Virus record (IMG/VR): IMGVR_UViG_3300009314_000709
Coordinates: 8,433-72,432 of that record
Length of the DNA: 64,000 nt
Direction: 5' to 3' (one strand)
Origin: a virus
Part shown: positions 1-64,000 of the stretch, piece by piece
How the letters are laid out: each line of letters opens with the position of its first letter
How positions within the stretch are numbered: position 1 is the first letter of the stretch
Translations under genes and position numbers: made by a program
Notes under the pieces: model-generated
What the model saw: the letters and a program-made list of their open reading frames with translations, nothing else
The model's database searches: none
Told to the model about the DNA's origin: nothing

Positions 1-33
1 TTCTGGTTACGTTCTTTGAGGGCCATATTCGTC

Positions 34-204
34 CTAGTTATTCTTATTCAGTTCCTTATGTTCCTTCTCACGCTGCTCTACGAACTGGTCGATAAAAAAC
101 CGACGTTCGATTGGACTGAGCGTTAGCTTTATGACATTGATCGGTTGTCTCAAGTGGTAGGCGATGAAGAACATTTCTTCCCACAACCACTTGTTGTATG
201 TCAT
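34..204 (-). CDS. T4 gp51-like baseplate hub/tail assembly chaperone (small ORF missing from the ORF track)
   Basis: Manual translation MTYNKWLWEEMFFIAYHLRQPINVIKLTLSPIERRFFIDQFVEQREKEHKELNKNN. ATG overlaps the upstream TGA. EEMFFIAYH...ERRFFI...QREKE pattern is typical of gp51-like proteins. Confidence 0.7.
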   Translation of the reverse strand: MTYNKWLWEEMFFIAYHLRQPINVIKLTLSPIERRFFIDQFVEQREKEHKELNKNN

Positions 205-1466
205 AGCGGCTCGATCTCTGTCCTTTCCTTGGGGAAGAAAAAATTGGCTTCGTACGGAAGTTCAACAGGGAACTCCGCCCCACAAGCTGGACAAGGCACA
301 ATCAATTCTGTATCTACGCCAAATGGTGGATTATTTAGCGTGTTGCGAATGTAGTTAATGTCCGCAACCGGTAGTCGCTCCATCAATGACTGAATGGCAT
401 GTCGGTTGTTCACCTTAGCGTTGTCATTGCCAATCTCATCAATAAGGATGGACGCCTTGTACAAGAAGGAGTCATCTGTAGCGTTAGAGAACTTCGTTTT
501 TCGGTCCCGGTACGCTGAGATTTCAGTTTCGTGAGCGCCTGTCATCAGATGATACCTGAACGTAAACCTTGTCTTGGGCAACGTCTTGGCCAGGGTATCT
601 TCGTGGAAGTTATCTGGGCAGTAATCTACCGGCAAGTTCAGATCAATATCATGGTCGAATGTGTGGCCACATTCTGGACACTTGACGGTCACTTCATAGA
701 CGTTGCCGTACGAAATACCACGCAAGTAAATCAACAGGTACGTCCGATCCACGCTCAGTAGCTTTTCTGGGTTGATATCTTTCTCCATCAAGCAATTGCG
801 GAAAATCATTTCAATACCACGTCCTTGCCGCATCAACCGAGCGGTTGAAAGAATCGTCTCTTCCTGGCCTGTCATGGGGCGAACATGGACTTCGCCGCTC
901 ATCGGTTGATCTTCGTCATGGTAAAAACGGCCTCTCGATGGAAGTGGTACCCTTTCGTAATTCTGGGTATTCAACGCAGTGAGCAAGGCGTTAAGATGCG
1001 GATCATTCGTCATCAACTCACCAGGCTGCAATGGTTTCATGTTGCTCTGCTGATGCGGAGGCAACTGTTGCGGTGTTTGAAATGGGGCATTGGAATTAGG
1101 CTGTGATTGCGCCTGCGGCCCACCTTGCTCTTCTACTTGGGAGGCGTTTACTTCAGATAGGCGTTGTTGCAGCATTTGCTGCATACCAGGTGGCATTTGG
1201 CCCGTCACCGAAATACCATCCATTGGCCGAGGCTCCGCCTGGGTCGCTACAGGATCATCTGGCACGCTTACACCAGCTTGACGCTGCGTTTCCAAAACAT
1301 CATTCAGCGATGCGGTAGGTTGTTGGGCTGCTAACTTTGCTTTATCTACGGACTCGGGAGCCGGTGCAGCTTCCGATGCCTCTGCTTCACCCGTGATCTC
1401 TGATGGATCAATCTTTACTTTCTTCTTCGATTCTTGACGGAAGGTCTTGTCTTTCTCGTCTGCCAT
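201..1466 (-). CDS. T4 gp26-like baseplate hub assembly/tail assembly chaperone with low-complexity N-terminus
   Basis: VPLPSRGRFY, VRPMTGQEE, DRTYLLIYLRGISYG, two CxxC pairs (CPECG, CPACG). Confidence 0.75.
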   Translation of the reverse strand: MADEKDKTFRQESKKKVKIDPSEITGEAEASEAAPAPESVDKAKLAAQQPTASLNDVLETQRQAGVSVPDDPVATQAEPRPMDGISVTGQMPPGMQQMLQQRLSEVNASQVEEQGGPQAQSQPNSNAPFQTPQQLPPHQQSNMKPLQPGELMTNDPHLNALLTALNTQNYERVPLPSRGRFYHDEDQPMSGEVHVRPMTGQEETILSTARLMRQGRGIEMIFRNCLMEKDINPEKLLSVDRTYLLIYLRGISYGNVYEVTVKCPECGHTFDHDIDLNLPVDYCPDNFHEDTLAKTLPKTRFTFRYHLMTGAHETEISAYRDRKTKFSNATDDSFLYKASILIDEIGNDNAKVNNRHAIQSLMERLPVADINYIRNTLNNPPFGVDTELIVPCPACGAEFPVELPYEANFFFPKERTEIEPL

Positions 1467-1526
1467 ATTTGCTCCTCTTTGTAGCCTTAGCTTACTCTTT
1501 GATTATAGTAACGTGCGAGAATTGTT

Positions 1527-1895
1527 ATGCAGATCGACAACAATAATATCGACCAGTTGATCCTTCAAGATAAGCAAATCCAGAGGGAATTGGATCATTT
1601 CAAAGGGCTCTTCGATCAATGGGTATTAGGAACCAAAGTCCCGGCTCTGCGTTTCCTCGCACAGAAGTCCCGGTTGGAGTTGTTGGAACATCTGAACACC
1701 CAAACTAACATAGCAATTCTGGAAAGATACTTTAACGAAAAGGTAAGCGTTCAGACGATTGATTATCATATAGCCCGACATCACAAAGTGCCGATCAAGG
1801 AAGTTGAAGTGGCTCTAAATGAAATGGAGGGCTTCACCAACAATGTCAGCATAAGTAGGGATGCTGAGCACGCTTATATATCCTTCTGGAGGTGA
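1527..1895 (+). CDS. hypothetical protein
   Basis: First ORF of a tightly overlapping + strand operon leading to thyA. Confidence 0.6.
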   Translation: MQIDNNNIDQLILQDKQIQRELDHFKGLFDQWVLGTKVPALRFLAQKSRLELLEHLNTQTNIAILERYFNEKVSVQTIDYHIARHHKVPIKEVEVALNEMEGFTNNVSISRDAEHAYISFWR

Positions 1896-2110
1896 AAATT
1901 ATGGGGTTTGAGGTTGTTCTGATATTGGCGTCCGTATTGATGGCTCTAGTATGGACATTCAGTGGTTATCGCCAACAAGATCGGAACCTCGCAATGCTGC
2001 ATCATGGCCGGAGTTTGCAGTGGTTTATGATCGCTTTGGGGCTGCTCTTATTCAATAGGCTCATGGTAGAAATTGAAGTTGTCAAATTATTGATGATAGG
2101 AGGTGGTTGA
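1892..2110 (+). CDS. small membrane protein
   Basis: Two hydrophobic segments; overlapping start/stop with neighbours. Confidence 0.55.
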   Translation: MKIMGFEVVLILASVLMALVWTFSGYRQQDRNLAMLHHGRSLQWFMIALGLLLFNRLMVEIEVVKLLMIGGG

Positions 2111-2502
2111 TGTTTACTATCGCTGTACTAGTTTTCTTCGCCCTCGGCCTAGTTGGGCTGACCCACATCATTGTGGATAGCACAATCATGTCCAAATGGC
2201 GCAAGTATGTCAAAGATAACGACATACCATTCTTGTTTGGATACAAACTTTATGACATGGTTAGCTGTCATCAATGCGCTGGCTTCTGGGTGGGCTTAGT
2301 TGGTTGGCCTTGGGCACTGCCCTTCCTGTCAATTGAATGGTCATTCCTCAAGATACTAGTTCTTCCCGTCATTGCACTCTTATCAGGTTGTGCTATCAGC
2401 TTGCTTACTATGACCAGCCGGGCGTTGATTGATTGGCTGACGCTGAACGTGCAGATACCAGAGGAGCTTTGGAATGAGCCAGAAACGACTGACGAGGCTT
2501 AA
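2107..2502 (+). CDS. DUF1360-like membrane protein
   Basis: LTHIIVDS...SCHQCAGFWVG motif plus hydrophobic helices. Confidence 0.6.
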   Translation: MMFTIAVLVFFALGLVGLTHIIVDSTIMSKWRKYVKDNDIPFLFGYKLYDMVSCHQCAGFWVGLVGWPWALPFLSIEWSFLKILVLPVIALLSGCAISLLTMTSRALIDWLTLNVQIPEELWNEPETTDEA

Positions 2503-2857
2503 TGTCAAACATGCTATTCTAACCGATACTAGGTTTCGAGACCTGTTCCCGGAACTGAAAAAAGAAATCGCTAAGGTACTAAGCAATCCATCGTGTGCGT
2601 GTAATGTTCCCTTCTATGACCGGTTTTTCAAATACAAAGATCGCCTGGCAAAATACTTCTCAGGTCACGAAATCAAAGCGCCCCAAGAAGAAGCCGTCGA
2701 AGAGAACCAGAACCATTGGAATGTCATCAACTGTAAAGTTGACGAGCTAGAAGAAGTGCTTAACAAACTACACAAAGTAGGTCGGGTCCAAATCGCCGTG
2801 GCCCGATACCAAGATGAATTAACCGTGATCGTAAATGATACAGGAATTGTGTTTTGA
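2474..2857 (+). CDS. hypothetical protein (NPSCACN motif)
   Basis: ORF within the overlapping operon. Confidence 0.6.
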   Translation: MSQKRLTRLNVKHAILTDTRFRDLFPELKKEIAKVLSNPSCACNVPFYDRFFKYKDRLAKYFSGHEIKAPQEEAVEENQNHWNVINCKVDELEEVLNKLHKVGRVQIAVARYQDELTVIVNDTGIVF

Positions 2858-3117
2858 TCTTAGAACTATCAGTATTCCTTGCCGCTACCCTCCTAACAGG
2901 ACTATGCTCCATCCTGGAAGTAGGATGGGTAGATGGAATCGTCAAGAACAACGCTTTAAGAACAGCGATAATCGATGCCGGTATCTCAGCAGTGTACTTC
3001 ATTGGCCTGTATTTTGCCTTTGCTGAAAAGTACCCAATCGCACTGCCAGGAATGGTGATAGGGGGAAGTCTTGGAGTATACATTGGCGTGAAAATGAAAG
3101 AAAGACGTGAACAGTGA
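2854..3117 (+). CDS. small membrane protein (3 TM)
   Basis: Hydrophobic; GGSLGVYIGVK terminal helix. Confidence 0.55.
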   Translation: MILELSVFLAATLLTGLCSILEVGWVDGIVKNNALRTAIIDAGISAVYFIGLYFAFAEKYPIALPGMVIGGSLGVYIGVKMKERREQ

Positions 3118-3344
3118 ATGGCGTATTTGCAAATGTGATGCTTGGATACTTAGCAATCGGCATACTGTGGTTCTTCTATGTGATGTGGCGGTACATAGCA
3201 AACAAACAACAAGGTGACGATGGCCTGTTGATTGCGTGTGTTTTCCAATGGCCGCTCACCCTAGGACCACATATCCGTCGCCGATTGTGGTGCGGGCCAG
3301 GAAAGTATGATGTCCTCTGGTTCGACGGAAAAATGCATAAATGA
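3114..3344 (+). CDS. small membrane protein
   Basis: Hydrophobic N-terminus; overlaps the thyA start. Confidence 0.5.
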   Translation: MNGVFANVMLGYLAIGILWFFYVMWRYIANKQQGDDGLLIACVFQWPLTLGPHIRRRLWCGPGKYDVLWFDGKMHK

Positions 3345-4258
3345 ACTATATTCTCCAGCCGTATGATGATGCCCTTTCAGAAATCCTTGAATATGGAGTT
3401 CGCAAAGAGAACCGTACTGGTGTTGATACGCTAGCCATATTCGGGATGCAAAAACGTTATAATATCAGCACACACTTTCCGCTTCTTACGAAGCGGAAAG
3501 TGTGGCCCAAAGCAATCTTCGCCGAACTTCTCTGGGTGCTTTCCGGCTCTACCAACAACGAAGACCTACAAGAGCTAGGTTCAAACATTTGGACACCGTG
3601 GGTTGATGCTGAGTTTGAATTAAAACACGGTTACACCTCTGGGAGCTTCGGCCCAGTTTACGGTTTTCAGTTAAGGCACTTTGGGGGCTACTATGCACAC
3701 GGCAGACGCCCTAAGAAAAAGACCTGGCGGGAAGTCTTGTTGGACTACCTTTCTTTTAACCAACCACTCTGGGAATATGGCGAAAAGGGATTCGATCAAC
3801 TCGCCTACATGATGAAAGAACTCAAAGAGAACCCAAATTCTCGACGCATACTCTGGTCGTTATGGAATCCCAAAAGTATGCATAAAATGCGGCTTCCGCC
3901 ATGTCACTTTACTTTCCAGTTATTCGTTCACGAAGACAAGTTGAGCGGACACTTAACACAACGTAGTTGCGATTTTCCGGTGGGCGTGCCTGCAAATGTT
4001 CAGTTCTACAGCGCCCTTGTGTACATGTTTGCGCAACAAGCGGGCTACAAGCCGCACGAGTTGGTTCACACATCGGTAGATAGCCACATCTACGTCAATC
4101 AAATAGAAGCGGTGGAGGAATACCTAGCAAGACCCGCCCCGGACTCACCCCGTTTGGAGCTAAAAAAGGCAGATGACATCTTTTCTTACAAAATGGAAGA
4201 CTTCACCATCGTTGACTACAGTCCAGAGTCGAAATTGTCGATACCAGTAGCAGTATGA
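3341..4258 (+). CDS. thyA: thymidylate synthase
   Basis: NRTG, FPLLT, ELLW, GPVYGFQLRH, NPNSRR, LPPCH catalytic Cys, QRSCD, DSHIY. Confidence 0.97.
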   Translation: MNYILQPYDDALSEILEYGVRKENRTGVDTLAIFGMQKRYNISTHFPLLTKRKVWPKAIFAELLWVLSGSTNNEDLQELGSNIWTPWVDAEFELKHGYTSGSFGPVYGFQLRHFGGYYAHGRRPKKKTWREVLLDYLSFNQPLWEYGEKGFDQLAYMMKELKENPNSRRILWSLWNPKSMHKMRLPPCHFTFQLFVHEDKLSGHLTQRSCDFPVGVPANVQFYSALVYMFAQQAGYKPHELVHTSVDSHIYVNQIEAVEEYLARPAPDSPRLELKKADDIFSYKMEDFTIVDYSPESKLSIPVAV

Positions 4259-4476
4259 GTGATCCCTCTGCAATTGAACGATTAAAGGCTGACGCTGCCC
4301 GGTGGGCGTATGTGCGAGATAACTTAGTTAGAATGCATAGTCCCAAGATGAATGGCCAACATAGTTATCGGTTCTCGCCCCTTTACCGCTATACAGGGCA
4401 AACGATAGAGATTGCGATAGATAAGGCAATCGAAGATACCAATAGAAGGAAGAAAGAGGCACAAGACGATAGATGA
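4255..4476 (+). CDS. hypothetical phage protein
   Basis: ADAARWAYVRD...AIDKAI pattern common in phage ORFs; ATGA overlap with thyA. Confidence 0.55.
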   Translation: MSDPSAIERLKADAARWAYVRDNLVRMHSPKMNGQHSYRFSPLYRYTGQTIEIAIDKAIEDTNRRKKEAQDDR

Positions 4477-4508
4477 TAGCAGTGTATGGGATTATTTTCA
4501 TTTATATT

Positions 4509-4515
4509 CTATATA
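4509..4515 (+). promoter_or_regulatory. putative late promoter CTATATA
   Basis: Instance of the CTANATA motif that recurs upstream of virion-type genes. Confidence 0.5.
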
Positions 4516-4545
4516 CTGAAAACTCCTATTAAATGAGTTGATGAA

Positions 4546-4800
4546 ATGAAATCCTTTGAAACATGGGTTGAAGAAAATCAATTGAATGAAATTCCAGTCC
4601 CAGATCCTTCAAACGTATCAAGAATGGGATCGGCAATGGCGGGGACGGGAGCGAAGTTCGATTTGGGCGGATGCCACTTGCAACTTGTAGGGAACCAATT
4701 GCACATATCTCGCCGAGCGGGCGGTGCTGAAAATGTGGTGCTTTTAGCGCTATCTCCCCAGCAGGTTCAACAAATGACAGCCGAACTGGAACTTACATAA
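4546..4800 (+). CDS. putative internal head protein (capsid-targeting-like N-terminus)
   Basis: Starts MKSFETWVEENQLNE, resembling the T4 CTS MKTYQEFIAE. Confidence 0.55.
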   Translation: MKSFETWVEENQLNEIPVPDPSNVSRMGSAMAGTGAKFDLGGCHLQLVGNQLHISRRAGGAENVVLLALSPQQVQQMTAELELT

Positions 4801-4973
4801 AAAATTTACAACGAGCATTTGAAACCGCCCAGTTAACACTACGGTCAAAGCGAGAATTACCGTTTTCGGTAATTGGTCTTGATGTTGACTTTCAAATTTC
4901 ACCCACACCAACATTTTTAGATGGCGGGCAAGCGATAGCTTGCAGACAAAGGAAGTTTCTTGATTTTGAGCAA

Positions 4974-5156
4974 ATGAGAACGGTGCTCAACAACATCGTA
5001 AATCAAGGCGGTAAGTTGTACATGTATAAATTGTACGAGCAAGACGAGTACGGTATGGACATGCATCTAACAGGGCGAAAAAGGTATTACCTGAGTTACG
5101 CTAATCGAACCCCAACAGTCGGTGAAGGAGATGGCAACACTCCTCGTAGCGTATGA
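4974..5156 (+). CDS. hypothetical protein
   Basis: 60-aa ORF directly before DHFR. Confidence 0.4.
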   Translation: MRTVLNNIVNQGGKLYMYKLYEQDEYGMDMHLTGRKRYYLSYANRTPTVGEGDGNTPRSV

Positions 5157-5790
5157 TGAAAACGGCGTCATCGGAAATGAAGGCCAAATCCCCTGGCACT
5201 TGCCAGGGGATTTGGCTCAGTTCAAAAAACGCACGATGGGGCAGGCTGTCATCATGGGCCGCAAGACTTGGGACAGCTTGCCAGAGAAACCCCTGCCCGC
5301 CCGACTTAACATCGTGCTCACACGTAATCCAGAGAAGTTCCTAGAGAGCCATGAGCTATCTGAGGAACTAGCTGTTCTCGACAATATCACAGACGCCATT
5401 GACGAAGCAGAGCAAAGAGACAAACACCCATACATCATCGGCGGCGCTCAAATCTACGAAGAGGCTTGGAAACATGGCCTTGTAGATACGATTATCGCAA
5501 CCGAGGTAGAGGGTACACATGAGGGCGATACACACTTTCCGCTCTTAGAGGAAGGACACGCATGGATGTGTACAACCTTAGAGGAGCATGAAGGTTTCCA
5601 AATAGTCGAACACAAGCATTTTGATGCCGTGGCAGACGAGGTGTGGGACTTACGAGAAGAGGTTGTCCGGTTAAAGAAAGCACTGCGTAAAGCAAGAGCC
5701 CAGCTTGCCTCGTATACGAGGCAAGCTGGGCGGCGGTTTCGGGATGAATCGGACTACGTTCAATACCATGATGAAGAATACGAGAGGTAA
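5131..5790 (+). CDS. folA: dihydrofolate reductase with C-terminal coiled-coil extension
   Basis: VIGNEGQIPWHLPGDL, VIMGRKTWDSL, PLPARLNIVLT, IIGGAQIY, GDTHFP. RBS AAGGAG precedes ATG 5131. Confidence 0.95.
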   Translation: MATLLVAYDENGVIGNEGQIPWHLPGDLAQFKKRTMGQAVIMGRKTWDSLPEKPLPARLNIVLTRNPEKFLESHELSEELAVLDNITDAIDEAEQRDKHPYIIGGAQIYEEAWKHGLVDTIIATEVEGTHEGDTHFPLLEEGHAWMCTTLEEHEGFQIVEHKHFDAVADEVWDLREEVVRLKKALRKARAQLASYTRQAGRRFRDESDYVQYHDEEYER

Positions 5791-6360
5791 ATGATGGATT
5801 ATCAAATAGTGACTTTAGATGAGCCTGGCGGAGAGATGATGCGAGATACTGATGTGTATGTCGTCACTGACAACACATTCTTGCCCAATCTTACCGTAAG
5901 TCAAACTGTGCTACATCCTGGGCAAAGCACAAAAGGTCATTCGCACGAACGGTTAGATGAGGTATACATTTTCATTAGTGGATTGGGATTCATGGAATTG
6001 GGTTCTCAGGATGTGGCCGAGGACACAATAACCGTGCGGCCTGGCGATATGATCTTCATTCGTGGTGGCGCTTTTTATCGAGTACACAATAAGGAAAGAC
6101 GTATAACGCCCGGCAACGCAAAAGTAGATACTTACAAAAAGGATTTGGTATTCACCTGCATCTTTCAGAAGTATGAAAGAGAAGAAGCGGGCAAGCGAGA
6201 AGAGGAGGATAGACGAGTAGAAAAGAAAGTGAATGAGTACCTTGACAGTCTGACCGCAGAAACTTTTTCACCTATCCTGGATGGTAGTCGTGGTCACTTG
6301 AGGGCTCAGTTTCGCAAAGAAGTTAGAAAAGAAATGGCCGCAGAGGAGAAAGAGAAATGA
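5791..6360 (+). CDS. cupin-domain protein
   Basis: LHPGQSTKGHSH..DEVYIFISGLG and PGDMIFI.GGAFYRVHN cupin motifs. Confidence 0.8.
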   Translation: MMDYQIVTLDEPGGEMMRDTDVYVVTDNTFLPNLTVSQTVLHPGQSTKGHSHERLDEVYIFISGLGFMELGSQDVAEDTITVRPGDMIFIRGGAFYRVHNKERRITPGNAKVDTYKKDLVFTCIFQKYEREEAGKREEEDRRVEKKVNEYLDSLTAETFSPILDGSRGHLRAQFRKEVRKEMAAEEKEK

Positions 6361-6836
6361 TGCGTGTCATCAATGGATTGCTTATTCTATCACTGGTGGT
6401 GGCTGGACTGGCCTTTGTGCACTTTGAATTCATCAAGCCTGGTCTGGAGGAGAATCGTCAGCTTCAAGAGCAGTTGGAATCCAGCACTGTCGAACAACAG
6501 ATTCATCCTTCGCTTCCGTTGCGAAACCTGGAACGCATTGCCACCATGCCCGAAGATCGTGTTGCTCGGCGGGTAATTGACATGATGGTAGGGGAGACCG
6601 CCTTTGTTGCCAGAGGGGCTTTGGTGGTTGATGAGCCAAAGCGTTGTTGGCTTCATCCCCAAGCGGTAGCAGGGGCGACTATATCAGATCAGTCTCTAGT
6701 GACATTCATGCTCAAGATCACACGTGTAGCAGACGGGTTCGAGGTGGAGATCAACGATGCTTCAAAATACCGTTGGACACCTGAACTCAGTGTTCCTGCA
6801 TCTTATTTTCCGGTGGTTAAGATAAGTAGCTATTAG
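6357..6836 (+). CDS. membrane-anchored hypothetical protein
   Basis: N-terminal hydrophobic anchor. Confidence 0.55.
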   Translation: MMRVINGLLILSLVVAGLAFVHFEFIKPGLEENRQLQEQLESSTVEQQIHPSLPLRNLERIATMPEDRVARRVIDMMVGETAFVARGALVVDEPKRCWLHPQAVAGATISDQSLVTFMLKITRVADGFEVEINDASKYRWTPELSVPASYFPVVKISSY

Positions 6837-7597
6837 GCTCCACCAGCCACCATACCAGTACCGATAAGGCCACCAGTTCCCAAAGCCTTTGCCCAACCAG
6901 GATGTTTCTTAGCAAACCCTCTCCACTTATCACCAAGTCCGCCAACAGCGCCTCGAATACCGGCTTGCCTACTAAGTGTTTTCGACCGACCCATTCGTTG
7001 GCCAAGTCGTTCAGCACCCCGGCCGACTGCGCCTAACAGTCCTTTTTCCTGACCTACGTCTTTTCCCCATGCTTGGACTTTTTGGACTACGCCGCCAGCC
7101 TTCATAGCATCAGTGTCGTGTCGATCTTGTAATTGTTTGTCAAGCTGTTCAGAACCTTGTCTCACCTGCTTTAAGAATTTTTGTATTATCTGTGCGCTTT
7201 GTACCCCTTTTGCTGTGTCAACGCCCATTGTTTGGGCTTGAGTAAGTGCTTGCGTAAGATCAGCAACAGCGTTGATCGCTTTTTCATACGCTGGGGTAAT
7301 TTGATGTGCCTGACCTTTGCCAAACCATCCACGTATTCCTTTATCTGCACGTTGACCTAGCTTAGCGCCACCTACTGCACCGCCGACAGTTCCCATTGGG
7401 CCGAGAATAGAACCTAGGGCACCTCCGCCAACAGCGCCCACCATACTACCCACACCTTCTTGAATGTCAAGTTCAAGGATTTCTATGAGGTCATTGATGG
7501 GCTCTAAACTCAAGTTGTTGTCTACAATGTAGACCGCACATTCCCAGATGATACGATCAAGTTCTCGTTGCTCAAAGTAAGTTTGAAACGTGCTCAT
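6833..7597 (-). CDS. putative head-packaged glycine-zipper protein
   Basis: MSTFQTYFEQRE start; GxxxG repeats (GAVGGGALGSILGPMGTVGGAVGG); paralogous to the 29807 gene. Confidence 0.6.
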   Translation of the reverse strand: MSTFQTYFEQRELDRIIWECAVYIVDNNLSLEPINDLIEILELDIQEGVGSMVGAVGGGALGSILGPMGTVGGAVGGAKLGQRADKGIRGWFGKGQAHQITPAYEKAINAVADLTQALTQAQTMGVDTAKGVQSAQIIQKFLKQVRQGSEQLDKQLQDRHDTDAMKAGGVVQKVQAWGKDVGQEKGLLGAVGRGAERLGQRMGRSKTLSRQAGIRGAVGGLGDKWRGFAKKHPGWAKALGTGGLIGTGMVAGGA

Positions 7598-7598
7598 G

Positions 7599-7829
7599 TT
7601 ATGATCCTTGCGAATTGAGTTGGGTGCCTACGATTTGTAATATTTGCTGAGCCTGCCTTACTTTTCCAAGCAGATCACCAGCATTAGGCATTTGTCCTCT
7701 CAGCACATCATGTAGTTGTTCTATTGCTTGGGCGGCTGTAGCGTGTGCCTGAGTGGTTGGATTGGTGTCGAACATCTCTGAGAGCGAGCGACGTTGGTAG
7801 TACTCATCGAAACTGATAGCCACGGTCAT
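7599..7829 (-). CDS. putative internal head protein
   Basis: ISFDEYYQRRSLSE N-terminus; ATAAATA motif 7837-7843 immediately upstream. Confidence 0.55.
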   Translation of the reverse strand: MTVAISFDEYYQRRSLSEMFDTNPTTQAHATAAQAIEQLHDVLRGQMPNAGDLLGKVRQAQQILQIVGTQLNSQGS

Positions 7830-7835
7830 AGTATC

Positions 7836-8804
7836 TTATTTATGTATACCGGGCATTTTTACGATGGTTTGTTTTCCTTGTTTTAAGCGTTGGCAGCCAG
7901 CGATCATCTTGTCGGGGTATTCTTGATACTTGGGAAGTTCGATAGGCCACTTGTCATGTTCCTGTCGACGAGAACCAAGGACAATCGCATTACGATAGAA
8001 CTGCTGAGCTTTTTCGTAATTGGCCAACCGGTGGTAGTAAATGTCACCGAGAAGACACCAAAATTCGGCCATCACTGGATTGACAGCCAAGCACTCCAAG
8101 ATATGCTTCAGTGCTTGATTAGCATCCTTCTTGATATGACAAAGCACAATTGCTATATAGTACTTCATCATCAATGTGGACTTTCTCACTGCTCGTTCGG
8201 TGAAAAGGTACTTGGAAGCATAACCCAGAAAGTGATCCCAATCTTGTTGCGAAAGATAATGGAACGCTAGGTAGTAAGGCGGTTCGGGGCTAGCTGGTTG
8301 TTGCTGAGACCATTCTTTTAAGATGTCGATAGAGACACAGCGATCTCCATCTCCGTACAACATTCCACTCAAAACCTCAGCATCATCATCGTTGATATTA
8401 AGGTATTCGTAAATCGGATTTATGAATGAGATGTTGAGCGACTTGTGCCAAAGCCGTACCTCGTAGGAGACTGTATTGTTCTTCAGTATTGGCATGAAGT
8501 AAGCTGCCGGATCGCCATCCAAAACGGCTTTGATTCCCGCAGGATCGGTGACAATCTCCCAAGGCTCTAACACCATCTGCCATTCATACTCCGATTGATT
8601 GGACAGTCGGTTACGAAGTTCAGCAAAATTGCTGACCTGGCCGACATTGAAGACCTGCAAACCAAGACCTCGGCAGAGATCGCTAGAGCCATCTTCTGAA
8701 CCGATATCCGCAATCAGAAATTCTGGACTTAGCGTAGCGAGTGAATCAAACGCCCGGCACACAGTCTGTATGTCGTTACGCACTAGTATCTGGCATGTCA
8801 GCAT
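7836..8804 (-). CDS. GT2-like glycosyltransferase with C-terminal TPRs (degenerate)
   Basis: QILVRND...IADIGSEDGS...NFAELRN GT-A start; TPR helices (AEFWCLLGDIYY). Confidence 0.7.
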   Translation of the reverse strand: MLTCQILVRNDIQTVCRAFDSLATLSPEFLIADIGSEDGSSDLCRGLGLQVFNVGQVSNFAELRNRLSNQSEYEWQMVLEPWEIVTDPAGIKAVLDGDPAAYFMPILKNNTVSYEVRLWHKSLNISFINPIYEYLNINDDDAEVLSGMLYGDGDRCVSIDILKEWSQQQPASPEPPYYLAFHYLSQQDWDHFLGYASKYLFTERAVRKSTLMMKYYIAIVLCHIKKDANQALKHILECLAVNPVMAEFWCLLGDIYYHRLANYEKAQQFYRNAIVLGSRRQEHDKWPIELPKYQEYPDKMIAGCQRLKQGKQTIVKMPGIHK

Positions 8805-9042
8805 CTAATCTTCCCCAGGGAGCAGACGGTAGTTCATCGAACACTTCCTTTAGTAAGAAAGTAAAAGCGTTTGCTTCATCGTGCTTACCTAGCTTTTCGT
8901 AATAGGTACGTAGATCACGATAAGGCTTGGGGGCGTGCGGGTTGTCGAGTAGAGCTTTGTAAAGTGCCGATATTTCCATTTTCACATAATAGACTGAAAT
9001 TCCGACAAGATTTGACAAAAAAAATGACTTTGCTGCACACAT
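8776..9042 (-). CDS. small TPR-like protein (start probably MEISALY)
   Basis: YRDLRTYYEKLGKHDEANAF helix pair. Confidence 0.45.
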   Translation of the reverse strand: MCAAKSFFLSNLVGISVYYVKMEISALYKALLDNPHAPKPYRDLRTYYEKLGKHDEANAFTFLLKEVFDELPSAPWGRLDADMPDTSA

Positions 9043-9101
9043 ACACTAGATGGGGTTTTCTGCTTCAATTTCAACAGCGGCTTTCTAGTATAAGGGTGGC
9101 T

Positions 9102-9593
9102 ATGGCGAATGAATACATTATTAACTCAAAGCTCGAAGAAACCATTGCTAGGTTTCAGCAAGCCAAGTTGAGACGGTCTGAAAGTCGAGAGTTTCAGCAG
9201 GAATACGATAAGTTACAGGAACAGCTAGCGTATTTCTTTTACGAGCTATCCGAGAACATCATCAAGGCTTTCAATTTCAAGCTGATCGATTATGACGACG
9301 CCCTCCAAGAGGGCGTTTTAATTGCTCTACAGAAAGTTGACAGGTTCGATCACAATTACATTGGCAAGAATGGTAAGAAGGCAAAAGCCTTCAACTACAT
9401 GACAACTTGTATCCTGAATCACTTTCGCCAACTCTATCGTGGCGCTAAAAACCATTACGAGCTACAACGCAAATACTATGACCACCTCATTGACAAGTTG
9501 GATTATGTAATGCGTGATTGGGGAACGAACGGACAGACTAGAGCGACGTACAAACAAGTTACGCAACGACGTGATGGTAACTTTAGAATGTGA
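9102..9593 (+). CDS. T4 gp55-like late-transcription sigma factor
   Basis: MANEYIINSKL...LSENIIKAFNF...DDALQEGVL...KVDRFD...KAFNYMTTCILNHFRQ follows the gp55 family pattern. Start moved to ATG 9102. Confidence 0.8.
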   Translation: MANEYIINSKLEETIARFQQAKLRRSESREFQQEYDKLQEQLAYFFYELSENIIKAFNFKLIDYDDALQEGVLIALQKVDRFDHNYIGKNGKKAKAFNYMTTCILNHFRQLYRGAKNHYELQRKYYDHLIDKLDYVMRDWGTNGQTRATYKQVTQRRDGNFRM

Positions 9594-9614
9594 TGCGCTA
9601 TTTGCGCTTTTTAG

Positions 9615-9929
9615 GTGGGTTTATCTAAAGATATGAAGTTCATCAGACGATACCATACATATCCGACACACGAACGTGAGAGGAGGAAGGTGACTGAGTT
9701 TATTCGTGAGCTAGAGATAAAAGAGCTAATAGATAAGCTAGTTCAGCATGGTCATGGGGATATTGTTAACGCCTTCTTGTTGAATGATACCAAATGCTAC
9801 ACAAAGAAGGGTCGCTTAAACAAGAGCGGTGCTTGCCGTGTCCTAGATTTCAAGCCCAAACAACTTGACGATACATTTGCCCTTATGCGCAAGTTGCTTG
9901 AGCCTGATTTATGCGAAGAAGAGAGTTAG
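9615..9929 (+). CDS. hypothetical protein, HTH-like (YTKKGRLNKSGACRVL)
   Basis: Follows the sigma gene; GAGGAGG RBS suggests a GTG start near 9690. Confidence 0.5.
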   Translation: MGLSKDMKFIRRYHTYPTHERERRKVTEFIRELEIKELIDKLVQHGHGDIVNAFLLNDTKCYTKKGRLNKSGACRVLDFKPKQLDDTFALMRKLLEPDLCEEES

Positions 9930-10490
9930 TTATTCTAGGTAAGCCCGATCATACCGCAAACTAATCTCCAAGAGAACTATCGACATGTCACCCATATCAA
10001 GGTCGCCGAAGTTGACCTCACGGGGGTAGCAGTTTTCAAACTTCCATTTTTCGGTGACTTTACCGCAGCCGTCGTACATGCACAAGACCGCATTTCGCTT
10101 AAAGAAGTCACCTCCATGTAAATTCGGGTCAAATACTGGTTTCCACTCTTCCCCTCCCTCCGGTTTGGGGTCGTAGGCTTGCTTCACCCACTCAAAGACT
10201 TTATTTTCGTTCGGACGAGTGTCATATAGTGTAAGTTGTAATGGCTTCCAATCTCCCATCACTGGATAGAAGATGTGTTGTACCAAATGCGAGACTTGCT
10301 GTTCTTTGAACTCCAATTGGGGACGAGCGGCTTTCAAAGGTGGCAAAGCATTGGAAACACCAGAAACGCCTTCGATTTGCAAGAGCCAACGGTTCTTAAC
10401 TTTCGGGAAGCAGGCACCCATGCCTTCTAACCCAAAATCCAAGCCCATATTGTCTCTATCGGTACATGTCGGATAGGTCGGTGGCGGCAT
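9930..10490 (-). CDS. tail tube protein paralogue 3 (T4 gp19-like)
   Basis: ARPQLEF, WKPLQLTLYD, MYDGCG.VTEKW.F..CYP..VNFGDLD, ISLRYDRA. Confidence 0.85.
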   Translation of the reverse strand: MPPPTYPTCTDRDNMGLDFGLEGMGACFPKVKNRWLLQIEGVSGVSNALPPLKAARPQLEFKEQQVSHLVQHIFYPVMGDWKPLQLTLYDTRPNENKVFEWVKQAYDPKPEGGEEWKPVFDPNLHGGDFFKRNAVLCMYDGCGKVTEKWKFENCYPREVNFGDLDMGDMSIVLLEISLRYDRAYLE

Positions 10491-11075
10491 CTACAAACAT
10501 CCTTCGCAGCATGGTGAGGGATCGACTCCACCGCATCCTACGATGTACTTAACTTGTGAGTATCGTAAAGTCATTTCGATATCGGCGATATTGGAAGAGC
10601 TATAATCTAGGTCGTTAAAGTTAACAGCCTGTGGCCAGGCATCTAGTAAGGTCCAGATTTCCATCACCGTGCCGCAGCCATCATACATGGTGAGCGTGGC
10701 TTTGCCGCTGAACCCTGTTCTTTTAGATGACATCTTCTTCGATGTCGGTTCGTTGAAATCATACACGGCAAGCAGCCACGAGAGAACCTGGACTCCATTA
10801 CCTTTGTTGGAGTCCAGGAACGTCACGGTAACTGGTTCCCAGGTTGCCTTGCCGGGTATCCACGTTCTGTCGTTTAGGAAGTTTATCTCGATCTCTTCAA
10901 ACGAGATACTAGGACGTGCTGCGACCTTGACAAAGTGTGGGTCAATTCGGAAGGAACAGTCATAGCCCTCTACCTCAAACGTCCACCTGAATTTAGTCTT
11001 GAAGACAGTTTGAGGATCACCTATACCGACAGAGCCGATACCCATGCCTTGAGAAGCGGGGTTAAAGCCTGCCAT
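10491..11075 (-). CDS. tail tube protein paralogue 2 (T4 gp19-like)
   Basis: FRWTFEV, VKVAARP, IPGKATWEPVTVT, DAWPQAVNFNDLDYSS, MTLRYSQV. Start moved to MAGFNP. Confidence 0.88.
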   Translation of the reverse strand: MAGFNPASQGMGIGSVGIGDPQTVFKTKFRWTFEVEGYDCSFRIDPHFVKVAARPSISFEEIEINFLNDRTWIPGKATWEPVTVTFLDSNKGNGVQVLSWLLAVYDFNEPTSKKMSSKRTGFSGKATLTMYDGCGTVMEIWTLLDAWPQAVNFNDLDYSSSNIADIEMTLRYSQVKYIVGCGGVDPSPCCEGCL

Positions 11076-11232
11076 GTACGTCCTCAACAGTGTGTAATCG
11101 ACATCTACGTACTCTCGTCTTAGATCAATCCATCGTTTCCAGTTGTTGACTTCTTTCACCAGGTACGTACATTTCCGCTTATACTACGCAGCTAAAACTA
11201 AGCTGCTCGTTTCCACTTTGGCTCGATTCCTA

Positions 11233-11865
11233 CTACGTGCAAGGGAAACAGCACGGGGTGTATTCCCATTTCGGACAGTAGTGCTCGAAGTGTACCTGCG
11301 AGTACCTAAGCGTTAGCTCAATGTCGACGGTGTCGGATGAACTGTAGTCTAGGTCGCCAAAGTTAATGGCTTGCGGCCACGCATCCTCGAATACCCATAC
11401 TTCTAGCAATTCACCACAACCATCCCATAACTTCAAAGTGGCTTCACCAGCGTAGTTAATACGCTTACTGTTCATGTACTTGCGGGTTGGCCTTGTGAAG
11501 TCAAAGACATTGGTGAGCCAGTCATACAAACCTAGGTTGCCACCAGCGGCGTCACCTGATAGATGTCCTGCGACATCCATATACGTGACCGTGATGGCTT
11601 CCCAGCTTGCTTTTCCTGGAATCCATGTCTTATCATTGAGGAAGTTAATTTCTGTTTCCTCGAATGACAGGTTAGGTCGGGCCGCTACTTTAACAAAGTA
11701 AGGCGGGACACTAAATTGACAATCACCTGTGCCCAAAATCTCTAGCGTCCAACGGAACTTCCGTTTGTAAACTACTTGGGGATCACCAACACCAACTGGT
11801 CCGATGCCCATACCTTGCGAGTTGGGATCAAAACCTGAGTAACCAGACATAGTTGGCATAATCAA
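11233..11865 (-). CDS. tail tube protein paralogue 1 (T4 gp19-like)
   Basis: RKFRWTLEI, IPGKASWEAITVT, DAWPQAINFGDLDYSS, LTLRYSQV; directly downstream of the sheath. Confidence 0.9.
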   Translation of the reverse strand: MIMPTMSGYSGFDPNSQGMGIGPVGVGDPQVVYKRKFRWTLEILGTGDCQFSVPPYFVKVAARPNLSFEETEINFLNDKTWIPGKASWEAITVTYMDVAGHLSGDAAGGNLGLYDWLTNVFDFTRPTRKYMNSKRINYAGEATLKLWDGCGELLEVWVFEDAWPQAINFGDLDYSSSDTVDIELTLRYSQVHFEHYCPKWEYTPCCFPCT

Positions 11866-11895
11866 TCTCTCCTATCGGTTATGTTTAGTTGGTCG

Positions 11896-14229
11896 TTAAA
11901 AAGTATCAGCGTTTTCGCTGAACGAACCAGTGCGGTGAATCGAGAAGTCGATAAAGATGAATTCGACTGCTCGGGTTGGTTGAACACCAATTCTCGCCCG
12001 CAACTCGTTCCTATCGATTACATCGGGCGGATTCAACTCTTCATCACATTGGACTCGATAATCCGTGAGTCCTCTCTTGCCCTTGACTTCTTCCAAAACC
12101 AGTTCAGCCATGTCGACGAACTGTTGTCGCAAGATATCATCGTGGGGCTCGAAGAGGAGCAAACGACTTCGGCGAGCGATCTGTTTCTCAATGTAGATCA
12201 TCATACGACGCACATTGACACGATCCAAAGCGGTCGGTCGTCGTTGTAGCGTCTTCTGGCCGAAGACCACGAAATCCTGAATGTCACTGAATTGCACAAT
12301 TGGGTTAACAGCGTTCCTGTTTCCATACATCTGGTCTCGTTCTTCGAGGCTAGGTCGTGAAAACACATCTGAGATGTTAGGAACGATACCACGGGTTAAA
12401 CCAGCGGGAGCAAACCACGGGGCTGATAGGTCATCAGATCGTGCATAGACAGCTAGAACCGAACCAGACGGTGGAACCCACACATCAATTCGGTTGGTTG
12501 TGTCACGGTATCTCAACCACGGCCAATACATCGCACCAAAGTCATTATCGAATCGGGTCAGGTTGAGTGGGTGCACACCGTTCTGCCAGTCCACAATCTC
12601 ATTGACCGTGAGCCCAAACGGTGGGTCGACGATAGTGAAGCAATCCATTCGCACGTCCCGGCACATTCGCAACTGTTCTACAATGACATCAGTTGACGCA
12701 TGGCCTGGGCAGCAGAGAATATCAATATCGACTTGCTCTGGGTCGGACAAAGACCACATACCAGTCATACCCAGTTCGTTTCCGATAATTAGCGCATCCT
12801 GTTCTTCGGGATCAGAAGGGATGCCGTCGCTGCCACCAGAAAGATCATAGGTGCCAGCTACCGGGCTTGCTGGGTTAGCTGTGTTGTCCGTTACACGAAT
12901 GAAGTCACTCACGAGTGACATGTACGATTCAACATAGAATCGGCTTGTATCATCCTTAGTCAGGCCACCCCATGCTTCAACTTCAGCACCATTGCTAAAG
13001 ATATTGAATTGGAATGTGCCATCTAGCGAGTTGTTTTCAATAACAACTTGCGTTTCATTGCCTTCAATGCCAGGCGAGTCAGCGTCGAGGGTGAAGCTAA
13101 TACCACCCGAACCTTCGGCCAAACCATTAGCTCGACCGACAGTATGAATGTCAGCATCACCAGTGGCTCCGATTGGGCTAACGCCTTCGGCGGTAATGTT
13201 AGCCAAACCAAAAATGGTATCGGCTGTGCTGGCTACCTTGACAAGCAGCTTAGAATCACGTCCAAAAGTGTCTGTCGTCAAAACCAAGTTCCCAGCACCT
13301 GTTGCCGAGGCAGTAAAGCCTTGGGCCTGGGAGTTGATTTCAAGTACGATGTCGGCAATAGCGGCATCCGTGTCTTCCAAGTCAGCGAGGTCGATGACTT
13401 GAACAATATCGTCAATCAATACGTTGTCCGTACCTTCCATGACGACTTGCAAGTTCAAATCAGCCAAGCCAGTGAAGTCATACTGCCCATCCGTCTGATA
13501 TGCAGTATTTGGATATTTGGTCGCCGTTCCGGTGACTGACGCCTGCTCCATTCCTGTACCAAGGCCGCTCACATTGCCACCGGCAACGGAGTCACCGTAC
13601 ATAGAACCAGAGACAGAAACCATTTCGAGTTCGGCGTCTGGACCATAAGCCCATGTTGTCCGCACGGCGATCTTGTCCCCGGTAGAGTTGTAGAACTCAA
13701 TTCCGTCAATGTCGGAGTCAAGCTGGTCATTCAACTCTGTTACGAGTTCGTCAGTTGTGTAAGTATCCGCCAGGACAACCAAGGTCTTGCTCGAAAGCCT
13801 TGTGTTAAGTCTCCATCGGAAGAATGCACTATCGGAAAACGTATAGGGTCCAGCCGTATCCGACTCGATCTGTACAGTCGAGCCAGACGCAGAAACGTCC
13901 ACACTCGCCGTTTGTGCTTGCTCGTCACTTACCGGGCTTTCGTCAGCTACACGCACAACGTACAGTTCGTTTGCCACAAGCAGATACTGCTCGCAAGCAT
14001 AGATGAGGTACGGGTCGCTCTCATCAGGATGAGGATACCCAAACGTGCGGTGTAGTTCTCGTCTTGTTTGAATTAGCGTTGGTAAATTGATCGGGCCTTT
14101 ACTGGCGAAGCCAACAAGTCCTGCCCGGTGTGGACTTGGGTTCGGCAGAATCAGACTCAAATCAGTTTCCTTGATCCGAACACTAGGGCTAATTGTATTG
14201 CTCGGTGGAAATCCCCTTAGAAGCGGCAT
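11896..14229 (-). CDS. tail sheath protein (T4 gp18-like)
   Basis: SPSVRIKETD, GFASKGP, PWFAPAGLTRG, VFGQKTLQ, ALDRVNVRR, FEPHD, QPTRAVEFI. Confidence 0.97.
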   Translation of the reverse strand: MPLLRGFPPSNTISPSVRIKETDLSLILPNPSPHRAGLVGFASKGPINLPTLIQTRRELHRTFGYPHPDESDPYLIYACEQYLLVANELYVVRVADESPVSDEQAQTASVDVSASGSTVQIESDTAGPYTFSDSAFFRWRLNTRLSSKTLVVLADTYTTDELVTELNDQLDSDIDGIEFYNSTGDKIAVRTTWAYGPDAELEMVSVSGSMYGDSVAGGNVSGLGTGMEQASVTGTATKYPNTAYQTDGQYDFTGLADLNLQVVMEGTDNVLIDDIVQVIDLADLEDTDAAIADIVLEINSQAQGFTASATGAGNLVLTTDTFGRDSKLLVKVASTADTIFGLANITAEGVSPIGATGDADIHTVGRANGLAEGSGGISFTLDADSPGIEGNETQVVIENNSLDGTFQFNIFSNGAEVEAWGGLTKDDTSRFYVESYMSLVSDFIRVTDNTANPASPVAGTYDLSGGSDGIPSDPEEQDALIIGNELGMTGMWSLSDPEQVDIDILCCPGHASTDVIVEQLRMCRDVRMDCFTIVDPPFGLTVNEIVDWQNGVHPLNLTRFDNDFGAMYWPWLRYRDTTNRIDVWVPPSGSVLAVYARSDDLSAPWFAPAGLTRGIVPNISDVFSRPSLEERDQMYGNRNAVNPIVQFSDIQDFVVFGQKTLQRRPTALDRVNVRRMMIYIEKQIARRSRLLLFEPHDDILRQQFVDMAELVLEEVKGKRGLTDYRVQCDEELNPPDVIDRNELRARIGVQPTRAVEFIFIDFSIHRTGSFSENADTF

Positions 14230-14230
14230 G

Positions 14231-14464
14231 TTATCTCTCCTTCTTGTGGGCTTCTTCGTTACTCTGTATTTGTCTGGTCGTTAATAGTCCCCATTTGACA
14301 TTTCGGTCTAAATACTCACTCACTACTCGCTCGTCTTCGAGTAGAACCGTCTTACGTCCTGGGATATTAAGAACTGTCATGGCCTTAGCGTGTTCTCGCC
14401 TGTCGGAAAACGACCTAACTACCAATTGCACTGGGCCAGGCGTTTTGTTTCGGACTTCAATCAT
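14231..14464 (-). CDS. small tail-associated hypothetical protein
   Basis: Between the gp15-like gene and the sheath. Confidence 0.6.
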   Translation of the reverse strand: MIEVRNKTPGPVQLVVRSFSDRREHAKAMTVLNIPGRKTVLLEDERVVSEYLDRNVKWGLLTTRQIQSNEEAHKKER

Positions 14465-15504
14465 ATATCCTCTCCTACAGCTTCTTCTATTCTTGCTATA
14501 ACGTTTGCCACGTCTTGGTCAGTAATACTGTCCAAAATCTCAGTTCTTGTCTTTAGTACGGCCTTTCGCCTCACTATTGGCTGAGGTATATATGACTCAG
14601 CCGTTAAGTTAATTTGGAACTTAAACACACGTTTGTTCGTGTCCCCAGGTTCTGTATCTACGTTATTACTAACCGAGTCGATCCTAACCGTACTTTCCCA
14701 GTTGGTAACACCATGTATCCTTATATACGCAAGTGGACTAAATTTCGTAGCGATCTGTTCTAGTATTTGATTCATATCTTCCCAGAACATTGTCCAGATA
14801 GTTAACGTATATCCTAGATCAACAGGAATCCCTCGTGTCATACCAAGCACTGTGTCGTGCTCGTGTTTCCATTCCCTGTGTGTCCAACTAGGCGACCCGC
14901 CAATCATGCCAACAGGATGACCTTGATCGTTGTATCGTTGAACGCCACGTTTGTAATCAACTGCCTTGTGATAGATGTATCGCTCACGAGGAAAACTGTA
15001 ATCAGAAGTGTAGATGGACATCATCGGTAGGATGATGCGATCTGCTACCCCGGTGTTATCCTTTCGCACATTGGTTTGAAGAATGACTGCAACGGCCCGC
15101 TCTTGAGAACCCCACACAATTGGGACACGGAACACCTTGCCTCGCTCGTCTGCTACATTGACGTTTTGGAAGAGCTTCCAAACCGATTCATCAATAGCAC
15201 GATATCCCTTCGAGTATCTGTAGATCACAGATCGATCTGGTGGCAACTTCGGAGCATCTACCTCCTCGAATATTGTGCCTCTTAACATCGGATCACAATA
15301 ATTCGGTTCGCCTAATCCTTCCTGGAGAGCCATCAAATCAGCATCAAGACCTTCAAATGAAGCGTTCGGAGCATGATGAAGATTCTCAAGTCCTTCACAC
15401 GACCTAAACTGCGCAACATCTTCACAGTTCTGTGCATGTGGCTCTTTCACATTTCGATCTGACTGACGAGGTTCAGCACATTCGTTCAGTGATTTCTCAG
15501 GCAT
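14461..15504 (-). CDS. tail sheath stabilizer/completion protein (T4 gp15-like)
   Basis: VPIVWGSQER, ILPMMSI, PVDLGYTLTIWT...DMNQILEQI..KFSP. Confidence 0.85.
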   Translation of the reverse strand: MPEKSLNECAEPRQSDRNVKEPHAQNCEDVAQFRSCEGLENLHHAPNASFEGLDADLMALQEGLGEPNYCDPMLRGTIFEEVDAPKLPPDRSVIYRYSKGYRAIDESVWKLFQNVNVADERGKVFRVPIVWGSQERAVAVILQTNVRKDNTGVADRIILPMMSIYTSDYSFPRERYIYHKAVDYKRGVQRYNDQGHPVGMIGGSPSWTHREWKHEHDTVLGMTRGIPVDLGYTLTIWTMFWEDMNQILEQIATKFSPLAYIRIHGVTNWESTVRIDSVSNNVDTEPGDTNKRVFKFQINLTAESYIPQPIVRRKAVLKTRTEILDSITDQDVANVIARIEEAVGEDI

Positions 15505-15523
15505 TTTTCTCCTTTACAGAAGG

Positions 15524-15530
15524 TATTTAT
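15524..15530 (-). promoter_or_regulatory. putative late promoter ATAAATA
   Basis: 20 nt upstream of the gp15-like start; T4-like late promoter core. Confidence 0.5.
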
Positions 15531-15578
15531 CGCCCCAACATTAAAACTCAATGTTATTAACATCATTGGAGATATGGC

Positions 15579-16268
15579 ATGATCCTAGAACACGACGGTG
15601 AGATCGTAAAAGACCTAAGATTTGACGAAACGCTCTGCAACGTGAGCAATGATCCTCAAGCGTGGCAATTCAAAGAGGTTTACGATGCTGCCACACTTGG
15701 GTTCGAGATTGTCTGGCCTTATGACGATTGGATAGTGACTAAGAACTCACTTAAATTTTCGCCCGAGGTAAACTGTCAAGTAATGTCTGACAAGTTGTTC
15801 GCTATACGCTTTCCTTCACACGTACGTGTGAAGGAAAGCTACAACCTAATGATCTTTCCACACCACACTTGTTTCTTTGCAATGAGTTCCTGGGGAACAC
15901 ACGACACACCAATCGCCATCCCACAAATAATAGAAGCCGACTGGTGGCCGGGGCATCTACAGGTTGTCTTTGTGAGGCGAAAGGCGAAGTTCGAGAAGGG
16001 AAGACCTATTGCGCAGGGTTTGGTCATTCCTAGGCGAGACATATCATTGAAGGAGATGGATAAAGACCGGAAGGAGCAACTAAAGGCTTCTTGGGAATTC
16101 ATTCAACATCACAAGGACGAACTCATTACACGTAAAGTTGAGATTGATAACTTCGCCACACAAGACAACCTTTACGCTAGGCTTTCGCAACTGAACAGTT
16201 CTGGTTTATTGCCTCCTCAAATCAAAGAGCGAAAAAACGAACCTAGCTTGAGGTTGTCATGGAAGTAG
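15579..16268 (+). CDS. DUF6065-like protein
   Basis: DAATLGFEI, IIEADWWP, FEKGRPIAQ..VIPR. Confidence 0.55.
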   Translation: MILEHDGEIVKDLRFDETLCNVSNDPQAWQFKEVYDAATLGFEIVWPYDDWIVTKNSLKFSPEVNCQVMSDKLFAIRFPSHVRVKESYNLMIFPHHTCFFAMSSWGTHDTPIAIPQIIEADWWPGHLQVVFVRRKAKFEKGRPIAQGLVIPRRDISLKEMDKDRKEQLKASWEFIQHHKDELITRKVEIDNFATQDNLYARLSQLNSSGLLPPQIKERKNEPSLRLSWK

Positions 16269-16448
16269 GACTAGGGCTTCACAGATTCCCTCAGTTGCGT
16301 CCTCCCACTATTAACGGCCAACACATTCCGCCGAATTACAGAGTAAGTACGCACATTGTAGAACGGTTCCCGATATTAAGATTGACGCCACGTTGCTTCT
16401 TTAGTGATCTCCATCCTATCCCAAGGATCAGGTATAGAGACAATAGAA

Positions 16449-16988
16449 TCAGTCAATATCGAACGACGGGCTAGGATCGGTGTCGTGCGTCACTCGGCCT
16501 TCCCCGGTTGTCAACGACTCTTGGAATCGTTGACAATGAATTTCGATGCGGTACACCTTCCATCTGTGGAAGTCACCAAGTTTACGATCAATGATCTCCC
16601 AATGCTCCTTCAGGTGCGGAGTGAAAATACGAGAGCCAATGATTGGAAGATGGTCTAGCTTGTCGATGGTATCCTGGTAGTTTGTACTGAACACCATAGT
16701 GTCCGGTCCATCAATACCAAACAAGCCTTGCTCGAACTGGCTTGGGATTGGGTCATATACGCCCCAAATTTCGACGGGGTGTTGTGACCAGAGCTTATCT
16801 CTGCTCTCAAGGTACAACTTGTCAATGTTAGTGATGAATACTTCATAGTACAACAAAGGCGTTCCTCCTGCACGAATTGCTTCTTGGTCCCAAAGATTGA
16901 ACAAGTCGTGCGAAGGACTGTCTGGGATTAACTGACTCAATTCACCAGTGAGTTTATAGACTGTGCCGTCTTTGTTATACAGTGCCAT
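16449..16988 (-). CDS. neck/head-closure protein (T4 gp14-like)
   Basis: QEAIRAGG..LLYY...DKLYLE...FGIDGPD...PIIGSRI. Confidence 0.75.
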   Translation of the reverse strand: MALYNKDGTVYKLTGELSQLIPDSPSHDLFNLWDQEAIRAGGTPLLYYEVFITNIDKLYLESRDKLWSQHPVEIWGVYDPIPSQFEQGLFGIDGPDTMVFSTNYQDTIDKLDHLPIIGSRIFTPHLKEHWEIIDRKLGDFHRWKVYRIEIHCQRFQESLTTGEGRVTHDTDPSPSFDID

Positions 16989-16990
16989 GA

Positions 16991-17395
16991 TTACGCCAAC
17001 TCAATACCTGGAGTGATAGCGATCTGTCCTCCACCACTTGGTAGCAAGAATGGGGCGGCGTCAAAACGTTCAGACCACAACAGGTTTGTGCTCGCATTGT
17101 CAGTGACATAATAACCATACACATCTGCGGTACCCGCAAAACTGAATACCTGTTGGGCGTACGAAGCTGTAGTCGTACCTGCTGCCGTAGCCACGGTCCA
17201 CGATGCGCCGGTTAGTGTGGCAGCGGTGTAAGATGAATCGGCCGCTTCGTCGCCGCTGTAATCGCCAATAATGTCATCCTCAGCAGGCGTAATGTCCGAA
17301 ACGAATAAATGCATTTTCACGTCTGTAGGCGCTGTGTGGTTAAGCATGTACTTCAGTAACAGCACTTCGCCAACATCTGGGCAAACAATTGTCAT
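16991..17395 (-). CDS. virion structural protein (beta-rich, Ala/Thr-rich)
   Basis: LFVSDITP..., YAQQVFSF...VYGYYV...LLWSERF pattern; CTAGATA at 17436-17442 upstream. Confidence 0.6.
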   Translation of the reverse strand: MTIVCPDVGEVLLLKYMLNHTAPTDVKMHLFVSDITPAEDDIIGDYSGDEAADSSYTAATLTGASWTVATAAGTTTASYAQQVFSFAGTADVYGYYVTDNASTNLLWSERFDAAPFLLPSGGGQIAITPGIELA

Positions 17396-17470
17396 TCTCT
17401 GACAACCTTTCTTATTTGGTAGTTTCTAGTCTATCTATCTAGGTATGAAGTGTTTTTGAAAGGTCGGTAA

Positions 17471-18130
17471 ATGCCACTACGAAGAAAAGACGGTAGCCTT
17501 TATCGTTTACGAGGGCCAAACAAGCTCTTGTTGCAACAAAACTTCTGGCACGATGATGAACCTATTCGGGTTCTCAACTTCAATCAGCTTGCGAAAGCGA
17601 TCATTGATATCGATGCGCCGAAAAGGATTCCTGTTAAAAAAGAGGAAGCCCCAACAACGAAAGAAGGGATCGACCGTATTATTGATTCAATAGACGAAAT
17701 ATCGAGTGTCGTGTTGGAAGAACCGGAGATAAAGCCACCGAAACCGAAACCGAAACCAGAGCCAAAAAAAGAACCAGAGGCGGCAACCAACGAACCCATT
17801 GTTCCGAGCAGCTTCCGTCAGTTAGATCGTCAATTATTGTACTGCCTGCCAGCAAAAGTAACGAAGTATAAAGATGAACTGTACGGAGACGAAATAGTCA
17901 GATTAGAATACGAAGACCCATTCCGGTTCCAAGGCACGATTGCATCTTCTTCTGACACCAACATAGTCTATTGGACAACTGTTCCGCATGTAACCGAACG
18001 ATCCATTATCTACCATTCTTCTCGGTATCGATGGTGGAAAGTTGATAAGGTCTTGCCTGATCCTATGGGAGATGGAACTGTTTTGCGGTGCATTCCATCT
18101 GATTTGAAACCCGATTTCAGCCACTCTTAG
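17471..18130 (+). CDS. divergent neck/head-closure-like protein
   Basis: N-terminus MPLRRKDGSLYRLRG resembles the gp14-like MALYNKDGTVYKLTG; also contains DELYGDE. Confidence 0.5.
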   Translation: MPLRRKDGSLYRLRGPNKLLLQQNFWHDDEPIRVLNFNQLAKAIIDIDAPKRIPVKKEEAPTTKEGIDRIIDSIDEISSVVLEEPEIKPPKPKPKPEPKKEPEAATNEPIVPSSFRQLDRQLLYCLPAKVTKYKDELYGDEIVRLEYEDPFRFQGTIASSSDTNIVYWTTVPHVTERSIIYHSSRYRWWKVDKVLPDPMGDGTVLRCIPSDLKPDFSHS

Positions 18131-18393
18131 TTCAAAGAAGGTGGAGAAATCTTCACATTCATACCACGGTTGTGCATAACCTCGTTAACGCCATCAATAG
18201 CCTTCTGATAACCAGCGCCGTATACTTTGCCCAGTAGATTTATCACGTTCTTAGCATCGGTTTCAGTGACAAGACTATGCGCAATACGATCTGCAATTTC
18301 ATCCAAGTCTGTTGTGTATGCACCCGCACCGACCATTTCAAAGAGGTACTTCTTAATTGCTCTGCCGTAAGGATTCAGATGTGGTAGTTGCAT
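18127..18393 (-). CDS. hypothetical protein
   Basis: 88-aa ORF. Confidence 0.55.
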   Translation of the reverse strand: MQLPHLNPYGRAIKKYLFEMVGAGAYTTDLDEIADRIAHSLVTETDAKNVINLLGKVYGAGYQKAIDGVNEVMHNRGMNVKISPPSLN

Positions 18394-18439
18394 AGTTCAC
18401 CTACGCATAATGTAGTTTGCGTTCCTATATATCTGTGCT

Positions 18440-19342
18440 ATGACTACTTCATGCCCACAACAAATGCGATTAAGCATCACAGCTACTACGAAAAATACCG
18501 AGCCATGTGGCTCTGGGAACATAAACTGCACTGATTTGAATCCCGTAGGATGTCAGTGCAATGAATCGATTATTGGCCCTCGCAACAATCGTGAGAACGT
18601 GCGAGGGCAACTTCACGATTATATCTTGGCAAAGCTAGGTGCACCTGCGATAGAACTCGAACTGGATGAACAGCAACTCGATATTTCCATTGATGAAGCA
18701 CTAGATGTCTGGGAAGACTACGCCCCAAGGGACTTCTACCAATATTACACATTCACAACTATCCCTGGTACAAGCGTTTATCAAATGCCACCCGAAATAG
18801 GACATATCAGACAAGTGTACTATAAGGAAATGGCACAGTTCGCTTTCCAATCAACAGACCTAGACGGGGCAATTCCAGTTGAGTACTTCTACCCAGGTGG
18901 TGCGTACACAAGTATCCAAGGCGGCCTCATAGACCCCATTCAACCTATCTGGGGACGCATGGGAGAATGGGCGTTATACAAGCAGTACGAACAAATGTAC
19001 TCAAAATTGTCTTCTAACCTTGGCGGTTGGGAGTGGGTTGGCGGCCGGAACACAATTAAACTCTACCCAATACCATGTAAACCACAAACAGTCATTGTCC
19101 ACTACCTACAGAAGTGTAAAGACTGGGAGTGTAACTACCAGTCTATTCGTGAAGGTGCTTTGGCTTCGGCTATGATGATGGTGGGTGAGATTCGCAGCAA
19201 GTTCCAAACAATCCCTGGGCCTATGGGTGGCACGGTATTAAATGGCCAAGATATCTTGCAGCGAGGGAAAGAGATGTGGGACAGATGGGAAGAGCGGCTA
19301 ATAGATAGGTACGGCGATATCTTAATGATCCTTGTAGGTTAG
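18440..19342 (+). CDS. neck protein (T4 gp13-like head-tail adaptor)
   Basis: DYILAKLGAPAIELELDEQQL...IDEAL, GEIRSKF..IPGP.G...LNG; CTATATA at 18425-18431. Confidence 0.88.
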   Translation: MTTSCPQQMRLSITATTKNTEPCGSGNINCTDLNPVGCQCNESIIGPRNNRENVRGQLHDYILAKLGAPAIELELDEQQLDISIDEALDVWEDYAPRDFYQYYTFTTIPGTSVYQMPPEIGHIRQVYYKEMAQFAFQSTDLDGAIPVEYFYPGGAYTSIQGGLIDPIQPIWGRMGEWALYKQYEQMYSKLSSNLGGWEWVGGRNTIKLYPIPCKPQTVIVHYLQKCKDWECNYQSIREGALASAMMMVGEIRSKFQTIPGPMGGTVLNGQDILQRGKEMWDRWEERLIDRYGDILMILVG

Positions 19343-19345
19343 ACT

Positions 19346-19870
19346 ATGGACTTTTATCAACTCGACGAAGCAACAACCAGATACAGTGTTGAAGTTAACT
19401 ACCGCACTAATCTCAAAGAAGTGAAGGAAGGCTTCGCTAAAATGGTGCTGGGTTACGTAAGCGCCGCTTTGAAAGAGCGAGGCTTTCATGTGAAGAAGTA
19501 TCTCGGAGAACATCCATATCGCCTCATCGTGTCTGCCCGCAACTGGGTAGATGGCGAGTGGGTACTGGTCGTGTCGTTCTATCCCAAGGAAGACTGTTTT
19601 GTCCTCTCCAAAGGCTTCTTCAACAAAGACCGAGATACCGTAACTGTCCAATCTAGCGAGCGATGCAAGGACGATTCCGCCGCCGATATCTTCCGCACAG
19701 TATTTAACAAGATGTCTAAACTGAAGGACGAACCAGATCACCACGTAGGTGGCTTGAAAGGCGTCAAAGGCAAAACAGGCCCCAAGAAGGGGTCAATGAG
19801 ACCAACGCAGAGCTTTGAGAATCTTGCGAAATTCTTAAAACCATCACGTGAAGAGAAAATTGGAATGTGA
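19346..19870 (+). CDS. hypothetical (likely virion) protein
   Basis: Co-transcribed with the neck gene; MDFYQLDE start. Confidence 0.55.
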   Translation: MDFYQLDEATTRYSVEVNYRTNLKEVKEGFAKMVLGYVSAALKERGFHVKKYLGEHPYRLIVSARNWVDGEWVLVVSFYPKEDCFVLSKGFFNKDRDTVTVQSSERCKDDSAADIFRTVFNKMSKLKDEPDHHVGGLKGVKGKTGPKKGSMRPTQSFENLAKFLKPSREEKIGM

Positions 19871-20118
19871 TAATGAAACCAATCAATTTTGAGCAATGGC
19901 TGCTAGAAAACACTGACGTTCAGATTTGCCCTACTTGCACATATCCTTTTAGTGGTGATGCCTGCCCAAACCCAGCGTGTGCCGCTAATCCTGACATTCC
20001 AGATGATGTCAAAGCGGCGCAAGCAGCAAAAGCTGATAAAGCGAGAGCGGAACAAGAAGAACGAGATAGAGTGGATAGAATTAAACGTAGAATGATGTAC
20101 ACACGATTCCGGCAATAG
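19867..20118 (+). CDS. putative internal head protein with Zn-binding motif
   Basis: INFEQWLLE start; CPTC...CPNPAC. Confidence 0.55.
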   Translation: MIMKPINFEQWLLENTDVQICPTCTYPFSGDACPNPACAANPDIPDDVKAAQAAKADKARAEQEERDRVDRIKRRMMYTRFRQ

Positions 20119-20124
20119 GCAAAG

Positions 20125-20760
20125 ATGTGGCACCGTATTGGCAAAAGTGGAGAAAAGGTCTGGGGTAAGCGAGGCGCAGGGTTCGCCTTTTCAGAAGGAG
20201 AGCATCTTCTACTACTCAGACGAAGTGATAAGAAAGGCAAAGGCGACCCGTGGAGCAAAACGTGGAGCTTTCCTGGTGGCAGATCAGAAGAAGACGAAAC
20301 TCTGTTGGGTACTGCTCAACGAGAAACTAGGGAGGAAATTGGGAAGCTCCCTAATGGTCGGCGTCTCTCCCACATCGATTCTCAAAACGGGCGACACCTC
20401 TTCCGTACATACATCTGTAAAGTCCCTCACCGGTTCTCGTGCGATCTCAGTGACGAGCATGATGCTTATCGATGGTTCCATTTGAACGATCTTCGGGAAG
20501 TCAATCTTCATAAGAAGACCAGAGAGACGATAGATGACGTTGTGCGCATAATCGTAAACCGCACCGGAGGGAATACACATAACGAGTCCTATATGTCAGG
20601 ATTTGCGGAATACGTTAGCCTACAAGAAGTAGGCGGAGCAACCGCTGATTTGTGGGCTGGTTATCATAAGGGTGTTGATTACCAGATTGAAGGCGACCCT
20701 AGTTCAATGTACCCACAAAGAAGAGAACGTCGTAGGAAGCGCCGTCGGTCAAGAAAGTAG
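20125..20760 (+). CDS. NUDIX hydrolase
   Basis: Nudix box GGRSEEDETLLGTAQRETREEIG; SDEHDAYRW. Confidence 0.9.
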   Translation: MWHRIGKSGEKVWGKRGAGFAFSEGEHLLLLRRSDKKGKGDPWSKTWSFPGGRSEEDETLLGTAQRETREEIGKLPNGRRLSHIDSQNGRHLFRTYICKVPHRFSCDLSDEHDAYRWFHLNDLREVNLHKKTRETIDDVVRIIVNRTGGNTHNESYMSGFAEYVSLQEVGGATADLWAGYHKGVDYQIEGDPSSMYPQRRERRRKRRRSRK

Positions 20761-21057
20761 TTCTCGCACTCCGCCAAGCACTCGTTCACTGATACCTTTT
20801 ACTCTCTTAATATCTTCTACGCTGGCGAACGGGGCAGCCTCTATAAGTCGTTGAGCTAACTTTTCACCCACACCCGATACTTGCATCCATTCCTCAACCG
20901 ACCAGTGATTGAACGCCACATCCACTTCGGGTGATGTTGTGCCGCCCTCTTCGTTCGGTTCGCAGTTCATTAACTCTTCTCGCTGCTGTAGAAAGTTTGG
21001 TCGTGCAAGTCTATAGTTAGCTTTAGCCCAGCTTTCAAAGCTCTGAAGTTCTGTCAT
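20749..21057 (-). CDS. ComEA-like helix-hairpin-helix DNA-binding protein
   Basis: VSGVGEKLAQRLI...PFASVEDIKRVKGISE; N-terminal SFESW. Confidence 0.75.
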   Translation of the reverse strand: MTELQSFESWAKANYRLARPNFLQQREELMNCEPNEEGGTTSPEVDVAFNHWSVEEWMQVSGVGEKLAQRLIEAAPFASVEDIKRVKGISERVLGGVRELLS

Positions 21058-21800
21058 ACCTTACTCCGCTTAATTCCGGCCCACTTGGTACAAGTATCTA
21101 CGTACACGTCGATACTTTCACCTGCATCGCCCCAAAAACCTGGCAATCGTTCAGCGGTGAGTTTGCCTTCTTTTAGGAAACACATATTCAAGTCAGTGAT
21201 CTCCAATTCACCACGTTGAGATAACCTGAGTTTTTGAATATGGTTCCAAACGGTCGGCTTGTACATGTAAAGGCCGGTAGCGATAGTATTTGCTTTTGGC
21301 TTTTCCGGCTTCTCTTCAATACTCAATACGTCATACCCATCGCTCTTTTTCTTACCAAGCTCAACAACACCATACCATTCCGGGCGCTCAACCTCCTTGA
21401 CGAAGATTTTGCAACCAGTCCTAGAAGACTCAAAAGCCTTGATCGAATCGGCAAAAGAATCTTCAAAGATGTTATCAGCCAGGACCACAGCGATAGGCGC
21501 ATCTGCCGCCCAGTCTTCCGCTAGTTTCAGAGCATGGGCGATGCCTTTTGCCTCGGATTGGTAAGCATAATTCAGTCGCCGCAAACCAAACTCTTCGCCA
21601 TTGCCCAGAATCTTGAGAAAGTAGCCAGCCGAGTTGCCCCCAACTACCAGTAGAATGTCCTCGATTCCACTGTCGACCAGCGTCTGAATGGGCCAGTAGA
21701 CCATTGGCCGGTCGTAAACGGGTAATAGGGATTTGTTCGTCACCTTTGTGAGGGGATGAAGGCGTGTCCCCATTCCGCCTGCAAGTACGATTCCTAACAT
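21054..21800 (-). CDS. rmlA: glucose-1-phosphate thymidylyltransferase (RmlA/SpsI-like)
   Basis: GIVLAGGMGTRLHPLTKVTNKSLLPVYDRPM, EEKP, SQRGELEITD, WGDAG. Confidence 0.9.
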   Translation of the reverse strand: MLGIVLAGGMGTRLHPLTKVTNKSLLPVYDRPMVYWPIQTLVDSGIEDILLVVGGNSAGYFLKILGNGEEFGLRRLNYAYQSEAKGIAHALKLAEDWAADAPIAVVLADNIFEDSFADSIKAFESSRTGCKIFVKEVERPEWYGVVELGKKKSDGYDVLSIEEKPEKPKANTIATGLYMYKPTVWNHIQKLRLSQRGELEITDLNMCFLKEGKLTAERLPGFWGDAGESIDVYVDTCTKWAGIKRSKV

Positions 21801-21906
21801 GCTTTAAGGGAGTACAGCCGACGGAAAAATTGACCTTGAGCGAGATTCTAATCCGAGGTATCTTTTTCCGTACCAACCCTTTCCCCTAATCACAGGAGCT
21901 TCGATC

Positions 21907-23082
21907 ATGCTAGCATCACTATTGCTAGTAACCACCTTAGCGGCTGGCGGCTTGACCGCTGACGACGTAGACGAACTGAGGATTATCAACGCCCTCTTCG
22001 TCGAAGCGGAAAAACTGGAAGAGAAAGGTGCACCGGTCCTCACGGAACAGGGCAAACAAGCTCTGCTTGCTCGTGCTAGCGGAATTGCTGGCGAGGAATT
22101 AGATCGAGAGAGGCTAGAGGAGCTTTCGACGACTTTCTGGGGTCGAGTGACGGGGTTCTTCACGTTCATTAACATCATATGGGTAACGGCCGCTGTGATC
22201 GGGGTGATAGCGATCATGTGGTTGTTCGGTATCTATTTCTTGCAGCTTATTATCTCCATTCCTGCGCAAGTATGGGAGGTCGCTATTTGGCTCGCCTGTA
22301 TTGGCCTTGTTACCCTTGGGTTGCGCAGCACGGACCAAACTTACGCTTTGTGGTATGTCTTTCCCGCTTGTCTCGGCATGATCGGCGCTATGATCTTGTC
22401 CCACCACATTCACATTAAGCCGGTGATCCAGAAGCGACGTAGATACGACGAAGATGAGGACATTTCACCGCACGCTTTTGTATTGGGGGCGATATGGGCA
22501 CTGGTGGCTATCCTCTTCGATAGCCAACTGATCGGCTTCATTTCGGTCGGGGCGTTTATGACGGCCGCAGGATTCTTTGCAGGTATGTACCCGATGTGTA
22601 TTTGTCTAGGATTTCAAAAAGAAGACAACGGCATCGTGGCGACAGTCATTGCGGGAGCGGTTTGGGTATTATATCTCGTACTCGGCTTGTGTTGCCCCGA
22701 TCTGCCAGAGTACCAACCGTTCGTGCCAGGACTCGCTTTCCTGGGAACGTTCTGTTATTTCCTTGGCTTACTCATCATCAGCAACAAATGGTACCTCAAG
22801 TACGTGTATAATGCGCTCGATCACTACGTGCCTTTACAAGTTGTCGTCGTGATCTCCGGTATAGCGGCCTTGTACTTCGGCACTGCGATTGGATCAGCGG
22901 CCGTCGTGGGAGTTGGCGGCACCTTCTTCTACATTTGGCTGTTGCAAAAGTATTTCGAGATCGTCGCCACAGCTAGAATTCATGCTGCCTGGGCCATGTT
23001 GTTCCTGGCCGGAATTCTTTACTTCATGGCCTGGCACGCATCGAAGAACCCGGAGTACTTCATTTTCATGGCGAACAACTAG
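21907..23082 (+). CDS. multi-pass membrane protein
   Basis: Signal-like N-terminus followed by about 10 hydrophobic helices. Confidence 0.7.
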   Translation: MLASLLLVTTLAAGGLTADDVDELRIINALFVEAEKLEEKGAPVLTEQGKQALLARASGIAGEELDRERLEELSTTFWGRVTGFFTFINIIWVTAAVIGVIAIMWLFGIYFLQLIISIPAQVWEVAIWLACIGLVTLGLRSTDQTYALWYVFPACLGMIGAMILSHHIHIKPVIQKRRRYDEDEDISPHAFVLGAIWALVAILFDSQLIGFISVGAFMTAAGFFAGMYPMCICLGFQKEDNGIVATVIAGAVWVLYLVLGLCCPDLPEYQPFVPGLAFLGTFCYFLGLLIISNKWYLKYVYNALDHYVPLQVVVVISGIAALYFGTAIGSAAVVGVGGTFFYIWLLQKYFEIVATARIHAAWAMLFLAGILYFMAWHASKNPEYFIFMANN

Positions 23083-23097
23083 AGAGGAAGGGAGCAG

Positions 23098-23358
23098 ATG
23101 CAACGCCTCTTCGCAGTCTTTCTACTGTTTGTGACTATGGCGACTTGGCTTTTTGGCGTTCTCTGCAACTGGAGAACGTGGGTGGTGATAGCCAGTGCAG
23201 TCTGGTTGACGATCTTGACTTACCACATCGGTTTTCTTTTTTGGGTTTTTATCTGGCTCGGTCTATTCATCGGCATGGTCTTGCTACTGGTTGTACCGAT
23301 AGCCATGAACATTAGGCTACGCACAGAGACCTATCCGAAGGATGAAGAGGCCATTTAG
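23098..23358 (+). CDS. small membrane protein
   Basis: Almost entirely hydrophobic; GGAG RBS. Confidence 0.55.
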   Translation: MQRLFAVFLLFVTMATWLFGVLCNWRTWVVIASAVWLTILTYHIGFLFWVFIWLGLFIGMVLLLVVPIAMNIRLRTETYPKDEEAI

Positions 23359-24677
23359 CCATCGCCCGCATCCAGACGACGGTGCAACCCGTTCTTACCT
23401 TCTTCGACGGCAAGGAGCAACTGCGATTCCCTCTCCAAGGCTGTGGTCATCGCTTCCCAGTCTTTGGCCGCCGAGCCATCCATCAAACGACGAGCACCGG
23501 TGAGGATGGCACGTAGACGGCGAGGATCATTGGTGTTTTCCTGCTCCATGATCTCCATCGCCTTCGTCACCCATCTCTCATTCCCATTGTGCTGTCGTAC
23601 TTCACGCAGTCCGATCAGTCGCAGCACATCAGGGCTAGGGCGGGGGAAGAAGATTTTTTGAGACAAACGAGACGCCAAGGCTCCGTCGTGAAACTTCTTG
23701 AACTTGGGTAGGTTGTTAACCGTGAACATCACCAATGCCTGGTAAGGCACTTCTTCCCTGCCCCTGGTGGCCGTTGCCTTGCGAACACAGGCCGAGACAT
23801 TGCAGATATCGATGAACGGTGACAACTTATCTGGGTCCGCTTTGTCCCCCTCTTCCACAATGATGAGGGAAGGCTTAGGATCAGCTTCCAATAAGACGTT
23901 CTCGAAACCCGCTTTCGTGGTCTGGCTGGCGGTGAACCTCATAACGGCCCCGTCTGGCGAATGCTCCGCAACCATTTCGTAAATCCGTTCACATACCGTA
24001 GTCTTACCCGATCCCGGCTGACCATAGTACATGATATGGGATCGCTCTAAGTAACCACTCCGCACAAAGGCACTGAGAGAATCCCAAGTCAGACGAAGCT
24101 GGGGATCGAGGCCGTAGATATCCGCCTCAAAGTAAGGTTCCCACTCGGGAGGAAGAAGGATGTGTGCTGTTTCGGCCCGCCCACCCGCTTGCAGCATCGC
24201 ACGGGCTTCCTCTAGGTTAAAGTCATGGCCCCCTGGCCCGGTTGCCTTGACAACCGACCATCCTCTCGACTTAGTTCCGGCGAATTTAGCCATCATGCCA
24301 GCGAGACGTTGCGCTCGATGAATCAACTGTGCGAGGCTATCGAACTTCGCAATCGTGTAGCGGAAATTGACCTTGCCGGTACAGATTTTCTTGAAGACAC
24401 CTCCAGCCCCACTTTGCGTAACTCTGGGACGTGTTACCTCGTGGGACCAACCTGGCGTATTCCGAGTGGCGTCTTCGGCAATGGAATGGAGTTGCGCCCC
24501 GGCCGCATCGCCCGGCGACTTGGCGTACACCTTTTCCAGAGTGACGGTTAATAAGAACGTCTCGCCGACCTTGACCGTCGCCCCGCCACTCTCATGTTGC
24601 GGAATCTGGGCAACACCGGCCGCCTTCTTCTTGACGGGTCGATGTGCGGACTTCTTTACGATCTTCTTCTTGGCCAC
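23355..24677 (-). CDS. AAA+ ATPase
   Basis: Walker A GQPGSGKT, Walker B-like IIVEEGDK, sensor TVNN, arginine finger ALASR. Confidence 0.85.
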   Translation of the reverse strand: MAKKKIVKKSAHRPVKKKAAGVAQIPQHESGGATVKVGETFLLTVTLEKVYAKSPGDAAGAQLHSIAEDATRNTPGWSHEVTRPRVTQSGAGGVFKKICTGKVNFRYTIAKFDSLAQLIHRAQRLAGMMAKFAGTKSRGWSVVKATGPGGHDFNLEEARAMLQAGGRAETAHILLPPEWEPYFEADIYGLDPQLRLTWDSLSAFVRSGYLERSHIMYYGQPGSGKTTVCERIYEMVAEHSPDGAVMRFTASQTTKAGFENVLLEADPKPSLIIVEEGDKADPDKLSPFIDICNVSACVRKATATRGREEVPYQALVMFTVNNLPKFKKFHDGALASRLSQKIFFPRPSPDVLRLIGLREVRQHNGNERWVTKAMEIMEQENTNDPRRLRAILTGARRLMDGSAAKDWEAMTTALERESQLLLAVEEGKNGLHRRLDAGDG

Positions 24678-24713
24678 GGTTGGCTCCCCTTGGCAAACAA
24701 TCTGCGTACTCTA

Positions 24714-24722
24714 AGTATAGCA
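24714..24722 (-). promoter_or_regulatory. putative sigma70-type extended -10 promoter TGCTATACT
   Basis: Upstream of the AAA ATPase; the same 9-mer occurs at 30908-30916 upstream of another minus-strand unit. Confidence 0.45.
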
Positions 24723-24763
24723 TAGACACCGTTCCGGGGAAACAGGTTCTCTGCCTACGCAAC

Positions 24764-25435
24764 TTATTCCGCAGCTTGGACTTGCGGCAATTTGAAGAAT
24801 CGCTGAACCAATTTAACGCAGTACTGGAATCCTTCGCTCTCCTTGGGCATGAATTCCGGGTGATACTGCATCCCGAGGGCCTTGGTTTTTGGGTACCACA
24901 CCACATCGTGCTCTCGGTCAGGTTCGTATTCGACGCCTGGCGGGCCTTGATAGCACGCCGAACGTCTCGGCTCGGCCCAAGCGATTGGTACGGCGTCGTC
25001 GGGAGGGAGTTGCATCTGGTGATGTGTGGAAGAGACTTCAATAAGGCGACCGTCGTCAGTGAGTATCTTGTGATAGCCGCCATGCCCAGTAATATGTTGT
25101 GCGAGCTTGCCGCCACTCATGGCACAAATGAATTGACTACCACGGCAGATGCCCGCAATGGGGATGCCTAGCCGTACGGCTGCCCGAAACACTTCGGCCT
25201 CGAACTTGTCACGCTTAGGATCATTGTATGTTCTCTCGTTTGCTTCTTCTCCGTATAGCGAAGGGGTCACGTCTGACCCGCCTGTGAAAACTACTAGCGC
25301 AATCTCGTCTCTAGTGTCCTCGTCCGCTAAGGCTAAAGCACGAATATGGCGTTCGCCGAACGTCTGGAATGGCAAGTAATACGACGCACCACAATCGGCG
25401 TTGTCGTTGACCATCAGTATCTTGCTACCCATCAC
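24764..25435 (-). CDS. class I glutamine amidotransferase / peptidase C26 (gamma-glutamyl hydrolase-like)
   Basis: FTGGSDVTP.LYG, GICRGSQ nucleophile elbow, STHHQ, QYHPE. Confidence 0.9.
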   Translation of the reverse strand: MMGSKILMVNDNADCGASYYLPFQTFGERHIRALALADEDTRDEIALVVFTGGSDVTPSLYGEEANERTYNDPKRDKFEAEVFRAAVRLGIPIAGICRGSQFICAMSGGKLAQHITGHGGYHKILTDDGRLIEVSSTHHQMQLPPDDAVPIAWAEPRRSACYQGPPGVEYEPDREHDVVWYPKTKALGMQYHPEFMPKESEGFQYCVKLVQRFFKLPQVQAAE

Positions 25436-25439
25436 AGCC

Positions 25440-25862
25440 TCACTCAGTTATGTGGATGACTTCGACTTGCCTGGTGTCTACAATGTCGTCGGCTGTCTCG
25501 ATAGTTCGATCTGGGCCGAGCGACCGCACCTGTAGATACTCGGCAAGACTGTCGGCGAAGTAGGTGTACCGAAGGTTGTTGTTCCAGGAATCAACACAGG
25601 GAATCTCTCCGCTGTTTTCGTCGTTGAACCTGGCTAGGCCACCGTTCGCCGTGTTCTGCGATTCAAGACGTGTGGCCCATTCGGAAACAAGTAATGTGGC
25701 TTCGTTGTAGTTCTCTTCCGCCCTCCGAGTACGGCTATTGGTGTCCCAGATTATCAACCCGATGAGACCACCAAACATACAGATGACGGGGATGGTAATG
25801 AAGAGAAACCCCCACTCCTCCATGAATGAATGCTTACGATCAGATGTGTATGAGTATGGCAT
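25440..25862 (-). CDS. pilin/GspG C-terminal-like membrane-anchored protein
   Basis: N-terminal TM, then DSWNNNLRY...VRSLGPDR..TADDI motif. Confidence 0.6.
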   Translation of the reverse strand: MPYSYTSDRKHSFMEEWGFLFITIPVICMFGGLIGLIIWDTNSRTRRAEENYNEATLLVSEWATRLESQNTANGGLARFNDENSGEIPCVDSWNNNLRYTYFADSLAEYLQVRSLGPDRTIETADDIVDTRQVEVIHITE

Positions 25863-25972
25863 GGGACCACTCCTGATACAAAAAAAGCGGCAACGTACAC
25901 GTTACCGCTTAATCGTAGTCTCCCATCAGAACTACGCAATATCAGATTATCGTCGGTTTTATCATAAAACCT

Positions 25973-26437
25973 TTAGATGATTTCGATGCCGTCGAGAGGG
26001 TTCTCGTTCAGCAACACGTCCGGTTGTGGTTCTTCCTTCTGAGGCTGCGTTTCGTTGAGTTTTTGCTGTTGCTTTTCGGGTTTCTGTTCCACAAACTCTA
26101 CCGTACCCTCATTGGTCACAATAGGAGGTTGCTCTGTGATTAGCTTGTCAGCCATCGGTTGCTCCGTTGATTCGTTAATAGGTTGCACCTGGGCTACAGA
26201 GGGGGACTCAATAATCTTTACGAGCCGCAATTCGTTGCTCTGCACCATGAACATATAGTAGTTATCTCCGACAAATTCCTCGTTAACTGCAACTTTGCTA
26301 GTGCCTGACTTAGTTGGGCGTGGTAAAAAGAGGTCTCCGCTTGTGTTGTTGCGGAAGACGAATACGCCGTCGCCGCTCAGTGCGGACTTCCGTTTCTGAG
26401 CACGGAGAACATTTTTCTCGTATTTGTTCAGTCTCAT
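25973..26437 (-). CDS. hypothetical (likely virion) protein
   Basis: Contains INE/LITE/LNE motifs resembling prohead-protease sites. Confidence 0.55.
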   Translation of the reverse strand: MRLNKYEKNVLRAQKRKSALSGDGVFVFRNNTSGDLFLPRPTKSGTSKVAVNEEFVGDNYYMFMVQSNELRLVKIIESPSVAQVQPINESTEQPMADKLITEQPPIVTNEGTVEFVEQKPEKQQQKLNETQPQKEEPQPDVLLNENPLDGIEII

Positions 26438-26537
26438 ATTGCCTCATGTTTTTGCGATTTACCACCGATATCTTTAGTAATATAGTGTCTCTCGCTCCAC
26501 CTTTCATAACAAAACCGCAAACTCGGAGGAAAACCCT

Positions 26538-26882
26538 ATGAGCGGAACCACTACTGTAGCACAGACGCCGAAGAAGTGGTGGCAAGTCTACCAAGGCGAC
26601 CGGGAGTGTCGTCTCTTCAAGGCTCTGGCACGAGGCAAGCATGAGTGGCGTACTACTGATGGTTTGATGAAAGCGGCCAAGCTGAATCAATCCGAAGTGG
26701 AAACCATCTGTGCTAAGTATGTCACTGTCGGCTTGATCCATCAACACTCGAAAGAACCTGGCAAGTGGCGTTACTGGGAACGGGCTACGGCGAAGAAGAA
26801 ACAAAAAGGCATCGCCGACGAAGACAAGAGTCGCCGCATCGATGAGAAGCTCGGCACAAACTCGTCGCCTGGCGGCTGCTGA
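26538..26882 (+). CDS. hypothetical protein, possible winged HTH
   Basis: WRTTDGLMKAAKLNQSEVETI...GLI; GGAGG RBS. Confidence 0.55.
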   Translation: MSGTTTVAQTPKKWWQVYQGDRECRLFKALARGKHEWRTTDGLMKAAKLNQSEVETICAKYVTVGLIHQHSKEPGKWRYWERATAKKKQKGIADEDKSRRIDEKLGTNSSPGGC

Positions 26883-26923
26883 GGCCCGTAATCTCTTCGC
26901 ACAGTTTGTGCGGCTCGATTACG

Positions 26924-26960
26924 AAAACGCCCCGCCGAGATTCTCGGCGGGGCGTTTTTT
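26924..26960. terminator. bidirectional intrinsic terminator
   Basis: AAAACGCCCCGCCGAGA-T-TCTCGGCGGGGCGTTTTTT between convergent genes. Confidence 0.85.
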
Positions 26961-26983
26961 ATTGCTCTAATCAATAGGAGGTC

Positions 26984-27223
26984 TTACTTCTTATTGATTG
27001 ACTGGTAGTATGGCGAGTCGGCAGCCGATGGCACCTTCCAAAGCGACGGGTATTGCCCAGCGTAGTATTGGGGTGGATACAGCGGCTCCTTAGCGCCCGT
27101 CCGCTTACGGTTTTCGTTAGCGGCGTCCTTATCATCTCCCATTGGCAACTCAAGTTCATTTTCTGAGCAATAGAGGATGAAATCGGGAATACGTGGTTCC
27201 AGTACGGTTGTCTTTTCGCTCAT
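26984..27223 (-). CDS. hypothetical late protein
   Basis: CTATATA at 27257-27263 and GGAG RBS upstream. Confidence 0.55.
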   Translation of the reverse strand: MSEKTTVLEPRIPDFILYCSENELELPMGDDKDAANENRKRTGAKEPLYPPQYYAGQYPSLWKVPSAADSPYYQSINKK

Positions 27224-27266
27224 ATTTACAACTCCAATGACTGTTTCCTTGTGATGTATATAGCCA

Positions 27267-28247
27267 TTAGTCGATAAAAACCAAAGGGACTTCTGGCTGT
27301 CTCGGGAGTTTGGGATTTCGTTGTTTCCAATACTCTCGACAAGTATTTAGAGCTTCCTGGCTGAAATTTGAATAATGCTCCGACAATTCAGCAAAGTCGG
27401 CCAAGGGCTCAAGTGTTGGGTCTTCCTTGAGTTCGGTATACCACTCTTTCCATCCATTATCGAAGTGAACTTGCTTCACAGTTGTGCCATAGAAATGTCG
27501 ACAGCTTCGGAAGAAGTCTTCATCGACTAACGTGACCATTTTGTGTCCATTTGCTAAGAGCTTTGTCGACACGGCGTAACCAGTATCTCCCATAGTAAGT
27601 TGGTACGATGTGTTTTCCTTCAGCGAGCGGTGCATGATGAGAAACCGTAAGTCAAATTCGTCTGACGTACCCCAATGCTCTCCGGCTTCCCAAACCAAGG
27701 CGGTTCGCCAAAAAGCCAAGCATGGGTGAAGCCGCTTCAACGTACGGCCTTGGAACGGACCTATGCGCCAAGCAATAGCTTGCTCCGCCGAGCCAACACA
27801 TCCTACTTGTGGATCAACCAGGAACGGTAGAAGAAATGGCTCGATCCAATTTGGGCCAAGAAACTCTACGTCGGTATCAAGTGTTGCAAAGATCGGCGAA
27901 GTGACTTTTGTTACGAGGAAATCCAAAGCGGAATTGTGCGTAGTACGGTAGTCTCGTAGAATCGTTTTAGCCCTAAAATAGTCCGTCAAATACGGCTCTA
28001 GGCCATAGTGGTCAATGACCGCTTGTTGTCTTTGTTTGTACGTATCATCTGTAGGCCGGTCTTCCAATCTCCACAACCGAACCTCTGGAAGAGCGGCCAG
28101 ATATTCGTCCGACCCATCGCTACTCCCATTATCACAGCAGAGGATTTCATAAGAAAATCCGGGATGGTATTCCCGCAGGCTCTTAACTAGAATTTCGATA
28201 TGTTCAGCCGAATTATAATTAGCGACTAGAAATTGCAAGCACTTCAT
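27267..28247 (-). CDS. GT2 family glycosyltransferase
   Basis: VANYNS, CDNGSSDGS, ATLDTDVE (DxD). Confidence 0.85.
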   Translation of the reverse strand: MKCLQFLVANYNSAEHIEILVKSLREYHPGFSYEILCCDNGSSDGSDEYLAALPEVRLWRLEDRPTDDTYKQRQQAVIDHYGLEPYLTDYFRAKTILRDYRTTHNSALDFLVTKVTSPIFATLDTDVEFLGPNWIEPFLLPFLVDPQVGCVGSAEQAIAWRIGPFQGRTLKRLHPCLAFWRTALVWEAGEHWGTSDEFDLRFLIMHRSLKENTSYQLTMGDTGYAVSTKLLANGHKMVTLVDEDFFRSCRHFYGTTVKQVHFDNGWKEWYTELKEDPTLEPLADFAELSEHYSNFSQEALNTCREYWKQRNPKLPRQPEVPLVFID

Positions 28248-29756
28248 ATGTCCTTCTATGGCGACATCATCGACCGAGTACGGCGATTCAGGCTGGGTAT
28301 TACTAATCCCAATGTCACTGAATCTCTAATAAAGAAGCGAGACGAGCCAAAGATGAAGGTTCATTCGGAAAATTGTCTCAAGTTGATGATCGAATATATC
28401 AACTTTCACACTGAGCCCGTTATGGCGGGCAAGTGTAAGCCAATCAACCACACGCATCTTTCAAGAGCCTTGGATCATTTTACCTGCCCCGATCCCACCT
28501 TTCCATCAAGCGTTCTTCGTGGCATACACTACATGAGATGGGAGGAGCTACTAACACAACATTTTGGTTGGGTTCCTCGGTGTAACCGACGTACAATGGA
28601 AGTGGTTCATCTTTCCGATGTGCTTGGAATGGCTAGAGAAGACGCTCTGGCCCGAGATGAAGGCGGCCTCATAGCCGTATCGGATATATCGAAGCCGGAT
28701 AAAACCACACCAGCGCCGCCAAATGTATTTGACTTTATGGCGAGGCATTTAGACTCGCACAGTGTTACTATACCGGACCACAAGGCATCACTATGGACGA
28801 TCAACCGTGATATCTTGGAAGAATCGGCTTCGTTAGCTGGTTTTCTTTACCTCGATCAGTTAGACTGTGATCTTAGCACAAACGACTATGAGGATTGGGC
28901 CGACCTACTCAAGATGACATATGCCGCTGGAGAAAGGCAACCTAAGTTATCAACAGCGCTACAGGAAGCACGAGAGGCGTGGCTAAGACTCGCCGAACCG
29001 CAAACCAACGAGACTCCTGGAGAAGATGATATGAGAAGCGCCCTATTTGCCGAAGTGAAAGTCGAAGACGCTGGTGCGGAACAGCTTTCCGATTGCGTAA
29101 CAGTGACTTCCCACCAATGTGATTTCTGCAAGAAGGAGGCGTCCGTCAACGGTCGCACTGGTGCCTTGTTGCAGAGGCTTACGGGAGACAACCAGTTCTT
29201 TTGTTCCTTCTGCGTGCGCAATGACTTCCACACGAAGAAACGAAAGGACGTTCTCATACTCACGCTACGTGCTTTGATCGGCTATCTCTACTATTTCTGC
29301 TATTTCGGCAAGACGCCAAGGCTCTTTCTTTCGGAGGTCGGGGACATGGTAACGATCCATGTAGCCATAGGGCGACAGAATCCCCTCTTCGTATACGATC
29401 CAGATACGTTTTGTTGGTTCGTAGACTTTTCCAAGGTAGGGACTACAAAGAAGAAGGTGCCGGTTGCCGAGGTGATTCGCACCGTAAATGAGATGATCTC
29501 TGCCTTCAATCCCTACAATCATATTAAGGAATTCAAGAGCCACAAATACTCTGAACGATTTGCGGAAGCGATCATGGATTTCTATCAGCGTAGATACCGG
29601 CCGCAAGCCAAGGCAGTCTGTGCTCCCACCTTACTTCACTGCGCTTCAGATATGCGAGAACAGCAAAAAGACCACACGACAACGACGAAAAAGATCGACA
29701 TTGCTGTTTTCCGTGATTTCCTGCCTGGCTCTTTCAAATTGAATCCTCGTCGCTAA
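28233..29756 (+). CDS. hypothetical protein with Zn-finger (CDFC...CSFC)
   Basis: Long ORF; probable start MSFYGD. Confidence 0.6.
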   Translation: MQALHMSFYGDIIDRVRRFRLGITNPNVTESLIKKRDEPKMKVHSENCLKLMIEYINFHTEPVMAGKCKPINHTHLSRALDHFTCPDPTFPSSVLRGIHYMRWEELLTQHFGWVPRCNRRTMEVVHLSDVLGMAREDALARDEGGLIAVSDISKPDKTTPAPPNVFDFMARHLDSHSVTIPDHKASLWTINRDILEESASLAGFLYLDQLDCDLSTNDYEDWADLLKMTYAAGERQPKLSTALQEAREAWLRLAEPQTNETPGEDDMRSALFAEVKVEDAGAEQLSDCVTVTSHQCDFCKKEASVNGRTGALLQRLTGDNQFFCSFCVRNDFHTKKRKDVLILTLRALIGYLYYFCYFGKTPRLFLSEVGDMVTIHVAIGRQNPLFVYDPDTFCWFVDFSKVGTTKKKVPVAEVIRTVNEMISAFNPYNHIKEFKSHKYSERFAEAIMDFYQRRYRPQAKAVCAPTLLHCASDMREQQKDHTTTTKKIDIAVFRDFLPGSFKLNPRR

Positions 29757-29806
29757 AAACGCAATCGTTGTGGCTACATACTCTCAAATACAAGGGAGAT
29801 GTAGCT

Positions 29807-30522
29807 ATGGCTCTAACCGAACGTCGCACTTTCGATAGTTTCCTTCAGGAAAAGCAACTTGATCCAATCATCCAAGAGACAGCTTGGAAGCTCGTCGAGG
29901 CCCATGAAGCAGGCGTTGACATCTCACCTTACCTTGAACTTCTTGAAGCAGGTTGGGCACAAAAGGCAGGAAGCGCAATAGGTGGGGCCATTGGCACAGG
30001 GTTAGGGCGATTAGCAGGCGCAGCAACTGCCGGACTTAGCGGCGGAGTCATGCGAGGCGCTCAGCGTGCCGGTCGTGCATTGGTACATGGCCAAGAGGAA
30101 GATAATCCTTCTTTCCAACTCAAAGACGCAATTGCTTTTGTAAACAAGGCTGTTAAGGCGGCTCCGAATATTGGTTCACAAGGAAAAGGCATCGCACAAA
30201 GTCTACAGCAAGTAACACGCCAGCTAGATCAACACATGAAGACCTTGCAGACACTTGAAAAACAACAAGGAACAGGACAACAACCAACAGGCGCAACACA
30301 GCCAGCGGCGGGCACGCCACAACCGCCACCGCTACCGCCAGTAGCACAACGGCAGCAGCGCCAGCAGCGCCGCCAGTAGCACAACCAGCAGCAACAGCGG
30401 CAGCACCCCAACAACCACCACCAGCTAGACGAAGACGACCAGTAGCACGAGCGCCAGGAGAAGGTCAAGCTGCGACGGCAATGAGACGAGCAGATATGGC
30501 CCGTATGACGGGTAGAGGTTAA
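29807..30522 (+). CDS. putative head-packaged glycine-zipper protein with an apparent frameshift near 30350
   Basis: RTFDSFLQEKQLD, GSAIGGAIGTGLG. The Pro/Ala/Gln tail continues in the -1 frame to TAA 30520-30522. CTACATA at 29774-29780. Confidence 0.6.
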
Positions 30523-30749
30523 CGCCAATTGATTCCGTGTTTCTTGACATCGTCAAGGACACCTAACACCGTGAGACCTATGGCCCACAACACCCACCAC
30601 GGCCAATAGCTCGTGATACCTTTGACTAACCCGTGATTCCACGCCGCTACGACATAGCAGACGATGCCGACGAAAAAGAGAAGTTTGCCCAGGTGCGCCC
30701 ATATACTTCCCCTACTGAAACCACGCCAAAATGCTTTTAAGGCTTCCAT
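30519..30749 (-). CDS. small membrane protein
   Basis: Two hydrophobic helices. Confidence 0.55.
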   Translation of the reverse strand: MEALKAFWRGFSRGSIWAHLGKLLFFVGIVCYVVAAWNHGLVKGITSYWPWWVLWAIGLTVLGVLDDVKKHGINWR

Positions 30750-30922
30750 CTCAGATTACCTCATATCTCGAAGCGTGTGAAGGACAAACCAGGTTGCTTC
30801 TGTACCTGCCCAACAGATGGCAAAGACACAGAAAAGGAGAACGGCAGCCATAGCCACTGCGGCAATCACGTTCCTCATTACTCGGTCCTTTCGTTCTCTA
30901 CAACCACAGTATAGCACAGTTG

Positions 30923-32515
30923 TCAGAGAGTCGAAACAGCCGAGGCCGCTTCATCAAAGGGTTGCCACCATTTGCCTTTTTTGCGTTGGCGGAAGAGTCT
31001 AACCGATTCATACCAAACGGTTTTCGGTGATTCGAGGCCCCATCGCCAATCGGGTACAAGAGGCAGCATCAGAAATGTTTGTTTGCCCATACCCCCAGCT
31101 AGATGGGCCACAGACGTGTCGACTGTTACAATCAAGTCCATCTTCGAGATTAGATTAGCGGTTGAGTTGTAATCGGTAATCATGCCGCTCAAGTCCACGA
31201 TTGGCATCTGTTGAGCGTTCGCTCCAAGGTCCACTTCTTCGCCTTCCCAAGTTCGCTTGCGGTTGTCTTTCTGCAAACTAAACACTTGGTATTTCTCGCT
31301 GTTAAGTTGGCAGAAAGGCCAGAATTGAGTTGCGTGGCACGACCGTTTTGAGTCGTTATGATGGATGGAGCTACCCGCCCAAACGATCCCGATTTTGAAC
31401 TTGTCTTCATACGGCTTCCAGATATGCGGTTCTAGTTCTGGCGCAAACTCAGTGTCGGGCTTAACGTAAGGATCGCAAACCATGTCTTTCTCGTCATACA
31501 GTTTGAGGACACGAGGTAGGCTAGATATTGATTGGTGGTAGTCAATGTCGTAATCACAACATATGTCTTCGCTAGTAAAGGTTCCATATGTTGAAAAGGT
31601 TACAGCGGGATCAACCACCTCATCAACGAACCCTGTGCGGCGTAAAATCGTGGTCAAATCGCCCCGCTCGAAACTGGAATTCCACTCCATTACCACGTAC
31701 GCTCCTTGCTCTCGTAGGTGTCGTGCAAACCGAATGAATTGAATGGCGTCCCCTGCGCCTTGTTCGGCATACAGATAGACCACCTTATCTTCGGACAATG
31801 GCTGTCCTGTCCAAAGCGGCCAACCAGATAACTGGTCTCGGGTTTTGCTGAAGTCTGGGAACTGCGCCCATCGTGATTCATATTCCTCCCAGCCTTCTTT
31901 GTACTGCTTTGCCAACAGTAGCGCAGAAGCTCGGTTCCAGCAGGCAGGTGTAAACTCCGGCATTAGCGAGTGCACCTCTTTGAAACATTGAGCAGCTTTT
32001 TCTGGCTCCAATTCATCCAAGAGCACATTGCCGTAATTGAACTTCAACATCGGCACGTACTTTGAAGGAATCTGCATCGCTAGCGACAATGTTTTTCGAG
32101 CATCATCATAGCGGCCAGCACCTTGATGCTCCAAGGCGATATTACTACGAATCACAACTGATTCTGGATTGAGTTGTAGAGCTTGAAGAAGAGAAGCATG
32201 TGCTCTACTCCGCTCTCCCATCGCTCCGCAAACCACGCCCATTGTGTTCCAATATTCCCAGTTATCAGGGCGCTCATCTACAAGTGTTTTCAGAATCTCA
32301 TCCGCTTCTTTGTTCTTTCCCTGTTTGTGTAAACTCAATGCCAACAAGTGGTCTGCTTGGTCTGAACCAGTGATTATTCGCTTCAACTGACGAAGCAATT
32401 TTTCGGCATAAGCGAAGTCTCCTTCTTGTAGACATTCCCCCGCTTTTGCAAGAGTTTGATTCGATAGTTTTTTGATTTCCGCCACGCTGACGGTTGAAGG
32501 TTGTCTGGTTATCAT
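30923..32515 (-). CDS. TPR-containing glycosyltransferase family 9 (heptosyltransferase-like)
   Basis: N-terminal TPRs, GWEEYESRW, EQGAGDAIQF.RF, KIGIVWAGS, DLIVTVDTSVAHLAG, PDWRW. Start moved to MITRQ. Confidence 0.9.
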   Translation of the reverse strand: MITRQPSTVSVAEIKKLSNQTLAKAGECLQEGDFAYAEKLLRQLKRIITGSDQADHLLALSLHKQGKNKEADEILKTLVDERPDNWEYWNTMGVVCGAMGERSRAHASLLQALQLNPESVVIRSNIALEHQGAGRYDDARKTLSLAMQIPSKYVPMLKFNYGNVLLDELEPEKAAQCFKEVHSLMPEFTPACWNRASALLLAKQYKEGWEEYESRWAQFPDFSKTRDQLSGWPLWTGQPLSEDKVVYLYAEQGAGDAIQFIRFARHLREQGAYVVMEWNSSFERGDLTTILRRTGFVDEVVDPAVTFSTYGTFTSEDICCDYDIDYHQSISSLPRVLKLYDEKDMVCDPYVKPDTEFAPELEPHIWKPYEDKFKIGIVWAGSSIHHNDSKRSCHATQFWPFCQLNSEKYQVFSLQKDNRKRTWEGEEVDLGANAQQMPIVDLSGMITDYNSTANLISKMDLIVTVDTSVAHLAGGMGKQTFLMLPLVPDWRWGLESPKTVWYESVRLFRQRKKGKWWQPFDEAASAVSTL

Positions 32516-32584
32516 ATTTCGGCTAAGCCCTACTAAATAAGAAGGAGTGTCACTGTCACCGTAATATAGACAAAAGGAGCCAAA

Positions 32585-32785
32585 ATGGGATGTGGATGCA
32601 GACGTAATCAACGTCAACGACGTAACGTACAAATGGCTCGACCCAGAACGACGACTAGCAACCAGCGAGCTAATATCGCCGCAAGATCAGTATTTCAAGG
32701 TGCTGTTTCTGCCGCTACAAAGCGACAGCGAAAAAGGATTGAGAAACTGCGACGAGAGACTATTCAATCAAAGTTCGGAAAGTGA
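32585..32785 (+). CDS. small basic late protein (MGCGC start)
   Basis: AGGAG RBS; CTAAATA at 32533-32539; Arg-rich. Confidence 0.55.
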   Translation: MGCGCRRNQRQRRNVQMARPRTTTSNQRANIAARSVFQGAVSAATKRQRKRIEKLRRETIQSKFGK

Positions 32786-33631
32786 TGACTGTCCAATATC
32801 AACCTTGGGCGAAATGTCTGGCATATGCCACAATCGAGAGTCGAGAGCTACGTTCAATCGCTGACCGTACAACTGCCAGATCATTGTGACATCTTCTTCA
32901 TACCATCGCATTACTATCTTCGCAGGAACAGCAACTTCGCCGTTCGCCAACAACTTGTGCTCGTAGACTTCGGCGCTGCATACTAGTCGGCCTTCTTCAT
33001 AGATGTAATGCCCAATGATCGCCACCTTTGCCGGGTCTATGAGGACAATGCGAAGGATAGGTCGGCGCTGCATGTTCGTCGTCTTTTCTACAATCTCCCA
33101 GTATGGACCTCTTCTTCGTGCTACCACCCCTTTAACACTCACCGGATCAAAGCCAAGTATGCTTTTGAGCCACACGGGATGAAACGGCGTCTTGAGCCTG
33201 TTATGATAAAGGTTGTCGTAGCTGGAGTAGTAAAGGGCGGCGGGTGTCATCCGACGTGACCAGAACCAGAAGTGGTCGTCGTTAGAACCAATATCCATTT
33301 CTCGCCCGCTAATGGACCGTACGAACATACGAAAGCGGCGATCCTTTTCATACCTGATCTGCCCGTTAAGGTTCATCCATCGTTTCTGTTTAACAGTGAT
33401 CCTGACTCGATCACACGAGAAGCTATGTATCAACTGATTTCGGGCGTTGATTCTTTCAACAAGCTCCAGAACCTCACCGGAGAGTTCTTGTGGAGGTTGT
33501 TCCGGCAACTCAGCAATAAGCGATCCCGCAGGCGGTATAGATGGAGTTGGCCGTGTCACAAACACCAAAGCAACTAGCGAGACAACGACAACTCCTATAG
33601 CAGCAAAATCACGGACCCGATCTAAGGCCAT
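32768..33631 (-). CDS. membrane-anchored LolA/LolB-like beta-sheet protein (planctomycete-type hypothetical)
   Basis: N-terminal TM; GREMDIGSNDDHFWFW motif. Confidence 0.55.
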   Translation of the reverse strand: MALDRVRDFAAIGVVVVSLVALVFVTRPTPSIPPAGSLIAELPEQPPQELSGEVLELVERINARNQLIHSFSCDRVRITVKQKRWMNLNGQIRYEKDRRFRMFVRSISGREMDIGSNDDHFWFWSRRMTPAALYYSSYDNLYHNRLKTPFHPVWLKSILGFDPVSVKGVVARRRGPYWEIVEKTTNMQRRPILRIVLIDPAKVAIIGHYIYEEGRLVCSAEVYEHKLLANGEVAVPAKIVMRWYEEDVTMIWQLYGQRLNVALDSRLWHMPDISPKVDIGQSSLSEL

Positions 33632-33646
33632 CTCTCTTCTCTGATC

Positions 33647-34027
33647 TTACATGACGACAGGGCGAGCGGGCGGCGGTTGTTCACTTCCAACTCCGCTACT
33701 AAGATAACCTGCCGTTTGTTGTGGGTCGGCCATGAGGCTACTTAATGCATTTGTTATTAGGTGTTGTAAAGCCCTCTCGGGTTTTTCTTCTATTCCTCTT
33801 TGTACTGCTCGCACATGCTTCGCATATTCGTATTCTATTTTCCGTATCTTTTCAACCAAGTCTGCATTACCTTCGCTTTCCGCTGCCTGTCTAGCGTTTC
33901 CTAAGATACCATATGCTTGCTGCGAACTCATGGTGTGAAGGTTCTTAACAGCGTTTATAGCACTTTGCATGGGGTCGGTGTCTGTGGTAAATTCCCTAAT
34001 TGTCAACCACTCATCGAAACGTATCAT
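33647..34027 (-). CDS. putative internal head protein
   Basis: Start MIRFDEWLTIRE with GGGAG RBS; CTATATA at 34054-34060. Confidence 0.55.
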   Translation of the reverse strand: MIRFDEWLTIREFTTDTDPMQSAINAVKNLHTMSSQQAYGILGNARQAAESEGNADLVEKIRKIEYEYAKHVRAVQRGIEEKPERALQHLITNALSSLMADPQQTAGYLSSGVGSEQPPPARPVVM

Positions 34028-34076
34028 TATGTGCTCCCATGAAATGTCCCTGTTATATAGTACACAGTACGGGGAT

Positions 34077-34451
34077 TTAAGGCCATCTCTCTTCTCTGGC
34101 TTCTCGGCGACCTTCCTCATATCCTCGCTTGTATTGATAGCGATCAAAATATTTTGGGTTTGGGGAATAGCTGTGATAGCCATCCAAATACCCCATACGA
34201 TAAGCGTGCTGTGGCCCTATGCTGATTTCTGTCTTCCCATCAGAGCCAGTCTGGATATCAAGAAGCATACCACGGTAACGAAAACGATTCTCCCGTGGCT
34301 TTACCGGCACTACGATGTCAATTTGGGTATGACCAACAGACGGATCGCAACCCTGTGGCGGTTGGTCTTGATATTCTCTTACACCACAACCCGCTCCAAA
34401 CAGTAATAGCCCTGCCGTCAAGGCCAACACCGTAATAGTTAAACTCTTCAT
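34077..34451 (-). CDS. putative lipoprotein
   Basis: Signal peptide with GAGC lipobox; YRMGYLDGY and YKRGYEEG repeats. Confidence 0.6.
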   Translation of the reverse strand: MKSLTITVLALTAGLLLFGAGCGVREYQDQPPQGCDPSVGHTQIDIVVPVKPRENRFRYRGMLLDIQTGSDGKTEISIGPQHAYRMGYLDGYHSYSPNPKYFDRYQYKRGYEEGRREAREERWP

Positions 34452-34565
34452 TTCGTTCTCCTGTGAACATTACACTGAATTTATCTATCCTCGAAGCAGG
34501 GTTAACAACAAAACGACGAAATTTTATTGTTGCCATCCTACATAGTTAGACCAGTCGCATATGCG

Positions 34566-35318
34566 ATGTTGTACAAGAAATTTATAACGGAGACCAGGAT
34601 GAGTGAATTCACCAGATGGCAAATGCTAAATGAAGCTCTTGGTTTCCCGCTCGGTGTGAAGTCAGCACAGAGCTTGGGAATCGCAGGCTTCCACCTTGAG
34701 GAAAAGAAGAAGAAAATGGGCGTTGGCGACGAAATAGCGCCACCCGATGACGACGATGAGGACGAACTGGATGTTGATGACGAGGACGAGGACGAGGACG
34801 ACAAGCCAGAACTCCCCGTTGACGACGACAAGCCAGATGACGCACCAGATGCAGACAAGCCTCCATGCAGTTGTGGTAAACCCGATATAGACGATAAAGG
34901 GTTCTGCAAAAAGTGTAAGAAGCGATGCAAGAAGAATGCTAAGAAACACGCCAAAAAGGCGCTCAAGAAGGAAGATGTCTTCGGCTCCTATGAAGATAGT
35001 TCTTTCCAAGAAATGCCAGAAGTTGGCAGCGAGGAATATCGGCAAGCCTTCTTGAAGAGTCTCGAAGATCACTTTGGTGATCCGAAACGGCGACATGGTG
35101 GCGGCGTCAATCTCGAAGAAGAAGTCGTCTTCGAGCCACAAGACAACCAATCGCCCCTCACCGAACCCAAACCGGGCGAGGCAGGGTTCGCTCCACAAAC
35201 CCGCATCGGCGGCGAACTTGGCGGCCAGGATACACCGCCGAAAGCCGATTGGGAAAAGCAATGGCAGCAAGTCGGCGAGCAGTTTGTTGAGTTCTTGGCT
35301 TCTAAAGACAAGAAATAA
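34566..35318 (+). CDS. acidic prohead core/scaffold-like protein
   Basis: KFITE and FTRWQMLNE motifs, poly-Asp/Glu tract, CSC..CKKC; CTACATA at 34538-34544. Confidence 0.55.
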   Translation: MLYKKFITETRMSEFTRWQMLNEALGFPLGVKSAQSLGIAGFHLEEKKKKMGVGDEIAPPDDDDEDELDVDDEDEDEDDKPELPVDDDKPDDAPDADKPPCSCGKPDIDDKGFCKKCKKRCKKNAKKHAKKALKKEDVFGSYEDSSFQEMPEVGSEEYRQAFLKSLEDHFGDPKRRHGGGVNLEEEVVFEPQDNQSPLTEPKPGEAGFAPQTRIGGELGGQDTPPKADWEKQWQQVGEQFVEFLASKDKK

Positions 35319-35408
35319 TGCAGCCGGACGTGCCTCTACCGGAGATTTGATGCATTCGAGAGCATTAGGAACAGGCTTTAATCGCTACGGCCAGGGAAGC
35401 TAGCACTA

Positions 35409-35443
35409 AATCCCCTCGTCCCGCCAAGCGGGACGAGGGGATT
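35409..35443. terminator. intrinsic terminator hairpin
   Basis: AATCCCCTCGTCCCGC-CAA-GCGGGACGAGGGGATT between convergent genes. Confidence 0.75.
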
Positions 35444-35448
35444 ATTTG

Positions 35449-35826
35449 TCATTGCCTGATGCGAAATTTCTCCGTACCACAGTAGGGACAATATGTCCAT
35501 CCCAACTCAAGTTCCTCTCTACAAAGATCGCAGAAGGGATCATCATCGTCGTGCCAGTGATCGTGTTTGATGTGGCCGTGATAAACAATCTGGCTAATGA
35601 TGATGACTACGGGGATGAAGGTCAGAAGCTGCTTCATAAAGAACACGAAGCTCTCTTCGTAGACGGCCGTGATAATCAACATCCCAAAACCTAGTGCCAG
35701 CAGGATATGGTACGGTAGGGACAAGTCACGCACCTCTCTGTGCTTTTGTATCTTCCAGATTTGCAGCCAGTAGCTAAAGGCTAAAACGCCGATTGCTACG
35801 TAGGATAGTGTACTCAGCATTTGCAT
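35449..35826 (-). CDS. PQ-loop/SemiSWEET-like membrane protein with C-terminal zinc ribbon
   Basis: WLQIWKIQKHREVRDLSL, three TMs, CDLC...CPYCG. Start moved past the terminator to MQML. Confidence 0.7.
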   Translation of the reverse strand: MQMLSTLSYVAIGVLAFSYWLQIWKIQKHREVRDLSLPYHILLALGFGMLIITAVYEESFVFFMKQLLTFIPVVIIISQIVYHGHIKHDHWHDDDDPFCDLCREELELGWTYCPYCGTEKFRIRQ

Positions 35827-35842
35827 ACCCTCCCCGGTGCGC

Positions 35843-35884
35843 AAAAACACCCCCACCGCATAATTGCGGTGGGGGTGTTTTTTT
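35843..35884. terminator. bidirectional intrinsic terminator
   Basis: AAAAACACCCCCACCGCA-TAAT-TGCGGTGGGGGTGTTTTTTT. Confidence 0.85.
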
Positions 35885-35907
35885 GTATTCAAAGGGACTG
35901 TTGTGGA

Positions 35908-36492
35908 CTAGGCATCGGCATCGGCATCGGTTCCACCGGCTGCGGCTTGGGCTGACGTAAAGGCGGCTCGTGCGGCTTTGGTTTCGGCTTCGGCTCTCTT
36001 GATGGGGTTGGCCTCGAAGGAGGCGTCGTCGGTCTCGGTACTGGTATCTCTATCATCTTCTTCTGTCTCCGGTGACGGGAATAAGCCTATCTCTCGCAGG
36101 TAGTCCTTGAAAGCTCCTGGCAAATGAATAGGGATCGTTCGGACAAAGAGAGCTAGACCGATCAACTTTTCCTCATCTTCTACATCTTCATAGATGGATT
36201 CAGATTCTATTATTGCGTAGACGAACAGATAATCATCACTGTAGATCATTTTCCCCCGGTGGGTTTCATTGAGCAGCCTTTTCTGACTCATGGCTCGTCG
36301 TATCTCTTTATCAAAGTAGTCGCCAGGAGTTTCATTCACTGGTGTCGCTTCTGTACTGCCAGCGTGGCTACACTTCTTACCCTCGGGTATGAACTTATAA
36401 CATATCTCGTTAGTCGCCCAACCGCCGAGGATCAAAGTTCCCTTTTCGGGCTTGTCTTCCAAGTCGAGAGTGTATTGAACCCAAATCTCCAT
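35908..36492 (-). CDS. hypothetical protein
   Basis: ORF in the minus-strand run; acidic/Ala-rich tail. Confidence 0.55.
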   Translation of the reverse strand: MEIWVQYTLDLEDKPEKGTLILGGWATNEICYKFIPEGKKCSHAGSTEATPVNETPGDYFDKEIRRAMSQKRLLNETHRGKMIYSDDYLFVYAIIESESIYEDVEDEEKLIGLALFVRTIPIHLPGAFKDYLREIGLFPSPETEEDDRDTSTETDDASFEANPIKRAEAETKAARAAFTSAQAAAGGTDADADA

Positions 36493-36494
36493 CG

Positions 36495-37328
36495 CTAAAC
36501 CTGATTGTCCAAGAAGTCATTGGACACCCGAATACGTTTCAAGGATGTGAAAAACTGAGACACAACGTAACTTCGATGCAAGCCCTTCCAGACATAGATA
36601 AGGGCAGCCAAAATACCGCCTGTGGTAGTGCCCTGTTGCACGAGAATGTACACGATGCAAATCTCAGCAATGATGATGCAAATGTGTGTTATCGCCCACG
36701 TCAGCGCATCATAATCTGACTGCCGTATCAGTCTTCTTTTGATGAGCGAATAGCCTTCCTCCACTGTTTCCAGATCGTGCAGCGCAATAGCCGAACTCAC
36801 GTCTTCCCGGTGCACTTGCTCTTGATGCTGTTGAGTCATTGCCCAACATGCTATCACGTACCCCGTGAAGCAACAGAAAGCAATCAGCGAGGCAAAAACA
36901 ATCGTAACATCCCCGACGATAAACCAAAGGAAGCCAATGCTCACAAAGATGTCAATAATGGCGCACGCCGCCGATGGTAAGACGAATTCATAGAAATCAG
37001 CATACCTTCGTACCAATTCTTGACGACTAATGATTTTCGGAACGGCAACACGAAGTGCGACTAGTTTTCGAGCCGTCTCACCGGCCACCCTCGCCCAGAC
37101 ATCACCAAAAGCTCTGGTGTCGAATAACCTTCTCCCAGTCCCGATCAGCAAACCAACGATACAGATGCCAATATATCCCGCAAAGGCATACCACGACCCA
37201 TCTAATGCCATATCGAGCGCCTTGCCCAGCAAGTAGGGAAGGCAAGCGAACATGACGAATTCCACCAACAGCGTCGTGTACGTCGCTATGATGCGGAACT
37301 TATTGTCGAGAAACATTCGCCACAACAT
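36495..37328 (-). CDS. ABC transporter six-transmembrane-domain protein (no ATPase domain)
   Basis: TLLVE...PYLLGKALD, GTGRRLFDTRAF motif of the ABC_membrane_3-type family. Confidence 0.7.
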   Translation of the reverse strand: MLWRMFLDNKFRIIATYTTLLVEFVMFACLPYLLGKALDMALDGSWYAFAGYIGICIVGLLIGTGRRLFDTRAFGDVWARVAGETARKLVALRVAVPKIISRQELVRRYADFYEFVLPSAACAIIDIFVSIGFLWFIVGDVTIVFASLIAFCCFTGYVIACWAMTQQHQEQVHREDVSSAIALHDLETVEEGYSLIKRRLIRQSDYDALTWAITHICIIIAEICIVYILVQQGTTTGGILAALIYVWKGLHRSYVVSQFFTSLKRIRVSNDFLDNQV

Positions 37329-37352
37329 ACAACCCTCTCACACACAAAAAAC

Positions 37353-37645
37353 ACGTCAGTCTCGTACCCAGGATTCTGTTTAATGCGGCCATTTATCTGG
37401 TGGCCTCGACCCGGCTATCATAGCCCTGTTCACCGGCTAAGCCTGTTTGAGTTGCACCCTCTGGGGTCCAAGCGGATGTATGCCAGGCACATTTACCTTG
37501 GCGTGATGTCAAGCGTTTCGCTGTTTGCACTCACGCAAGCCGTGAATGGCCGATCATACACCCTCCCCCATTAGAACAGCGGTGTCCTGAAGTTCCTCAC
37601 ATCCTTACTGGTAGGTAAGGGTAGTGCGACCGCTCGGACTGACGT
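37353..37645 (-). ncRNA. rnpB: RNase P RNA (compact bacterial-type)
   Basis: P1 (ACGUCAGUC/GACUGACGU); CR-I GAGGAACUUCAGGAC pairing with CR-V AACAGAAUCCUGGGUAC (P4); CR-IV AGAUAAAUGGCCGC pairing with GCGGUCG (P2); CR-II/III GAGUGCAAACAG..GAAACG. Confidence 0.88.
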
Positions 37646-37659
37646 ATCTGGTTTACAAT

Positions 37660-37875
37660 TCACCCTACGTGTGAAAGGTGTGTGATGGTGCCATCTTCGA
37701 CGACGACATTGAGCCTATTCGTACAGTAGTCGGCGGTTCCAACGTAGCATTTGCCGTCTTCTTGTAAGATGCGTAGAGTGAAGCCCTTTGATTCTACCAG
37801 ATGTTTAGCTTGATCGATTTCTAATCCGATAATGCTCTTACTGAGATATCGCTTTGCGTTCAACCGAACCCCCAA
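37660..37875 (-). CDS. peptidase inhibitor I78-like protein
   Basis: IIGL...LRI...TADYCTNRLNVVVEDGTI...VG. Confidence 0.7.
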   Translation of the reverse strand: MGVRLNAKRYLSKSIIGLEIDQAKHLVESKGFTLRILQEDGKCYVGTADYCTNRLNVVVEDGTITHLSHVG

Positions 37876-38786
37876 CGTTTTCTGTTCTCTCGTATGCCTG
37901 CCTCAATATCGTATTTAGGCACGAACCCGAGATGCTTCTTCGCCAAAGCCATATCACATTCAGTGTGATCTTGGTATTTCTCAGGTTCTGGATTAGGTAT
38001 ATAGCATGGACCGCCCCAACTCCATTTGCTATACAAGTCAGCCAGAATATCATGGATTCGATTGAATGTTGTCGCTACCCCCGATCCGCAATTCACAACG
38101 CATGATCGATCAGCTTCCATCGCCATCAAATTCGCTCGTACCACATCATCTACGAAAATCCAGTCTCGCTTCTGTTCTCCATGCTCAAATAGTTTGACCG
38201 GCCGCCAGACGATCCTCTTGCCCACCTGATGAATCATACTGGCTCGTTTGCCTTTATGATGCTCGCCTGGGCCATAAACGTTGCAATAGCGAAGTCCTAT
38301 GAAAGTGACGTGTGGATACCTGACAGATAAGTGACGAGTGACTTTTTCCAGTTCGAGCTTTGATCGAGCATAGGCATTTAGCGGATCAACCGGCCCGTCC
38401 TCTCGCTGCGGCGCTGGTGTTTTGCCATATACGGCCGTCGAAGAAGCATAGACGATCTTTTGACAACCATTTGCTATCGCCCACTCAAAGACGTTAATAG
38501 AACTATGCACGTTCTGCCACAACATTTCCCTCTCGTCTTTGCAGGTGGTATCGTTATTCGCCGCCTGGTGGAAGAGCACATCGAGAGATTGGTGTTCATC
38601 TCGGAGAAGAGACGACATGCGGTGAAAATGCACGCCGCCGACGCCATGAAAGAACAACGCACATTCTGGAGGTAATTTGTTTTCGCAAGGGGAACCGGTA
38701 GCCAACACGAAATAACCCAGTTCGAGTAATCTCTTAACTAGGTTCGAGCCAACGAATCCCGTTCCACCTGTCACCAGCATAGCCAT
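37860..38786 (-). CDS. rfaD: ADP-L-glycero-D-manno-heptose 6-epimerase-like NAD-dependent epimerase
   Basis: VTGGTGFVGSN, FHQAA..DTT, YASSTAVYG, PLNAYARSK, LRYCNVYGPGEHHKGKRASM, YQDHTECD. Confidence 0.85.
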   Translation of the reverse strand: MAMLVTGGTGFVGSNLVKRLLELGYFVLATGSPCENKLPPECALFFHGVGGVHFHRMSSLLRDEHQSLDVLFHQAANNDTTCKDEREMLWQNVHSSINVFEWAIANGCQKIVYASSTAVYGKTPAPQREDGPVDPLNAYARSKLELEKVTRHLSVRYPHVTFIGLRYCNVYGPGEHHKGKRASMIHQVGKRIVWRPVKLFEHGEQKRDWIFVDDVVRANLMAMEADRSCVVNCGSGVATTFNRIHDILADLYSKWSWGGPCYIPNPEPEKYQDHTECDMALAKKHLGFVPKYDIEAGIRENRKRWGFG

Positions 38787-38814
38787 TGTAAGCCTCTTGT
38801 TTGACTCACCCCAC

Positions 38815-39573
38815 CTAGCTTTCGTCGTCGTCGTCGTCTTCTTCTTCTTCTTCTTCTTCTTCGTCTTGGATTCTCTGCCGTCGCTCCCGCTCCTGCTCCT
38901 GCTCCTGCCATGACTTGTAGGCTGTCAGACGAGGATGCTCCCAGTCTTCAATTCCTAGCGAGTCGGCGAAAAATCGAGATGCTTCGATTATGTCACCGGC
39001 TGTAATTCTGTGCCCGCCATAGCGACTCTCCTTCGTGATTACATTGTAGCCACGTCTCAGTAGCGATATCTTCATAGGTAGATATCGCTCATACCAGTCA
39101 AAACACCCATCGTCGAAGTTGTGAACCAACATGATTGGCGTATGACTCTTGGGCGCTTGAGGCACCTTGATTGGCTCAAGGATGGCCCCAGACATCGACA
39201 CTGCGCCGCCGAATGGTTTTGATGCATGGGTTGCCATCTGGAGGGCCATAACACCTCCAGCCGAGAAGCCAACAACAGCGATCTTTTTGTGCGACAACCG
39301 ATACGCCTTGCTTATGCGTCCTAGTAGCTTCATGCAAGCGGACCTGGCTACAGGAAGCCCCTGCACCGCTTCCTTTTGATCTGTAGCAGAGAAGGGTTGT
39401 GGGTACCAAGCAAGCCCATAAGGCTGGATGGCTACCAAGACCGTATTTGGCAACTGGAAATCCTCGGCCACCTGCATCATCAACCGAGCACTGTTATATC
39501 GACCCGCCAAAGCCAGTAACGCATAACGAACCGGCCCATTTTTTGGTTCTTTGACAATCCACTCTTCGATCAT
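38815..39573 (-). CDS. phospholipase/carboxylesterase (alpha/beta hydrolase) with acidic tail
   Basis: GFSAGG nucleophile, HNFDD, GGHRI; Glu/Asp tail encoded by trinucleotide repeats. Confidence 0.85.
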   Translation of the reverse strand: MIEEWIVKEPKNGPVRYALLALAGRYNSARLMMQVAEDFQLPNTVLVAIQPYGLAWYPQPFSATDQKEAVQGLPVARSACMKLLGRISKAYRLSHKKIAVVGFSAGGVMALQMATHASKPFGGAVSMSGAILEPIKVPQAPKSHTPIMLVHNFDDGCFDWYERYLPMKISLLRRGYNVITKESRYGGHRITAGDIIEASRFFADSLGIEDWEHPRLTAYKSWQEQEQERERRQRIQDEEEEEEEEDDDDDES

Positions 39574-39594
39574 AGGTCTAATTCCTATTCAAGT

Positions 39595-39642
39595 AAAAAC
39601 AGGTCACACCACCAGGCTGGAGACCCTGGTGGTGTGAACCTG
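39595..39642 (-). terminator. intrinsic terminator at the 3' end of the large ncRNA
   Basis: CAGGTTCACACCACCAGG...CCTGGTGGTGTGACCTG followed by TTTTT on the minus strand. Confidence 0.8.
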
Positions 39643-40088
39643 ATAAGGTCTTAGGGCCGCCACCTGGCTCATCACCTGGTGACTTGTAGTTTTTATGATC
39701 GCCCTTTGGCTAGCCATGTCGTTTTACCAGAACGACACCGGGTTGTGTCATATGCTCCACTTGGCCTAGCCGTAATGCCTCAGCATGGGCGTAGGCGACC
39801 TTTCAACTTCACATCGACTGAAACTTCCCTTTGATTGTTTACACCGCTCTGGGAGCGAACGTGTCTTTGGCCCGGAGGCCACACTAATGCAAACGTACAA
39901 AAGTTCCATTTCACCGACGCTACGTGATAAGGCAAGTGATGCAACACAACAAAAAGACGACCAGGACTACCAAACCCAGACAGTTGCTTTTCACCGCACA
40001 GTGCTTATTCGCTTCGGGGCTGTCCTCCCCTACCATGCGGCTTCCGGCGCATCAGGCCGCAGCCTGACAGAAACACCCAAGACCTTAT
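39643..40088 (-). ncRNA. large structured ncRNA, OLE RNA-like
   Basis: 13-bp end-to-end stem (AUAAGGUCUUGGG/CCUAAGACCUUAU), many internal hairpins, own terminator. Segments UAAGCACUGUGCGG..AGCAACU, GAAAUGGAACUUUUGUA..CAUUAG..GGCC..GGCCAAAG and GGUAAAAC resemble OLE conserved blocks as recalled. Confidence 0.65.
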
Positions 40089-41020
40089 TTCCATTGATCC
40101 AGGTTGGGGGCGTAATCCTTGGATGCTTCGTGTCCAATCCTCCAAATCACATTTTGCTCTACGTAGCGGCCAATCACGTCCATGAACTTGTCCGTCTCCC
40201 CCACGGCGGCATCGTCAATCGTGCGCCGTAATTCGTCGGGATCGATGTCTTCTTCCCAAATCTTTTCGTGAACCCGATCTTCCATCACCACCTTCGTGGC
40301 CACTGTTGCGAGATCGTACATCAGTTCGACCAATGAAGGTCGAGCTAACCAGAAGTTGCCCAAGGAGCGATATTCAACACCATACTTCTCGCACGCCCGG
40401 TGCGTCCCTGCTTTCCCATACAACCTACGTCGATCTTTCGATGTCGGGTCTTTGTCGAGCAGCAATGACGGGATACCCAGGAAGAGATCACACATTCGGA
40501 CAACCCAAACACGATCCCAGCAAATCTGGAAGATCAATTCTTCGTACTCCTCCTCGCCCATCGCCTGTGGTTTCTCAAAATCCACACCGCCGTCGTAGCC
40601 GATGTGAATGTGCCCGCCACCCGACCGAAATGTGTTGCGGCAGTCCGGTGGAACCACCACCATCATTTCATAGGCACAAAACTCTGGATCGCAACCGAAC
40701 AAACGAGCATCTCTGTGCTCGCACTCTCCGTCAGGGTAATAGGCCGACGCTTGGGGTACTAACCGGAGCGGCCGGACCAGTTGAGCGTATCGTTCAATGC
40801 ACTCTCGGAAGCTACCAACGACAGCTTCTCTACTGGCTTCCGGGCGAATGTTGCACTCGGCTAGCACGTTGTCGTAAAACGCCAAATGATCGTCTCCCAT
40901 GTCGTAACGGTCATCTTTTGTGCCGAAAACGACGCCAATGGCGCTTTTCAAACGACCTTGTTCATCCTGCAACATGAACTCCGGGTCGGAGCCGAATGTA
41001 ATTGGCATGACGAGTCTCAC
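40085..41020 (-). CDS. phiEco32-like COOH-NH2 ligase type 2
   Basis: TFGSDPEF, DNVLAECNI.P, FGCDPEF.AY, RSGGGHIHIG, RRRLYGKAG, YGVEYRSL.NFW. Confidence 0.9.
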   Translation of the reverse strand: MRLVMPITFGSDPEFMLQDEQGRLKSAIGVVFGTKDDRYDMGDDHLAFYDNVLAECNIRPEASREAVVGSFRECIERYAQLVRPLRLVPQASAYYPDGECEHRDARLFGCDPEFCAYEMMVVVPPDCRNTFRSGGGHIHIGYDGGVDFEKPQAMGEEEYEELIFQICWDRVWVVRMCDLFLGIPSLLLDKDPTSKDRRRLYGKAGTHRACEKYGVEYRSLGNFWLARPSLVELMYDLATVATKVVMEDRVHEKIWEEDIDPDELRRTIDDAAVGETDKFMDVIGRYVEQNVIWRIGHEASKDYAPNLDQWK

Positions 41021-41880
41021 TTCTTCTTATCGGTTTTGTCGGATTTGGGCTTATCCAAGTCACGGTGCCAGTGTTGTACGTGACTCATACTGGCACCACT
41101 TGTGAACGAACAGATACCGGTGTGGTTATGCATACTACTCGTAGTGATAGCAGGATAGTTCTTCTTTGGGTTTTTGAAAAAGATTTTGGCGTATCCGAAC
41201 TTCAAAATCTTGTCTATTCCGTCCTTGGCCTGCGATAGTTGCTTCTTATCATTAGACTGGTAGGGGCTTATCTTGCCTGCTATGATCTTCTTGATTGTTT
41301 CGGCAAAGTCCTCGCCCTTCGTGTGACAAAAGCCAACACGGAGCAGCAGGGTATACAAGGATAGCATTGGCGGCGACAGTATCCAGCGATTGGAACTTTC
41401 GATGACCCACACACCACTCTTGTACCGCTTGGGCGGATTCTCTACTTGGCGAGCCTTGCTTCGCACCAGCCGCAGCTTCTTCTCAAATTGATGGAGAAAA
41501 TCCATAACGTTTGGAATTTTGTCACTGAAACCACTGTCCGAAGCATTGCCCAACGCCATACGGGTTCGTCGCATGTAGAGAGGCTCACAAGTCTGTGGGT
41601 TGTAGGTGAACCCATAGATGCTTACCGACTTCTCGTGGTACGTCGCCTGGATGGCATCTTGCAGAAAATCCTTGCAATACACCATCGGACAACATTGTTT
41701 CCAATCACGAGAGATGAAGCAATACTCCAGGCCGGTTGAATAGACTTGGGACAAACCATATTTCTTGGTAAGCCACTCAATTTTAACCGGCCGGGACGCT
41801 TTTGCGTCGTCCTTCTTCTTTGTGTCCTTCTTCATGGTAAACAACGCCATCTTTCTGTGTTCTCCAGTTGACGGGATCAT
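41017..41880 (-). CDS. hypothetical protein translationally coupled to the COOH-NH2 ligase
   Basis: CKDFLQDAI and W..SP.MLSLYTLLLRVG motifs; TTGAGC-N17-TAGACT promoter-like sequence upstream. Confidence 0.6.
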   Translation of the reverse strand: MIPSTGEHRKMALFTMKKDTKKKDDAKASRPVKIEWLTKKYGLSQVYSTGLEYCFISRDWKQCCPMVYCKDFLQDAIQATYHEKSVSIYGFTYNPQTCEPLYMRRTRMALGNASDSGFSDKIPNVMDFLHQFEKKLRLVRSKARQVENPPKRYKSGVWVIESSNRWILSPPMLSLYTLLLRVGFCHTKGEDFAETIKKIIAGKISPYQSNDKKQLSQAKDGIDKILKFGYAKIFFKNPKKNYPAITTSSMHNHTGICSFTSGASMSHVQHWHRDLDKPKSDKTDKKK

Positions 41881-41965
41881 TAGTCTATCGTGAGATTCTC
41901 ATACGCTCAATGTCGGTTTGTGCCTACATGTCGCAGAATGAGTAGTAGCTGCGATAGATACCCAC

Positions 41966-42337
41966 ATGAAACGTTTGCACTTTCGAGAGTATGTTAGCGA
42001 AACCGAGCAGGCGGCCCTCTTCACGGAAAACCTGAAAGAGTACGACCACGAGATCGCTTACCTGTACCAACAAAATCTTCCGATTTCATCCATAAAAAAC
42101 GAGATCGGGACAACCTACGGACCAATTTCATTCGGTGAGATATACCGCTCTCTTCGGCGAAACCAGATTTCTCCCAGCCGCCGCACAAAGCCGTTTCGAG
42201 ACGATGTGGTTTACTTCGGCCAGTGCGGACTCGAACTTGAGGAAATCGCCAGACTTACAGGTTACTCCAAGAAACAAGTAAGTAATATTCTGAAGGCCGA
42301 TACCGAGGCTCAACAAGATGGCCATATCAACGACTGA
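41966..42337 (+). CDS. putative head-packaged HTH protein
   Basis: LHFREYVSE start; LEEIARLTGYSKKQVSNIL helix-turn-helix. Confidence 0.6.
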   Translation: MKRLHFREYVSETEQAALFTENLKEYDHEIAYLYQQNLPISSIKNEIGTTYGPISFGEIYRSLRRNQISPSRRTKPFRDDVVYFGQCGLELEEIARLTGYSKKQVSNILKADTEAQQDGHIND

Positions 42338-43169
42338 CATTGAGTTACGTTACTCTGGCGGTCTGTTCAACAACGACCCTCTTTTGTCTATCGGCGGGTC
42401 GATAGCCCAGATCGCAATAGAAGATAACACTCTTGACAATCTCTTTGACAGCAACCCTGAGCGTGAAACGGACGTACAGTACAGAGATTTCAGGGCAATC
42501 TATGTCATCAACAACAACACAGAAGATATCATTTATGATGTTCTCGTCTACATTAGCAAACCTGTTCAGGAACCTTCTGAGATTCTGATGGGCGTAATAC
42601 GCCACAACGAAATACAGACAATTAGCTTCGTCGACTTTGCCGACATCACAAGTGGCTCTTTTACACTAAAACTTGGCAACTACATTACAAATGAAATTGC
42701 TTGGGACTCCGATACCGATGTGTTCGGCGCAAACATCCAAAGCGCCATTCGCAATATACCAGGGATGATAGATGTAGAAGTCTACAGCCCAACCATCGCT
42801 GGCGATGCAGTCTCCTATCCTATTTACTTCGAAGGCGATGCCAGTAATAAACTACAACCCACCCTTTCGGTAAATACCAATCAATTGGCTGCCGCTGGGC
42901 AACCTGCTACAATTACGATTGCCGTCAGCCAAGCAGGGTCGCCGATAAACGATGTTGCTGTTCACGTTGCCTTCCGCAATAATCCACCAGCAGGTGTATC
43001 GTTTATCGAGACAAGCCCGGTTTTATCAGTAAATATTGGCACGCTCCGACCTGGTGAGTATTTCCCGATCTGGCTCCAGCGCACTATTCCTGCTGCCAAT
43101 CTGGCAAGTCAACCAGTATCTGAAGATAGTTTTGAGTTCGGCATTAGCGGCATGACTGGCCGAAGTTAG
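42318..43169 (+). CDS. virion structural protein (tail/baseplate-associated)
   Basis: MAI.TTDIELRYSGG..SIGG..NLFD..RAIYV and PIWLQR motifs. Confidence 0.6.
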   Translation: MAISTTDIELRYSGGLFNNDPLLSIGGSIAQIAIEDNTLDNLFDSNPERETDVQYRDFRAIYVINNNTEDIIYDVLVYISKPVQEPSEILMGVIRHNEIQTISFVDFADITSGSFTLKLGNYITNEIAWDSDTDVFGANIQSAIRNIPGMIDVEVYSPTIAGDAVSYPIYFEGDASNKLQPTLSVNTNQLAAAGQPATITIAVSQAGSPINDVAVHVAFRNNPPAGVSFIETSPVLSVNIGTLRPGEYFPIWLQRTIPAANLASQPVSEDSFEFGISGMTGRS

Positions 43170-43180
43170 ACTTTGATCCA

Positions 43181-44299
43181 ATGCAACGTTTTTCACAACC
43201 ATCTGTGTACGACAAGCGACCTCATTTAGCCTTCCAAGAAGGGTTCTATGAGCGTGTGAAGGTGAAACGACACCACCATCAGAAGTATGACCGCTACCAC
43301 TATTATCTTCCCGCCCGGTTGTCTCCCGTCATCCGCTTCTTGAAAAAGTACTTCTTGGTGCTAGACCCTCTTTGCGAAGTAGACAACGAGAAAGATCGGA
43401 TTCGCCAAACTGAATTTGAGTTTGCCGAAACGGCAATCCTCATACTACATCATATCCGTTGCCGCATCGCTGTCTCAAAACCAATCGTTGTCGGCAGCGA
43501 ACGTTTTAGCCCATGTCCGTGGGCAGTGTTTGGCCCGACGTTAGGCGTTGCCAACAAGCTAATGAAGCATCATTTCCTCAGTCTAAGAGATGTCTTTAGG
43601 CACTACGATGACTTCATGTGGGGTTCTGGTTACAACATTGTCAACATCGAACGACCTCACAAGATGCACCCAGAAATGGATGGGTTAGCCGTCCTGGGTG
43701 ACATTTACAACCGCTCTGCCAACTACATCCTAGCAACCGGACTCCTCCTCCTATGTGACCTGATAAAACACTGCGGCCCAGACTCAGGTGAATTTAACCT
43801 CATCTTCACTAATGACAAGCAAAACAAGTGGGCGGATATGACTGCTTGGGAAGCGGCCCGTTATCAAGTTATACCGCCAGATTTTGAACAACTTAAAGCA
43901 AAAGCGCTTTGCGGTCGCTCTAATACTAGACAAAGGTTTGGAGGGTTGTCTGCATACCATCGGCAACAGCAGCGGCCGAGAAAACCAAAACAAGTATACT
44001 TTGACGTTGAAATTAGAGATGCGTGCATATCATCTCATTTTGATTTGACCCGAGGAGAAACATTCGAGGTACACGGAGAGAGCAAAGTAGAAGTAAAACC
44101 AAAGCGACAAACCCCTTTGCTCTTACCCTACTACGGCGACCCGGACTTGTCGCCAGACGATGTTGATGAAGACAATGAGAATGACGAAATCGCCCAAATG
44201 GACAGAGAGTTTCGACGAATAGTCGGCGATTCGCCACCTGTGACTCCCAAGCAACATAATGATTATGAATGGCTCCGAGGTTGGCACGGTCTCGATTAG
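43181..44299 (+). CDS. hypothetical protein
   Basis: 372-aa ORF. Confidence 0.6.
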   Translation: MQRFSQPSVYDKRPHLAFQEGFYERVKVKRHHHQKYDRYHYYLPARLSPVIRFLKKYFLVLDPLCEVDNEKDRIRQTEFEFAETAILILHHIRCRIAVSKPIVVGSERFSPCPWAVFGPTLGVANKLMKHHFLSLRDVFRHYDDFMWGSGYNIVNIERPHKMHPEMDGLAVLGDIYNRSANYILATGLLLLCDLIKHCGPDSGEFNLIFTNDKQNKWADMTAWEAARYQVIPPDFEQLKAKALCGRSNTRQRFGGLSAYHRQQQRPRKPKQVYFDVEIRDACISSHFDLTRGETFEVHGESKVEVKPKRQTPLLLPYYGDPDLSPDDVDEDNENDEIAQMDREFRRIVGDSPPVTPKQHNDYEWLRGWHGLD

Positions 44300-44307
44300 G
44301 AGGCTGA

Positions 44308-44955
44308 ATGAAACAACTACTCATTATTACGGCAATCTGGCTTCTCTTCTTCTTGCCAGTTCAAGCACAGGAAAATCCTAAGAAATGCCCTCACACGCCG
44401 CCAAGTAAAGCACCCGCACTTGTTATCCCTGATCTCTTTGCTGTTCAGTTGGCTGTAGAAGTTGCCCAATCTGAACTTGTAGCTTTCGAGAAACGCTTGA
44501 AGCATCTCGATGATATCGATTACTACAAGAGATGGGAGGCTTATGATACAGTAAAGCAGAAGCCTATTGCGATAAAAGACCTTGACGATAAACAAATCAG
44601 AGGATTCTTCTTATATCAAGCCGAAAAGCTACACAACAATATGCTCTTCAGTATGGATATGTGGAGACAGTGCAGCGAGAAGTTCAAAAAGGCTAAGTTC
44701 AAAGACGATGATCCTCATAAGGAAAAGAGGGAAGAAGCATACAAGAAAGCATCAGCCAGCTTTGTATCATTGACTACCGAAGCACGAAAACTTCACATGA
44801 AACTGGCGAAGAAACGTGAACAGATGACCGCAAGTATGATGGAAGCCTACGCAGAAAAAGACAAGCAACTAGCAGAAGAGTTAAGAGGCTATCTCAAAGA
44901 CGTGCAAAAGGAACATGACACCTTGAGGTTGATCGACCGCACACAAGGGGAATAA
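44308..44955 (+). CDS. secreted helical protein
   Basis: Signal peptide ending VQA; AGGAGG RBS. Confidence 0.65.
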   Translation: MKQLLIITAIWLLFFLPVQAQENPKKCPHTPPSKAPALVIPDLFAVQLAVEVAQSELVAFEKRLKHLDDIDYYKRWEAYDTVKQKPIAIKDLDDKQIRGFFLYQAEKLHNNMLFSMDMWRQCSEKFKKAKFKDDDPHKEKREEAYKKASASFVSLTTEARKLHMKLAKKREQMTASMMEAYAEKDKQLAEELRGYLKDVQKEHDTLRLIDRTQGE

Positions 44956-45399
44956 ATGCATTGTCCGTTAACCGGCAAACCATGTCTGATGCCAAAAGAA
45001 GTGTTTATCACAGAAGTGAAAGATAATGATGTGCGACACTTATTCATGTGTCGACAATGTGGCGACAAGTATATCGAAGACCTAAACGATGCCGATGTTG
45101 TAACGAAGTCTTTAGAGGTCGTTTCGTCGGACGGCGACATTTCACATAACGAACATGTTCTCGACGATGAACATATTGGCGACTTGCCAGAGAACCTACA
45201 GGAACTCCCGACACCTCAACCAATCACCGCCCCTGTCTCAACGCTTCAACAAATCAAAGCTGTTGAAGCTAAAATGCAAGCCGCTATCGACAAAGAAGAT
45301 TATGAATCAGCCGCTGCCCTACGTGATATCCTTATTGAACTTCGACAACGAGATAATCCGCTAAACCTAGAGGACAACGAAGATCAAGAAGAAATCTGA
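44956..45399 (+). CDS. McsA-like Zn-binding/UVR-domain protein
   Basis: MHC..C...FITEV.....HLFMCRQC N-terminus; C-terminal UVR motif MQAAIDKEDYESAAALRDIL. Confidence 0.75.
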   Translation: MHCPLTGKPCLMPKEVFITEVKDNDVRHLFMCRQCGDKYIEDLNDADVVTKSLEVVSSDGDISHNEHVLDDEHIGDLPENLQELPTPQPITAPVSTLQQIKAVEAKMQAAIDKEDYESAAALRDILIELRQRDNPLNLEDNEDQEEI

Positions 45400-46343
45400 C
45401 GTGAGGGTAAGCCTTTGAGTAGTTTGTTCAAAGTGATAATGCCAAATCCCTGGTAGAATGGATCACCAGCATATTCCTCACCTACAACGTTTATCGTGTG
45501 CTCTCGGAAAAACTGACGATAGGAGTCGGCATTGTTGATTTGTATGTCCAGGCCAACGTTCCGTTTGTAAGAGAGTAGCAAAGCGGCAAGCCCACACACG
45601 AACGGCTGAGCCATTGAAGAGCCCGACAAGATAGCCCACCAATTGTCGGGAACTGTACTCAAGATATCAACACCAGGGGCCATGAAATCCAAGTTCTTTC
45701 CTGTGTTGGTGAAGTCCGCTCGTCGCAAGTTCTTATCAATCGCCCCAATAGCAATTGTCTCTGGGTAGTTTGCCGGATAAAGCAAGTGCTCTGACTTGCC
45801 TATGTTCCCGGCTGCTACAAATACAGGGATGTTGGCTTTGTCCGCAGCCTTTAATGCCCACCTCAATGATCGCATAGGCTTGAGAGTCCCCAGCGACATT
45901 GAGATGAAATCGACTTTCTGCTTAATAGCCCACCGAATAGCCTTTACAACATCTTCGATTTCTCCGTCTCCATAACCATCAAGCACTTTCACTGGACGTA
46001 CTTTTGCTTTGGGTGCTACCCCAACCGTCCCTATGTCATTTTGCTGTGCGCAAAGAATGCCCGTTACATGAGTACCATGTTCTCCGTCATCATCTGGTAG
46101 TACGCCTGGCCTGACAAAGTTATATCCGTCCAATAGATTGTCTTGCAAATCAGGATGGTCAAGGTCACAGCCGGTGTCCAGTACGGCGATGGTGATACCC
46201 TCTCCCTGAGTAACGGCCCATGCTTCGGGTATGTTAAAAGTACTGACTCCCCAATCCGTCCTTTCTCTCAGTTGTTGCATGGAGATAATGTCTCGGCGCT
46301 TGTAGGGCAGTAAACTACAATGTTGTTGTGTTTCAATTGGCAT
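45384..46343 (-). CDS. subtilisin-like S8 serine protease
   Basis: VLDTG, HGTHVTG, AAGN, SGSSMAQP; CTACATA at 46357-46363. Start moved to MPIETQ. Confidence 0.92.
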   Translation of the reverse strand: MPIETQQHCSLLPYKRRDIISMQQLRERTDWGVSTFNIPEAWAVTQGEGITIAVLDTGCDLDHPDLQDNLLDGYNFVRPGVLPDDDGEHGTHVTGILCAQQNDIGTVGVAPKAKVRPVKVLDGYGDGEIEDVVKAIRWAIKQKVDFISMSLGTLKPMRSLRWALKAADKANIPVFVAAGNIGKSEHLLYPANYPETIAIGAIDKNLRRADFTNTGKNLDFMAPGVDILSTVPDNWWAILSGSSMAQPFVCGLAALLLSYKRNVGLDIQINNADSYRQFFREHTINVVGEEYAGDPFYQGFGIITLNKLLKGLPSRQISS

Positions 46344-46377
46344 CGTGCCTCCATAGTATGTAGCCACTCTGCCAACC

Positions 46378-46414
46378 AAAAACCCGCCCTTCCGAAATTC
46401 GGAAGGGCGGGTTT
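46378..46414. terminator. intrinsic terminator
   Basis: AAAAACCCGCCCTTCCGA-AAT-TCGGAAGGGCGGGTTT. Confidence 0.8.
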
Positions 46415-46446
46415 ACGCCAAAAGGAGAGATTACAGGTAACTCGCC

Positions 46447-47502
46447 TCAATACGGGAATCTAGCTCCGCCGTGATCGTATCTGGGATAGTATTTCTCATA
46501 TCCTGTTATGATCTTACGTGCAGCGTAGCTAGCGTGACAACATTTGTATGCAAGTTCGCAAGCGTATTTGCTGATTTGTTCCATTCCCTTGTAGTTAATC
46601 TTGTCGGCCGTATCAGACCTACGATGGTAGTCACGGTGTGTCCCGGTATGTATGAACACTGCGGGTACTCCCTTACGCAGGAAAGGAGTATGGTCAGAGC
46701 CACCGGCTCCCTTTTGCGTGATCCTTGATGCGAATGTGTACTTGCCGTCCAATTCGTCGACAAATCTATACAAATCCACATCAAGATTGGTGCCAGTGAC
46801 GAGGTAGGGCGCAATATTCTGTCCCAATCTACCGACCATATCTGCGTTAATCATAGCAACGTGTTTGTCGATGTCGGGATCGTCTTTCGGGAATGTTGGA
46901 TTCTTTGTGTAGTAACTACTTCCAATGAGTCCGCTTTCTTCAGCGGTGTACCATTGGAATACAATGGTACGTGGCGGTGCTTCCATCTTGGAAAAGGCTT
47001 TCGCCAAAGCCATTACCAACACTGAGCCAGAACCGTTATCATCCGCTCCTAAGCGACCATTGCCAAGATGGTCGAGATGCGCTCCAACAACAACAATTTC
47101 GTCTTTGCGGGTCGGATCACTGCCTTCAATGTAAGCGCACAAGTTCTGATCTCGCCGAGGAACGGTTTGCCTCTCGGTTTTCAAACCCCATTCTTTACAA
47201 TGACTCTCTACGTATTCAAGAGCCTTCTTGAAGCCCTCTGTATTGGGTTCTCGTCCGTCGAGTTCCGGGGAGGCGAGATAGTAGAGCCACTCTTTCTGCT
47301 CTTCCGCCGTAATCGCATCCAACGCTTGTTCAAGTGTCAAATATTCCGGCTCGGGCGGTTGTACTGGAGGTACTGGCCCTTGCGGTGGCTGTACAACAGG
47401 TGGCTCAGTGGACGGATTGAGAACATACTTATCCGCCGCCAAAGTCAATAACAACGTTAAACCGAACGCTGCCAAAGCATAGACTACATTCCTAACATTC
47501 AT
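46447..47502 (-). CDS. membrane-anchored M28 metallopeptidase
   Basis: VVGAHLDHLG, GADDNGSG, AEESGLIGS, NADMVGR, SDH, DYHRRSDT. Confidence 0.92.
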   Translation of the reverse strand: MNVRNVVYALAAFGLTLLLTLAADKYVLNPSTEPPVVQPPQGPVPPVQPPEPEYLTLEQALDAITAEEQKEWLYYLASPELDGREPNTEGFKKALEYVESHCKEWGLKTERQTVPRRDQNLCAYIEGSDPTRKDEIVVVGAHLDHLGNGRLGADDNGSGSVLVMALAKAFSKMEAPPRTIVFQWYTAEESGLIGSSYYTKNPTFPKDDPDIDKHVAMINADMVGRLGQNIAPYLVTGTNLDVDLYRFVDELDGKYTFASRITQKGAGGSDHTPFLRKGVPAVFIHTGTHRDYHRRSDTADKINYKGMEQISKYACELAYKCCHASYAARKIITGYEKYYPRYDHGGARFPY

Positions 47503-47560
47503 TTCTTGCCCTCTTGTTCTAACGAACAGATGTCTACATAGGAGAGTAAGGAAGAAGGAA

Positions 47561-48187
47561 ATGCGATTCAAATTCTGGCTTCTCGAAAACGATGAGTATG
47601 ACCGCCTGTTGGCCCGTTATGAGCAGGAATGGGAACCACGGCTTTTGCAGAACCCGGAGGTTCGGCAAGAACTAATGTCTGACGGCTTAGCAAAAACCGC
47701 CACCGTCCGAAGAGTCTTAGGTATATCAGAAGGCGAATCAAATTTCGCTGCAAGAGAATTCAACAATCGCCACCGAGACCCCGAAGGGGAACGACAACGC
47801 CAGCAGAGGTGGCAAGATCAGATGGCTGCCGAAGCTCAGGATGATAACTATTATCACGTAACGTTGAGAACAAGGTGGCGAAAGATTCGCCGTCAAGGGC
47901 TCCAACCTGGTGCGGAACCAGTTTTCTCAAATTACACAGGGCACTCTGCGGGAAGAATCTTCCTCACAGAGAAAGGTGGGATTAACTTCTGGAAAGAGAG
48001 AGTTGCCGCTCACGAAGAACATAATGTCGAACATCCCCAGGGTGTTGTCGTCCTTCGTATCCCAAAAACCGCCGTAGCCAATGTAGAACTCGATGAACTT
48101 GGCACCACAGACGCCAAACACAACTCATATTACACAACAGAGTCCATCGATCCTTCTCACATCACAGTAGCCGAACAGCAGCTTTAA
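47561..48187 (+). CDS. putative head-packaged ADP-ribosyltransferase-fold protein (Tpt1/KptA-like)
   Basis: MRFKFWLLE start; YYHVT...IRRQGLQP...RIFLT...VVVLRI; CTACATA at 47534-47540. Confidence 0.6.
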   Translation: MRFKFWLLENDEYDRLLARYEQEWEPRLLQNPEVRQELMSDGLAKTATVRRVLGISEGESNFAAREFNNRHRDPEGERQRQQRWQDQMAAEAQDDNYYHVTLRTRWRKIRRQGLQPGAEPVFSNYTGHSAGRIFLTEKGGINFWKERVAAHEEHNVEHPQGVVVLRIPKTAVANVELDELGTTDAKHNSYYTTESIDPSHITVAEQQL

Positions 48188-48270
48188 TCTCCTCCAAAGT
48201 TTTTTCATTTTTTGCGCAAGTTTTGTTGCATCGTTGTCGATTATTCATATGGAGAACTTCAAGGAGGTAC

Positions 48271-49554
48271 ATGCTAACGGCGAATAGAATACACGAGTTC
48301 CTGGACAAATACACCATCGTTGAAGGTTTGCCAATCATCTTAGACCCTGAGCGATCCAATGGAGTTTGGGTCGTGGATATGATTACTGGCAAGAAATACC
48401 TTGATTGCACTAGTTTGTTTGGTACTGCGCCAGTCGGTTTCAATCATCACATCATGTTCCGGGAATCACAAGAGTGCTTTGTGGGCGTGCCGCATCTCAA
48501 GATACCACACGGAGAAGTCTATACGTGTTGGTATGCAGATTTCATTGAAGCCTTCCTCAAAAAAGCCCTGCCGGATTACTTCAAGTACGTCGTTTGCTGC
48601 CCGAGCACGGACGAGGCCATAGACGCCAGCCTTAAAATTGCTTTCGACTGGAAGGCTAAGAAGCTAGGGATGGGGGATGGCTTTGCCCAATCATTCGATG
48701 TGATCCATTTCGCAGAGTCCTACCACGGTTCCTCTGTCTATGCTCTAAGTGCTAGTGATACCACTGTTCGGAGCAATCACTGCTACCCTCGTTTCAATTG
48801 GACGATGGTTCCCAATCCTAAAGTCAGGTTTCCCAGCACATCTCAAGTTGAAACCAACGAAACACATGCCCTGATTGCTATGAAAAAGGCGATTCACAAA
48901 GGGAACGTTGCCGCAATTCTCATGGAGCCGCTGCAAGACAAAGGGGGGAACAATCTATTTAGAGAAGGGTTCTTGAAGCAAGTACGAGACCTAGCAAGCG
49001 AATCCAACACACTACTAATCTTCAATGAATGTAATGTGGGATTCGGGCCATCTGGCAAATGGTGGTGCCACCAAACATTTGATATACGACCTGACTTAAT
49101 GGTTTTCGGCGGCCGGACACAAGTCGCAGGTGTGGTGGCGACAGAAAAACTCGACGAAGTAAAGAGACATTGTTTCAATCACGAGCGCAATCGCCTTGAA
49201 ACAAAGTGGGGGGGCGACTTGGCGGATATGGTGAGATGCGAAATCTACATGCAAATCATCGAAAAAGAAGACCTGCTCAAGCAGGCGAAAAAGATTGGTG
49301 AATACATGCTGGCGAAGCTAAGGGAACTCGAAGCAGTGTCAGCTAAGATTAGCAACACACGAGGTATCGGTACGTTGACTGCCTTCGATCTACCCAATTC
49401 TATGTCGAGAAACTTGGTCCTCTCATACCTGCAAAAACACATGTTAATTAGGGGCTGCGGTTTGCAGTCCATTTGCTTCCGACCGCCACTAATTTTTGGC
49501 AAGGAAGAAGCTGATCTTACTATGGATTATATCAGAAAGGCATTGATACTATGA
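48271..49554 (+). CDS. L-lysine 6-aminotransferase-like class III PLP-fold protein, catalytic Lys absent
   Basis: YLDC.S.F...PVGFNH, LKIAFDWK, WGGDLADMVR. FGKK is replaced by FGGR and DEVQTG by NECNVG. Confidence 0.85.
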   Translation: MLTANRIHEFLDKYTIVEGLPIILDPERSNGVWVVDMITGKKYLDCTSLFGTAPVGFNHHIMFRESQECFVGVPHLKIPHGEVYTCWYADFIEAFLKKALPDYFKYVVCCPSTDEAIDASLKIAFDWKAKKLGMGDGFAQSFDVIHFAESYHGSSVYALSASDTTVRSNHCYPRFNWTMVPNPKVRFPSTSQVETNETHALIAMKKAIHKGNVAAILMEPLQDKGGNNLFREGFLKQVRDLASESNTLLIFNECNVGFGPSGKWWCHQTFDIRPDLMVFGGRTQVAGVVATEKLDEVKRHCFNHERNRLETKWGGDLADMVRCEIYMQIIEKEDLLKQAKKIGEYMLAKLRELEAVSAKISNTRGIGTLTAFDLPNSMSRNLVLSYLQKHMLIRGCGLQSICFRPPLIFGKEEADLTMDYIRKALIL

Positions 49555-50120
49555 GTTATTCCGAATGGGCAAAGAAGTTTGAGGAAGGGAAGAAGCGACC
49601 TAAACCCCACAAAACCGAGGAAGAAAAAAAGCAACTCAAACCTCACAAAATAGACAAAATAGTTTGGGAACCGATTCCCCAATCGGCAAGTGACAGGTTC
49701 GATAGAAAGTGGCCCAGCTTAGTGAATCCGTACATACCGGAAGTAGATAGACCAAGTTCTCAAGAGAAAGTTCATTTGCAGCAGAAAGCAGAGCAAGCCA
49801 AAAAACAGGCAGAATTACTTGAAGATGCTGTAATGGTTTACCGACTTTCTAGGGAAGGTCAAAATCCTCCCACAGATGTTGACCAGACCGCAGAGATGTA
49901 TGACATTAGCAGGACAGACTCTGTTGAGTTGTTGCATCTCATCAGAAACATCATGGGAGATGAAGAATATCGTCGAGTGATCGCTAAGGTGTTCGATACA
50001 GAATCACCTCTGAAAACCGTTGAAATCCCACCGATCTATGACATACCCGATGATGTTAAAAATGCGTATCGGGAACGAGGAATAAATCTAAGAAAGAGGT
50101 TTTCCGACGAAACTCCCTAG
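49551..50120 (+). CDS. hypothetical protein (SYSEW N-terminus)
   Basis: ATGA-coupled to the upstream gene. Confidence 0.55.
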   Translation: MSYSEWAKKFEEGKKRPKPHKTEEEKKQLKPHKIDKIVWEPIPQSASDRFDRKWPSLVNPYIPEVDRPSSQEKVHLQQKAEQAKKQAELLEDAVMVYRLSREGQNPPTDVDQTAEMYDISRTDSVELLHLIRNIMGDEEYRRVIAKVFDTESPLKTVEIPPIYDIPDDVKNAYRERGINLRKRFSDETP

Positions 50121-50874
50121 CTTTTAACATCAACCTCGGCAACTTCGGCAAGGTCGTCTCTTTTTTGTAAATGGCGGCCTTGCTTTCACGTTCAGCCCAT
50201 TTCTTCAAAACCGTTATGCGAACACCTTGAGAGTTGTTGAAAGTGGGAAATATCACGCCATTGATCTGGGCCGATGCAATCTTTTGCTTGATGGCAATCA
50301 GCTTCTTGTTGTGAAACACAGGTCCGCCAGAATCTCCAGGTATGGCCAACAAACCAGCACGTATAGATATCTCGTCAATGCCAGTGATCCGGCCATAATC
50401 CAACCTAGGAACTTCTCGACTGCCGCAACCTACTCCAATAATCTCATTGCCGAAGTAGAGTTTCTCATCCATACCCAAGTCAGCAACAGGCATCTGCTTT
50501 TTCGATAGGAACATCATCAACGCCATGTCCCTATAGGGATGTTTAGCAATTATTCTCGCTGGATACCTTTTGCATTTTGACCTATCAATGGCAGACCAAT
50601 CTTTGTAAGCAATCACGACTGCGTACGGTTCTGTAAAACGCTGAACAACGTGCTTGCATGTTAGGACGACATTTATCCAGTCATCGCCGTCTTTTTCGCT
50701 GCGAATAATGGTACCGCTCCCAAAACCGCACCGATCAATTAGCTGTACGACCGGCCGCACACATTTTAGTTCAAGTTCTTTGTCAGGTACCCCAGCAAGC
50801 GACAAACTACTGTTAAGGGGGAGCGCAACAAATGCGAAAACAGCAGTCAAGAAAATGGTTGATGTATTACTCAT
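50056..50874 (-). CDS. secreted trypsin-like serine protease
   Basis: Signal peptide, GSGTII, LTCKHVV, DMAL, GDSGGP. Confidence 0.88.
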   Translation of the reverse strand: MSNTSTIFLTAVFAFVALPLNSSLSLAGVPDKELELKCVRPVVQLIDRCGFGSGTIIRSEKDGDDWINVVLTCKHVVQRFTEPYAVVIAYKDWSAIDRSKCKRYPARIIAKHPYRDMALMMFLSKKQMPVADLGMDEKLYFGNEIIGVGCGSREVPRLDYGRITGIDEISIRAGLLAIPGDSGGPVFHNKKLIAIKQKIASAQINGVIFPTFNNSQGVRITVLKKWAERESKAAIYKKETTLPKLPRLMLKAREFRRKTSFLDLFLVPDTHF

Positions 50875-50988
50875 ATTTCTTATCTAGGGGCGTTAGCTTG
50901 TTTTCAGGGAGGGGCTTACTCTAATATCATGCCCCATAATGAAGAATTCGCCCCGCCCCAACCTCATAGAAGTTGGGGTGGTTTAGAC

Positions 50989-51234
50989 TTATTTCTCTGC
51001 TGAGATAAATGATTGCAGATTGATCGTTACTGTAACATCACCAGCTTTTTCATTGAGTATTGTTATACAGACTTCCCGCTTCTCTGGATCGAAGCTGAGA
51101 ATCTCCCAATCATCTTCGTCTAAGCCATCGAAGAACTCTTTCTGCTTGCTGCCTTCTGTCAAGTAAGCAATGAGTGTATTCTTTGAGAGACGTTGTGTGT
51201 ACTGGCACGCCCTTCGGTTGAAACTAGTTACCAT
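50989..51234 (-). CDS. hypothetical protein
   Basis: CTAAATA at 51259-51265 and GAGG RBS upstream. Confidence 0.5.
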   Translation of the reverse strand: MVTSFNRRACQYTQRLSKNTLIAYLTEGSKQKEFFDGLDEDDWEILSFDPEKREVCITILNEKAGDVTVTINLQSFISAEK

Positions 51235-51265
51235 GTCATCCTCGTAGTCTATCCGCTATATTTAG

Positions 51266-51559
51266 CTACAACTGAGGATTTGCTATCTGAAAACCAGTTG
51301 CTGCGACGATACCTGTACCAAACTTGGTATTGTAGATGTTCTTGATCTCATCATCTGGGTCATCTACGAAGACCACGTGTTGTTTATCGATCTTAACATT
51401 ATCATTCTTACCTAAAGTAGACAACGGCATCATACCTATTGACCCGTCGGGTGTTATTGCTACAAGCATAGCGTCTTTCAAGAGATAGTACTCTGTCTCT
51501 TGTCTTACTTGGCCAATGACGTTTTCACCAGTTACCAATTTTACGTACTTAACATCCAC
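51266..51559 (-). CDS. Sm-like fold protein of T4-like phages
   Basis: VKYVKLVTGENVIG...YNTKFGTGIV. Confidence 0.6.
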   Translation of the reverse strand: MDVKYVKLVTGENVIGQVRQETEYYLLKDAMLVAITPDGSIGMMPLSTLGKNDNVKIDKQHVVFVDDPDDEIKNIYNTKFGTGIVAATGFQIANPQL

Positions 51560-51666
51560 GTAGCACCTCTTTCATTTTGTTTGATACTTTTACGGTAGTT
51601 TGCTCGCCACACTTTAGCTAATCAGACCGTAAAACAGGGTCTGACTCAGATGGCAAATAGGATGCG

Positions 51667-51885
51667 CTAGAAATACACTACCCCTCGAAGGCCATTCTTG
51701 ACTTTCTGCATTACCTGTGTCCAAGTATGGCTGTTTTCGATATTGTCTCTTATGGAGTGCGGCACAAGTAGCAATTCAATCTGCGGAAGATTACGGGGGC
51801 TGATTTGGCTGGCATCTTCCGCCTCTAGCAAACAGACAATACGGCCTTCTGACAATAGGAATTTCATAGTGCCTCTCCAATTCAA
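51667..51885 (-). CDS. hypothetical protein
   Basis: Short ORF; probable start MKFLLS. Confidence 0.4.
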   Translation of the reverse strand: MNWRGTMKFLLSEGRIVCLLEAEDASQISPRNLPQIELLLVPHSIRDNIENSHTWTQVMQKVKNGLRGVVYF

Positions 51886-51928
51886 CGAATCCGGCTAATC
51901 TTCTTAAAGTAGTGTACTACATACGAAT

Positions 51929-52147
51929 ATGATCGATTTCTTAACATGGTGTGATTCCTGTGATTCGACATTGCTTGAATGGTATGTTTCTGTCGGTCAT
52001 TCTGAAGATTGGAGTGATCCGAAGGCATCGGACGAGCGCTTGAATGATGCAAAGTATGCTGCTCGTGGGATACGTAGCAAGTATGTCGCCAACATGAAGG
52101 CGGACGGAAAGAGAAGCACCAGAAAATCAAAGAAACGGCCTAAATAG
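51929..52147 (+). CDS. putative internal head protein
   Basis: MIDFLTW start; CTACATA at 51917-51923. Confidence 0.5.
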   Translation: MIDFLTWCDSCDSTLLEWYVSVGHSEDWSDPKASDERLNDAKYAARGIRSKYVANMKADGKRSTRKSKKRPK

Positions 52148-52179
52148 TCTAGCGTAATCCAGCTTACAAAGGAGTCGAA

Positions 52180-52461
52180 ATGGCGACAATTGAATTCAGA
52201 GTGAACTTGGAAACGGCTCTTCGTGAGTCAAATGTTCCAGTAACTAACCTACGAGCAGAAGGTGACAACTTCCGAGAAACCCGTGACTCGTGGTTCCCCA
52301 ATGATCTTCGCAACAACCGGATGTTCAAGCACGGTGATACGTTTACCGTGAGTGGAAGAAGGGCTAAGTACCTCAAGGACAACTATACGAGTGGTGCTTA
52401 TCCACTCTTGACAATCGTTAGCGAGTCAATGGAGTTCACCGAAGCAGGGGAGATGCCCTAG
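52180..52461 (+). CDS. hypothetical late protein
   Basis: AGGAG RBS; CTAAATA at 52140-52146. Confidence 0.6.
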   Translation: MATIEFRVNLETALRESNVPVTNLRAEGDNFRETRDSWFPNDLRNNRMFKHGDTFTVSGRRAKYLKDNYTSGAYPLLTIVSESMEFTEAGEMP

Positions 52462-52760
52462 TGAATAGCTTTGCGGACTTGTGGGAGATGGTATGCCGAG
52501 AGGGTGAGGAAGACGAGCCCCTACAGCAAGATGTCGGCGATTCCAAAGCTATCACAGTCCTTGTAAAGCAAGAACCAGAATTCTGGGAGAAGTTCGCCCA
52601 GCTTGCTCGTGCGGACCCCGAGAGTTTAGCCGGGCTACTAGGGGTCGACGAAGGCGACGTAATCACCTGGTACGGAAAAATCAAAGAGGCACAAGACGCC
52701 GCCGCCAGAGCCAAGGCGGAAAATGACAAAGACACAATGATACCAACTGGACAGATATGA
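52461..52760 (+). CDS. putative internal head protein
   Basis: MNSFADLWE start. Confidence 0.55.
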   Translation: MNSFADLWEMVCREGEEDEPLQQDVGDSKAITVLVKQEPEFWEKFAQLARADPESLAGLLGVDEGDVITWYGKIKEAQDAAARAKAENDKDTMIPTGQI

Positions 52761-52761
52761 T

Positions 52762-53145
52762 ATGAGAGGCACGATGATATCTTTTGAAGACTATGCCAGA
52801 AAGTACGGCAGTCTATTCATAGAAGAAGATGGGATGGCGGCACCAGCAGCAGCGGCAGCAGCAGCGGCACCAGCAGCGGCAGGCGGCGACCAGCAGTCAC
52901 TAGCTCAAAGCGAACACCAAATGGCTCAAAGTCTTTTTGACCAGAGAGTGGCACCTATGCTACAACGCCTGTCAAATGCAGCGGCTCTTGAACAGTTTTG
53001 GGGATTAGTGACCAATGCCGTTCTTCAGCATCCCAAAATGAGTGACACGATTCGAGCGAGAATTCAACAGAAAAAGGGCGAAACGGCGCTCTCTGGCGTC
53101 GGCCTACAATCGCAACAACCAGCGTCTACTAATGGACCAGTATAA
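52762..53145 (+). CDS. putative internal head protein, paralogue A
   Basis: ISFEDY; LFDQRV...LEQFWGL...HPKM domain. Confidence 0.6.
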   Translation: MRGTMISFEDYARKYGSLFIEEDGMAAPAAAAAAAAPAAAGGDQQSLAQSEHQMAQSLFDQRVAPMLQRLSNAAALEQFWGLVTNAVLQHPKMSDTIRARIQQKKGETALSGVGLQSQQPASTNGPV

Positions 53146-53146
53146 T

Positions 53147-53635
53147 ATGAGAAATGTAATCAATGACATACAGCGTATTGCTGAAGCATACGCAAATCCA
53201 CTTATAGAAAAAGAGACTGAGGACGGTTCGTTGATCTCTTTCGAGGACTACAACGAAATACGAGGTTTCTTTGAGGACAACGGAGGAACCTTAGCCCCAG
53301 CTATGGGATTTGGAGAGCCAGCAACTGATGCAGACCCTGCAATGGGCATGGGCACTCCTGATGCAGCAGACTCGGAGGAACCTGCTCCATCTCCCGACGA
53401 CGAAGGGGGTGATCGCAGTGAGAACAAAGCAATTCAACAACTCTTTGATCGGCGTATCAAACCAGTTCTCGTCCAGGTACAGAACCCAGCCTCCTTAGAG
53501 CAATTTTGGGGTTTAATGATGTCAGCTATTCTCAGTCACCCCAAGATGAATAGCACACTTCGACAAGAACTCATGCGGAAGACTGGCGAGAAGTCTCTTG
53601 CGGGTGTTGGTCTTGCTACCGGCCCAGCCGCATAA
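53147..53635 (+). CDS. putative internal head protein, paralogue B
   Basis: ISFEDY; LFDRRI...LEQFWGL...HPKM domain. Start moved to MRNVIND. Confidence 0.6.
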   Translation: MRNVINDIQRIAEAYANPLIEKETEDGSLISFEDYNEIRGFFEDNGGTLAPAMGFGEPATDADPAMGMGTPDAADSEEPAPSPDDEGGDRSENKAIQQLFDRRIKPVLVQVQNPASLEQFWGLMMSAILSHPKMNSTLRQELMRKTGEKSLAGVGLATGPAA

Positions 53636-53685
53636 ATCCATCGTTGCCGTCTGCAAATAGAAAGCTATCTCCCTCTAATATCCTC

Positions 53686-56469
53686 ATGGCGGAGATAGCT
53701 TTTTTTGCAGACGCAATCACCGATGAAAATGGGTTGCTGCCCATTTATGAGCATCTTGACTACACTTTTGATGGTGTGCAACCAGTCTCAGCAGGCGATC
53801 TCAAATCCTGCTCGCCCGAACTTGTCATTACAAATCAAGCCACATCTCTGTTAGAACTCACGAGCAAGTTCCCTGTTGTTTTCTTCTTAACAGAGCCAAC
53901 GGGTTATCCTCTATTACAACCAGGCTTGTCGGTTCGACGCATCTTTCTCAATCCTCTTCGTATGCTAGAAGCGATGTTTGTGTTTTCATCTTTCGCAGCC
54001 AAGGAAATCGAGAGTGCTTATCGGATCAAGCCTATTGTTCAACTACCGATCATAAGACACGCACGGCAACGACAACAAGGCAACAAGATTGTTCACTCTT
54101 ATGTTCCGGGAAGTATTCAACAGGAGTTAACGAGGTGGAGATTTGTTCCCTACGAAAAACCATCTGACTTCGAGGGAGCAGCACTTTATGTTGATATGAC
54201 GAGTACATACGAGTGCGTAAATAGCCGCCTTTGTGTTGCAGCCGCACATGGTGTGCCTTGCGTGACGGCCGACAAGGGCTCCAATCCCGAATTGGCTAGC
54301 GGCGGTGATGTTCTCGTACCATTACACGTATCGGAAAGTAAGTGGTTAGAGGCGATTAAGGTAGGTTTGCGAGATAGACAGACCAATGGGGACAAGAACA
54401 AAAAGGCTAGCATGAGGTTTCAGAATATGGGAGACATTGACAAGCGAATTGAACGACTCACAAAACGTAAACGGGGCACATCCCTATTGCCAAAAATCGC
54501 CGCAAGACTTCAGGAAAGAAAAGCATTAGAGAAGATTGAAAAACTTAACAAGGAAAGGGCCAAGCGGAAGCCAGGTAGCTCCGTGAAAACGAAAGGACCG
54601 GTTATGGGACGAAGGGAAACGCTTGCTGAAAGAGAGCGACGAGCAAGGCGAAAACTAGAGAAGGTGCGATCTAGGAGGAAAGAAGAGCATGGCGGGAAAC
54701 CAACTTATCAAATCGTTGATACCCCATCGTGGTTTACAAACACAAAGTCCTGCGATGTATCAATCATCGTGCCAATGTACCGAAGTCGAGTGCACATCGA
54801 AAGACAAATCAGGGAGTGGGATATTCAAGATGACGGGCTTACTAAAGAAGTTATCTACGTAGACGACCTGTGTCCTCAGTACAGCGCTGAAGTCATCTTG
54901 CCTACCTGGGAAATCCACCGACAACACCTTAAAGGCAAACCGGTAGGCAAAATAATCTGCTCTCATACGAACCGGGGATATGGACCTAACTGCAACCTTG
55001 GAGCCAAACATGCATTGGGTAGGTATCTAATCTTTCTCAATGCCGACGTTTTTGTGTTGCAGAACTGGGTCAAGCCGATGTTTGACTTGTGCGAAAACGA
55101 TCCGCAAATCGGCATCGTAGGTAACATGCAGTTAGCTACTCGTGGCGAAGGAAACGTAATTGATTCTGCTGGTTCAGAATGGCATTGGACAGGCGGGCAT
55201 TTTGAACACATTGGGCGCACTAGCTTTCAGACTAAACGCCTTCCTCAGCCCATGCGACTTACCACAGCCCCAAAGGAACTCAAAGTCCCCGCCGAGCGGG
55301 AAATGGTTACTGGCTGCTGCTTTATGATCCCTCGGAAAGTCTTTGACGAAATTGGCGGTTACGATGAGATGTACAAAATCGGCTACTGGGAAGACAGCGA
55401 TATGAACATGGCCGTCCGTGAAAAGGGCTACAAGATATACTTTCAACCCGAATCTAAAGTATTGCATGTTGGTGGCCACGCCAAAGCAGGCAGCCACTCT
55501 TACATGAAGCAGAATAGAAGGCGATTCTTTTTCCGTTGGGTTGATACAGGGTTCGTAGACAAAGTTGCAGTCCAAAAGCGCCCTTCCACTCGTGGAGTCC
55601 CTTCGGCCACAGATGGAATCAAGAGCGCATTCCCAGGAGAAGCGGTTGGCTGCGTAATTGCCTGTAACGAAGAAGAATTTCTTGAGGCTTCGGTTCGCAG
55701 CATTGCACCGATGTGCAATCGCTTTGTATTTGTCATCGGCGGTAACAACTATGCCAGTGAAGTTGGTATGTGTAGGCCAAACGGCTACCCCAAAGACAAC
55801 ACACTGGACATCGCTCGATCACTGGCAAAAGAATTCAACGGCACTGTAGTTGAGCCGCCTGGCCGATGCTGGATCAACAAGACAGAAATGCGGAACGCCT
55901 ATGTCCAACACCTACGACCCTCGAATTGGATGTTCATGTTAGATGGCGACGAAGTGTACAAACCCGGTCAACTCTGGGTAATCGCTGAGCTTATGCGCCG
56001 ATTTGAGTGCTTGCGTATGCAATATTATGTCTTCTGGAATGATGTTGACACCATAGGTACCGGCACCTGGGAGAATTACCCTCAAGAACGAATTGTAAAG
56101 TGGAAGAAAGGATACCACTATCACGACAGGAATCACTTAGCAGTCGCAGATAGGTCAAAAAAGGACATTGCTTTTCGGGTGCCAACATACCACGACAAAG
56201 AAAAGCTGTTCTATCACTACTCCTGGGTCAGGCCGTTGTCAAAGATTCAGCAAAAGCTAGCGTATTATGCTGTTCAACTGAAAAGAGAATGGGGTCAAGC
56301 CAATGTTGTAAATCCTCGATATGTCGAAGAAGTGTTTTTGAAATGGCGTGAAGAACCGGAGGCAGTGACCGGCACTCACCCAAAAGGCGGCGGCGAAGTG
56401 TGTCCTTTCGCTGGGATTCATCCATATGAAGTAACTCAACTCATTCAACAGGGTAAATTGAGCTTTTGA
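53686..56469 (+). CDS. multidomain glycosyltransferase (GT-B remnant, basic linker, two GT2 domains)
   Basis: SIIVPMY, YVDD, NRGYG..CN.GA, IFLNAD, TGCCFMI, GYWEDSD; second GT-A domain NEEEFL...MLDGDE. Confidence 0.88.
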   Translation: MAEIAFFADAITDENGLLPIYEHLDYTFDGVQPVSAGDLKSCSPELVITNQATSLLELTSKFPVVFFLTEPTGYPLLQPGLSVRRIFLNPLRMLEAMFVFSSFAAKEIESAYRIKPIVQLPIIRHARQRQQGNKIVHSYVPGSIQQELTRWRFVPYEKPSDFEGAALYVDMTSTYECVNSRLCVAAAHGVPCVTADKGSNPELASGGDVLVPLHVSESKWLEAIKVGLRDRQTNGDKNKKASMRFQNMGDIDKRIERLTKRKRGTSLLPKIAARLQERKALEKIEKLNKERAKRKPGSSVKTKGPVMGRRETLAERERRARRKLEKVRSRRKEEHGGKPTYQIVDTPSWFTNTKSCDVSIIVPMYRSRVHIERQIREWDIQDDGLTKEVIYVDDLCPQYSAEVILPTWEIHRQHLKGKPVGKIICSHTNRGYGPNCNLGAKHALGRYLIFLNADVFVLQNWVKPMFDLCENDPQIGIVGNMQLATRGEGNVIDSAGSEWHWTGGHFEHIGRTSFQTKRLPQPMRLTTAPKELKVPAEREMVTGCCFMIPRKVFDEIGGYDEMYKIGYWEDSDMNMAVREKGYKIYFQPESKVLHVGGHAKAGSHSYMKQNRRRFFFRWVDTGFVDKVAVQKRPSTRGVPSATDGIKSAFPGEAVGCVIACNEEEFLEASVRSIAPMCNRFVFVIGGNNYASEVGMCRPNGYPKDNTLDIARSLAKEFNGTVVEPPGRCWINKTEMRNAYVQHLRPSNWMFMLDGDEVYKPGQLWVIAELMRRFECLRMQYYVFWNDVDTIGTGTWENYPQERIVKWKKGYHYHDRNHLAVADRSKKDIAFRVPTYHDKEKLFYHYSWVRPLSKIQQKLAYYAVQLKREWGQANVVNPRYVEEVFLKWREEPEAVTGTHPKGGGEVCPFAGIHPYEVTQLIQQGKLSF

Positions 56470-57131
56470 TGAACACGCATCATATTAGTGAACTCAAGAA
56501 TAAGCATGTTGGAAATGACATTTACGTTATTGGGAGCGGTCCCTCGTTAACGTTTATCAACAGCAAGTTTTTCCGAAATAAAATCGTCATATGTGTTAAT
56601 CATACTATCACCCATATCGATAAGGCGCAGGCACTTTACTTAGTGGCAAAAGAGCCTACGAAGTCTATGCAATCTGCGGCTGTTAAGCGTGGCGCAAGGA
56701 TCGTGACATGTCGGCGTCATTCGGGCGTTGCGAGCAATCCGCTGAACGAGTGTTTCTACCCAGAATCGACCTATCTCTTCGACCCAAAAGCAGATGTGAT
56801 CTCTAAGAAGGGCAGAATAAATGCTTTAGAGCGAAGTTCGTCCACCATTGTAACGGGTCTGCATTTGGCGGCTTTTCTAGGCACCAAATACATCGTTTTG
56901 GTCGGCCACGACTGCGGTAGAATCGATGATGAAATGCACGTGGAAAACTACAACAAACGTGGCGCTGTGATGAAAGGCGGTGCGTATGTTAAGTGGATGA
57001 GGCAGAACAAAGTAGAACTCAAAACACTTAAAGCAAAAGCACAACTCAAACAATACTGGGGAGTTGAAGTCTACTCACTAAATCCCTTCGTGAACTTCGG
57101 ATTGGAAAACCATAAGTATGAAAGGTTCTGA
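56466..57131 (+). CDS. MAF/DUF115 (GT42 CstI-related) putative nonulosonate transferase
   Basis: LKNKH.G.DIYVIGSGPSL, ICVN, LHLAAFLG.KYIVLVGHD. Confidence 0.75.
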   Translation: MMNTHHISELKNKHVGNDIYVIGSGPSLTFINSKFFRNKIVICVNHTITHIDKAQALYLVAKEPTKSMQSAAVKRGARIVTCRRHSGVASNPLNECFYPESTYLFDPKADVISKKGRINALERSSSTIVTGLHLAAFLGTKYIVLVGHDCGRIDDEMHVENYNKRGAVMKGGAYVKWMRQNKVELKTLKAKAQLKQYWGVEVYSLNPFVNFGLENHKYERF

Positions 57132-58090
57132 TGAAAATCGCCTTGCACACATTCTCGTCGGTGGTGCGACACAAGAGCGTCGTTTTGCGTAGTGCACTGC
57201 GTGATTTGGGTACTGAAATCTTATCCTGGCAGGAGCGAGCACAAGCCGATGGCTGCGTCATCTATAACATCCACAGTCTTGTCTATTCGGCTATTCACCA
57301 GGCTGCGAAACTCAAGAAGCCGCTCATCAGTTTACAAGAAGGCATGTTCGCAATTGGATGGTCGAGCACATGGCCTGGTATGCGAGCAGAATGTAAGAAA
57401 GCAAATACTCACAGAATCAAGCAACTTGTCTGGTCCCGTTTCGAGCAACAGAACTACGTGAAAATGGGACGCAGGCCCGAACTCGTAGAACATCTGGGCA
57501 ACCCAGAGTATGACTTACTAATAAAAGAACCTGAAACCACACGAGCAAGCTACGGTATCCCAGAAGACGCTTTCCTCATTGTACACATCGATCAGTACGC
57601 TCACCGTCGTGGAGGCCCAAACAAACAAGAAATCGACCTTATGTCAGCGCACATCGAGAAGCTAGTTGATTTAGGAAAACACGTTTGGTGTATCCGATGC
57701 TTACACCCAATTCACTCAAAGCACAAACAAAAGACAGTGGCCGGTAGACTGATCGTACGGCCGTTCCGTTACCCGATCTTCGACTTCTTGAGAATGGCGG
57801 ATTTGGTCATCACACTCAGCAGTACCGAAGGTGTCACTTCTGCGATTCTTAACGTGCCTATTATCCAATACGACCTCTCTGGCAGCAAAGAAAGATGGCC
57901 TTTCACGCAACATGGTGTGGCAGTTAGAGCGACAACATGCTCGAAGCTCGTGGAACTTACTAAGTTAGCAATGGACCACAAGCTGCCACTCCAGCCTACA
58001 GTCAACTACAAACATGAGTACCATGTCGATGGCAAATCGGCTGAACGGGTAGCTCAACATATAGTGAGGTATTTCAATGCAAACTGCTAA
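57131..58090 (+). CDS. GT-B fold putative sialyl/capsule-type transferase
   Basis: LQEG, GNPEYD, LHP, ADLVITLSST..TSAILNVP, DGKSAERV. Confidence 0.65.
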   Translation: MKIALHTFSSVVRHKSVVLRSALRDLGTEILSWQERAQADGCVIYNIHSLVYSAIHQAAKLKKPLISLQEGMFAIGWSSTWPGMRAECKKANTHRIKQLVWSRFEQQNYVKMGRRPELVEHLGNPEYDLLIKEPETTRASYGIPEDAFLIVHIDQYAHRRGGPNKQEIDLMSAHIEKLVDLGKHVWCIRCLHPIHSKHKQKTVAGRLIVRPFRYPIFDFLRMADLVITLSSTEGVTSAILNVPIIQYDLSGSKERWPFTQHGVAVRATTCSKLVELTKLAMDHKLPLQPTVNYKHEYHVDGKSAERVAQHIVRYFNANC

Positions 58091-58967
58091 AGCTATTCGC
58101 TGGCCTGTTAAAATCGTGGCCGAAATTGGTTGTAACCACAAAGGCGAAATGACTATCGCCAAAGAAATGATCGACGTGGCAGCGACTTTTTGTAAAGTTG
58201 ATGCCATCAAATTGCAAAAGCGCTGCAACAAAGAGCTACTCACAGAAGAAGAATACAATACACCGCATCCCAATCCCGCTAACAGCTATGGCGCAACCTA
58301 TGGCGAACACCGTGAATTCCTTGAGTTCACCGTAGAGCAGCACGCCGAACTGAAAGAATATGCCGAGAGTAGAGGGATCGAGTATTCAACATCGGTTTGG
58401 GATTTGACTTCAGCTAAAGAAATCGCCTCTCTCAAGCCGAACTACATTAAGATACCCTCGGCGTGCAATACTGACCATGTTCTCTTAGATTGGCTCCTTG
58501 AAAACTACATCGGACAAATTCATGTGTCCTTTGGAATGACAAGGAAGGATGAAGAAGAAAATGTGGTCCGTATGTTCGAGACTCGCTATCGAGCAAACGA
58601 CCTGGTAATCTATGCCTGTACTTCCGGCTACCCAGTACCTTTCGAGGATATCTGTTTACTGGAAATCAGCCGTCTACAACAGACATATCTACACAAAGGC
58701 CGTTGCGGTATGGTTGGGTTCTCTGGACACCACCTGGGGATCGCTGTAGATGTCGTAGCCGCCGCATTAGGTGCAAGAGTCATCGAGCGGCACTACACGT
58801 TAGATCGGACCTGGAAGGGTACCGATCACGCCGCCAGCTTAGAACCACAAGGTGTGATGAAGTTGGTTCGTGACGTGAAAGCCGTCAAACAAGCCTTGAC
58901 GTATAAGGATAAGGACATCCTAGATATCGAAGACGTGCAACGCAAGAAACTCAAGAGGTTCAAATGA
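58077..58967 (+). CDS. neuB: NeuB-family nonulosonic acid synthase lacking the C-terminal antifreeze-like domain
   Basis: AEIGCNHKG, KLQKR, STSVWD, KIPSA, CTSGYP, GFSGHHLG, IERHYTLDRTWKGTDHAASLEP. Confidence 0.93.
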   Translation: MQTAKAIRWPVKIVAEIGCNHKGEMTIAKEMIDVAATFCKVDAIKLQKRCNKELLTEEEYNTPHPNPANSYGATYGEHREFLEFTVEQHAELKEYAESRGIEYSTSVWDLTSAKEIASLKPNYIKIPSACNTDHVLLDWLLENYIGQIHVSFGMTRKDEEENVVRMFETRYRANDLVIYACTSGYPVPFEDICLLEISRLQQTYLHKGRCGMVGFSGHHLGIAVDVVAAALGARVIERHYTLDRTWKGTDHAASLEPQGVMKLVRDVKAVKQALTYKDKDILDIEDVQRKKLKRFK

Positions 58968-59146
58968 AGTTCGTTGACGGAAAAGTACAAAAGGTATTCG
59001 CCACAGTGAAAGGCGTGGAAGAGTTCCATAGCCTCTTGTATCCGCCTCTCCCTGGTAGACTTGTCGCTGTCCTTCTTGATTGTGATAAAGATGACATCCA
59101 ACCTGGAGATGTGATAAGGAAACGAGAATGCCCGAAGAAGAAGTGA
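58964..59146 (+). CDS. small hypothetical protein
   Basis: ATGA-coupled between neuB and cysC. Confidence 0.45.
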   Translation: MKFVDGKVQKVFATVKGVEEFHSLLYPPLPGRLVAVLLDCDKDDIQPGDVIRKRECPKKK

Positions 59147-59802
59147 ATGTGTATTGGCACAATCACTCAGTTCCTCGTGCAATGCACGAGGAACTGAGTG
59201 GGCACAAAGGATGTGTTGTATGGTTAACTGGACTTAGCGCTAGCGGAAAGAGCACTATTGCCAATGCACTTAGCTACGAACTTTACAAGGAGCAAATACA
59301 CGTCGTTGTGCTTGATGGAGACAACATACGGCACGGATTAAACGCTGGTCTAGGCTTCTCTCTCGAAGATCGTGCGGAAAACATCCGGCGTGTTGGTTGT
59401 GTAGCCAAGTTGTTCTGCGAATCAGGGATCATCACGATTACCGCTTTCATTAGCCCCTACCGGGTGGATCGGGATCGAGTAAGAGATAGTCTGGAGCCTG
59501 AAGATTTCATCGAAGTCTTTGTGAATACACCATTGGCTGTTTGCGAAGAGCGTGATCCGAAGGGATTATATCAAAAAGCCAGGGCTGGCGAAGTGAAGGG
59601 ATTTACTGGTATTGATGATCCGTATGAGTCGCCAAAATCGCCAGAATTAGTGCTTGATGGCGAGTTATCAGTACAACAACTTGTTGGTAGCGTCATGGAT
59701 CATTTACGAGAGGCGAGGAAAATCAAACCTCTACATTCCGACGAAAAGCACTTTTGTCCTTTTTGCAGGCGCTTTGATTGTCTAGGCGGTTGCCTCAGAT
59801 AA
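59128..59802 (+). CDS. cysC: adenylyl-sulfate (APS) kinase
   Basis: WLTGLSASGKST, LDGDNIRHGL, ENIRRV, AFISPY, RDPKGLY.KARAG, FTGIDDPYE. Confidence 0.96.
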   Translation: MPEEEVNVYWHNHSVPRAMHEELSGHKGCVVWLTGLSASGKSTIANALSYELYKEQIHVVVLDGDNIRHGLNAGLGFSLEDRAENIRRVGCVAKLFCESGIITITAFISPYRVDRDRVRDSLEPEDFIEVFVNTPLAVCEERDPKGLYQKARAGEVKGFTGIDDPYESPKSPELVLDGELSVQQLVGSVMDHLREARKIKPLHSDEKHFCPFCRRFDCLGGCLR

Positions 59803-59803
59803 G

Positions 59804-60454
59804 TTATGGTCGCTTGATCCACAAGCTCTTTTGATATCCATTAGACTCTACCGTTGATACGTATTTTGTTTGATAATTCGGCAATAACTTAGCTAAATGA
59901 CGGCTGTTGACCCTACATGCCCATACTGGAGAATGAGGGTTGAATTGTTTGCCTTTTTTTGTGTGCCGGTATTGCACCATGAGAACTTGCGCACCACTCT
60001 CGTTCAGATTTTCGCACCATGCATTTAAGAACCCTTCGTTTGGGAAATGTTGAACACATCCCCGTGTGATGAATATATCGGGCTCCAAATCAGCAAATAC
60101 CACTGGCATTTTCAACAACTCGTAACCATCTTCGCAACCTTGTAACTCCAAGAATTCTCTTGCCCTGTTGAGTTGTCGATCTGCAATGTCAATCCCGATA
60201 TATTTCTTAGCGCCAGCGCCTAATATTGGGATAGCTAGGCGACCATTACCGATGCCATAGTCGATAACTACAGCATCTTTCAAAATACTTGCTGCGTCCT
60301 TGAGCTTGTACCCAACTTCAAAATTATGAAGCATAGCCTCTGGCGTGATTACGTTATTCCACTTCTCGGGCGAGATATGGGCAAACCCTTCTTTGCAGGT
60401 TTCTCAATACTTTCTGTATTTCTTGTGATAGTGTTTACAACGTCTACCTGACAT
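59804..60454 (-). CDS. class I SAM-dependent methyltransferase with an in-frame TGA at codon 17 (otherwise starts at 60334)
   Basis: VIDYGIGNGRL, YIGIDIA, CVQHFP. Upstream ATG 60454 is in frame: MSGRRCKHYHKKYRKY*ETCKEGFAHIS. Confidence 0.75.
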
Positions 60455-60455
60455 G

Positions 60456-61844
60456 TTAAGCAGCCAAAGGTTCGTCTTCAGGCTCAGGTCCGGGCTCGCC
60501 TTCTGGTTCGAGTTCGATCTTTATCTTCTTCATCTGCTCCATGATACCTTCGATGATCGCTCTCGCTGCTTTAGTAATAGCATCGCCCCGCTTTTTGATC
60601 TTCTCACTATCCGCTTTCCAGAGAGCCAAGTATCTTGGAGCGTCTTTGGTTTCAAAGCCAAAGTAACTTAACACAACGAAAGCTGTAGCTTCAGCATCGT
60701 ATTCAAGCGTTGATTTTTCCAAAGCAGCCCGGTCTTGTGACGAAAGGGTTTGATGGAATAGTTCATGTGTAATTTCGTGAACCACTGTACTGAACTTATT
60801 GATACCATCATAGGTGGAGTTCACTGTGATTCCTTTACCCGTCGAGAATCCCCCATGCGCCGGAGCAAGTTCTTCGTAATCAATATCGATTCCTTTCTCT
60901 TTCGCAAACTCTACCGCAGCGTTAACAAGAACAGTGATTTCTTCCCTGCCTTCACTAGTATCCAATTTCCAGTCTTGCGGTTCAAACACATGCGCCTGAT
61001 CTTCCTGTCCTGGAATCACCATTGTTGAGGAAATGTCATAGACCTTCACAGGAACGAAGTACATGGCTCGGCGTTCTTCCTCGTCGCCCTCTTCCTCTTT
61101 TGCCTTCTTTTTCTCACCATTCTTTTTCTTGTATGTCCTAGGGGCGAGAATAGTGATCGCTTCTTTGCGCTTACTGGCCTCCACTAACCTGCCAAGTTCC
61201 CGCCACCTTTGCTCGCTATTCACGTAAGTAGCTTTGGGATTTTGTAGGAAGATAAGCATCGTGTTATGGAAGCTGTATTTGTGGAATTTTGCTGCAAACT
61301 GCCAGAATCGTTTCACGAAGTCGCTTTGCGAGGCTTCATCAGTCAACTGAGCCAGTTTTTCAATTTCCTTTTGCACGATGTTAAGAATTTGCTTTGCCTT
61401 TTCGCCCGATCTTCCTTCAACCTTCTCAATTTCCGCACTCATGGCGTTCAAGGCTTGTGTTGCTTCGCCCCCTTGGCCCTGCTGTTGTTCCTGGCCAGAA
61501 GTGATGTCTCTACCTACTACCGGTGAACTAAGTACCGCCTGCGCATCAATCCCTGTCAAGTCGGTGAATGCCTTCAGTTGATCGGGAGTCCACTTCGCCA
61601 ATGCAAATCGGGGCGTTGACCATGTGCCTTTGAAGTATCTAAAGCCCCAACCCTTCAACGTATCTTTGATCGGCTTCGTTTCACCGTACACAACAAAGAA
61701 ATCATAGTTCGGATCATTTGTCTTTCGAGGGTTGGCGCTCATGTGAGCGTGGACACCTTGAACGGTTTCCATCAACAACCATTGTCGGAAACTCATACGT
61801 TCAATATCTGGGCAACCCCAGAAAGCAGATTCGTCAAAGTTCAT
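60456..61844 (-). CDS. ArdC-like ssDNA-binding/zincin anti-restriction protein with capsid-targeting-like N-terminus
   Basis: FHKYSFHNTMLIFLQNPKAT, W..LGR.V, AITILAP, HEITHE, EYDAEATAF; MSFRQWLLME; CTATATA at 61863-61869. Confidence 0.85.
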   Translation of the reverse strand: MNFDESAFWGCPDIERMSFRQWLLMETVQGVHAHMSANPRKTNDPNYDFFVVYGETKPIKDTLKGWGFRYFKGTWSTPRFALAKWTPDQLKAFTDLTGIDAQAVLSSPVVGRDITSGQEQQQGQGGEATQALNAMSAEIEKVEGRSGEKAKQILNIVQKEIEKLAQLTDEASQSDFVKRFWQFAAKFHKYSFHNTMLIFLQNPKATYVNSEQRWRELGRLVEASKRKEAITILAPRTYKKKNGEKKKAKEEEGDEEERRAMYFVPVKVYDISSTMVIPGQEDQAHVFEPQDWKLDTSEGREEITVLVNAAVEFAKEKGIDIDYEELAPAHGGFSTGKGITVNSTYDGINKFSTVVHEITHELFHQTLSSQDRAALEKSTLEYDAEATAFVVLSYFGFETKDAPRYLALWKADSEKIKKRGDAITKAARAIIEGIMEQMKKIKIELEPEGEPGPEPEDEPLAA

Positions 61845-61884
61845 AGTTGCCTCTGTGTTACTTATATAGGCAAGGAGGCTTGAA

Positions 61885-62550
61885 TTGAAAGCAATTGCAT
61901 TGATACCTGCCCGAGGCGGCAGTAAGAGAATACCAGGGAAGAACATCATAGAGCTTGGAGGCAAACCTCTCATTGCTCACAGCATCATATCAGCGAAGAA
62001 ATGCAACATCATAGAGGAGGTGTGGGTTTCTACAGACGATCCCCAGATAGAGGAGGTAGCCAAAAATTTTGGGGCGGCCGTTTTTAGACGGTCGCCCCAG
62101 TTGGCGGGTGATACGGCTAGTAGCGAATCCGCCCTGCTTGAATTCACGGAACGCCAAGCTACGAGCTTTGACATTCTCGTGTTCATGCAAGCTACTTCGC
62201 CGCTCACCCTTCCCGAGCACCTCGAAGAAGGAGTTGAATTAGTTGCAAACGACCAAGCAGATTCCTGCTTGGCCGTTTGCGAGGACGTGCGTTTCTACTG
62301 GAACGCACAACGAAAGCCCCTGAACTATTGTCTCTTCCACCGACCTTTCACGCAGGAGAAAGAAAAGTGGTACAAGGAGACTGGGGCTTTCTACATCACA
62401 ACAAAAGATGCATTGCTTATATCTCGGTGTCGTGTAAGTGATCGTATCGAGTTCGTCATTGTTCCTGAGAAGTATTCTTGGGAGATCGACACTTACGAGG
62501 ATTTAGAGATTGTATCCAATCTTCTCAATAGTTCAGGGGTGGATTCTTAG
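61885..62550 (+). CDS. neuA: CMP-nonulosonate synthetase (acylneuraminate cytidylyltransferase)
   Basis: ALIPARGGSKRIPGKNI, VSTDD, QATSP, ETGAFY, EIDTYEDL. Confidence 0.95.
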   Translation: MKAIALIPARGGSKRIPGKNIIELGGKPLIAHSIISAKKCNIIEEVWVSTDDPQIEEVAKNFGAAVFRRSPQLAGDTASSESALLEFTERQATSFDILVFMQATSPLTLPEHLEEGVELVANDQADSCLAVCEDVRFYWNAQRKPLNYCLFHRPFTQEKEKWYKETGAFYITTKDALLISRCRVSDRIEFVIVPEKYSWEIDTYEDLEIVSNLLNSSGVDS

Positions 62551-63467
62551 TTGTTCACTTGCATGTATCTTACACTGTCGTATCGAAGCGTGAGGGACAC
62601 GTCAATTGGACTGCTGTTAGAATGGTCGAGATCGTGAAACTCAACGCCTTGGAACCATGCTTTGTCAAACACCCAAGTCTCTCTTGGGATACCGCTGCCA
62701 TCATATAACGTTAGTCGGCATGAACCTATGCAATGACCATCCTCACATGATTTGTCGTCGAACATACAAGATGAGACATTGGCCAAGGACTCCATGAACT
62801 CGCTTTTCGTGTCTATGTCGTAAACGTGAATGGCCACTGGTTGCCATTCTTGCGAATCGGGCTTGACACGGTGCCAGCCATTTTCATCCTTCTCTTCTTC
62901 GAGGATCAAGGAAGGGCGCTTATCGACTCGAACGAAACTAGGAGGGAAAACCACGTCGTTTGGAAACTCTCCCTGGAAACACCAACGCCCCTTCTTGTAG
63001 ATTTCAACGAAGGGTGAGTTCTCGTTAGCAAAACCAACCCCCTTTGGCCAATTCAGTGGTCTGAAATCAAGAGGCGTTAACGGCTCTTCGGGTTGTGGTT
63101 GTTCCACAACAGGCGAAATACCGGCAAAAGCACGGCTTTGCAGAAACACTCGACGTACAACATTGTTGCCTTTATCTTCCCATACACGGGCGTTTAGTGT
63201 CTTGTCATCAATGAGCAAGTCATAAGAGGGTTTACCCATTTCCAACTTATGCCGTTTGCACCCCCATTCGTTTAGCTGCCCCTCAGTTAATTCCCGCCAA
63301 TCAGCACCTGTTACACTACCACGGGCCGTCCAATAAACAACTTCATGGCCATCCTCGTAAAGCTCGTTGGCGAGGTCTATGTTGTCTTTGATGGGCTCTG
63401 CTGTTGCGTAATCACGATCAGGAGGAGTGCGACAAATCGTTTCGTCGACATCAATGTAAATTCTCAT
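62547..63467 (-). CDS. capsule-biosynthesis-type HAD phosphatase fused to a C-terminal tail-tube (gp19-like) domain
   Basis: N-terminus IDVDETI, YWTARG, GKP..DLLIDDK. C-terminus WQPVAIHVYD, LTLYDGSG..RETW.F.KAWFQ.VEFHDLD.S, LTLRYD. Confidence 0.85.
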   Translation of the reverse strand: MRIYIDVDETICRTPPDRDYATAEPIKDNIDLANELYEDGHEVVYWTARGSVTGADWRELTEGQLNEWGCKRHKLEMGKPSYDLLIDDKTLNARVWEDKGNNVVRRVFLQSRAFAGISPVVEQPQPEEPLTPLDFRPLNWPKGVGFANENSPFVEIYKKGRWCFQGEFPNDVVFPPSFVRVDKRPSLILEEEKDENGWHRVKPDSQEWQPVAIHVYDIDTKSEFMESLANVSSCMFDDKSCEDGHCIGSCRLTLYDGSGIPRETWVFDKAWFQGVEFHDLDHSNSSPIDVSLTLRYDSVRYMQVNN

Positions 63468-63739
63468 CTTACACCAAAATGGAAGGAAGGGTAGAGCGGA
63501 TGCTGATGATTTGTTGATAGGCAGAAGGCTCCTTCCTCTAACCGCCTCGTAATCTGCAACAATCGGTTCACCCACTCCTTAATAGAGAGCGATGCCTTCG
63601 ATATATTACAGTGTTTACAACAACTTCTTACGTTGTCTAAGTGGTAGCCATCTTTGTTGTTAATTCGGTCTAATCCTATTGTTTCAATTGGATCGCCGCA
63701 GTATGTACATGGCTTTTGCCAAAACAGGATAAATTCTTC
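63464..63739 (-). pseudogene. 3' fragment of an HNH-type endonuclease gene interrupted by the IS element
   Basis: Manual translation EEFILFWQKPCTYCGDPIETIGLDRINNKDGYHLDNVRSCCKHCNISK. No start codon; abuts the IS end; its TGA overlaps the phosphatase ATG. Confidence 0.75.
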
Positions 63740-63741
63740 GT

Positions 63742-64000
63742 GTCAATTACCCCGCCGCTAAAGACGGCGGGGCTTGTTACACCGCTTTAAGCAGGAACAT
63801 TAGCAGCCGTTAAGCCGCCGTTAGGCAAATTGACAGTTGCCCAATCTGGATAGCCTGTAGCGTCCAGATATTTGAGAACGATATTTTTACTAGCGTTGAG
63901 GTCAGCATTTAGTTGGAAACCACAATTCCTACACTTGAACTTACTTTGCTTTTGGCGATTGCCTTTGTGTATGTGTCCACACTTGCTACAGCGTTGGCTA
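63742..64000 (-). mobile_element. IS200/IS605-family element, right end (partial)
   Basis: Subterminal hairpin CCCCGCCG-TCTTTAG-CGGCGGGG followed by TAATTGAC, downstream of tnpB. Confidence 0.8.
63787..64000 (-). CDS. tnpB: TnpB RNA-guided endonuclease, C-terminal part
   Basis: SQRCSKCGH...FKCRNCGFQLNADLNASKNI (Zn ribbon plus RuvC-III). Confidence 0.9.
   Translation of the reverse strand, partial: SQRCSKCGHIHKGNRQKQSKFKCRNCGFQLNADLNASKNIVLKYLDATGYPDWATVNLPNGGLTAANVPA

What the first reader, a model, noticed from the sequence alone, without database searches (positions are those of the whole stretch)
37353..37645. Phage-encoded compact RNase P ribozyme
Seen: all hallmark regions in about 293 nt (P1, P2, P4 with compensating CUUCAGGA/UCCUGGG, CR-II to CR-V). 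CR-II and CR-III are almost adjacent (AGUGCAAACAGCGAAACG), implying loss of P12, and CR-I is variant (GAGGAACU instead of GAGGAAAG). No rnpA or tRNA is seen in the window. Known: RNase P RNA is cellular and rare in viruses. Inference: it processes phage tRNAs or polycistronic RNA using host RnpA.
Basis: partly seen in the sequence, partly recalled or inferred. Interest (0 to 1): 0.75.

Follow-up and report, generated by a model that had tools for sequence, protein, structure and literature searches.

The report
Phage-encoded minimal RNase P RNA
A large T4-like phage carries its own shrunken copy of the RNase P ribozyme, the RNA enzyme that trims transfer RNAs, and it belongs to a widespread family of such phage genes that standard annotation misses and that I found no report of.

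Summary
The 293-nt element at 37353-37645 (minus strand) is a real RNase P RNA homologue. Rfam RF00010 matches it end to end at 46.8 bits, E 3.8e-13, below the gathering score of 100.

It belongs to a phage family:
- 64 distinct sequences aligned, and 30 further loci match.
- They come from IMG/VR contigs up to 499 kb and the 634-, 642- and 735-kb huge phage genomes.
- One is in a cultured phage, Stenotrophomonas phage DLP6.

My model scores the window at 121.5 bits, noise at 13.6 or less, and cellular RNase P RNAs at 52 or less.

Covariation supports P4, P5, P6, P15-P17 and a short stub in place of the specificity domain. 97% of cells are paired, against 28-40% in slid controls. P18 is absent.

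In relatives the gene sits inside same-strand tRNA arrays (408 of 408 tRNAs), often 0-10 nt from a tRNA. The window copy stands alone, with no tRNA in 72 kb. Two huge phages also encode RnpA; 50 of 52 records do not.

Most likely it is the catalytic subunit for pre-tRNA 5' processing. Activity is untested.

The parts
37353..37645 (-). Whole RNase P RNA-like gene (293 nt, P1 to P1)
   Evidence: RF00010 full-length match at 46.8 bits, E 3.8e-13. Family model R1 scores 121.5 bits, E 1.3e-29. Keeps all 47 columns that are >=95% conserved in 64 relatives.
37637..37645 (-). P1 5' strand, pairs with 37353-37361. Extendable to 13 bp (37349-37649) with G-U pairs.
   Evidence: P1 of 6 bp or more in 58 of 60 relatives, with 50 different sequences.
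37353..37361 (-). P1 3' strand, followed by a U-run
37628..37633 (-). P2 5' strand (6 bp), pairs with 37385-37390
   Evidence: P2 of 5-7 bp followed by GC/AC in 59 of 60 relatives, with 31 different sequences.
37598..37626 (-). P3 hairpin with an internal loop
   Evidence: The P3 sequence is shared with the LR756502.1 copy (85.7% over 35 nt).
37585..37598 (-). CR-I (GAGGAA, 37593-37598) and P4 5' strand with a bulged U
   Evidence: GAGGAA is above 90% conserved in the family. P4 has 8 pairs, 6 with changes on both sides, 98.0% of cells paired.
37366..37380 (-). AACAGAA block (37374-37380, CR-V) and P4 3' strand (37366-37373)
37581..37584 (-). P5 5' strand, pairs with 37455-37458
37575..37579 (-). 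P6 pseudoknot, 5' strand (CUGUU), pairs with AACAG at 37426-37430 in the P17 loop
   Evidence: Not part of model R1. 96.4% of 306 cells paired, 5 of 5 pairs changed on both sides, 0 of 500 shuffles as good. The window carries a compensated U-A where most have C-G.
37462..37570 (-). Remnant of the specificity domain: 5-bp stub stem (37566-37570 with 37462-37466), conserved GGAG-type and CG.U...AC-type internal-loop strands, and a lineage-specific long hairpin (37474-37563)
   Evidence: Stub stem covaries (4 of 5 pairs). Hairpin fold -43.2 kcal/mol, z -2.43. Stub-loop length runs 2-106 nt in the family; the window has 99 nt, 7th of 64. No relative shares its sequence.
37514..37531 (-).
37405..37451 (-). 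P15 (37449-37451/37405-37407), P16 (37440-37443/37413-37416), P17 hairpin (37423-37437) and the GGGU of the P15/P16 loop (37409-37412)
   Evidence: All 10 pairs have changes on both sides, 96-99% paired. GGU is above 90% conserved.
37390..37404 (-). AGAUAAAUG block (37390-37398, CR-IV) preceded by only 6 nt after P15, so there is no P18
37334..37349 (-). 3' strand of a possible outer 16-bp helix (partner 37663-37678). It overlaps the likely ribosome-binding site of the downstream gene (start 37328). Membership uncertain.
   Evidence: Six of the 16 pairs are G-U. Not tested in relatives.

Best explanation
The element is the gene for a reduced RNase P RNA carried by a large T4-like phage. It keeps the complete type-A catalytic domain: P1-P6, P15-P17, the conserved single-stranded blocks around P4, and the GGU loop. 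By established knowledge (recalled, not tested here), that GGU pairs with the tRNA 3'-CCA in bacteria. It has lost P18 and the whole P7-P14 specificity domain. In place of that domain is a short stub whose tip is a long hairpin peculiar to this lineage.

Most likely the RNA is made during infection, binds an RnpA-type protein, and cuts the 5' leaders off precursor tRNAs. The protein would be the host's in most phages and phage-encoded in a few. This would give the phage its own supply of the catalytic subunit for its tRNAs.

Shown here: homology, structure, conservation, the link with tRNA arrays in relatives, and co-occurrence with phage rnpA in two genomes.
Inferred: expression, catalysis, the protein partner and the substrates of this particular copy.
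For: (1) Homology. RF00010 matches full-length at E 3.8e-13. Family model R1 scores 121.5 bits, against 13.6 or less for noise and 52.1 or less for 80 cellular loci.

(2) Selection on structure. In 64 distinct sequences, 97.2% of 1713 cells are paired against 28-40% when slid. 21 of 27 pairs changed on both sides, and 0 of 500 shuffles were as good. The P6 pseudoknot was not in the model and is 96.4% paired, with 5 of 5 pairs covarying. P1 and P2 are present with 50 and 31 different sequences.

(3) Conservation. The window keeps 47 of 47 columns that are >=95% conserved, including GAGGAA, GCAA, GGU, AGAUAAAUG and AACAGAA.

(4) Context of relatives. Of 60 loci, 40 hold tRNAs, 33 within 1 kb and 23 within 100 nt. 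All 408 tRNAs are on the element's strand, and gaps to the next tRNA are as small as 0-10 nt.

(5) Protein partner. The only two phage records in GenBank's phage set with an RnpA gene both carry the RNA. These are LR756502.1 (52 bits) and LR745206.1 (49 bits). The LR756502.1 protein has a basic RNR-type motif.

(6) Precedent. [quoted passage not shown] The E. coli C-domain alone cleaves substrates with reduced efficiency (PMC5839562, abstract in listing).
Against: - No activity or expression data. No RNA run holds the stretch (see Tried and rejected).
- This copy is not near any tRNA: none in the 72,432-nt record. Its flanking genes are not shared with any other family locus. So the array context that argues for function is borrowed from relatives.
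- The score is below Rfam's gathering threshold (46.8 against 100).
- P18 and the specificity domain are missing. In bacterial enzymes they contribute to folding and tRNA recognition (established knowledge, recalled).
- One relative with its own RnpA (LR745206.1) departs from the GAGGAA and ACAGAA blocks, so not every family member need be catalytic.
- 63% of 391 tRNAs in family loci lack an encoded CCA, which weakens the argument from the GGU loop.
Confidence: 0.72

Rival explanations
1. Decoy or hijacker. The RNA binds host RnpA, or pre-tRNAs, without needing to cut. It would divert the host's RNase P protein to phage transcripts or shut down host tRNA maturation.
For: The protein-binding part of RNase P RNA is the catalytic domain (established knowledge, recalled), and that is the part retained. 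50 of 52 records lack their own RnpA. A viral RNase P-like RNA without activity has been described in camelpox virus and discussed as a possible decoy (PMC3001073, passages).
Against: A decoy would not need the near-invariant active-site blocks, the bulged-U P4, the P6 pseudoknot or the GGU loop, yet all are conserved or covary. Two phages bring their own RnpA as well, which makes little sense for a sponge.
Confidence: 0.1
2. Active ribozyme with other substrates. In this stand-alone, enlarged copy the long lineage-specific hairpin redirects cleavage to non-tRNA targets, such as phage mRNAs or tRNA-like structures.
For: No tRNA within 72 kb. The hairpin is unique. The gene lies between protein genes on the same strand. 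A possible outer helix overlaps the next gene's ribosome-binding site.
Against: Only about 14% of the genome is held, so tRNAs may lie elsewhere. Other family members without tRNAs in the held locus belong to huge phages, a group reported to encode tRNAs (PMC7162821, passages). No candidate substrate was found.
Confidence: 0.08
3. Decaying relic in this particular phage: inherited from an array-embedded ancestor, moved, and no longer used.
For: Atypical location and an unshared insert.
Against: It keeps all 47 highly conserved columns. Every helix is intact, including compensated changes in P4 and P6.
Confidence: 0.06
4. Cellular RNase P RNA on a misassembled or misclassified bacterial contig.
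For: The 30-64 kb part of the window is rich in sugar-metabolism and glycosyltransferase genes.
Against: Phage structural genes lie at 0.2-19 kb and phage-family genes at 40 and 45 kb. Composition is even. The RNA scores as the phage type at 121.5 bits, while true bacterial RNAs score 52 or less with R1 and above 200 bits with RF00010. Members occur in complete phage genomes, including a cultured phage.
Confidence: 0.02

Closest known systems
Bacterial type A RNase P RNA (Rfam RF00010; rnpB)
   Same: Same order and pairing of P1-P6 and P15-P17. Same conserved blocks (GAGGAA, GCAA, AGAU.AAUG, ACAGAA), a GGU in the P15/P16 loop, a 6-7 bp P2 and a 3-nt P5/P15 linker.
   Different: No P18 and no P7-P14 specificity domain. 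It is 179-317 nt long, where two bacterial controls measured 335 and 383 nt. It scores 30-61 bits where true members score above 200. It is encoded by phages and often sits inside tRNA arrays.
Archaeal type T RNase P RNA of Thermoproteaceae (Pyrobaculum; PMC3579882, PMC7191817)
   Same: A natural RNase P RNA that keeps the catalytic domain and has lost most of the specificity domain. It is likewise missed by the standard Rfam models.
   Different: Type T is defined by a 3-bp P2, a P15 one pair shorter, a 2-nt P5/P15 linker and an archaeal-type core (PMC3579882, section 5). The phage RNAs have a 6-7 bp P2 and a 3-nt linker. This looks like independent shrinkage, not membership.
Engineered catalytic-domain-only RNase P RNAs (e.g. 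Eco CP RPR, PMC5839562)
   Same: They show that a C-domain without the S-domain can cleave substrates (abstract seen in listing).
   Different: They are laboratory constructs with reduced efficiency. The phage RNAs are natural, conserved, and keep a covarying stub with conserved loop strands.
Diverged RNase P RNAs of CPR bacteria (PMC8172020)
   Same: Found only below Rfam thresholds. Some lack P12, P13, P14 and P18 (passages read).
   Different: They are cellular and single-copy essential genes that still have a specificity domain. The same paper reports only tRNAs and a tmRNA in its megaphages when scanned with Rfam.
Theta (HDV-like) ribozymes next to phage tRNAs (PMC10879173)
   Same: Phage-encoded ribozymes placed beside phage tRNA genes and proposed to mature them.
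   Different: They are small self-cleaving ribozymes acting on 3' trailers in cis. Here a trans-acting RNase P homologue would act on 5' leaders.
[quoted passage not shown]
   Same: The only viral RNase P-like RNA I found in print.
   Different: Reported to have only some structural similarity and no pre-tRNA cleavage in vitro. It comes from a eukaryotic virus and has no tRNA context.

Membership tests
RNase P RNA (universal catalytic core) | P4 helix with a bulged U, flanked by the CR-I and CR-V blocks | tested here: met
   Window 37585-37598 with 37366-37380. The helix has 8 pairs, 6 covarying, 98.0% paired in 64 sequences.
RNase P RNA (universal catalytic core) | P1-P2-P3 arrangement closing the molecule, with P2 crossing P4 (pseudoknot) | tested here: met
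   RF00010 alignment. P1 of 6 bp or more in 58 of 60 relatives, and P2 of 5 bp or more in 59 of 60.
RNase P RNA (universal catalytic core) | Cleavage of pre-tRNA 5' leaders | not testable with these tools
   Needs an in-vitro assay or complementation.
Bacterial type A RNase P RNA (RF00010) | Score at or above Rfam's gathering threshold (100 bits) | tested here: not met
   46.8 bits. Controls from WOR-3 bacteria score 242.9 and 204.8 bits.
Bacterial type A RNase P RNA (RF00010) | P6 pseudoknot with P15-P16-P17 and a GGU in the P15/P16 internal loop | tested here: met
Bacterial type A RNase P RNA (RF00010) | P18 hairpin | tested here: not met
   Only 6 nt lie between P15 and the AGAUAAAUG block.
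Bacterial type A RNase P RNA (RF00010) | Specificity domain P7-P14 with CR-II and CR-III | tested here: not met
   Rfam leaves the region unaligned. The family has a 5-bp stub plus a variable hairpin. Whether the conserved stub loops are remnants of CR-II/III could not be tested.
Archaeal type T RNase P RNA | P2 of only 3 bp and a 2-nt P5/P15 linker (PMC3579882, section 5) | tested here: not met
   P2 is 6 bp in the window and 5-7 bp in 59 of 60 relatives. The linker is 3 nt.
Archaeal type T RNase P RNA | Most of the specificity domain absent | tested here: met
Phage mini RNase P RNA family (defined here by model R1) | High score with R1 and retention of the family's conserved columns | tested here: met
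   121.5 bits, and the window was not in the seed. 47 of 47 conserved columns kept.
Phage mini RNase P RNA family (defined here by model R1) | Location inside a same-strand tRNA array (typical, not universal) | tested here: not met
   0 tRNAs in 72,432 nt. In the family, 33 of 60 loci have a tRNA within 1 kb.

The most novel reading that the evidence does not exclude
Large phages carry a previously undescribed, widespread class of virus-encoded RNase P ribozymes. Each has a bacterial type-A catalytic domain with the specificity domain collapsed to a stub. They are usually transcribed from within the phage's own tRNA array and released by the same cuts that free the tRNAs. In the largest known phages they are paired with a phage RnpA, so the virus brings a whole RNase P. 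The window holds a stand-alone, enlarged member.
Probability: 0.65. Interest if true: 0.9.

Novelty: new variant of a known kind. Interest (0 to 1): 0.82.

Why it matters
RNase P RNA is treated as a hallmark of cellular life. The only viral look-alike I found in print is an inactive poxvirus RNA.

If this holds, several things follow:
- A conserved, covarying family in phages would add tRNA 5' maturation to the translation-related functions that big phages bring with them.
- It would give a natural bacterial-type counterpart to the archaeal type T minimal enzyme. At about 180-200 nt it is a small natural scaffold for asking what the specificity domain is for.
- It would explain unannotated gaps in phage tRNA arrays.
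- It shows that default Rfam thresholds hide the family.
- Because a cultured phage (DLP6) carries a member, the question can be tested directly.

Tried and rejected
- **Default Rfam scan of the window:** nothing at gathering scores.
- **First DNA pattern** (from the J5/15 region shared with LR756502.1): 77 IMG/VR loci. None had the flanking RNase P blocks, and one checked by eye was coding.
- **blastn of the window element against GenBank phages:** one partial hit only. The L100 element found none and the DLP6 element found only itself.
- **RF00010 search of LR756502.1 through the genome search:** no match at E <= 0.001, although the RNA is there.
- **Phage T4 small stable RNAs rnaC/rnaD** (end of the T4 tRNA cluster) as relatives: rejected. 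With filters off, R1 gives no match above about 1 bit there, and the best in 8 kb is 12.4 bits inside a coding gene.
rejected.
- **The shared ~105-nt insert of six relatives as a true S-domain:** Rfam does not align it.
- **Sigma-70 promoter and intrinsic terminator scans of 37200-37950:** none found.
- **Shared flanking genes between the window and 90-odd family loci:** none.
- **Phage-type RNAs in cellular genomes:** none among 80 fetched loci.
- **Expression:** no RNA holder listed. One coded DNA run (X1, marine metagenome) holds two pieces at 99% or more, and two metatranscriptome runs of the same study laid nothing. This is no evidence either way.
- **My P4 count:** mis-indexed, so I ignore it. 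P4 rests.
- **Rows dropped before the 64-sequence alignment:** three low-scoring metagenome hits (L244, L266, L288), four cut by contig ends (L299, L300, L303, L305), and identical copies. Four of the 64 (L290, L301, L307, L308) were left out because they lack an exact GAGGA[AG].
- **Literature:** searches found no report of a phage RNase P RNA. Subscription journals and supplements were not searchable. Supplementary tables of PMC7162821 may list the RnpA genes.
Full report
**The observation.** On the minus strand, complementary P1 strands sit at exactly those ends (37637-37645 with 37353-37361).

A default Rfam scan of the whole window reports nothing. With E-value reporting, RF00010 (bacterial RNase P class A) matches 37349-37645(-) over the entire model at 46.8 bits, against a gathering score of 100. 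The E-value is 3.8e-13 for the 1-kb search and 6.5e-15 for the whole record.

The printed alignment shows P1, P2, P3, the GAGGAA block, P5, the GCAA linker, P15 with a CCGGGU segment, and the AGAUAAAUG and AACAGAA blocks. The P7-P14 region and P18 are left as unaligned inserts or deletions. So the object is real and far beyond chance, but it is not a standard bacterial RNase P RNA.

**Is it in a phage?** The window is bases 8433-72432 of a 72,432-nt IMG/VR virus record. CheckV rates the record 14% complete. By simple division that points to a genome of roughly half a megabase (my inference).
- Phage structural genes: a T4-type baseplate protein (201-1466), a tail sheath (11896-14229), a T4 gp15-like sheath stabiliser (14461-15504) and a head-tail adaptor (18440-19342).
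- The sheath is at most about 27-38% identical to any GenBank phage.
- Around the RNA lie sugar-metabolism and transporter-like genes on the same strand: an ABC_membrane_3 protein at 36495-37328 and an NAD epimerase at 37860-38786.
- Phage-family genes lie further on: a phiEco32-type COOH-NH2 ligase at 40085-41020 and a phrog_3677 protease at 45384-46379.
- Base composition is even.
- There is no tRNA in the window or in the rest of the record, and no RnpA domain.

**Relatives.** blastn found one partial relative, in the 642-kb uncultured huge phage LR756502.1. There a 205-nt element matches the archaeal RNase P model end to end at 32.4 bits.

A pattern built from blocks shared by the two sequences retrieved 42 IMG/VR loci. 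Twenty of them had GAGGAA at 57-64 or 119-130 nt upstream and a complementary P4.

I aligned eleven small members (A1). RNAalifold returned P4, P5, a short hairpin, P15, P16 and P17, with compensatory changes in 20 of 27 pairs. I then built model R1 from that alignment.
- Over 446,533 nt, R1 gave 22 hits at 115-187 bits. The window was not in the seed and scored 121.5 bits, E 1.3e-29. The next best hit scored 13.6 bits.
- A stricter pattern on metagenome contigs gave 73 loci, and 72 matched R1.
- A 5'-half pattern on IMG/VR gave 29 further loci, and 27 matched at 51-158 bits.
- In GenBank the RNA is also in LR745206.1 (634,780 nt, 99.4 bits) and LR756501.1/LR756503.1 (735,411 nt, 104.5 bits).
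- It is also in the cultured Stenotrophomonas phage vB_SmaS-DLP_6 (KU682439.2:105772-106019, 60.7 bits, E 2.6e-15). There it fills an unannotated gap that ends 6 nt before tRNA-Arg(CCG).
- Host contigs reach 499 kb, and several records are rated complete at 149-498 kb.

**Structure.** After removing duplicates, weak hits and truncated hits, 64 distinct sequences were aligned to R1.
- 97.2% of 1713 cells form standard pairs, against 28-40% when the partners are slid by 1-3 columns.
- 21 of 27 pairs show changes on both sides (395 cells).
- None of 500 shuffles reaches any measure.

That alignment is fitted to the model, so I looked for a feature the model does not contain. The linker after P5 is complementary to the P17 loop, as in the P6 pseudoknot of type A RNAs. 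The pairing is CUGCU with AGCAG in most members, CUUCU with AGAAG in LR756502.1, and CUGUU with AACAG in the window. It is 96.4% paired over 306 cells, all 5 pairs change on both sides, and 0 of 500 shuffles match it.

P1-P3 could not be aligned by sequence. A script anchored on the conserved blocks gave these counts in 60 sequences:
- a 5-7 bp P2 followed by GC or AC in 59 (31 different P2 sequences)
- a P1 of 6 bp or more in 58 (50 different sequences)
- total lengths of 179-317 nt

The window keeps all 47 columns that are at least 95% conserved. Only 6 nt separate P15 from the AGAUAAAUG block, so P18 is absent.

**The specificity domain.** Between the P5 strands the small members have about 47-54 nt. 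This comprises the P6 strand and a 5-bp stem that covaries in 4 of its 5 pairs. Next come a GGAG-type strand, a tiny hairpin, a CG.U...AC-type strand and a GAGG-type return.

The length inside the stem runs continuously from 2 to 106 nt. The window has 99 nt, the 7th longest of 64. In the window that insert folds into one long irregular hairpin (37474-37563 inside 37462-37570; -43.2 kcal/mol, z -2.43, 4 of 200 shuffles as good).

No other member shares the insert: blastn similarity stops at the catalytic domain, at 70-81% identity. Six other members share a different ~105-nt insert, and Rfam does not align that one to the S-domain either.

I therefore read the window RNA as a stub-type member with an expanded tip, not as a type A RNA that lost only P12. 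It is possible that the two conserved stub strands descend from CR-II/III and still touch the tRNA elbow. I could not test that.

**Genomic context of the family.** ARAGORN on 60 loci gave these counts:
- 40 loci have at least one tRNA
- 33 have one within 1 kb
- 23 have one within 100 nt
- 5 are flanked on both sides within 100 nt
- all 408 tRNAs lie on the same strand as the element

In arrays of 25-38 tRNAs the RNA replaces one unit. In L100, for example, it lies 2 nt after tRNA-Thr and 5 nt before tRNA-Gly. Among tRNA spacers of 100 nt or less the median is 8 nt. The cuts that free the neighbouring tRNAs would therefore also free this RNA (inference).

The window copy is one of 20 loci without a tRNA, and it has by far the longest tRNA-free flanks. 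Several of its nearer relatives by blastn (L277, L245/L284, L247, LR756502.1) also have none in their held loci, but L316 and L279 lie among 15 and 16 tRNAs. Its neighbouring genes recur at no other family locus.

**Protein partner.** I searched 52 records carrying the RNA for Pfam PF00825. Two have it:
- LR756502.1: 52 bits, a roughly 100-residue product with a basic RNR-type motif
- LR745206.1: 49 bits, 51% identical to the first

These two are also the only records in the 50,697-record phage collection that tblastn finds with this protein. The other 50 lack it. They include eight IMG/VR records rated at least 90% complete, the complete DLP6 genome and the 735-kb genome.

So most of these phages would depend on the host's protein, on none, or on an unrecognised one. 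For the window's phage the question is open, because most of the genome is missing.

**Distinct from cellular RNAs and invisible to routine annotation.** R1 scores them at 52.1 bits or less. The two best are ordinary type A RNAs of 335 and 383 nt, which RF00010 scores at 242.9 and 204.8 bits.

Phage members behave the opposite way. Five of nine get only sub-threshold Rfam matches (32-61 bits) and four get none at E <= 0.001.

This fits a published remark that a full Rfam scan of megaphage genomes found only tRNAs and a tmRNA (PMC8172020, passages). The main text of the huge-phage paper never mentions RNase P or rnpA (PMC7162821, term search).

**Literature.** Nine full-text searches and term look-ups in two RNase P gene-finder papers found no phage-encoded RNase P RNA.
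- The only viral case is the camelpox RNase P-like RNA, reported inactive (PMC3001073, passages).
- Type T RNAs are said to occur only in Thermoproteaceae (PMC7191817, passages). Their defining 3-bp P2 and 2-nt linker (PMC3579882, section 5) are not met here.
- HDV-like theta ribozymes beside phage tRNAs are a functional analogue for 3' ends (PMC10879173, listing and passages).

The library does not cover subscription journals, so prior description elsewhere cannot be excluded.

**Mechanism and rivals.** The best reading is a catalytic RNase P subunit that works with an RnpA-type protein on pre-tRNA leaders. It rests on four things: an intact and covarying active-site architecture, the array context in relatives, co-occurrence with phage rnpA, and precedents for activity without a specificity domain.
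- A decoy for RnpA is the main rival. It is disfavoured because features needed only for catalysis and substrate docking are conserved.
- A different substrate for this stand-alone copy cannot be excluded.
- Relic status is disfavoured by complete retention of the conserved columns and by compensated pairs.
- A cellular contaminant is essentially excluded.

**Limits.**
- No expression or activity data exist for any member.
- Family counts come from pattern-seeded searches, so they are lower bounds and biased towards members that keep the seed motifs.
- The alignment behind one search is fitted to the model.
- The P1-P3 counts come from my own script.
- Statements on what the GGU loop, RnpA and the S-domain do in bacteria are recalled textbook knowledge and were not tested here.

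Noticed in passing
window 37663-37678 with 37334-37349: A 16-bp helix (six G-U pairs) could enclose the whole RNase P RNA. Its 3' strand overlaps the purine-rich stretch just upstream of the start codon (37328) of the downstream membrane-protein gene. LR756502.1 has an 11-bp A/U-rich outer helix at the same place. It could be a processing stem or a translational coupling device, or it could be chance.
   Followed up: partly
L320 1501-1721 (LR745206.1:502059-502279): This 634-kb phage has its own RnpA. Its copy of the RNA departs from two near-universal blocks: GAGAAA instead of GAGGAA, and GCAAAA where others have ACAGAA.
   Followed up: no
L323 1970-2199 (LR756501.1, 735-kb phage): This member has a 29-nt insert of two small hairpins exactly where P18 would sit, and reads ACAGGA instead of ACAGAA. 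The record has no RnpA.
   Followed up: no
L340 3205-3405 and 3409-3509; L346, L351, L352 (second hits of 28.6 bits): Some contigs carry a second, partial or weaker match to the model next to or about 0.5 kb from the main copy. These may be duplications.
   Followed up: no
L098 3246-3318; L101 1869-1941: ARAGORN calls tRNAs with a CUA anticodon (labelled tRNA-Pyl) a few kb from the RNase P RNA in two phage contigs. These are candidate amber suppressors, as in phages that recode UAG.
   Followed up: no
L082 426-1037 (416-kb IMG/VR contig): A tmRNA (80 bits) lies directly beside or is interrupted by a group I intron (91 bits), 5 kb from the RNase P RNA.
   Followed up: no
window 30900-63600: A long run of glycan-related genes sits inside the phage contig. 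It includes a TPR/GT9 protein, an NAD epimerase, a GT2 glycosyltransferase of 941 aa, a class-III aminotransferase, a phosphoheptose-isomerase-like protein and an ABC transporter membrane domain.
   Followed up: partly
L287, L248, L274, L254, L283, L306 (stub region): Six family members share a conserved ~105-nt insert in the stub, unrelated in sequence to the window's insert. It may be a second, independent elaboration of the specificity stub.
   Followed up: partly

Follow-up and report, generated by a model that had tools for sequence, protein, structure and literature searches.

Tail-tube proteins are seen as components dedicated to structure. A tube protein that carries an enzyme is familiar from type VI secretion, where the extended (“evolved”) Hcp consists of an N-terminal Hcp tube domain and a C-terminal effector or toxin. 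As for sugar acid synthesis, the KDN-9-P, Neu5Ac-9-P, and Kdo-8-P phosphatases are capless C0 HAD enzymes that free the sugar acid for CMP activation, and in bacterial NeuB pathways the sugar that is condensed carries no phosphate, and a phosphatase is not required. AfhF is described as a phosphatase that depends on Mg and turns Araf-1,5-P2 into Araf-1-P (PMC13326640). Acceptor binding by flagellin Maf is reported to require a TPR domain or the separate specificity factor GlfM (bioRxiv 10.1101/2023.12.03.569772). Glycans on the capsid and tail-tube subunits of mycobacteriophages are mentioned in another article (PMC12619734, citing Freeman et al. 2023).

Here we describe a gene located in a 64,000-nucleotide stretch of viral DNA, the whole of which is called the window below. 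This gene, which is real and conserved, specifies a protein of two domains in a very large marine phage of the T4-like type. In this protein a tube module is covalently tied to a predicted biosynthetic enzyme, and several very large marine phages have long retained this arrangement. Should the module have kept the ability to form rings or to bind tail proteins, the protein would be a first example of a virion component recruited to organize metabolism; it could equally link glycan synthesis physically to virion assembly. With its 306 aa, the protein is a simple and expressible test object.

Organization of the Fusion Gene

The gene for the HAD-tube fusion (P0001) occupies 62547..63467 on the minus strand (306 codons plus stop), from an ATG at 63467 to the stop codon at 62547–62549. 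A preliminary description of this DNA, made from the letters alone, had noted a single ORF joining a phosphatase, a Pro-rich linker, and a tube domain; indeed, the frame is uninterrupted, and its translation contains all of the motifs quoted then (DVDET, TARG, GKP, DDK, RWCF, VDKRPSL, WQPVAIHVYD, LYDGSG, WFQGVEFHDLD, and LTLRYD). An alternative GTG start would lengthen the product to 342 aa, up to position 63575; the homologues P0002, P0003, and L005:5956-6837 all begin at the equivalent of the ATG.

Residues 1–116 (63120..63467) form a small HAD phosphatase domain that has no cap and carries two additional C-terminal helices (93–115), and residues 134–306 (62550..63068) form an almost complete gp19-family tail-tube module composed of an N-terminal arm and a beta-sandwich. 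Between them lies a flexible Pro-rich tether of approximately 17 residues (residues ~117–133, 63069..63119), in which 5 of the 17 are Pro. AlphaFold2 gives pLDDT <50 over residues 117–147, as expected of a disordered linker, and in the alignment neither HAD-only nor tube-only relatives have a counterpart of it. Both domains are modeled confidently, with pLDDT of 92–98 across the HAD core (residues 1–90) and ~88–90 over residues 160–306 of the tube module. Two alignments, tube-rich A5 and HAD-rich A6, were used; the model made from A5 is poor in the HAD part, which is described here from a second AlphaFold2 model.

Mobile-element remnants flank the fusion gene in the window, namely a TnpB C-terminus at 63787–63999 and an HNH-like frame at 63464–63742. 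The T4 late-promoter motif TATAAATA has no match in the window, where 1.1 would be expected.

Recurrence of the Fusion

Three more diverged versions of the fusion are found in other metagenome contigs: P0002 (60% identity to the window protein, 99% coverage), P0003 (47%, 98% coverage), and L005:5956-6837 (37%, 293 aa). The HAD-linker-tube architecture is kept in all four proteins. Scans of viral contigs and of genome contigs gave no relative, a word-indexed search with residues 126–306 alone returned the query itself as the sole match, and none of the 385 records matched by tblastn in a phage collection covers at least 80% of the query. The protein with the nearest HAD domain, P0004, was considered as a further tube fusion and rejected: its 300-aa C-terminus has an hhalign probability of 0.1 to the tube and no PHROG tail match.

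Three DNA runs, all from one study that may include the source sample, hold low-depth pieces of the stretch. The gene is partly uncovered by them and no single contig spans it; the contig pieces are identical to the gene, and one of them (63058–63218) runs without difference from the HAD end over the linker into the tube arm. No RNA run was listed as holding pieces of the stretch.

The preliminary description had allowed that the fusion might be unique or a sequencing error. An artefact of assembly or sequencing that joined two genes now deserves virtually no credence. The fusion gene is located 425 bases from the contig end, and nothing was found in direct support of an artefact; against it stand four full-length diverged versions from separate assemblies and sources as well as the exact agreement of the pieces from the three runs, one of them over the domain junction. 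Judged from their sequences, the homologues already refute this reading. Among the papers listed by a literature search, judged by title and the start of the abstract, there was no published example of a fusion between a HAD phosphatase and a tail tube, in agreement with the earlier statement that none was known, and a search on tail-tube paralogues likewise found nothing.

The N-Terminal HAD Domain

PHROG 1238, a small HAD family labeled “phosphoheptose isomerase,” matches residues 1–93 with E 1.2e-24. Motif I is D6-V-D8-E-T10, that is, DxDxT/V with the Asp nucleophile and the Asp+2 acid/base; motif II is represented by T47, motif III by K79, and motif IV by D83 and D88, with D87 inside “IDDK.” Among 80 aligned sequences K79 is invariant, and D6, D8, T47, D83, and D88 are at least 90% conserved. 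The catalytic residues are intact in all four fusion proteins. In Foldseek the HAD part matches 9iqw_E (E 2e-5, 26% identity, TM by target 0.55) and also 1xpj_B (TM by target 0.57), and a structure search of the Atlas gives TM 0.93–0.95 to viral HAD clusters of ~105 aa. From sequence and model, residues 1–116 belong to the capless HAD phosphatases; none of the four catalytic motifs is impaired and enzyme activity is predicted, in line with the phosphatase first recognized from DxDxT/TARG/GKP/DDK.

When residues 1–115 were searched by phmmer against the full set of PDB chains with an E limit of 1, four chains were returned, and only 9iqw was convincing (9iqw_A, E 5.8e-9). The Foldseek table labels this structure as AfhF of phage HY126, a D-arabinose 1,5-diphosphate phosphatase, and AfhF is the nearest characterized relative of the HAD domain. 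This enzyme takes the distal phosphate off a sugar bisphosphate ahead of nucleotide activation. The assignment as a KDN-9-P phosphatase, entertained in the preliminary description, gains no support: structures of KdsC-type phosphatases exist in the PDB, and none of the KdsC, KDN-9-P, or Kdo-8-P type is among the four chains. In NCBIfam, the EcbF/BcbF family TIGR01689 is also far from its cut-off (17.3 bits vs. 162).

This HAD domain also occurs, in other organisms, directly fused to PF02348 cytidylyltransferases, cupins, SIS isomerases, and nucleotidyltransferases, which ties it to nucleotide-sugar synthesis. Among the matches listed, the commonest fusion partner is a cupin named “mannose-6-phosphate isomerase-like,” and at least 10 of the homologues listed are direct fusions to the PF02348 cytidylyltransferase. 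Phage homologues have heptose-pathway genes, carbohydrate kinases, and nucleotidyltransferases as neighbors.

The C-Terminal Tail-Tube Module

All stop-to-stop frames of the window with a length of 60 aa or more, 406 in total, were searched by blastp with residues 126–306. Matches were obtained to the tube genes at 10491–11159 (E 3.8e-20), 11233–11865 (E 1.3e-18), and 9930–10490 (E 1.6e-7), and every other match among the 406 frames had E of at least 0.7. The domain had been called a fourth gp19-like one aligning with the tube genes, and so it proves. Its three structural paralogues (9930–10490, 10491–11159, and 11233–11865) lie in tandem on the minus strand downstream of the sheath gene (11896–14229; PHROG 23, E 1e-79). 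They match PHROG 4542 with E 2.7e-18, 1.6e-30, and 7.9e-28, and one of the three passes the PF06841 cut-off of 28.2 bits (29.5, 24.7, and 17.3). The fusion gene is ~51 kb away from these sheath and tube genes and thus outside the tail module, close to the ~50 kb estimated before. A gene beside the tube genes (7836–8804) had a PHROG hint of a glycosyltransferase and was rejected as such, with only a TPR repeat shown by Pfam.

In the fused module, PHROG 4542 (“tail tube protein”) matches residues 206–303 with E 1.1e-9; two of the four fusion proteins, P0002 and L005, are missed by it at E 0.01. Pfam gives no family, PF06841 included, for P0001 (E up to 1) or for residues 127–306 (E up to 10). 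A profile of the fused domain and its paralogues collects 1265 proteins, and many of the best 120 of the 1265 carry PF06841. The predicted structure agrees with a tube fold: Foldseek against the PDB gives Afp5 (6rao_F, E 2.8e-7), together with Pvc5, Pvc1, the T4 tail, and Hcp (chains 9qgl_5A, 6j0n_n, 6j0b_a, 9mkb, 5iv5, and Hcp), at E 1e-7 to 1e-4, probability 1.0, and TM by target of 0.41–0.62. Tail tube proteins of BFVD match at E 1e-8, and PF06841 clusters of the Atlas at TM 0.65–0.82. In alignment A1, the core residues of the tube family, R161, W162, R184, P185, G259, E263, W265, and Y296, persist. Another stretch, with G143 invariant, corresponds in the alignment to the N-terminal arm seen in the structural paralogues, and their Cys-rich C-terminal tail is absent. 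On the basis of these alignments and the model, residues 134–306 (173 residues) are nearly a whole gp19-family tail-tube protein.

In a phylogenetic tree the four fused tube domains form one clade together with P0119 (support 95/86), with end branches of 1.3–10 against a median of 0.31. Between the window phage and the L005-type phage, identity is 66% for the HAD parts and 65% for a structural tube protein, the latter figure using P0244, assumed from equal contig figures to lie on the 339,821-base contig of P0053; for the fused tube parts, BLAST finds no match at E 1e-3. By sequence comparison, the fused domains are a fast-evolving clade of their own, several times faster than the structural tube genes. 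That they diverged beyond the reach of BLAST while the HAD part and the structural tube stayed at about 65% suggests that the fused domain is free of tube-lattice constraints, and the much faster evolution argues against a regular tube subunit. The rapid evolution could equally reflect relaxed selection.

The Neighboring Nonulosonate Cluster

A sugar cluster lies on the plus strand beside the fusion gene. It starts with a family-2 glycosyltransferase of 941 aa (53644..56469; Glycos_transf_2, E 5.6e-20), followed by an MptE-like or Maf-like putative nonulosonate transferase (56466..57131; sub-threshold to PF01973, 30.8 bits vs. 34.6) and an Epimerase_2-like, NeuC-like protein (57131..58090; sub-threshold to PF02350, 28.9 bits vs. 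a cut-off of 30.6). Pfam finds no TPR domain in the MptE-like protein (221 aa). Next come a NeuB-family nonulosonic acid synthase (58077..58967; Pfam NeuB, E 9.1e-65), which scores below the cut-off with both NeuB_NnaB (186 bits) and PseI (135 bits) of NCBIfam, and a CMP-nonulosonate-type cytidylyltransferase (neuA/pseF-like, 61885..62550; CTP_transf_3, E 5.3e-31), whose best NCBIfam model is PseF with 137 bits vs. a cut-off of 205.7. Probably, this phage lineage makes nonulosonic acids; it also has GT2, Maf-like transferases, and an APS kinase. The virion, the host surface, or something else are candidate targets of this chemistry.

The fusion gene and the cytidylyltransferase gene are convergent and their stop codons share 4 bases. 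The adjacency to a neuA-type gene reported earlier is correct; the two genes do not share an operon. Genomic context was seen for two of the four fusion lineages, the window and L005. In both of them, the fusion gene sits inside the sugar cluster, tail-to-tail with the cytidylyltransferase, and not by the sheath gene. Orthologues in L005 are 54% (GT2), 62% (MptE-like), 54% (epimerase-like), 33% (NeuB), and 65% (cytidylyltransferase) identical to those of the window, and L005 has a second MptE-like homologue with 47% identity. One of these two Maf-like genes of L005 immediately precedes the fusion gene there, sharing its strand and separated from it by 70 bases.

Possible Roles of the Fusion Protein

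The reading that we prefer, with belief and doubt about evenly balanced, is a pathway phosphatase carried on a tube-derived anchor for assembly or tethering, rather than a tube subunit of the lattice. The HAD domain would provide the neighboring cytidylyltransferase with a sugar acid freed of phosphate, or with the precursor of one, and so serve the nonulosonic acid cluster of GT2, MptE/Maf-like, epimerase-like, NeuB, and cytidylyltransferase proteins. The tube module would no longer be part of the tail-tube lattice and may have been re-used as an anchor that self-assembles or binds tube-family proteins, most simply as a ring. Such an anchor would keep several flexibly tethered copies of the enzyme in one place inside the infected cell. 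Some observations count against this reading. NeuB pathways that need no phosphatase leave the step taken by the HAD domain ill-defined, the convergent gene is not co-transcribed with the cytidylyltransferase gene, the fused domain has no Pfam match, and mobile-element remnants stand at the flank of the gene.

Alternatively, the tube module may co-assemble with or cap the phage's own tube-family proteins and thereby bring the enzyme, and the nonulosonate pathway along with it, to tails, either to those being assembled or as a minor tail component of the virion, and it may act as an acceptor-recognition adaptor for short Maf-like transferases. We consider this unlikely, though it deserves attention: the module retains almost the whole tube protein, including the arm-aligned stretch with its invariant G143, the fusion gene of L005 closely follows a Maf-like gene, and the MptE-like protein of the window is short and without a detected TPR, the domain that flagellin Maf enzymes are described to need if GlfM does not replace it. 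Glycans described on mycobacteriophage tail-tube and capsid subunits are also consistent with such a target. But the divergence of the fused domains beyond BLAST, next to well conserved structural tube proteins, is unexpected for a module that fits a conserved lattice, and a phosphatase upstream of CMP activation would be an odd enzyme at the acceptor. A tube beneath the sheath also offers little space for six additional domains of 13 kDa each, and it is concealed within the virion. A more specific form of the idea appears improbable to us. In this form, the module would be the acceptor adaptor of Maf-like protein glycosylation with nonulosonic acids, tether the synthesis of sialic-acid-like sugars to the assembling particle, and by co-assembly with tube-family or other virion proteins build a virion “sialylation” metabolon on a structural protein put to new use; the module would then play a part like that of the TPR domain and GlfM in flagellin glycosylation.

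The enzyme half may also belong elsewhere. The HAD domain may act in a sugar route other than that of the nonulosonate genes next to it, for example one toward a nucleotide-activated heptose, mannose, or pentose, and its place beside the cytidylyltransferase would then be incidental. The arabinose 1,5-bisphosphate used by its nearest characterized relative, the neighbors of its phage homologues, and the frequent cupin partner among the matches listed agree with this, but the adjacency is kept in two phages whose fusion proteins are just 37% identical, and the at least 10 direct fusions of the domain to PF02348 point back to cytidylyltransferases; we therefore find another route improbable too. 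Still less credit is due to a functionless passenger, in which a tube gene was duplicated, came to be joined to the phosphatase, and is now decaying. Very long branches, the lack of a Pfam match, and the failure of PHROG 4542 with P0002 and L005 would suit decay, whereas a full-length open frame in four lineages at 37–60% identity, the persistence of the core tube residues from R161 to Y296, and a confident fold predicted from the alignment would not. Compared with these, the anchored pathway phosphatase remains the account that we prefer.

Comparison with Known Systems

Among small HAD enzymes, AfhF of Escherichia phage HY126 (9iqw) has the same fold and catalytic motifs as the fusion. AfhF and the small HADs of T4-like phages and cyanophages (PHROG 1238) are, like the HAD of the fusion, phage-encoded and tied to nucleotide-sugar synthesis. 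Unlike the fusion, they and the EcbF/BcbF proteins are single-domain proteins of ~100–135 aa without a tube domain. EcbF/BcbF capsule phosphatases are kin as small HADs, although the fusion reaches only 17 bits of the 162 in their family model. The setting differs as well: AfhF belongs to a DNA-arabinosylation cluster, and the fusion to a nonulosonate cluster. KdsC-type phosphatases, including those for KDN-9-P, Neu5Ac-9-P, and Kdo-8-P, share the capless HAD type and the role proposed here, but the HAD of the fusion is of a different subfamily, without a sequence match to them in the PDB at E up to 1.

On the tube side, the fold and core motifs are common to the fused module, the T4 gp19 family (PF06841), Afp1/Afp5, and Pvc1/Pvc5. 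Compared with gp19-family tube proteins, the fused module bears an N-terminal enzyme, lacks the Cys-rich tail, is encoded 51 kb from the tail module, evolves several times faster, and does not reach the PF06841 model. Evolved Hcp is likewise a tube-fold ring protein covalently bearing an enzyme, and Hcp is among the Foldseek matches of the fusion. The order is, however, reversed in the fusion, with the enzyme N-terminal, and this enzyme is predicted to be biosynthetic and not a toxin; the gene stands in a phage tail and sugar-cluster setting without an evident delivery role, and the protein falls outside the T6SS class.

For the Maf-1 TPR domain and GlfM of flagellin glycosylation, the likeness is one of arrangement: a nonulosonate pathway with Maf/MptE-like genes and a filament-forming acceptor to be recognized, as here. 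The tube module is unrelated in sequence and fold to GlfM, which is a predicted four-helix bundle, and an adaptor role for the module would be by analogy. The fused tube module is the sole virion-like domain in its sugar cluster.

Gene structure and surroundings

The fusion protein (P0001, 306 residues) is encoded by a single ORF on the minus strand, from an ATG at 63467 to a stop codon at 62547-62549, and its translation contains all the motifs quoted in the preliminary description. A GTG-initiated alternative would give 342 aa; the opening M-[KRI]-I-Y-[IV]-D-[VI]-D-E-T at the ATG position is common to all homologues. The source record has 72,432 bases, the last 64 kb of which form the window, at a CheckV completeness of 14%, which suggests a phage of very large size. 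Over its full length, the sheath protein shares no more than ~27% identity with any phage in the collection, T4-like cyanophages being nearest. The T4 late-promoter consensus TATAAATA has no occurrence in the 64-kb window, against 1.1 expected, despite the T4-like tail genes.

A minus-strand frame at 63787-63999, which runs off the contig end, encodes a TnpB/Cas12f-like C-terminal zinc-ribbon (PF07282, E 3.9e-12), indicating a transposon-type element just upstream of the fusion gene; a G+C-rich hairpin (63745-63775) follows its stop. A 92-codon open frame at 63464-63742 (minus strand) lacks an ordinary start codon, and its TGA stop overlaps the fusion-gene ATG. It carries an HNH-like Cys/His motif (Pfam HNH at E 0.75 only) and may be a homing endonuclease remnant.

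The two domains

Residues 1-93 match PHROG 1238 (E 1.2e-24), a family of small HAD proteins that wrongly bears the name "phosphoheptose isomerase." In an 80-sequence alignment N34, R49, and K79 are invariant, and D6, D8, T47, D83, and D88 are conserved in at least 90%; these residues cover the four HAD motifs, and each of them is preserved in every one of the four fusion proteins. The domain is an active-looking sugar-phosphate phosphatase. Its nearest characterised relative is AfhF of phage HY126, described as a Mg-dependent enzyme that takes the 5-phosphate off arabinofuranose 1,5-bisphosphate ahead of UDP activation, and compared by its authors to heptose-bisphosphate phosphatase (PMC13326640). 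The KDN-9-P assignment proposed earlier finds no support beyond gene context, and no relation of the HAD domain to KdsC-type phosphatases is detectable. The small HAD domain combines promiscuously with other domains (P0005-P0052, P0135, P0031, P0044) and is also joined to PF02348 cytidylyltransferases, cupins, a SIS isomerase, a methyltransferase-like region, a GIY-YIG/NUMOD nuclease, and a giant-virus nucleotidyltransferase. Among these combinations, HAD-cupin proteins make up a viral family of considerable size.

When residues 126-306 were searched against the window's full set of 406 open frames of 60 aa or more, only three tandem tube genes were matched, 10491-11159 (E 3.8e-20), 11233-11865 (E 1.3e-18), and 9930-10490 (E 1.6e-7), all other frames giving E of at least 0.7. 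All three come immediately after the sheath gene (11896-14229). Within the fused domain, residues 206-303 align with PHROG 4542, "tail tube protein" (E 1.1e-9). The Pfam PF06841 gathering score is reached by one of the three tube genes, and the fused domain does not match that model at all. In the alignment the fused domain is homologous across essentially the whole tube protein, including the stretch corresponding to the N-terminal arm; the only part missing is the Cys-rich tail with which the two larger paralogues end. As for the paralogues themselves (9930-11865, minus strand), the tails of the larger two read CC..C, and in other metagenomes such paralogues occur two to a contig (P0205 with P0209, P0211 with P0221, P0206 with P0232), so that a multi-paralogue tube looks like a trait of the lineage.

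Structure prediction agrees with both assignments. AlphaFold2 gave pLDDT ~90 over residues 160-306 with a tube-rich alignment; with a HAD-rich one, values were 92-98 for residues 1-90, ~88 for the tube part, and <50 for residues 117-147. A flexible tether joins the two modules. Foldseek searches of the PDB returned, at probability 1.0, Afp5, Pvc5, Pvc1, Algoriphagus and Anabaena injection-system tubes, T4 tail entries, and many Hcp proteins. For the N-terminal domain they gave AfhF itself (9iqw, D-arabinose 1,5-diphosphate phosphatase) and 1xpj. Matches in BFVD were tail tube, tube-terminator, and baseplate tube-like proteins. In the Atlas structure search, TM values were 0.65-0.82 for PF06841 clusters and 0.93-0.95 for viral HAD clusters, and no cluster of at least 50 members combining both domains was found. 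The fourth gp19-like domain of the preliminary description is borne out by both homology and fold. Five BFVD entries (A0A8X8M438, E5EYX1, A0A248SL06, A0A8D4KGV5, A0A3T0IFK8) align over 239-313 columns at rmsd 20-30 Å; they may be either false extensions of the alignment or relatives that carry two domains in a different orientation.

Recurrence and divergence of the fusion

The same fusion recurs in metagenomes. P0002 (303 aa, 60% identity, 99% coverage) and P0003 (308 aa, 47%, 98%) came from a word-indexed search, P0053 (262 aa) from an exhaustive one. A metagenome scan located the gene of P0053 on contig L005 (5956-6837) as a 293-aa ORF with motif I intact, so the 262-aa form is only an internal-start call. 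A tube HMM matched five of 199 collected proteins, namely the four fusion proteins and a tube-only relative, P0119 (200 aa). The clusters of these proteins are small (1-3 members, 1-4 contigs, longest contigs 110 kb and 340 kb), and searches of the phage collection, IMG/VR, and prokaryote genomes brought up no relative. In three sequencing runs, all belonging to one study, contig pieces agree with the gene without difference, and one spans the HAD end into the tube arm; this backs the junction weakly, the pieces possibly not being independent. The fusion is real and old.

In a tree of 67 tube domains, with the full L005 ORF in place of P0053 and all other rows retained, the four fused domains and P0119 form one clade (support 95/86). 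Their terminal branches measure 1.3-10, the median being 0.31, and the program gives a warning of long branches meeting at this point. When the window is compared with the L005-type phage, identity is 66% in the HAD parts, and 65% in the structural tube proteins if P0244 is, as we infer from equal contig figures, the tube of that phage, whereas the fused tube parts do not match each other by BLAST at E 1e-3. The fused module has therefore been freed from the constraints that the tube lattice imposes; it is nonetheless open, full-length, and foldable, with core motifs kept. The tube-fold module is an independent, fast-evolving lineage.

Linkage to nonulosonate genes

As noticed earlier, the fusion gene adjoins a neuA-type gene: the cytidylyltransferase gene (61885-62550), tail-to-tail with it, closes a plus-strand cluster of GT2 (53644-56469), MptE/Maf-like (56466-57131), Epimerase_2-like (57131-58090), NeuB (58077-58967), and APS kinase (59128-59802; PF01583, E 1.7e-69) genes. 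Between NeuB and cytidylyltransferase, 59128-61973 holds the APS kinase, a methyltransferase, and a 505-aa ArdC-N plus metalloprotease-like protein, the latter two encoded on the opposite strand; L005 has a different 203-aa gene there. The APS kinase hints at sulfated products.

Orthologues on L005 are 54% (GT2), 62% (MptE-like), 54% (epimerase-like), 33% (NeuB), and 65% (cytidylyltransferase) identical to those of the window. Its fusion gene is likewise convergent and overlapping with the cytidylyltransferase gene and is immediately preceded, on its own strand, by a second MptE-like gene. Since the gene set is the same, the linkage is conserved despite only 37% identity between the fusion proteins. 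The fusion gene is a conserved member of the nonulosonate cluster, as read in two of the four fusion lineages, the window and L005. The 3′ overlap is 4 bases in the window (62547-62550) and 26 in L005 (6812-6837), leaving no room for a terminator. NeuB (8266-9090 in L005), at 33% against 54-65% for its neighbours, may have been replaced between the two phages, which would mean a different sugar acid. Collagen-like Gly-X-Y repeat frames at 1-661 of L005 (minus strand), a few kb from the sugar cluster, may be part of a fibre protein.

Possible roles and comparison with known systems

Probably, the HAD enzyme feeds the cytidylyltransferase step, and the tube module would serve as an assembly or tethering device rather than as a tube subunit. 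This module may form rings on its own or dock on tail proteins. Docking has some appeal by analogy with flagellin systems, where Maf transferases are reported to need a TPR domain or the GlfM factor for acceptor binding (bioRxiv 10.1101/2023.12.03.569772), and it would fit the glycosylation of mycobacteriophage tube subunits reported in a passage citing Freeman et al. 2023 (PMC12619734). The divergence data weigh against a tight fit of the fused module to the conserved tube.

Each domain is of a known kind, but their combination is not a known one. Within the limited literature searched, no account turned up of a metabolic enzyme carrying a fused tail-tube domain. The nearest concept is the effector-extended Hcp, from which the fusion protein differs in domain order, enzyme type, and setting.
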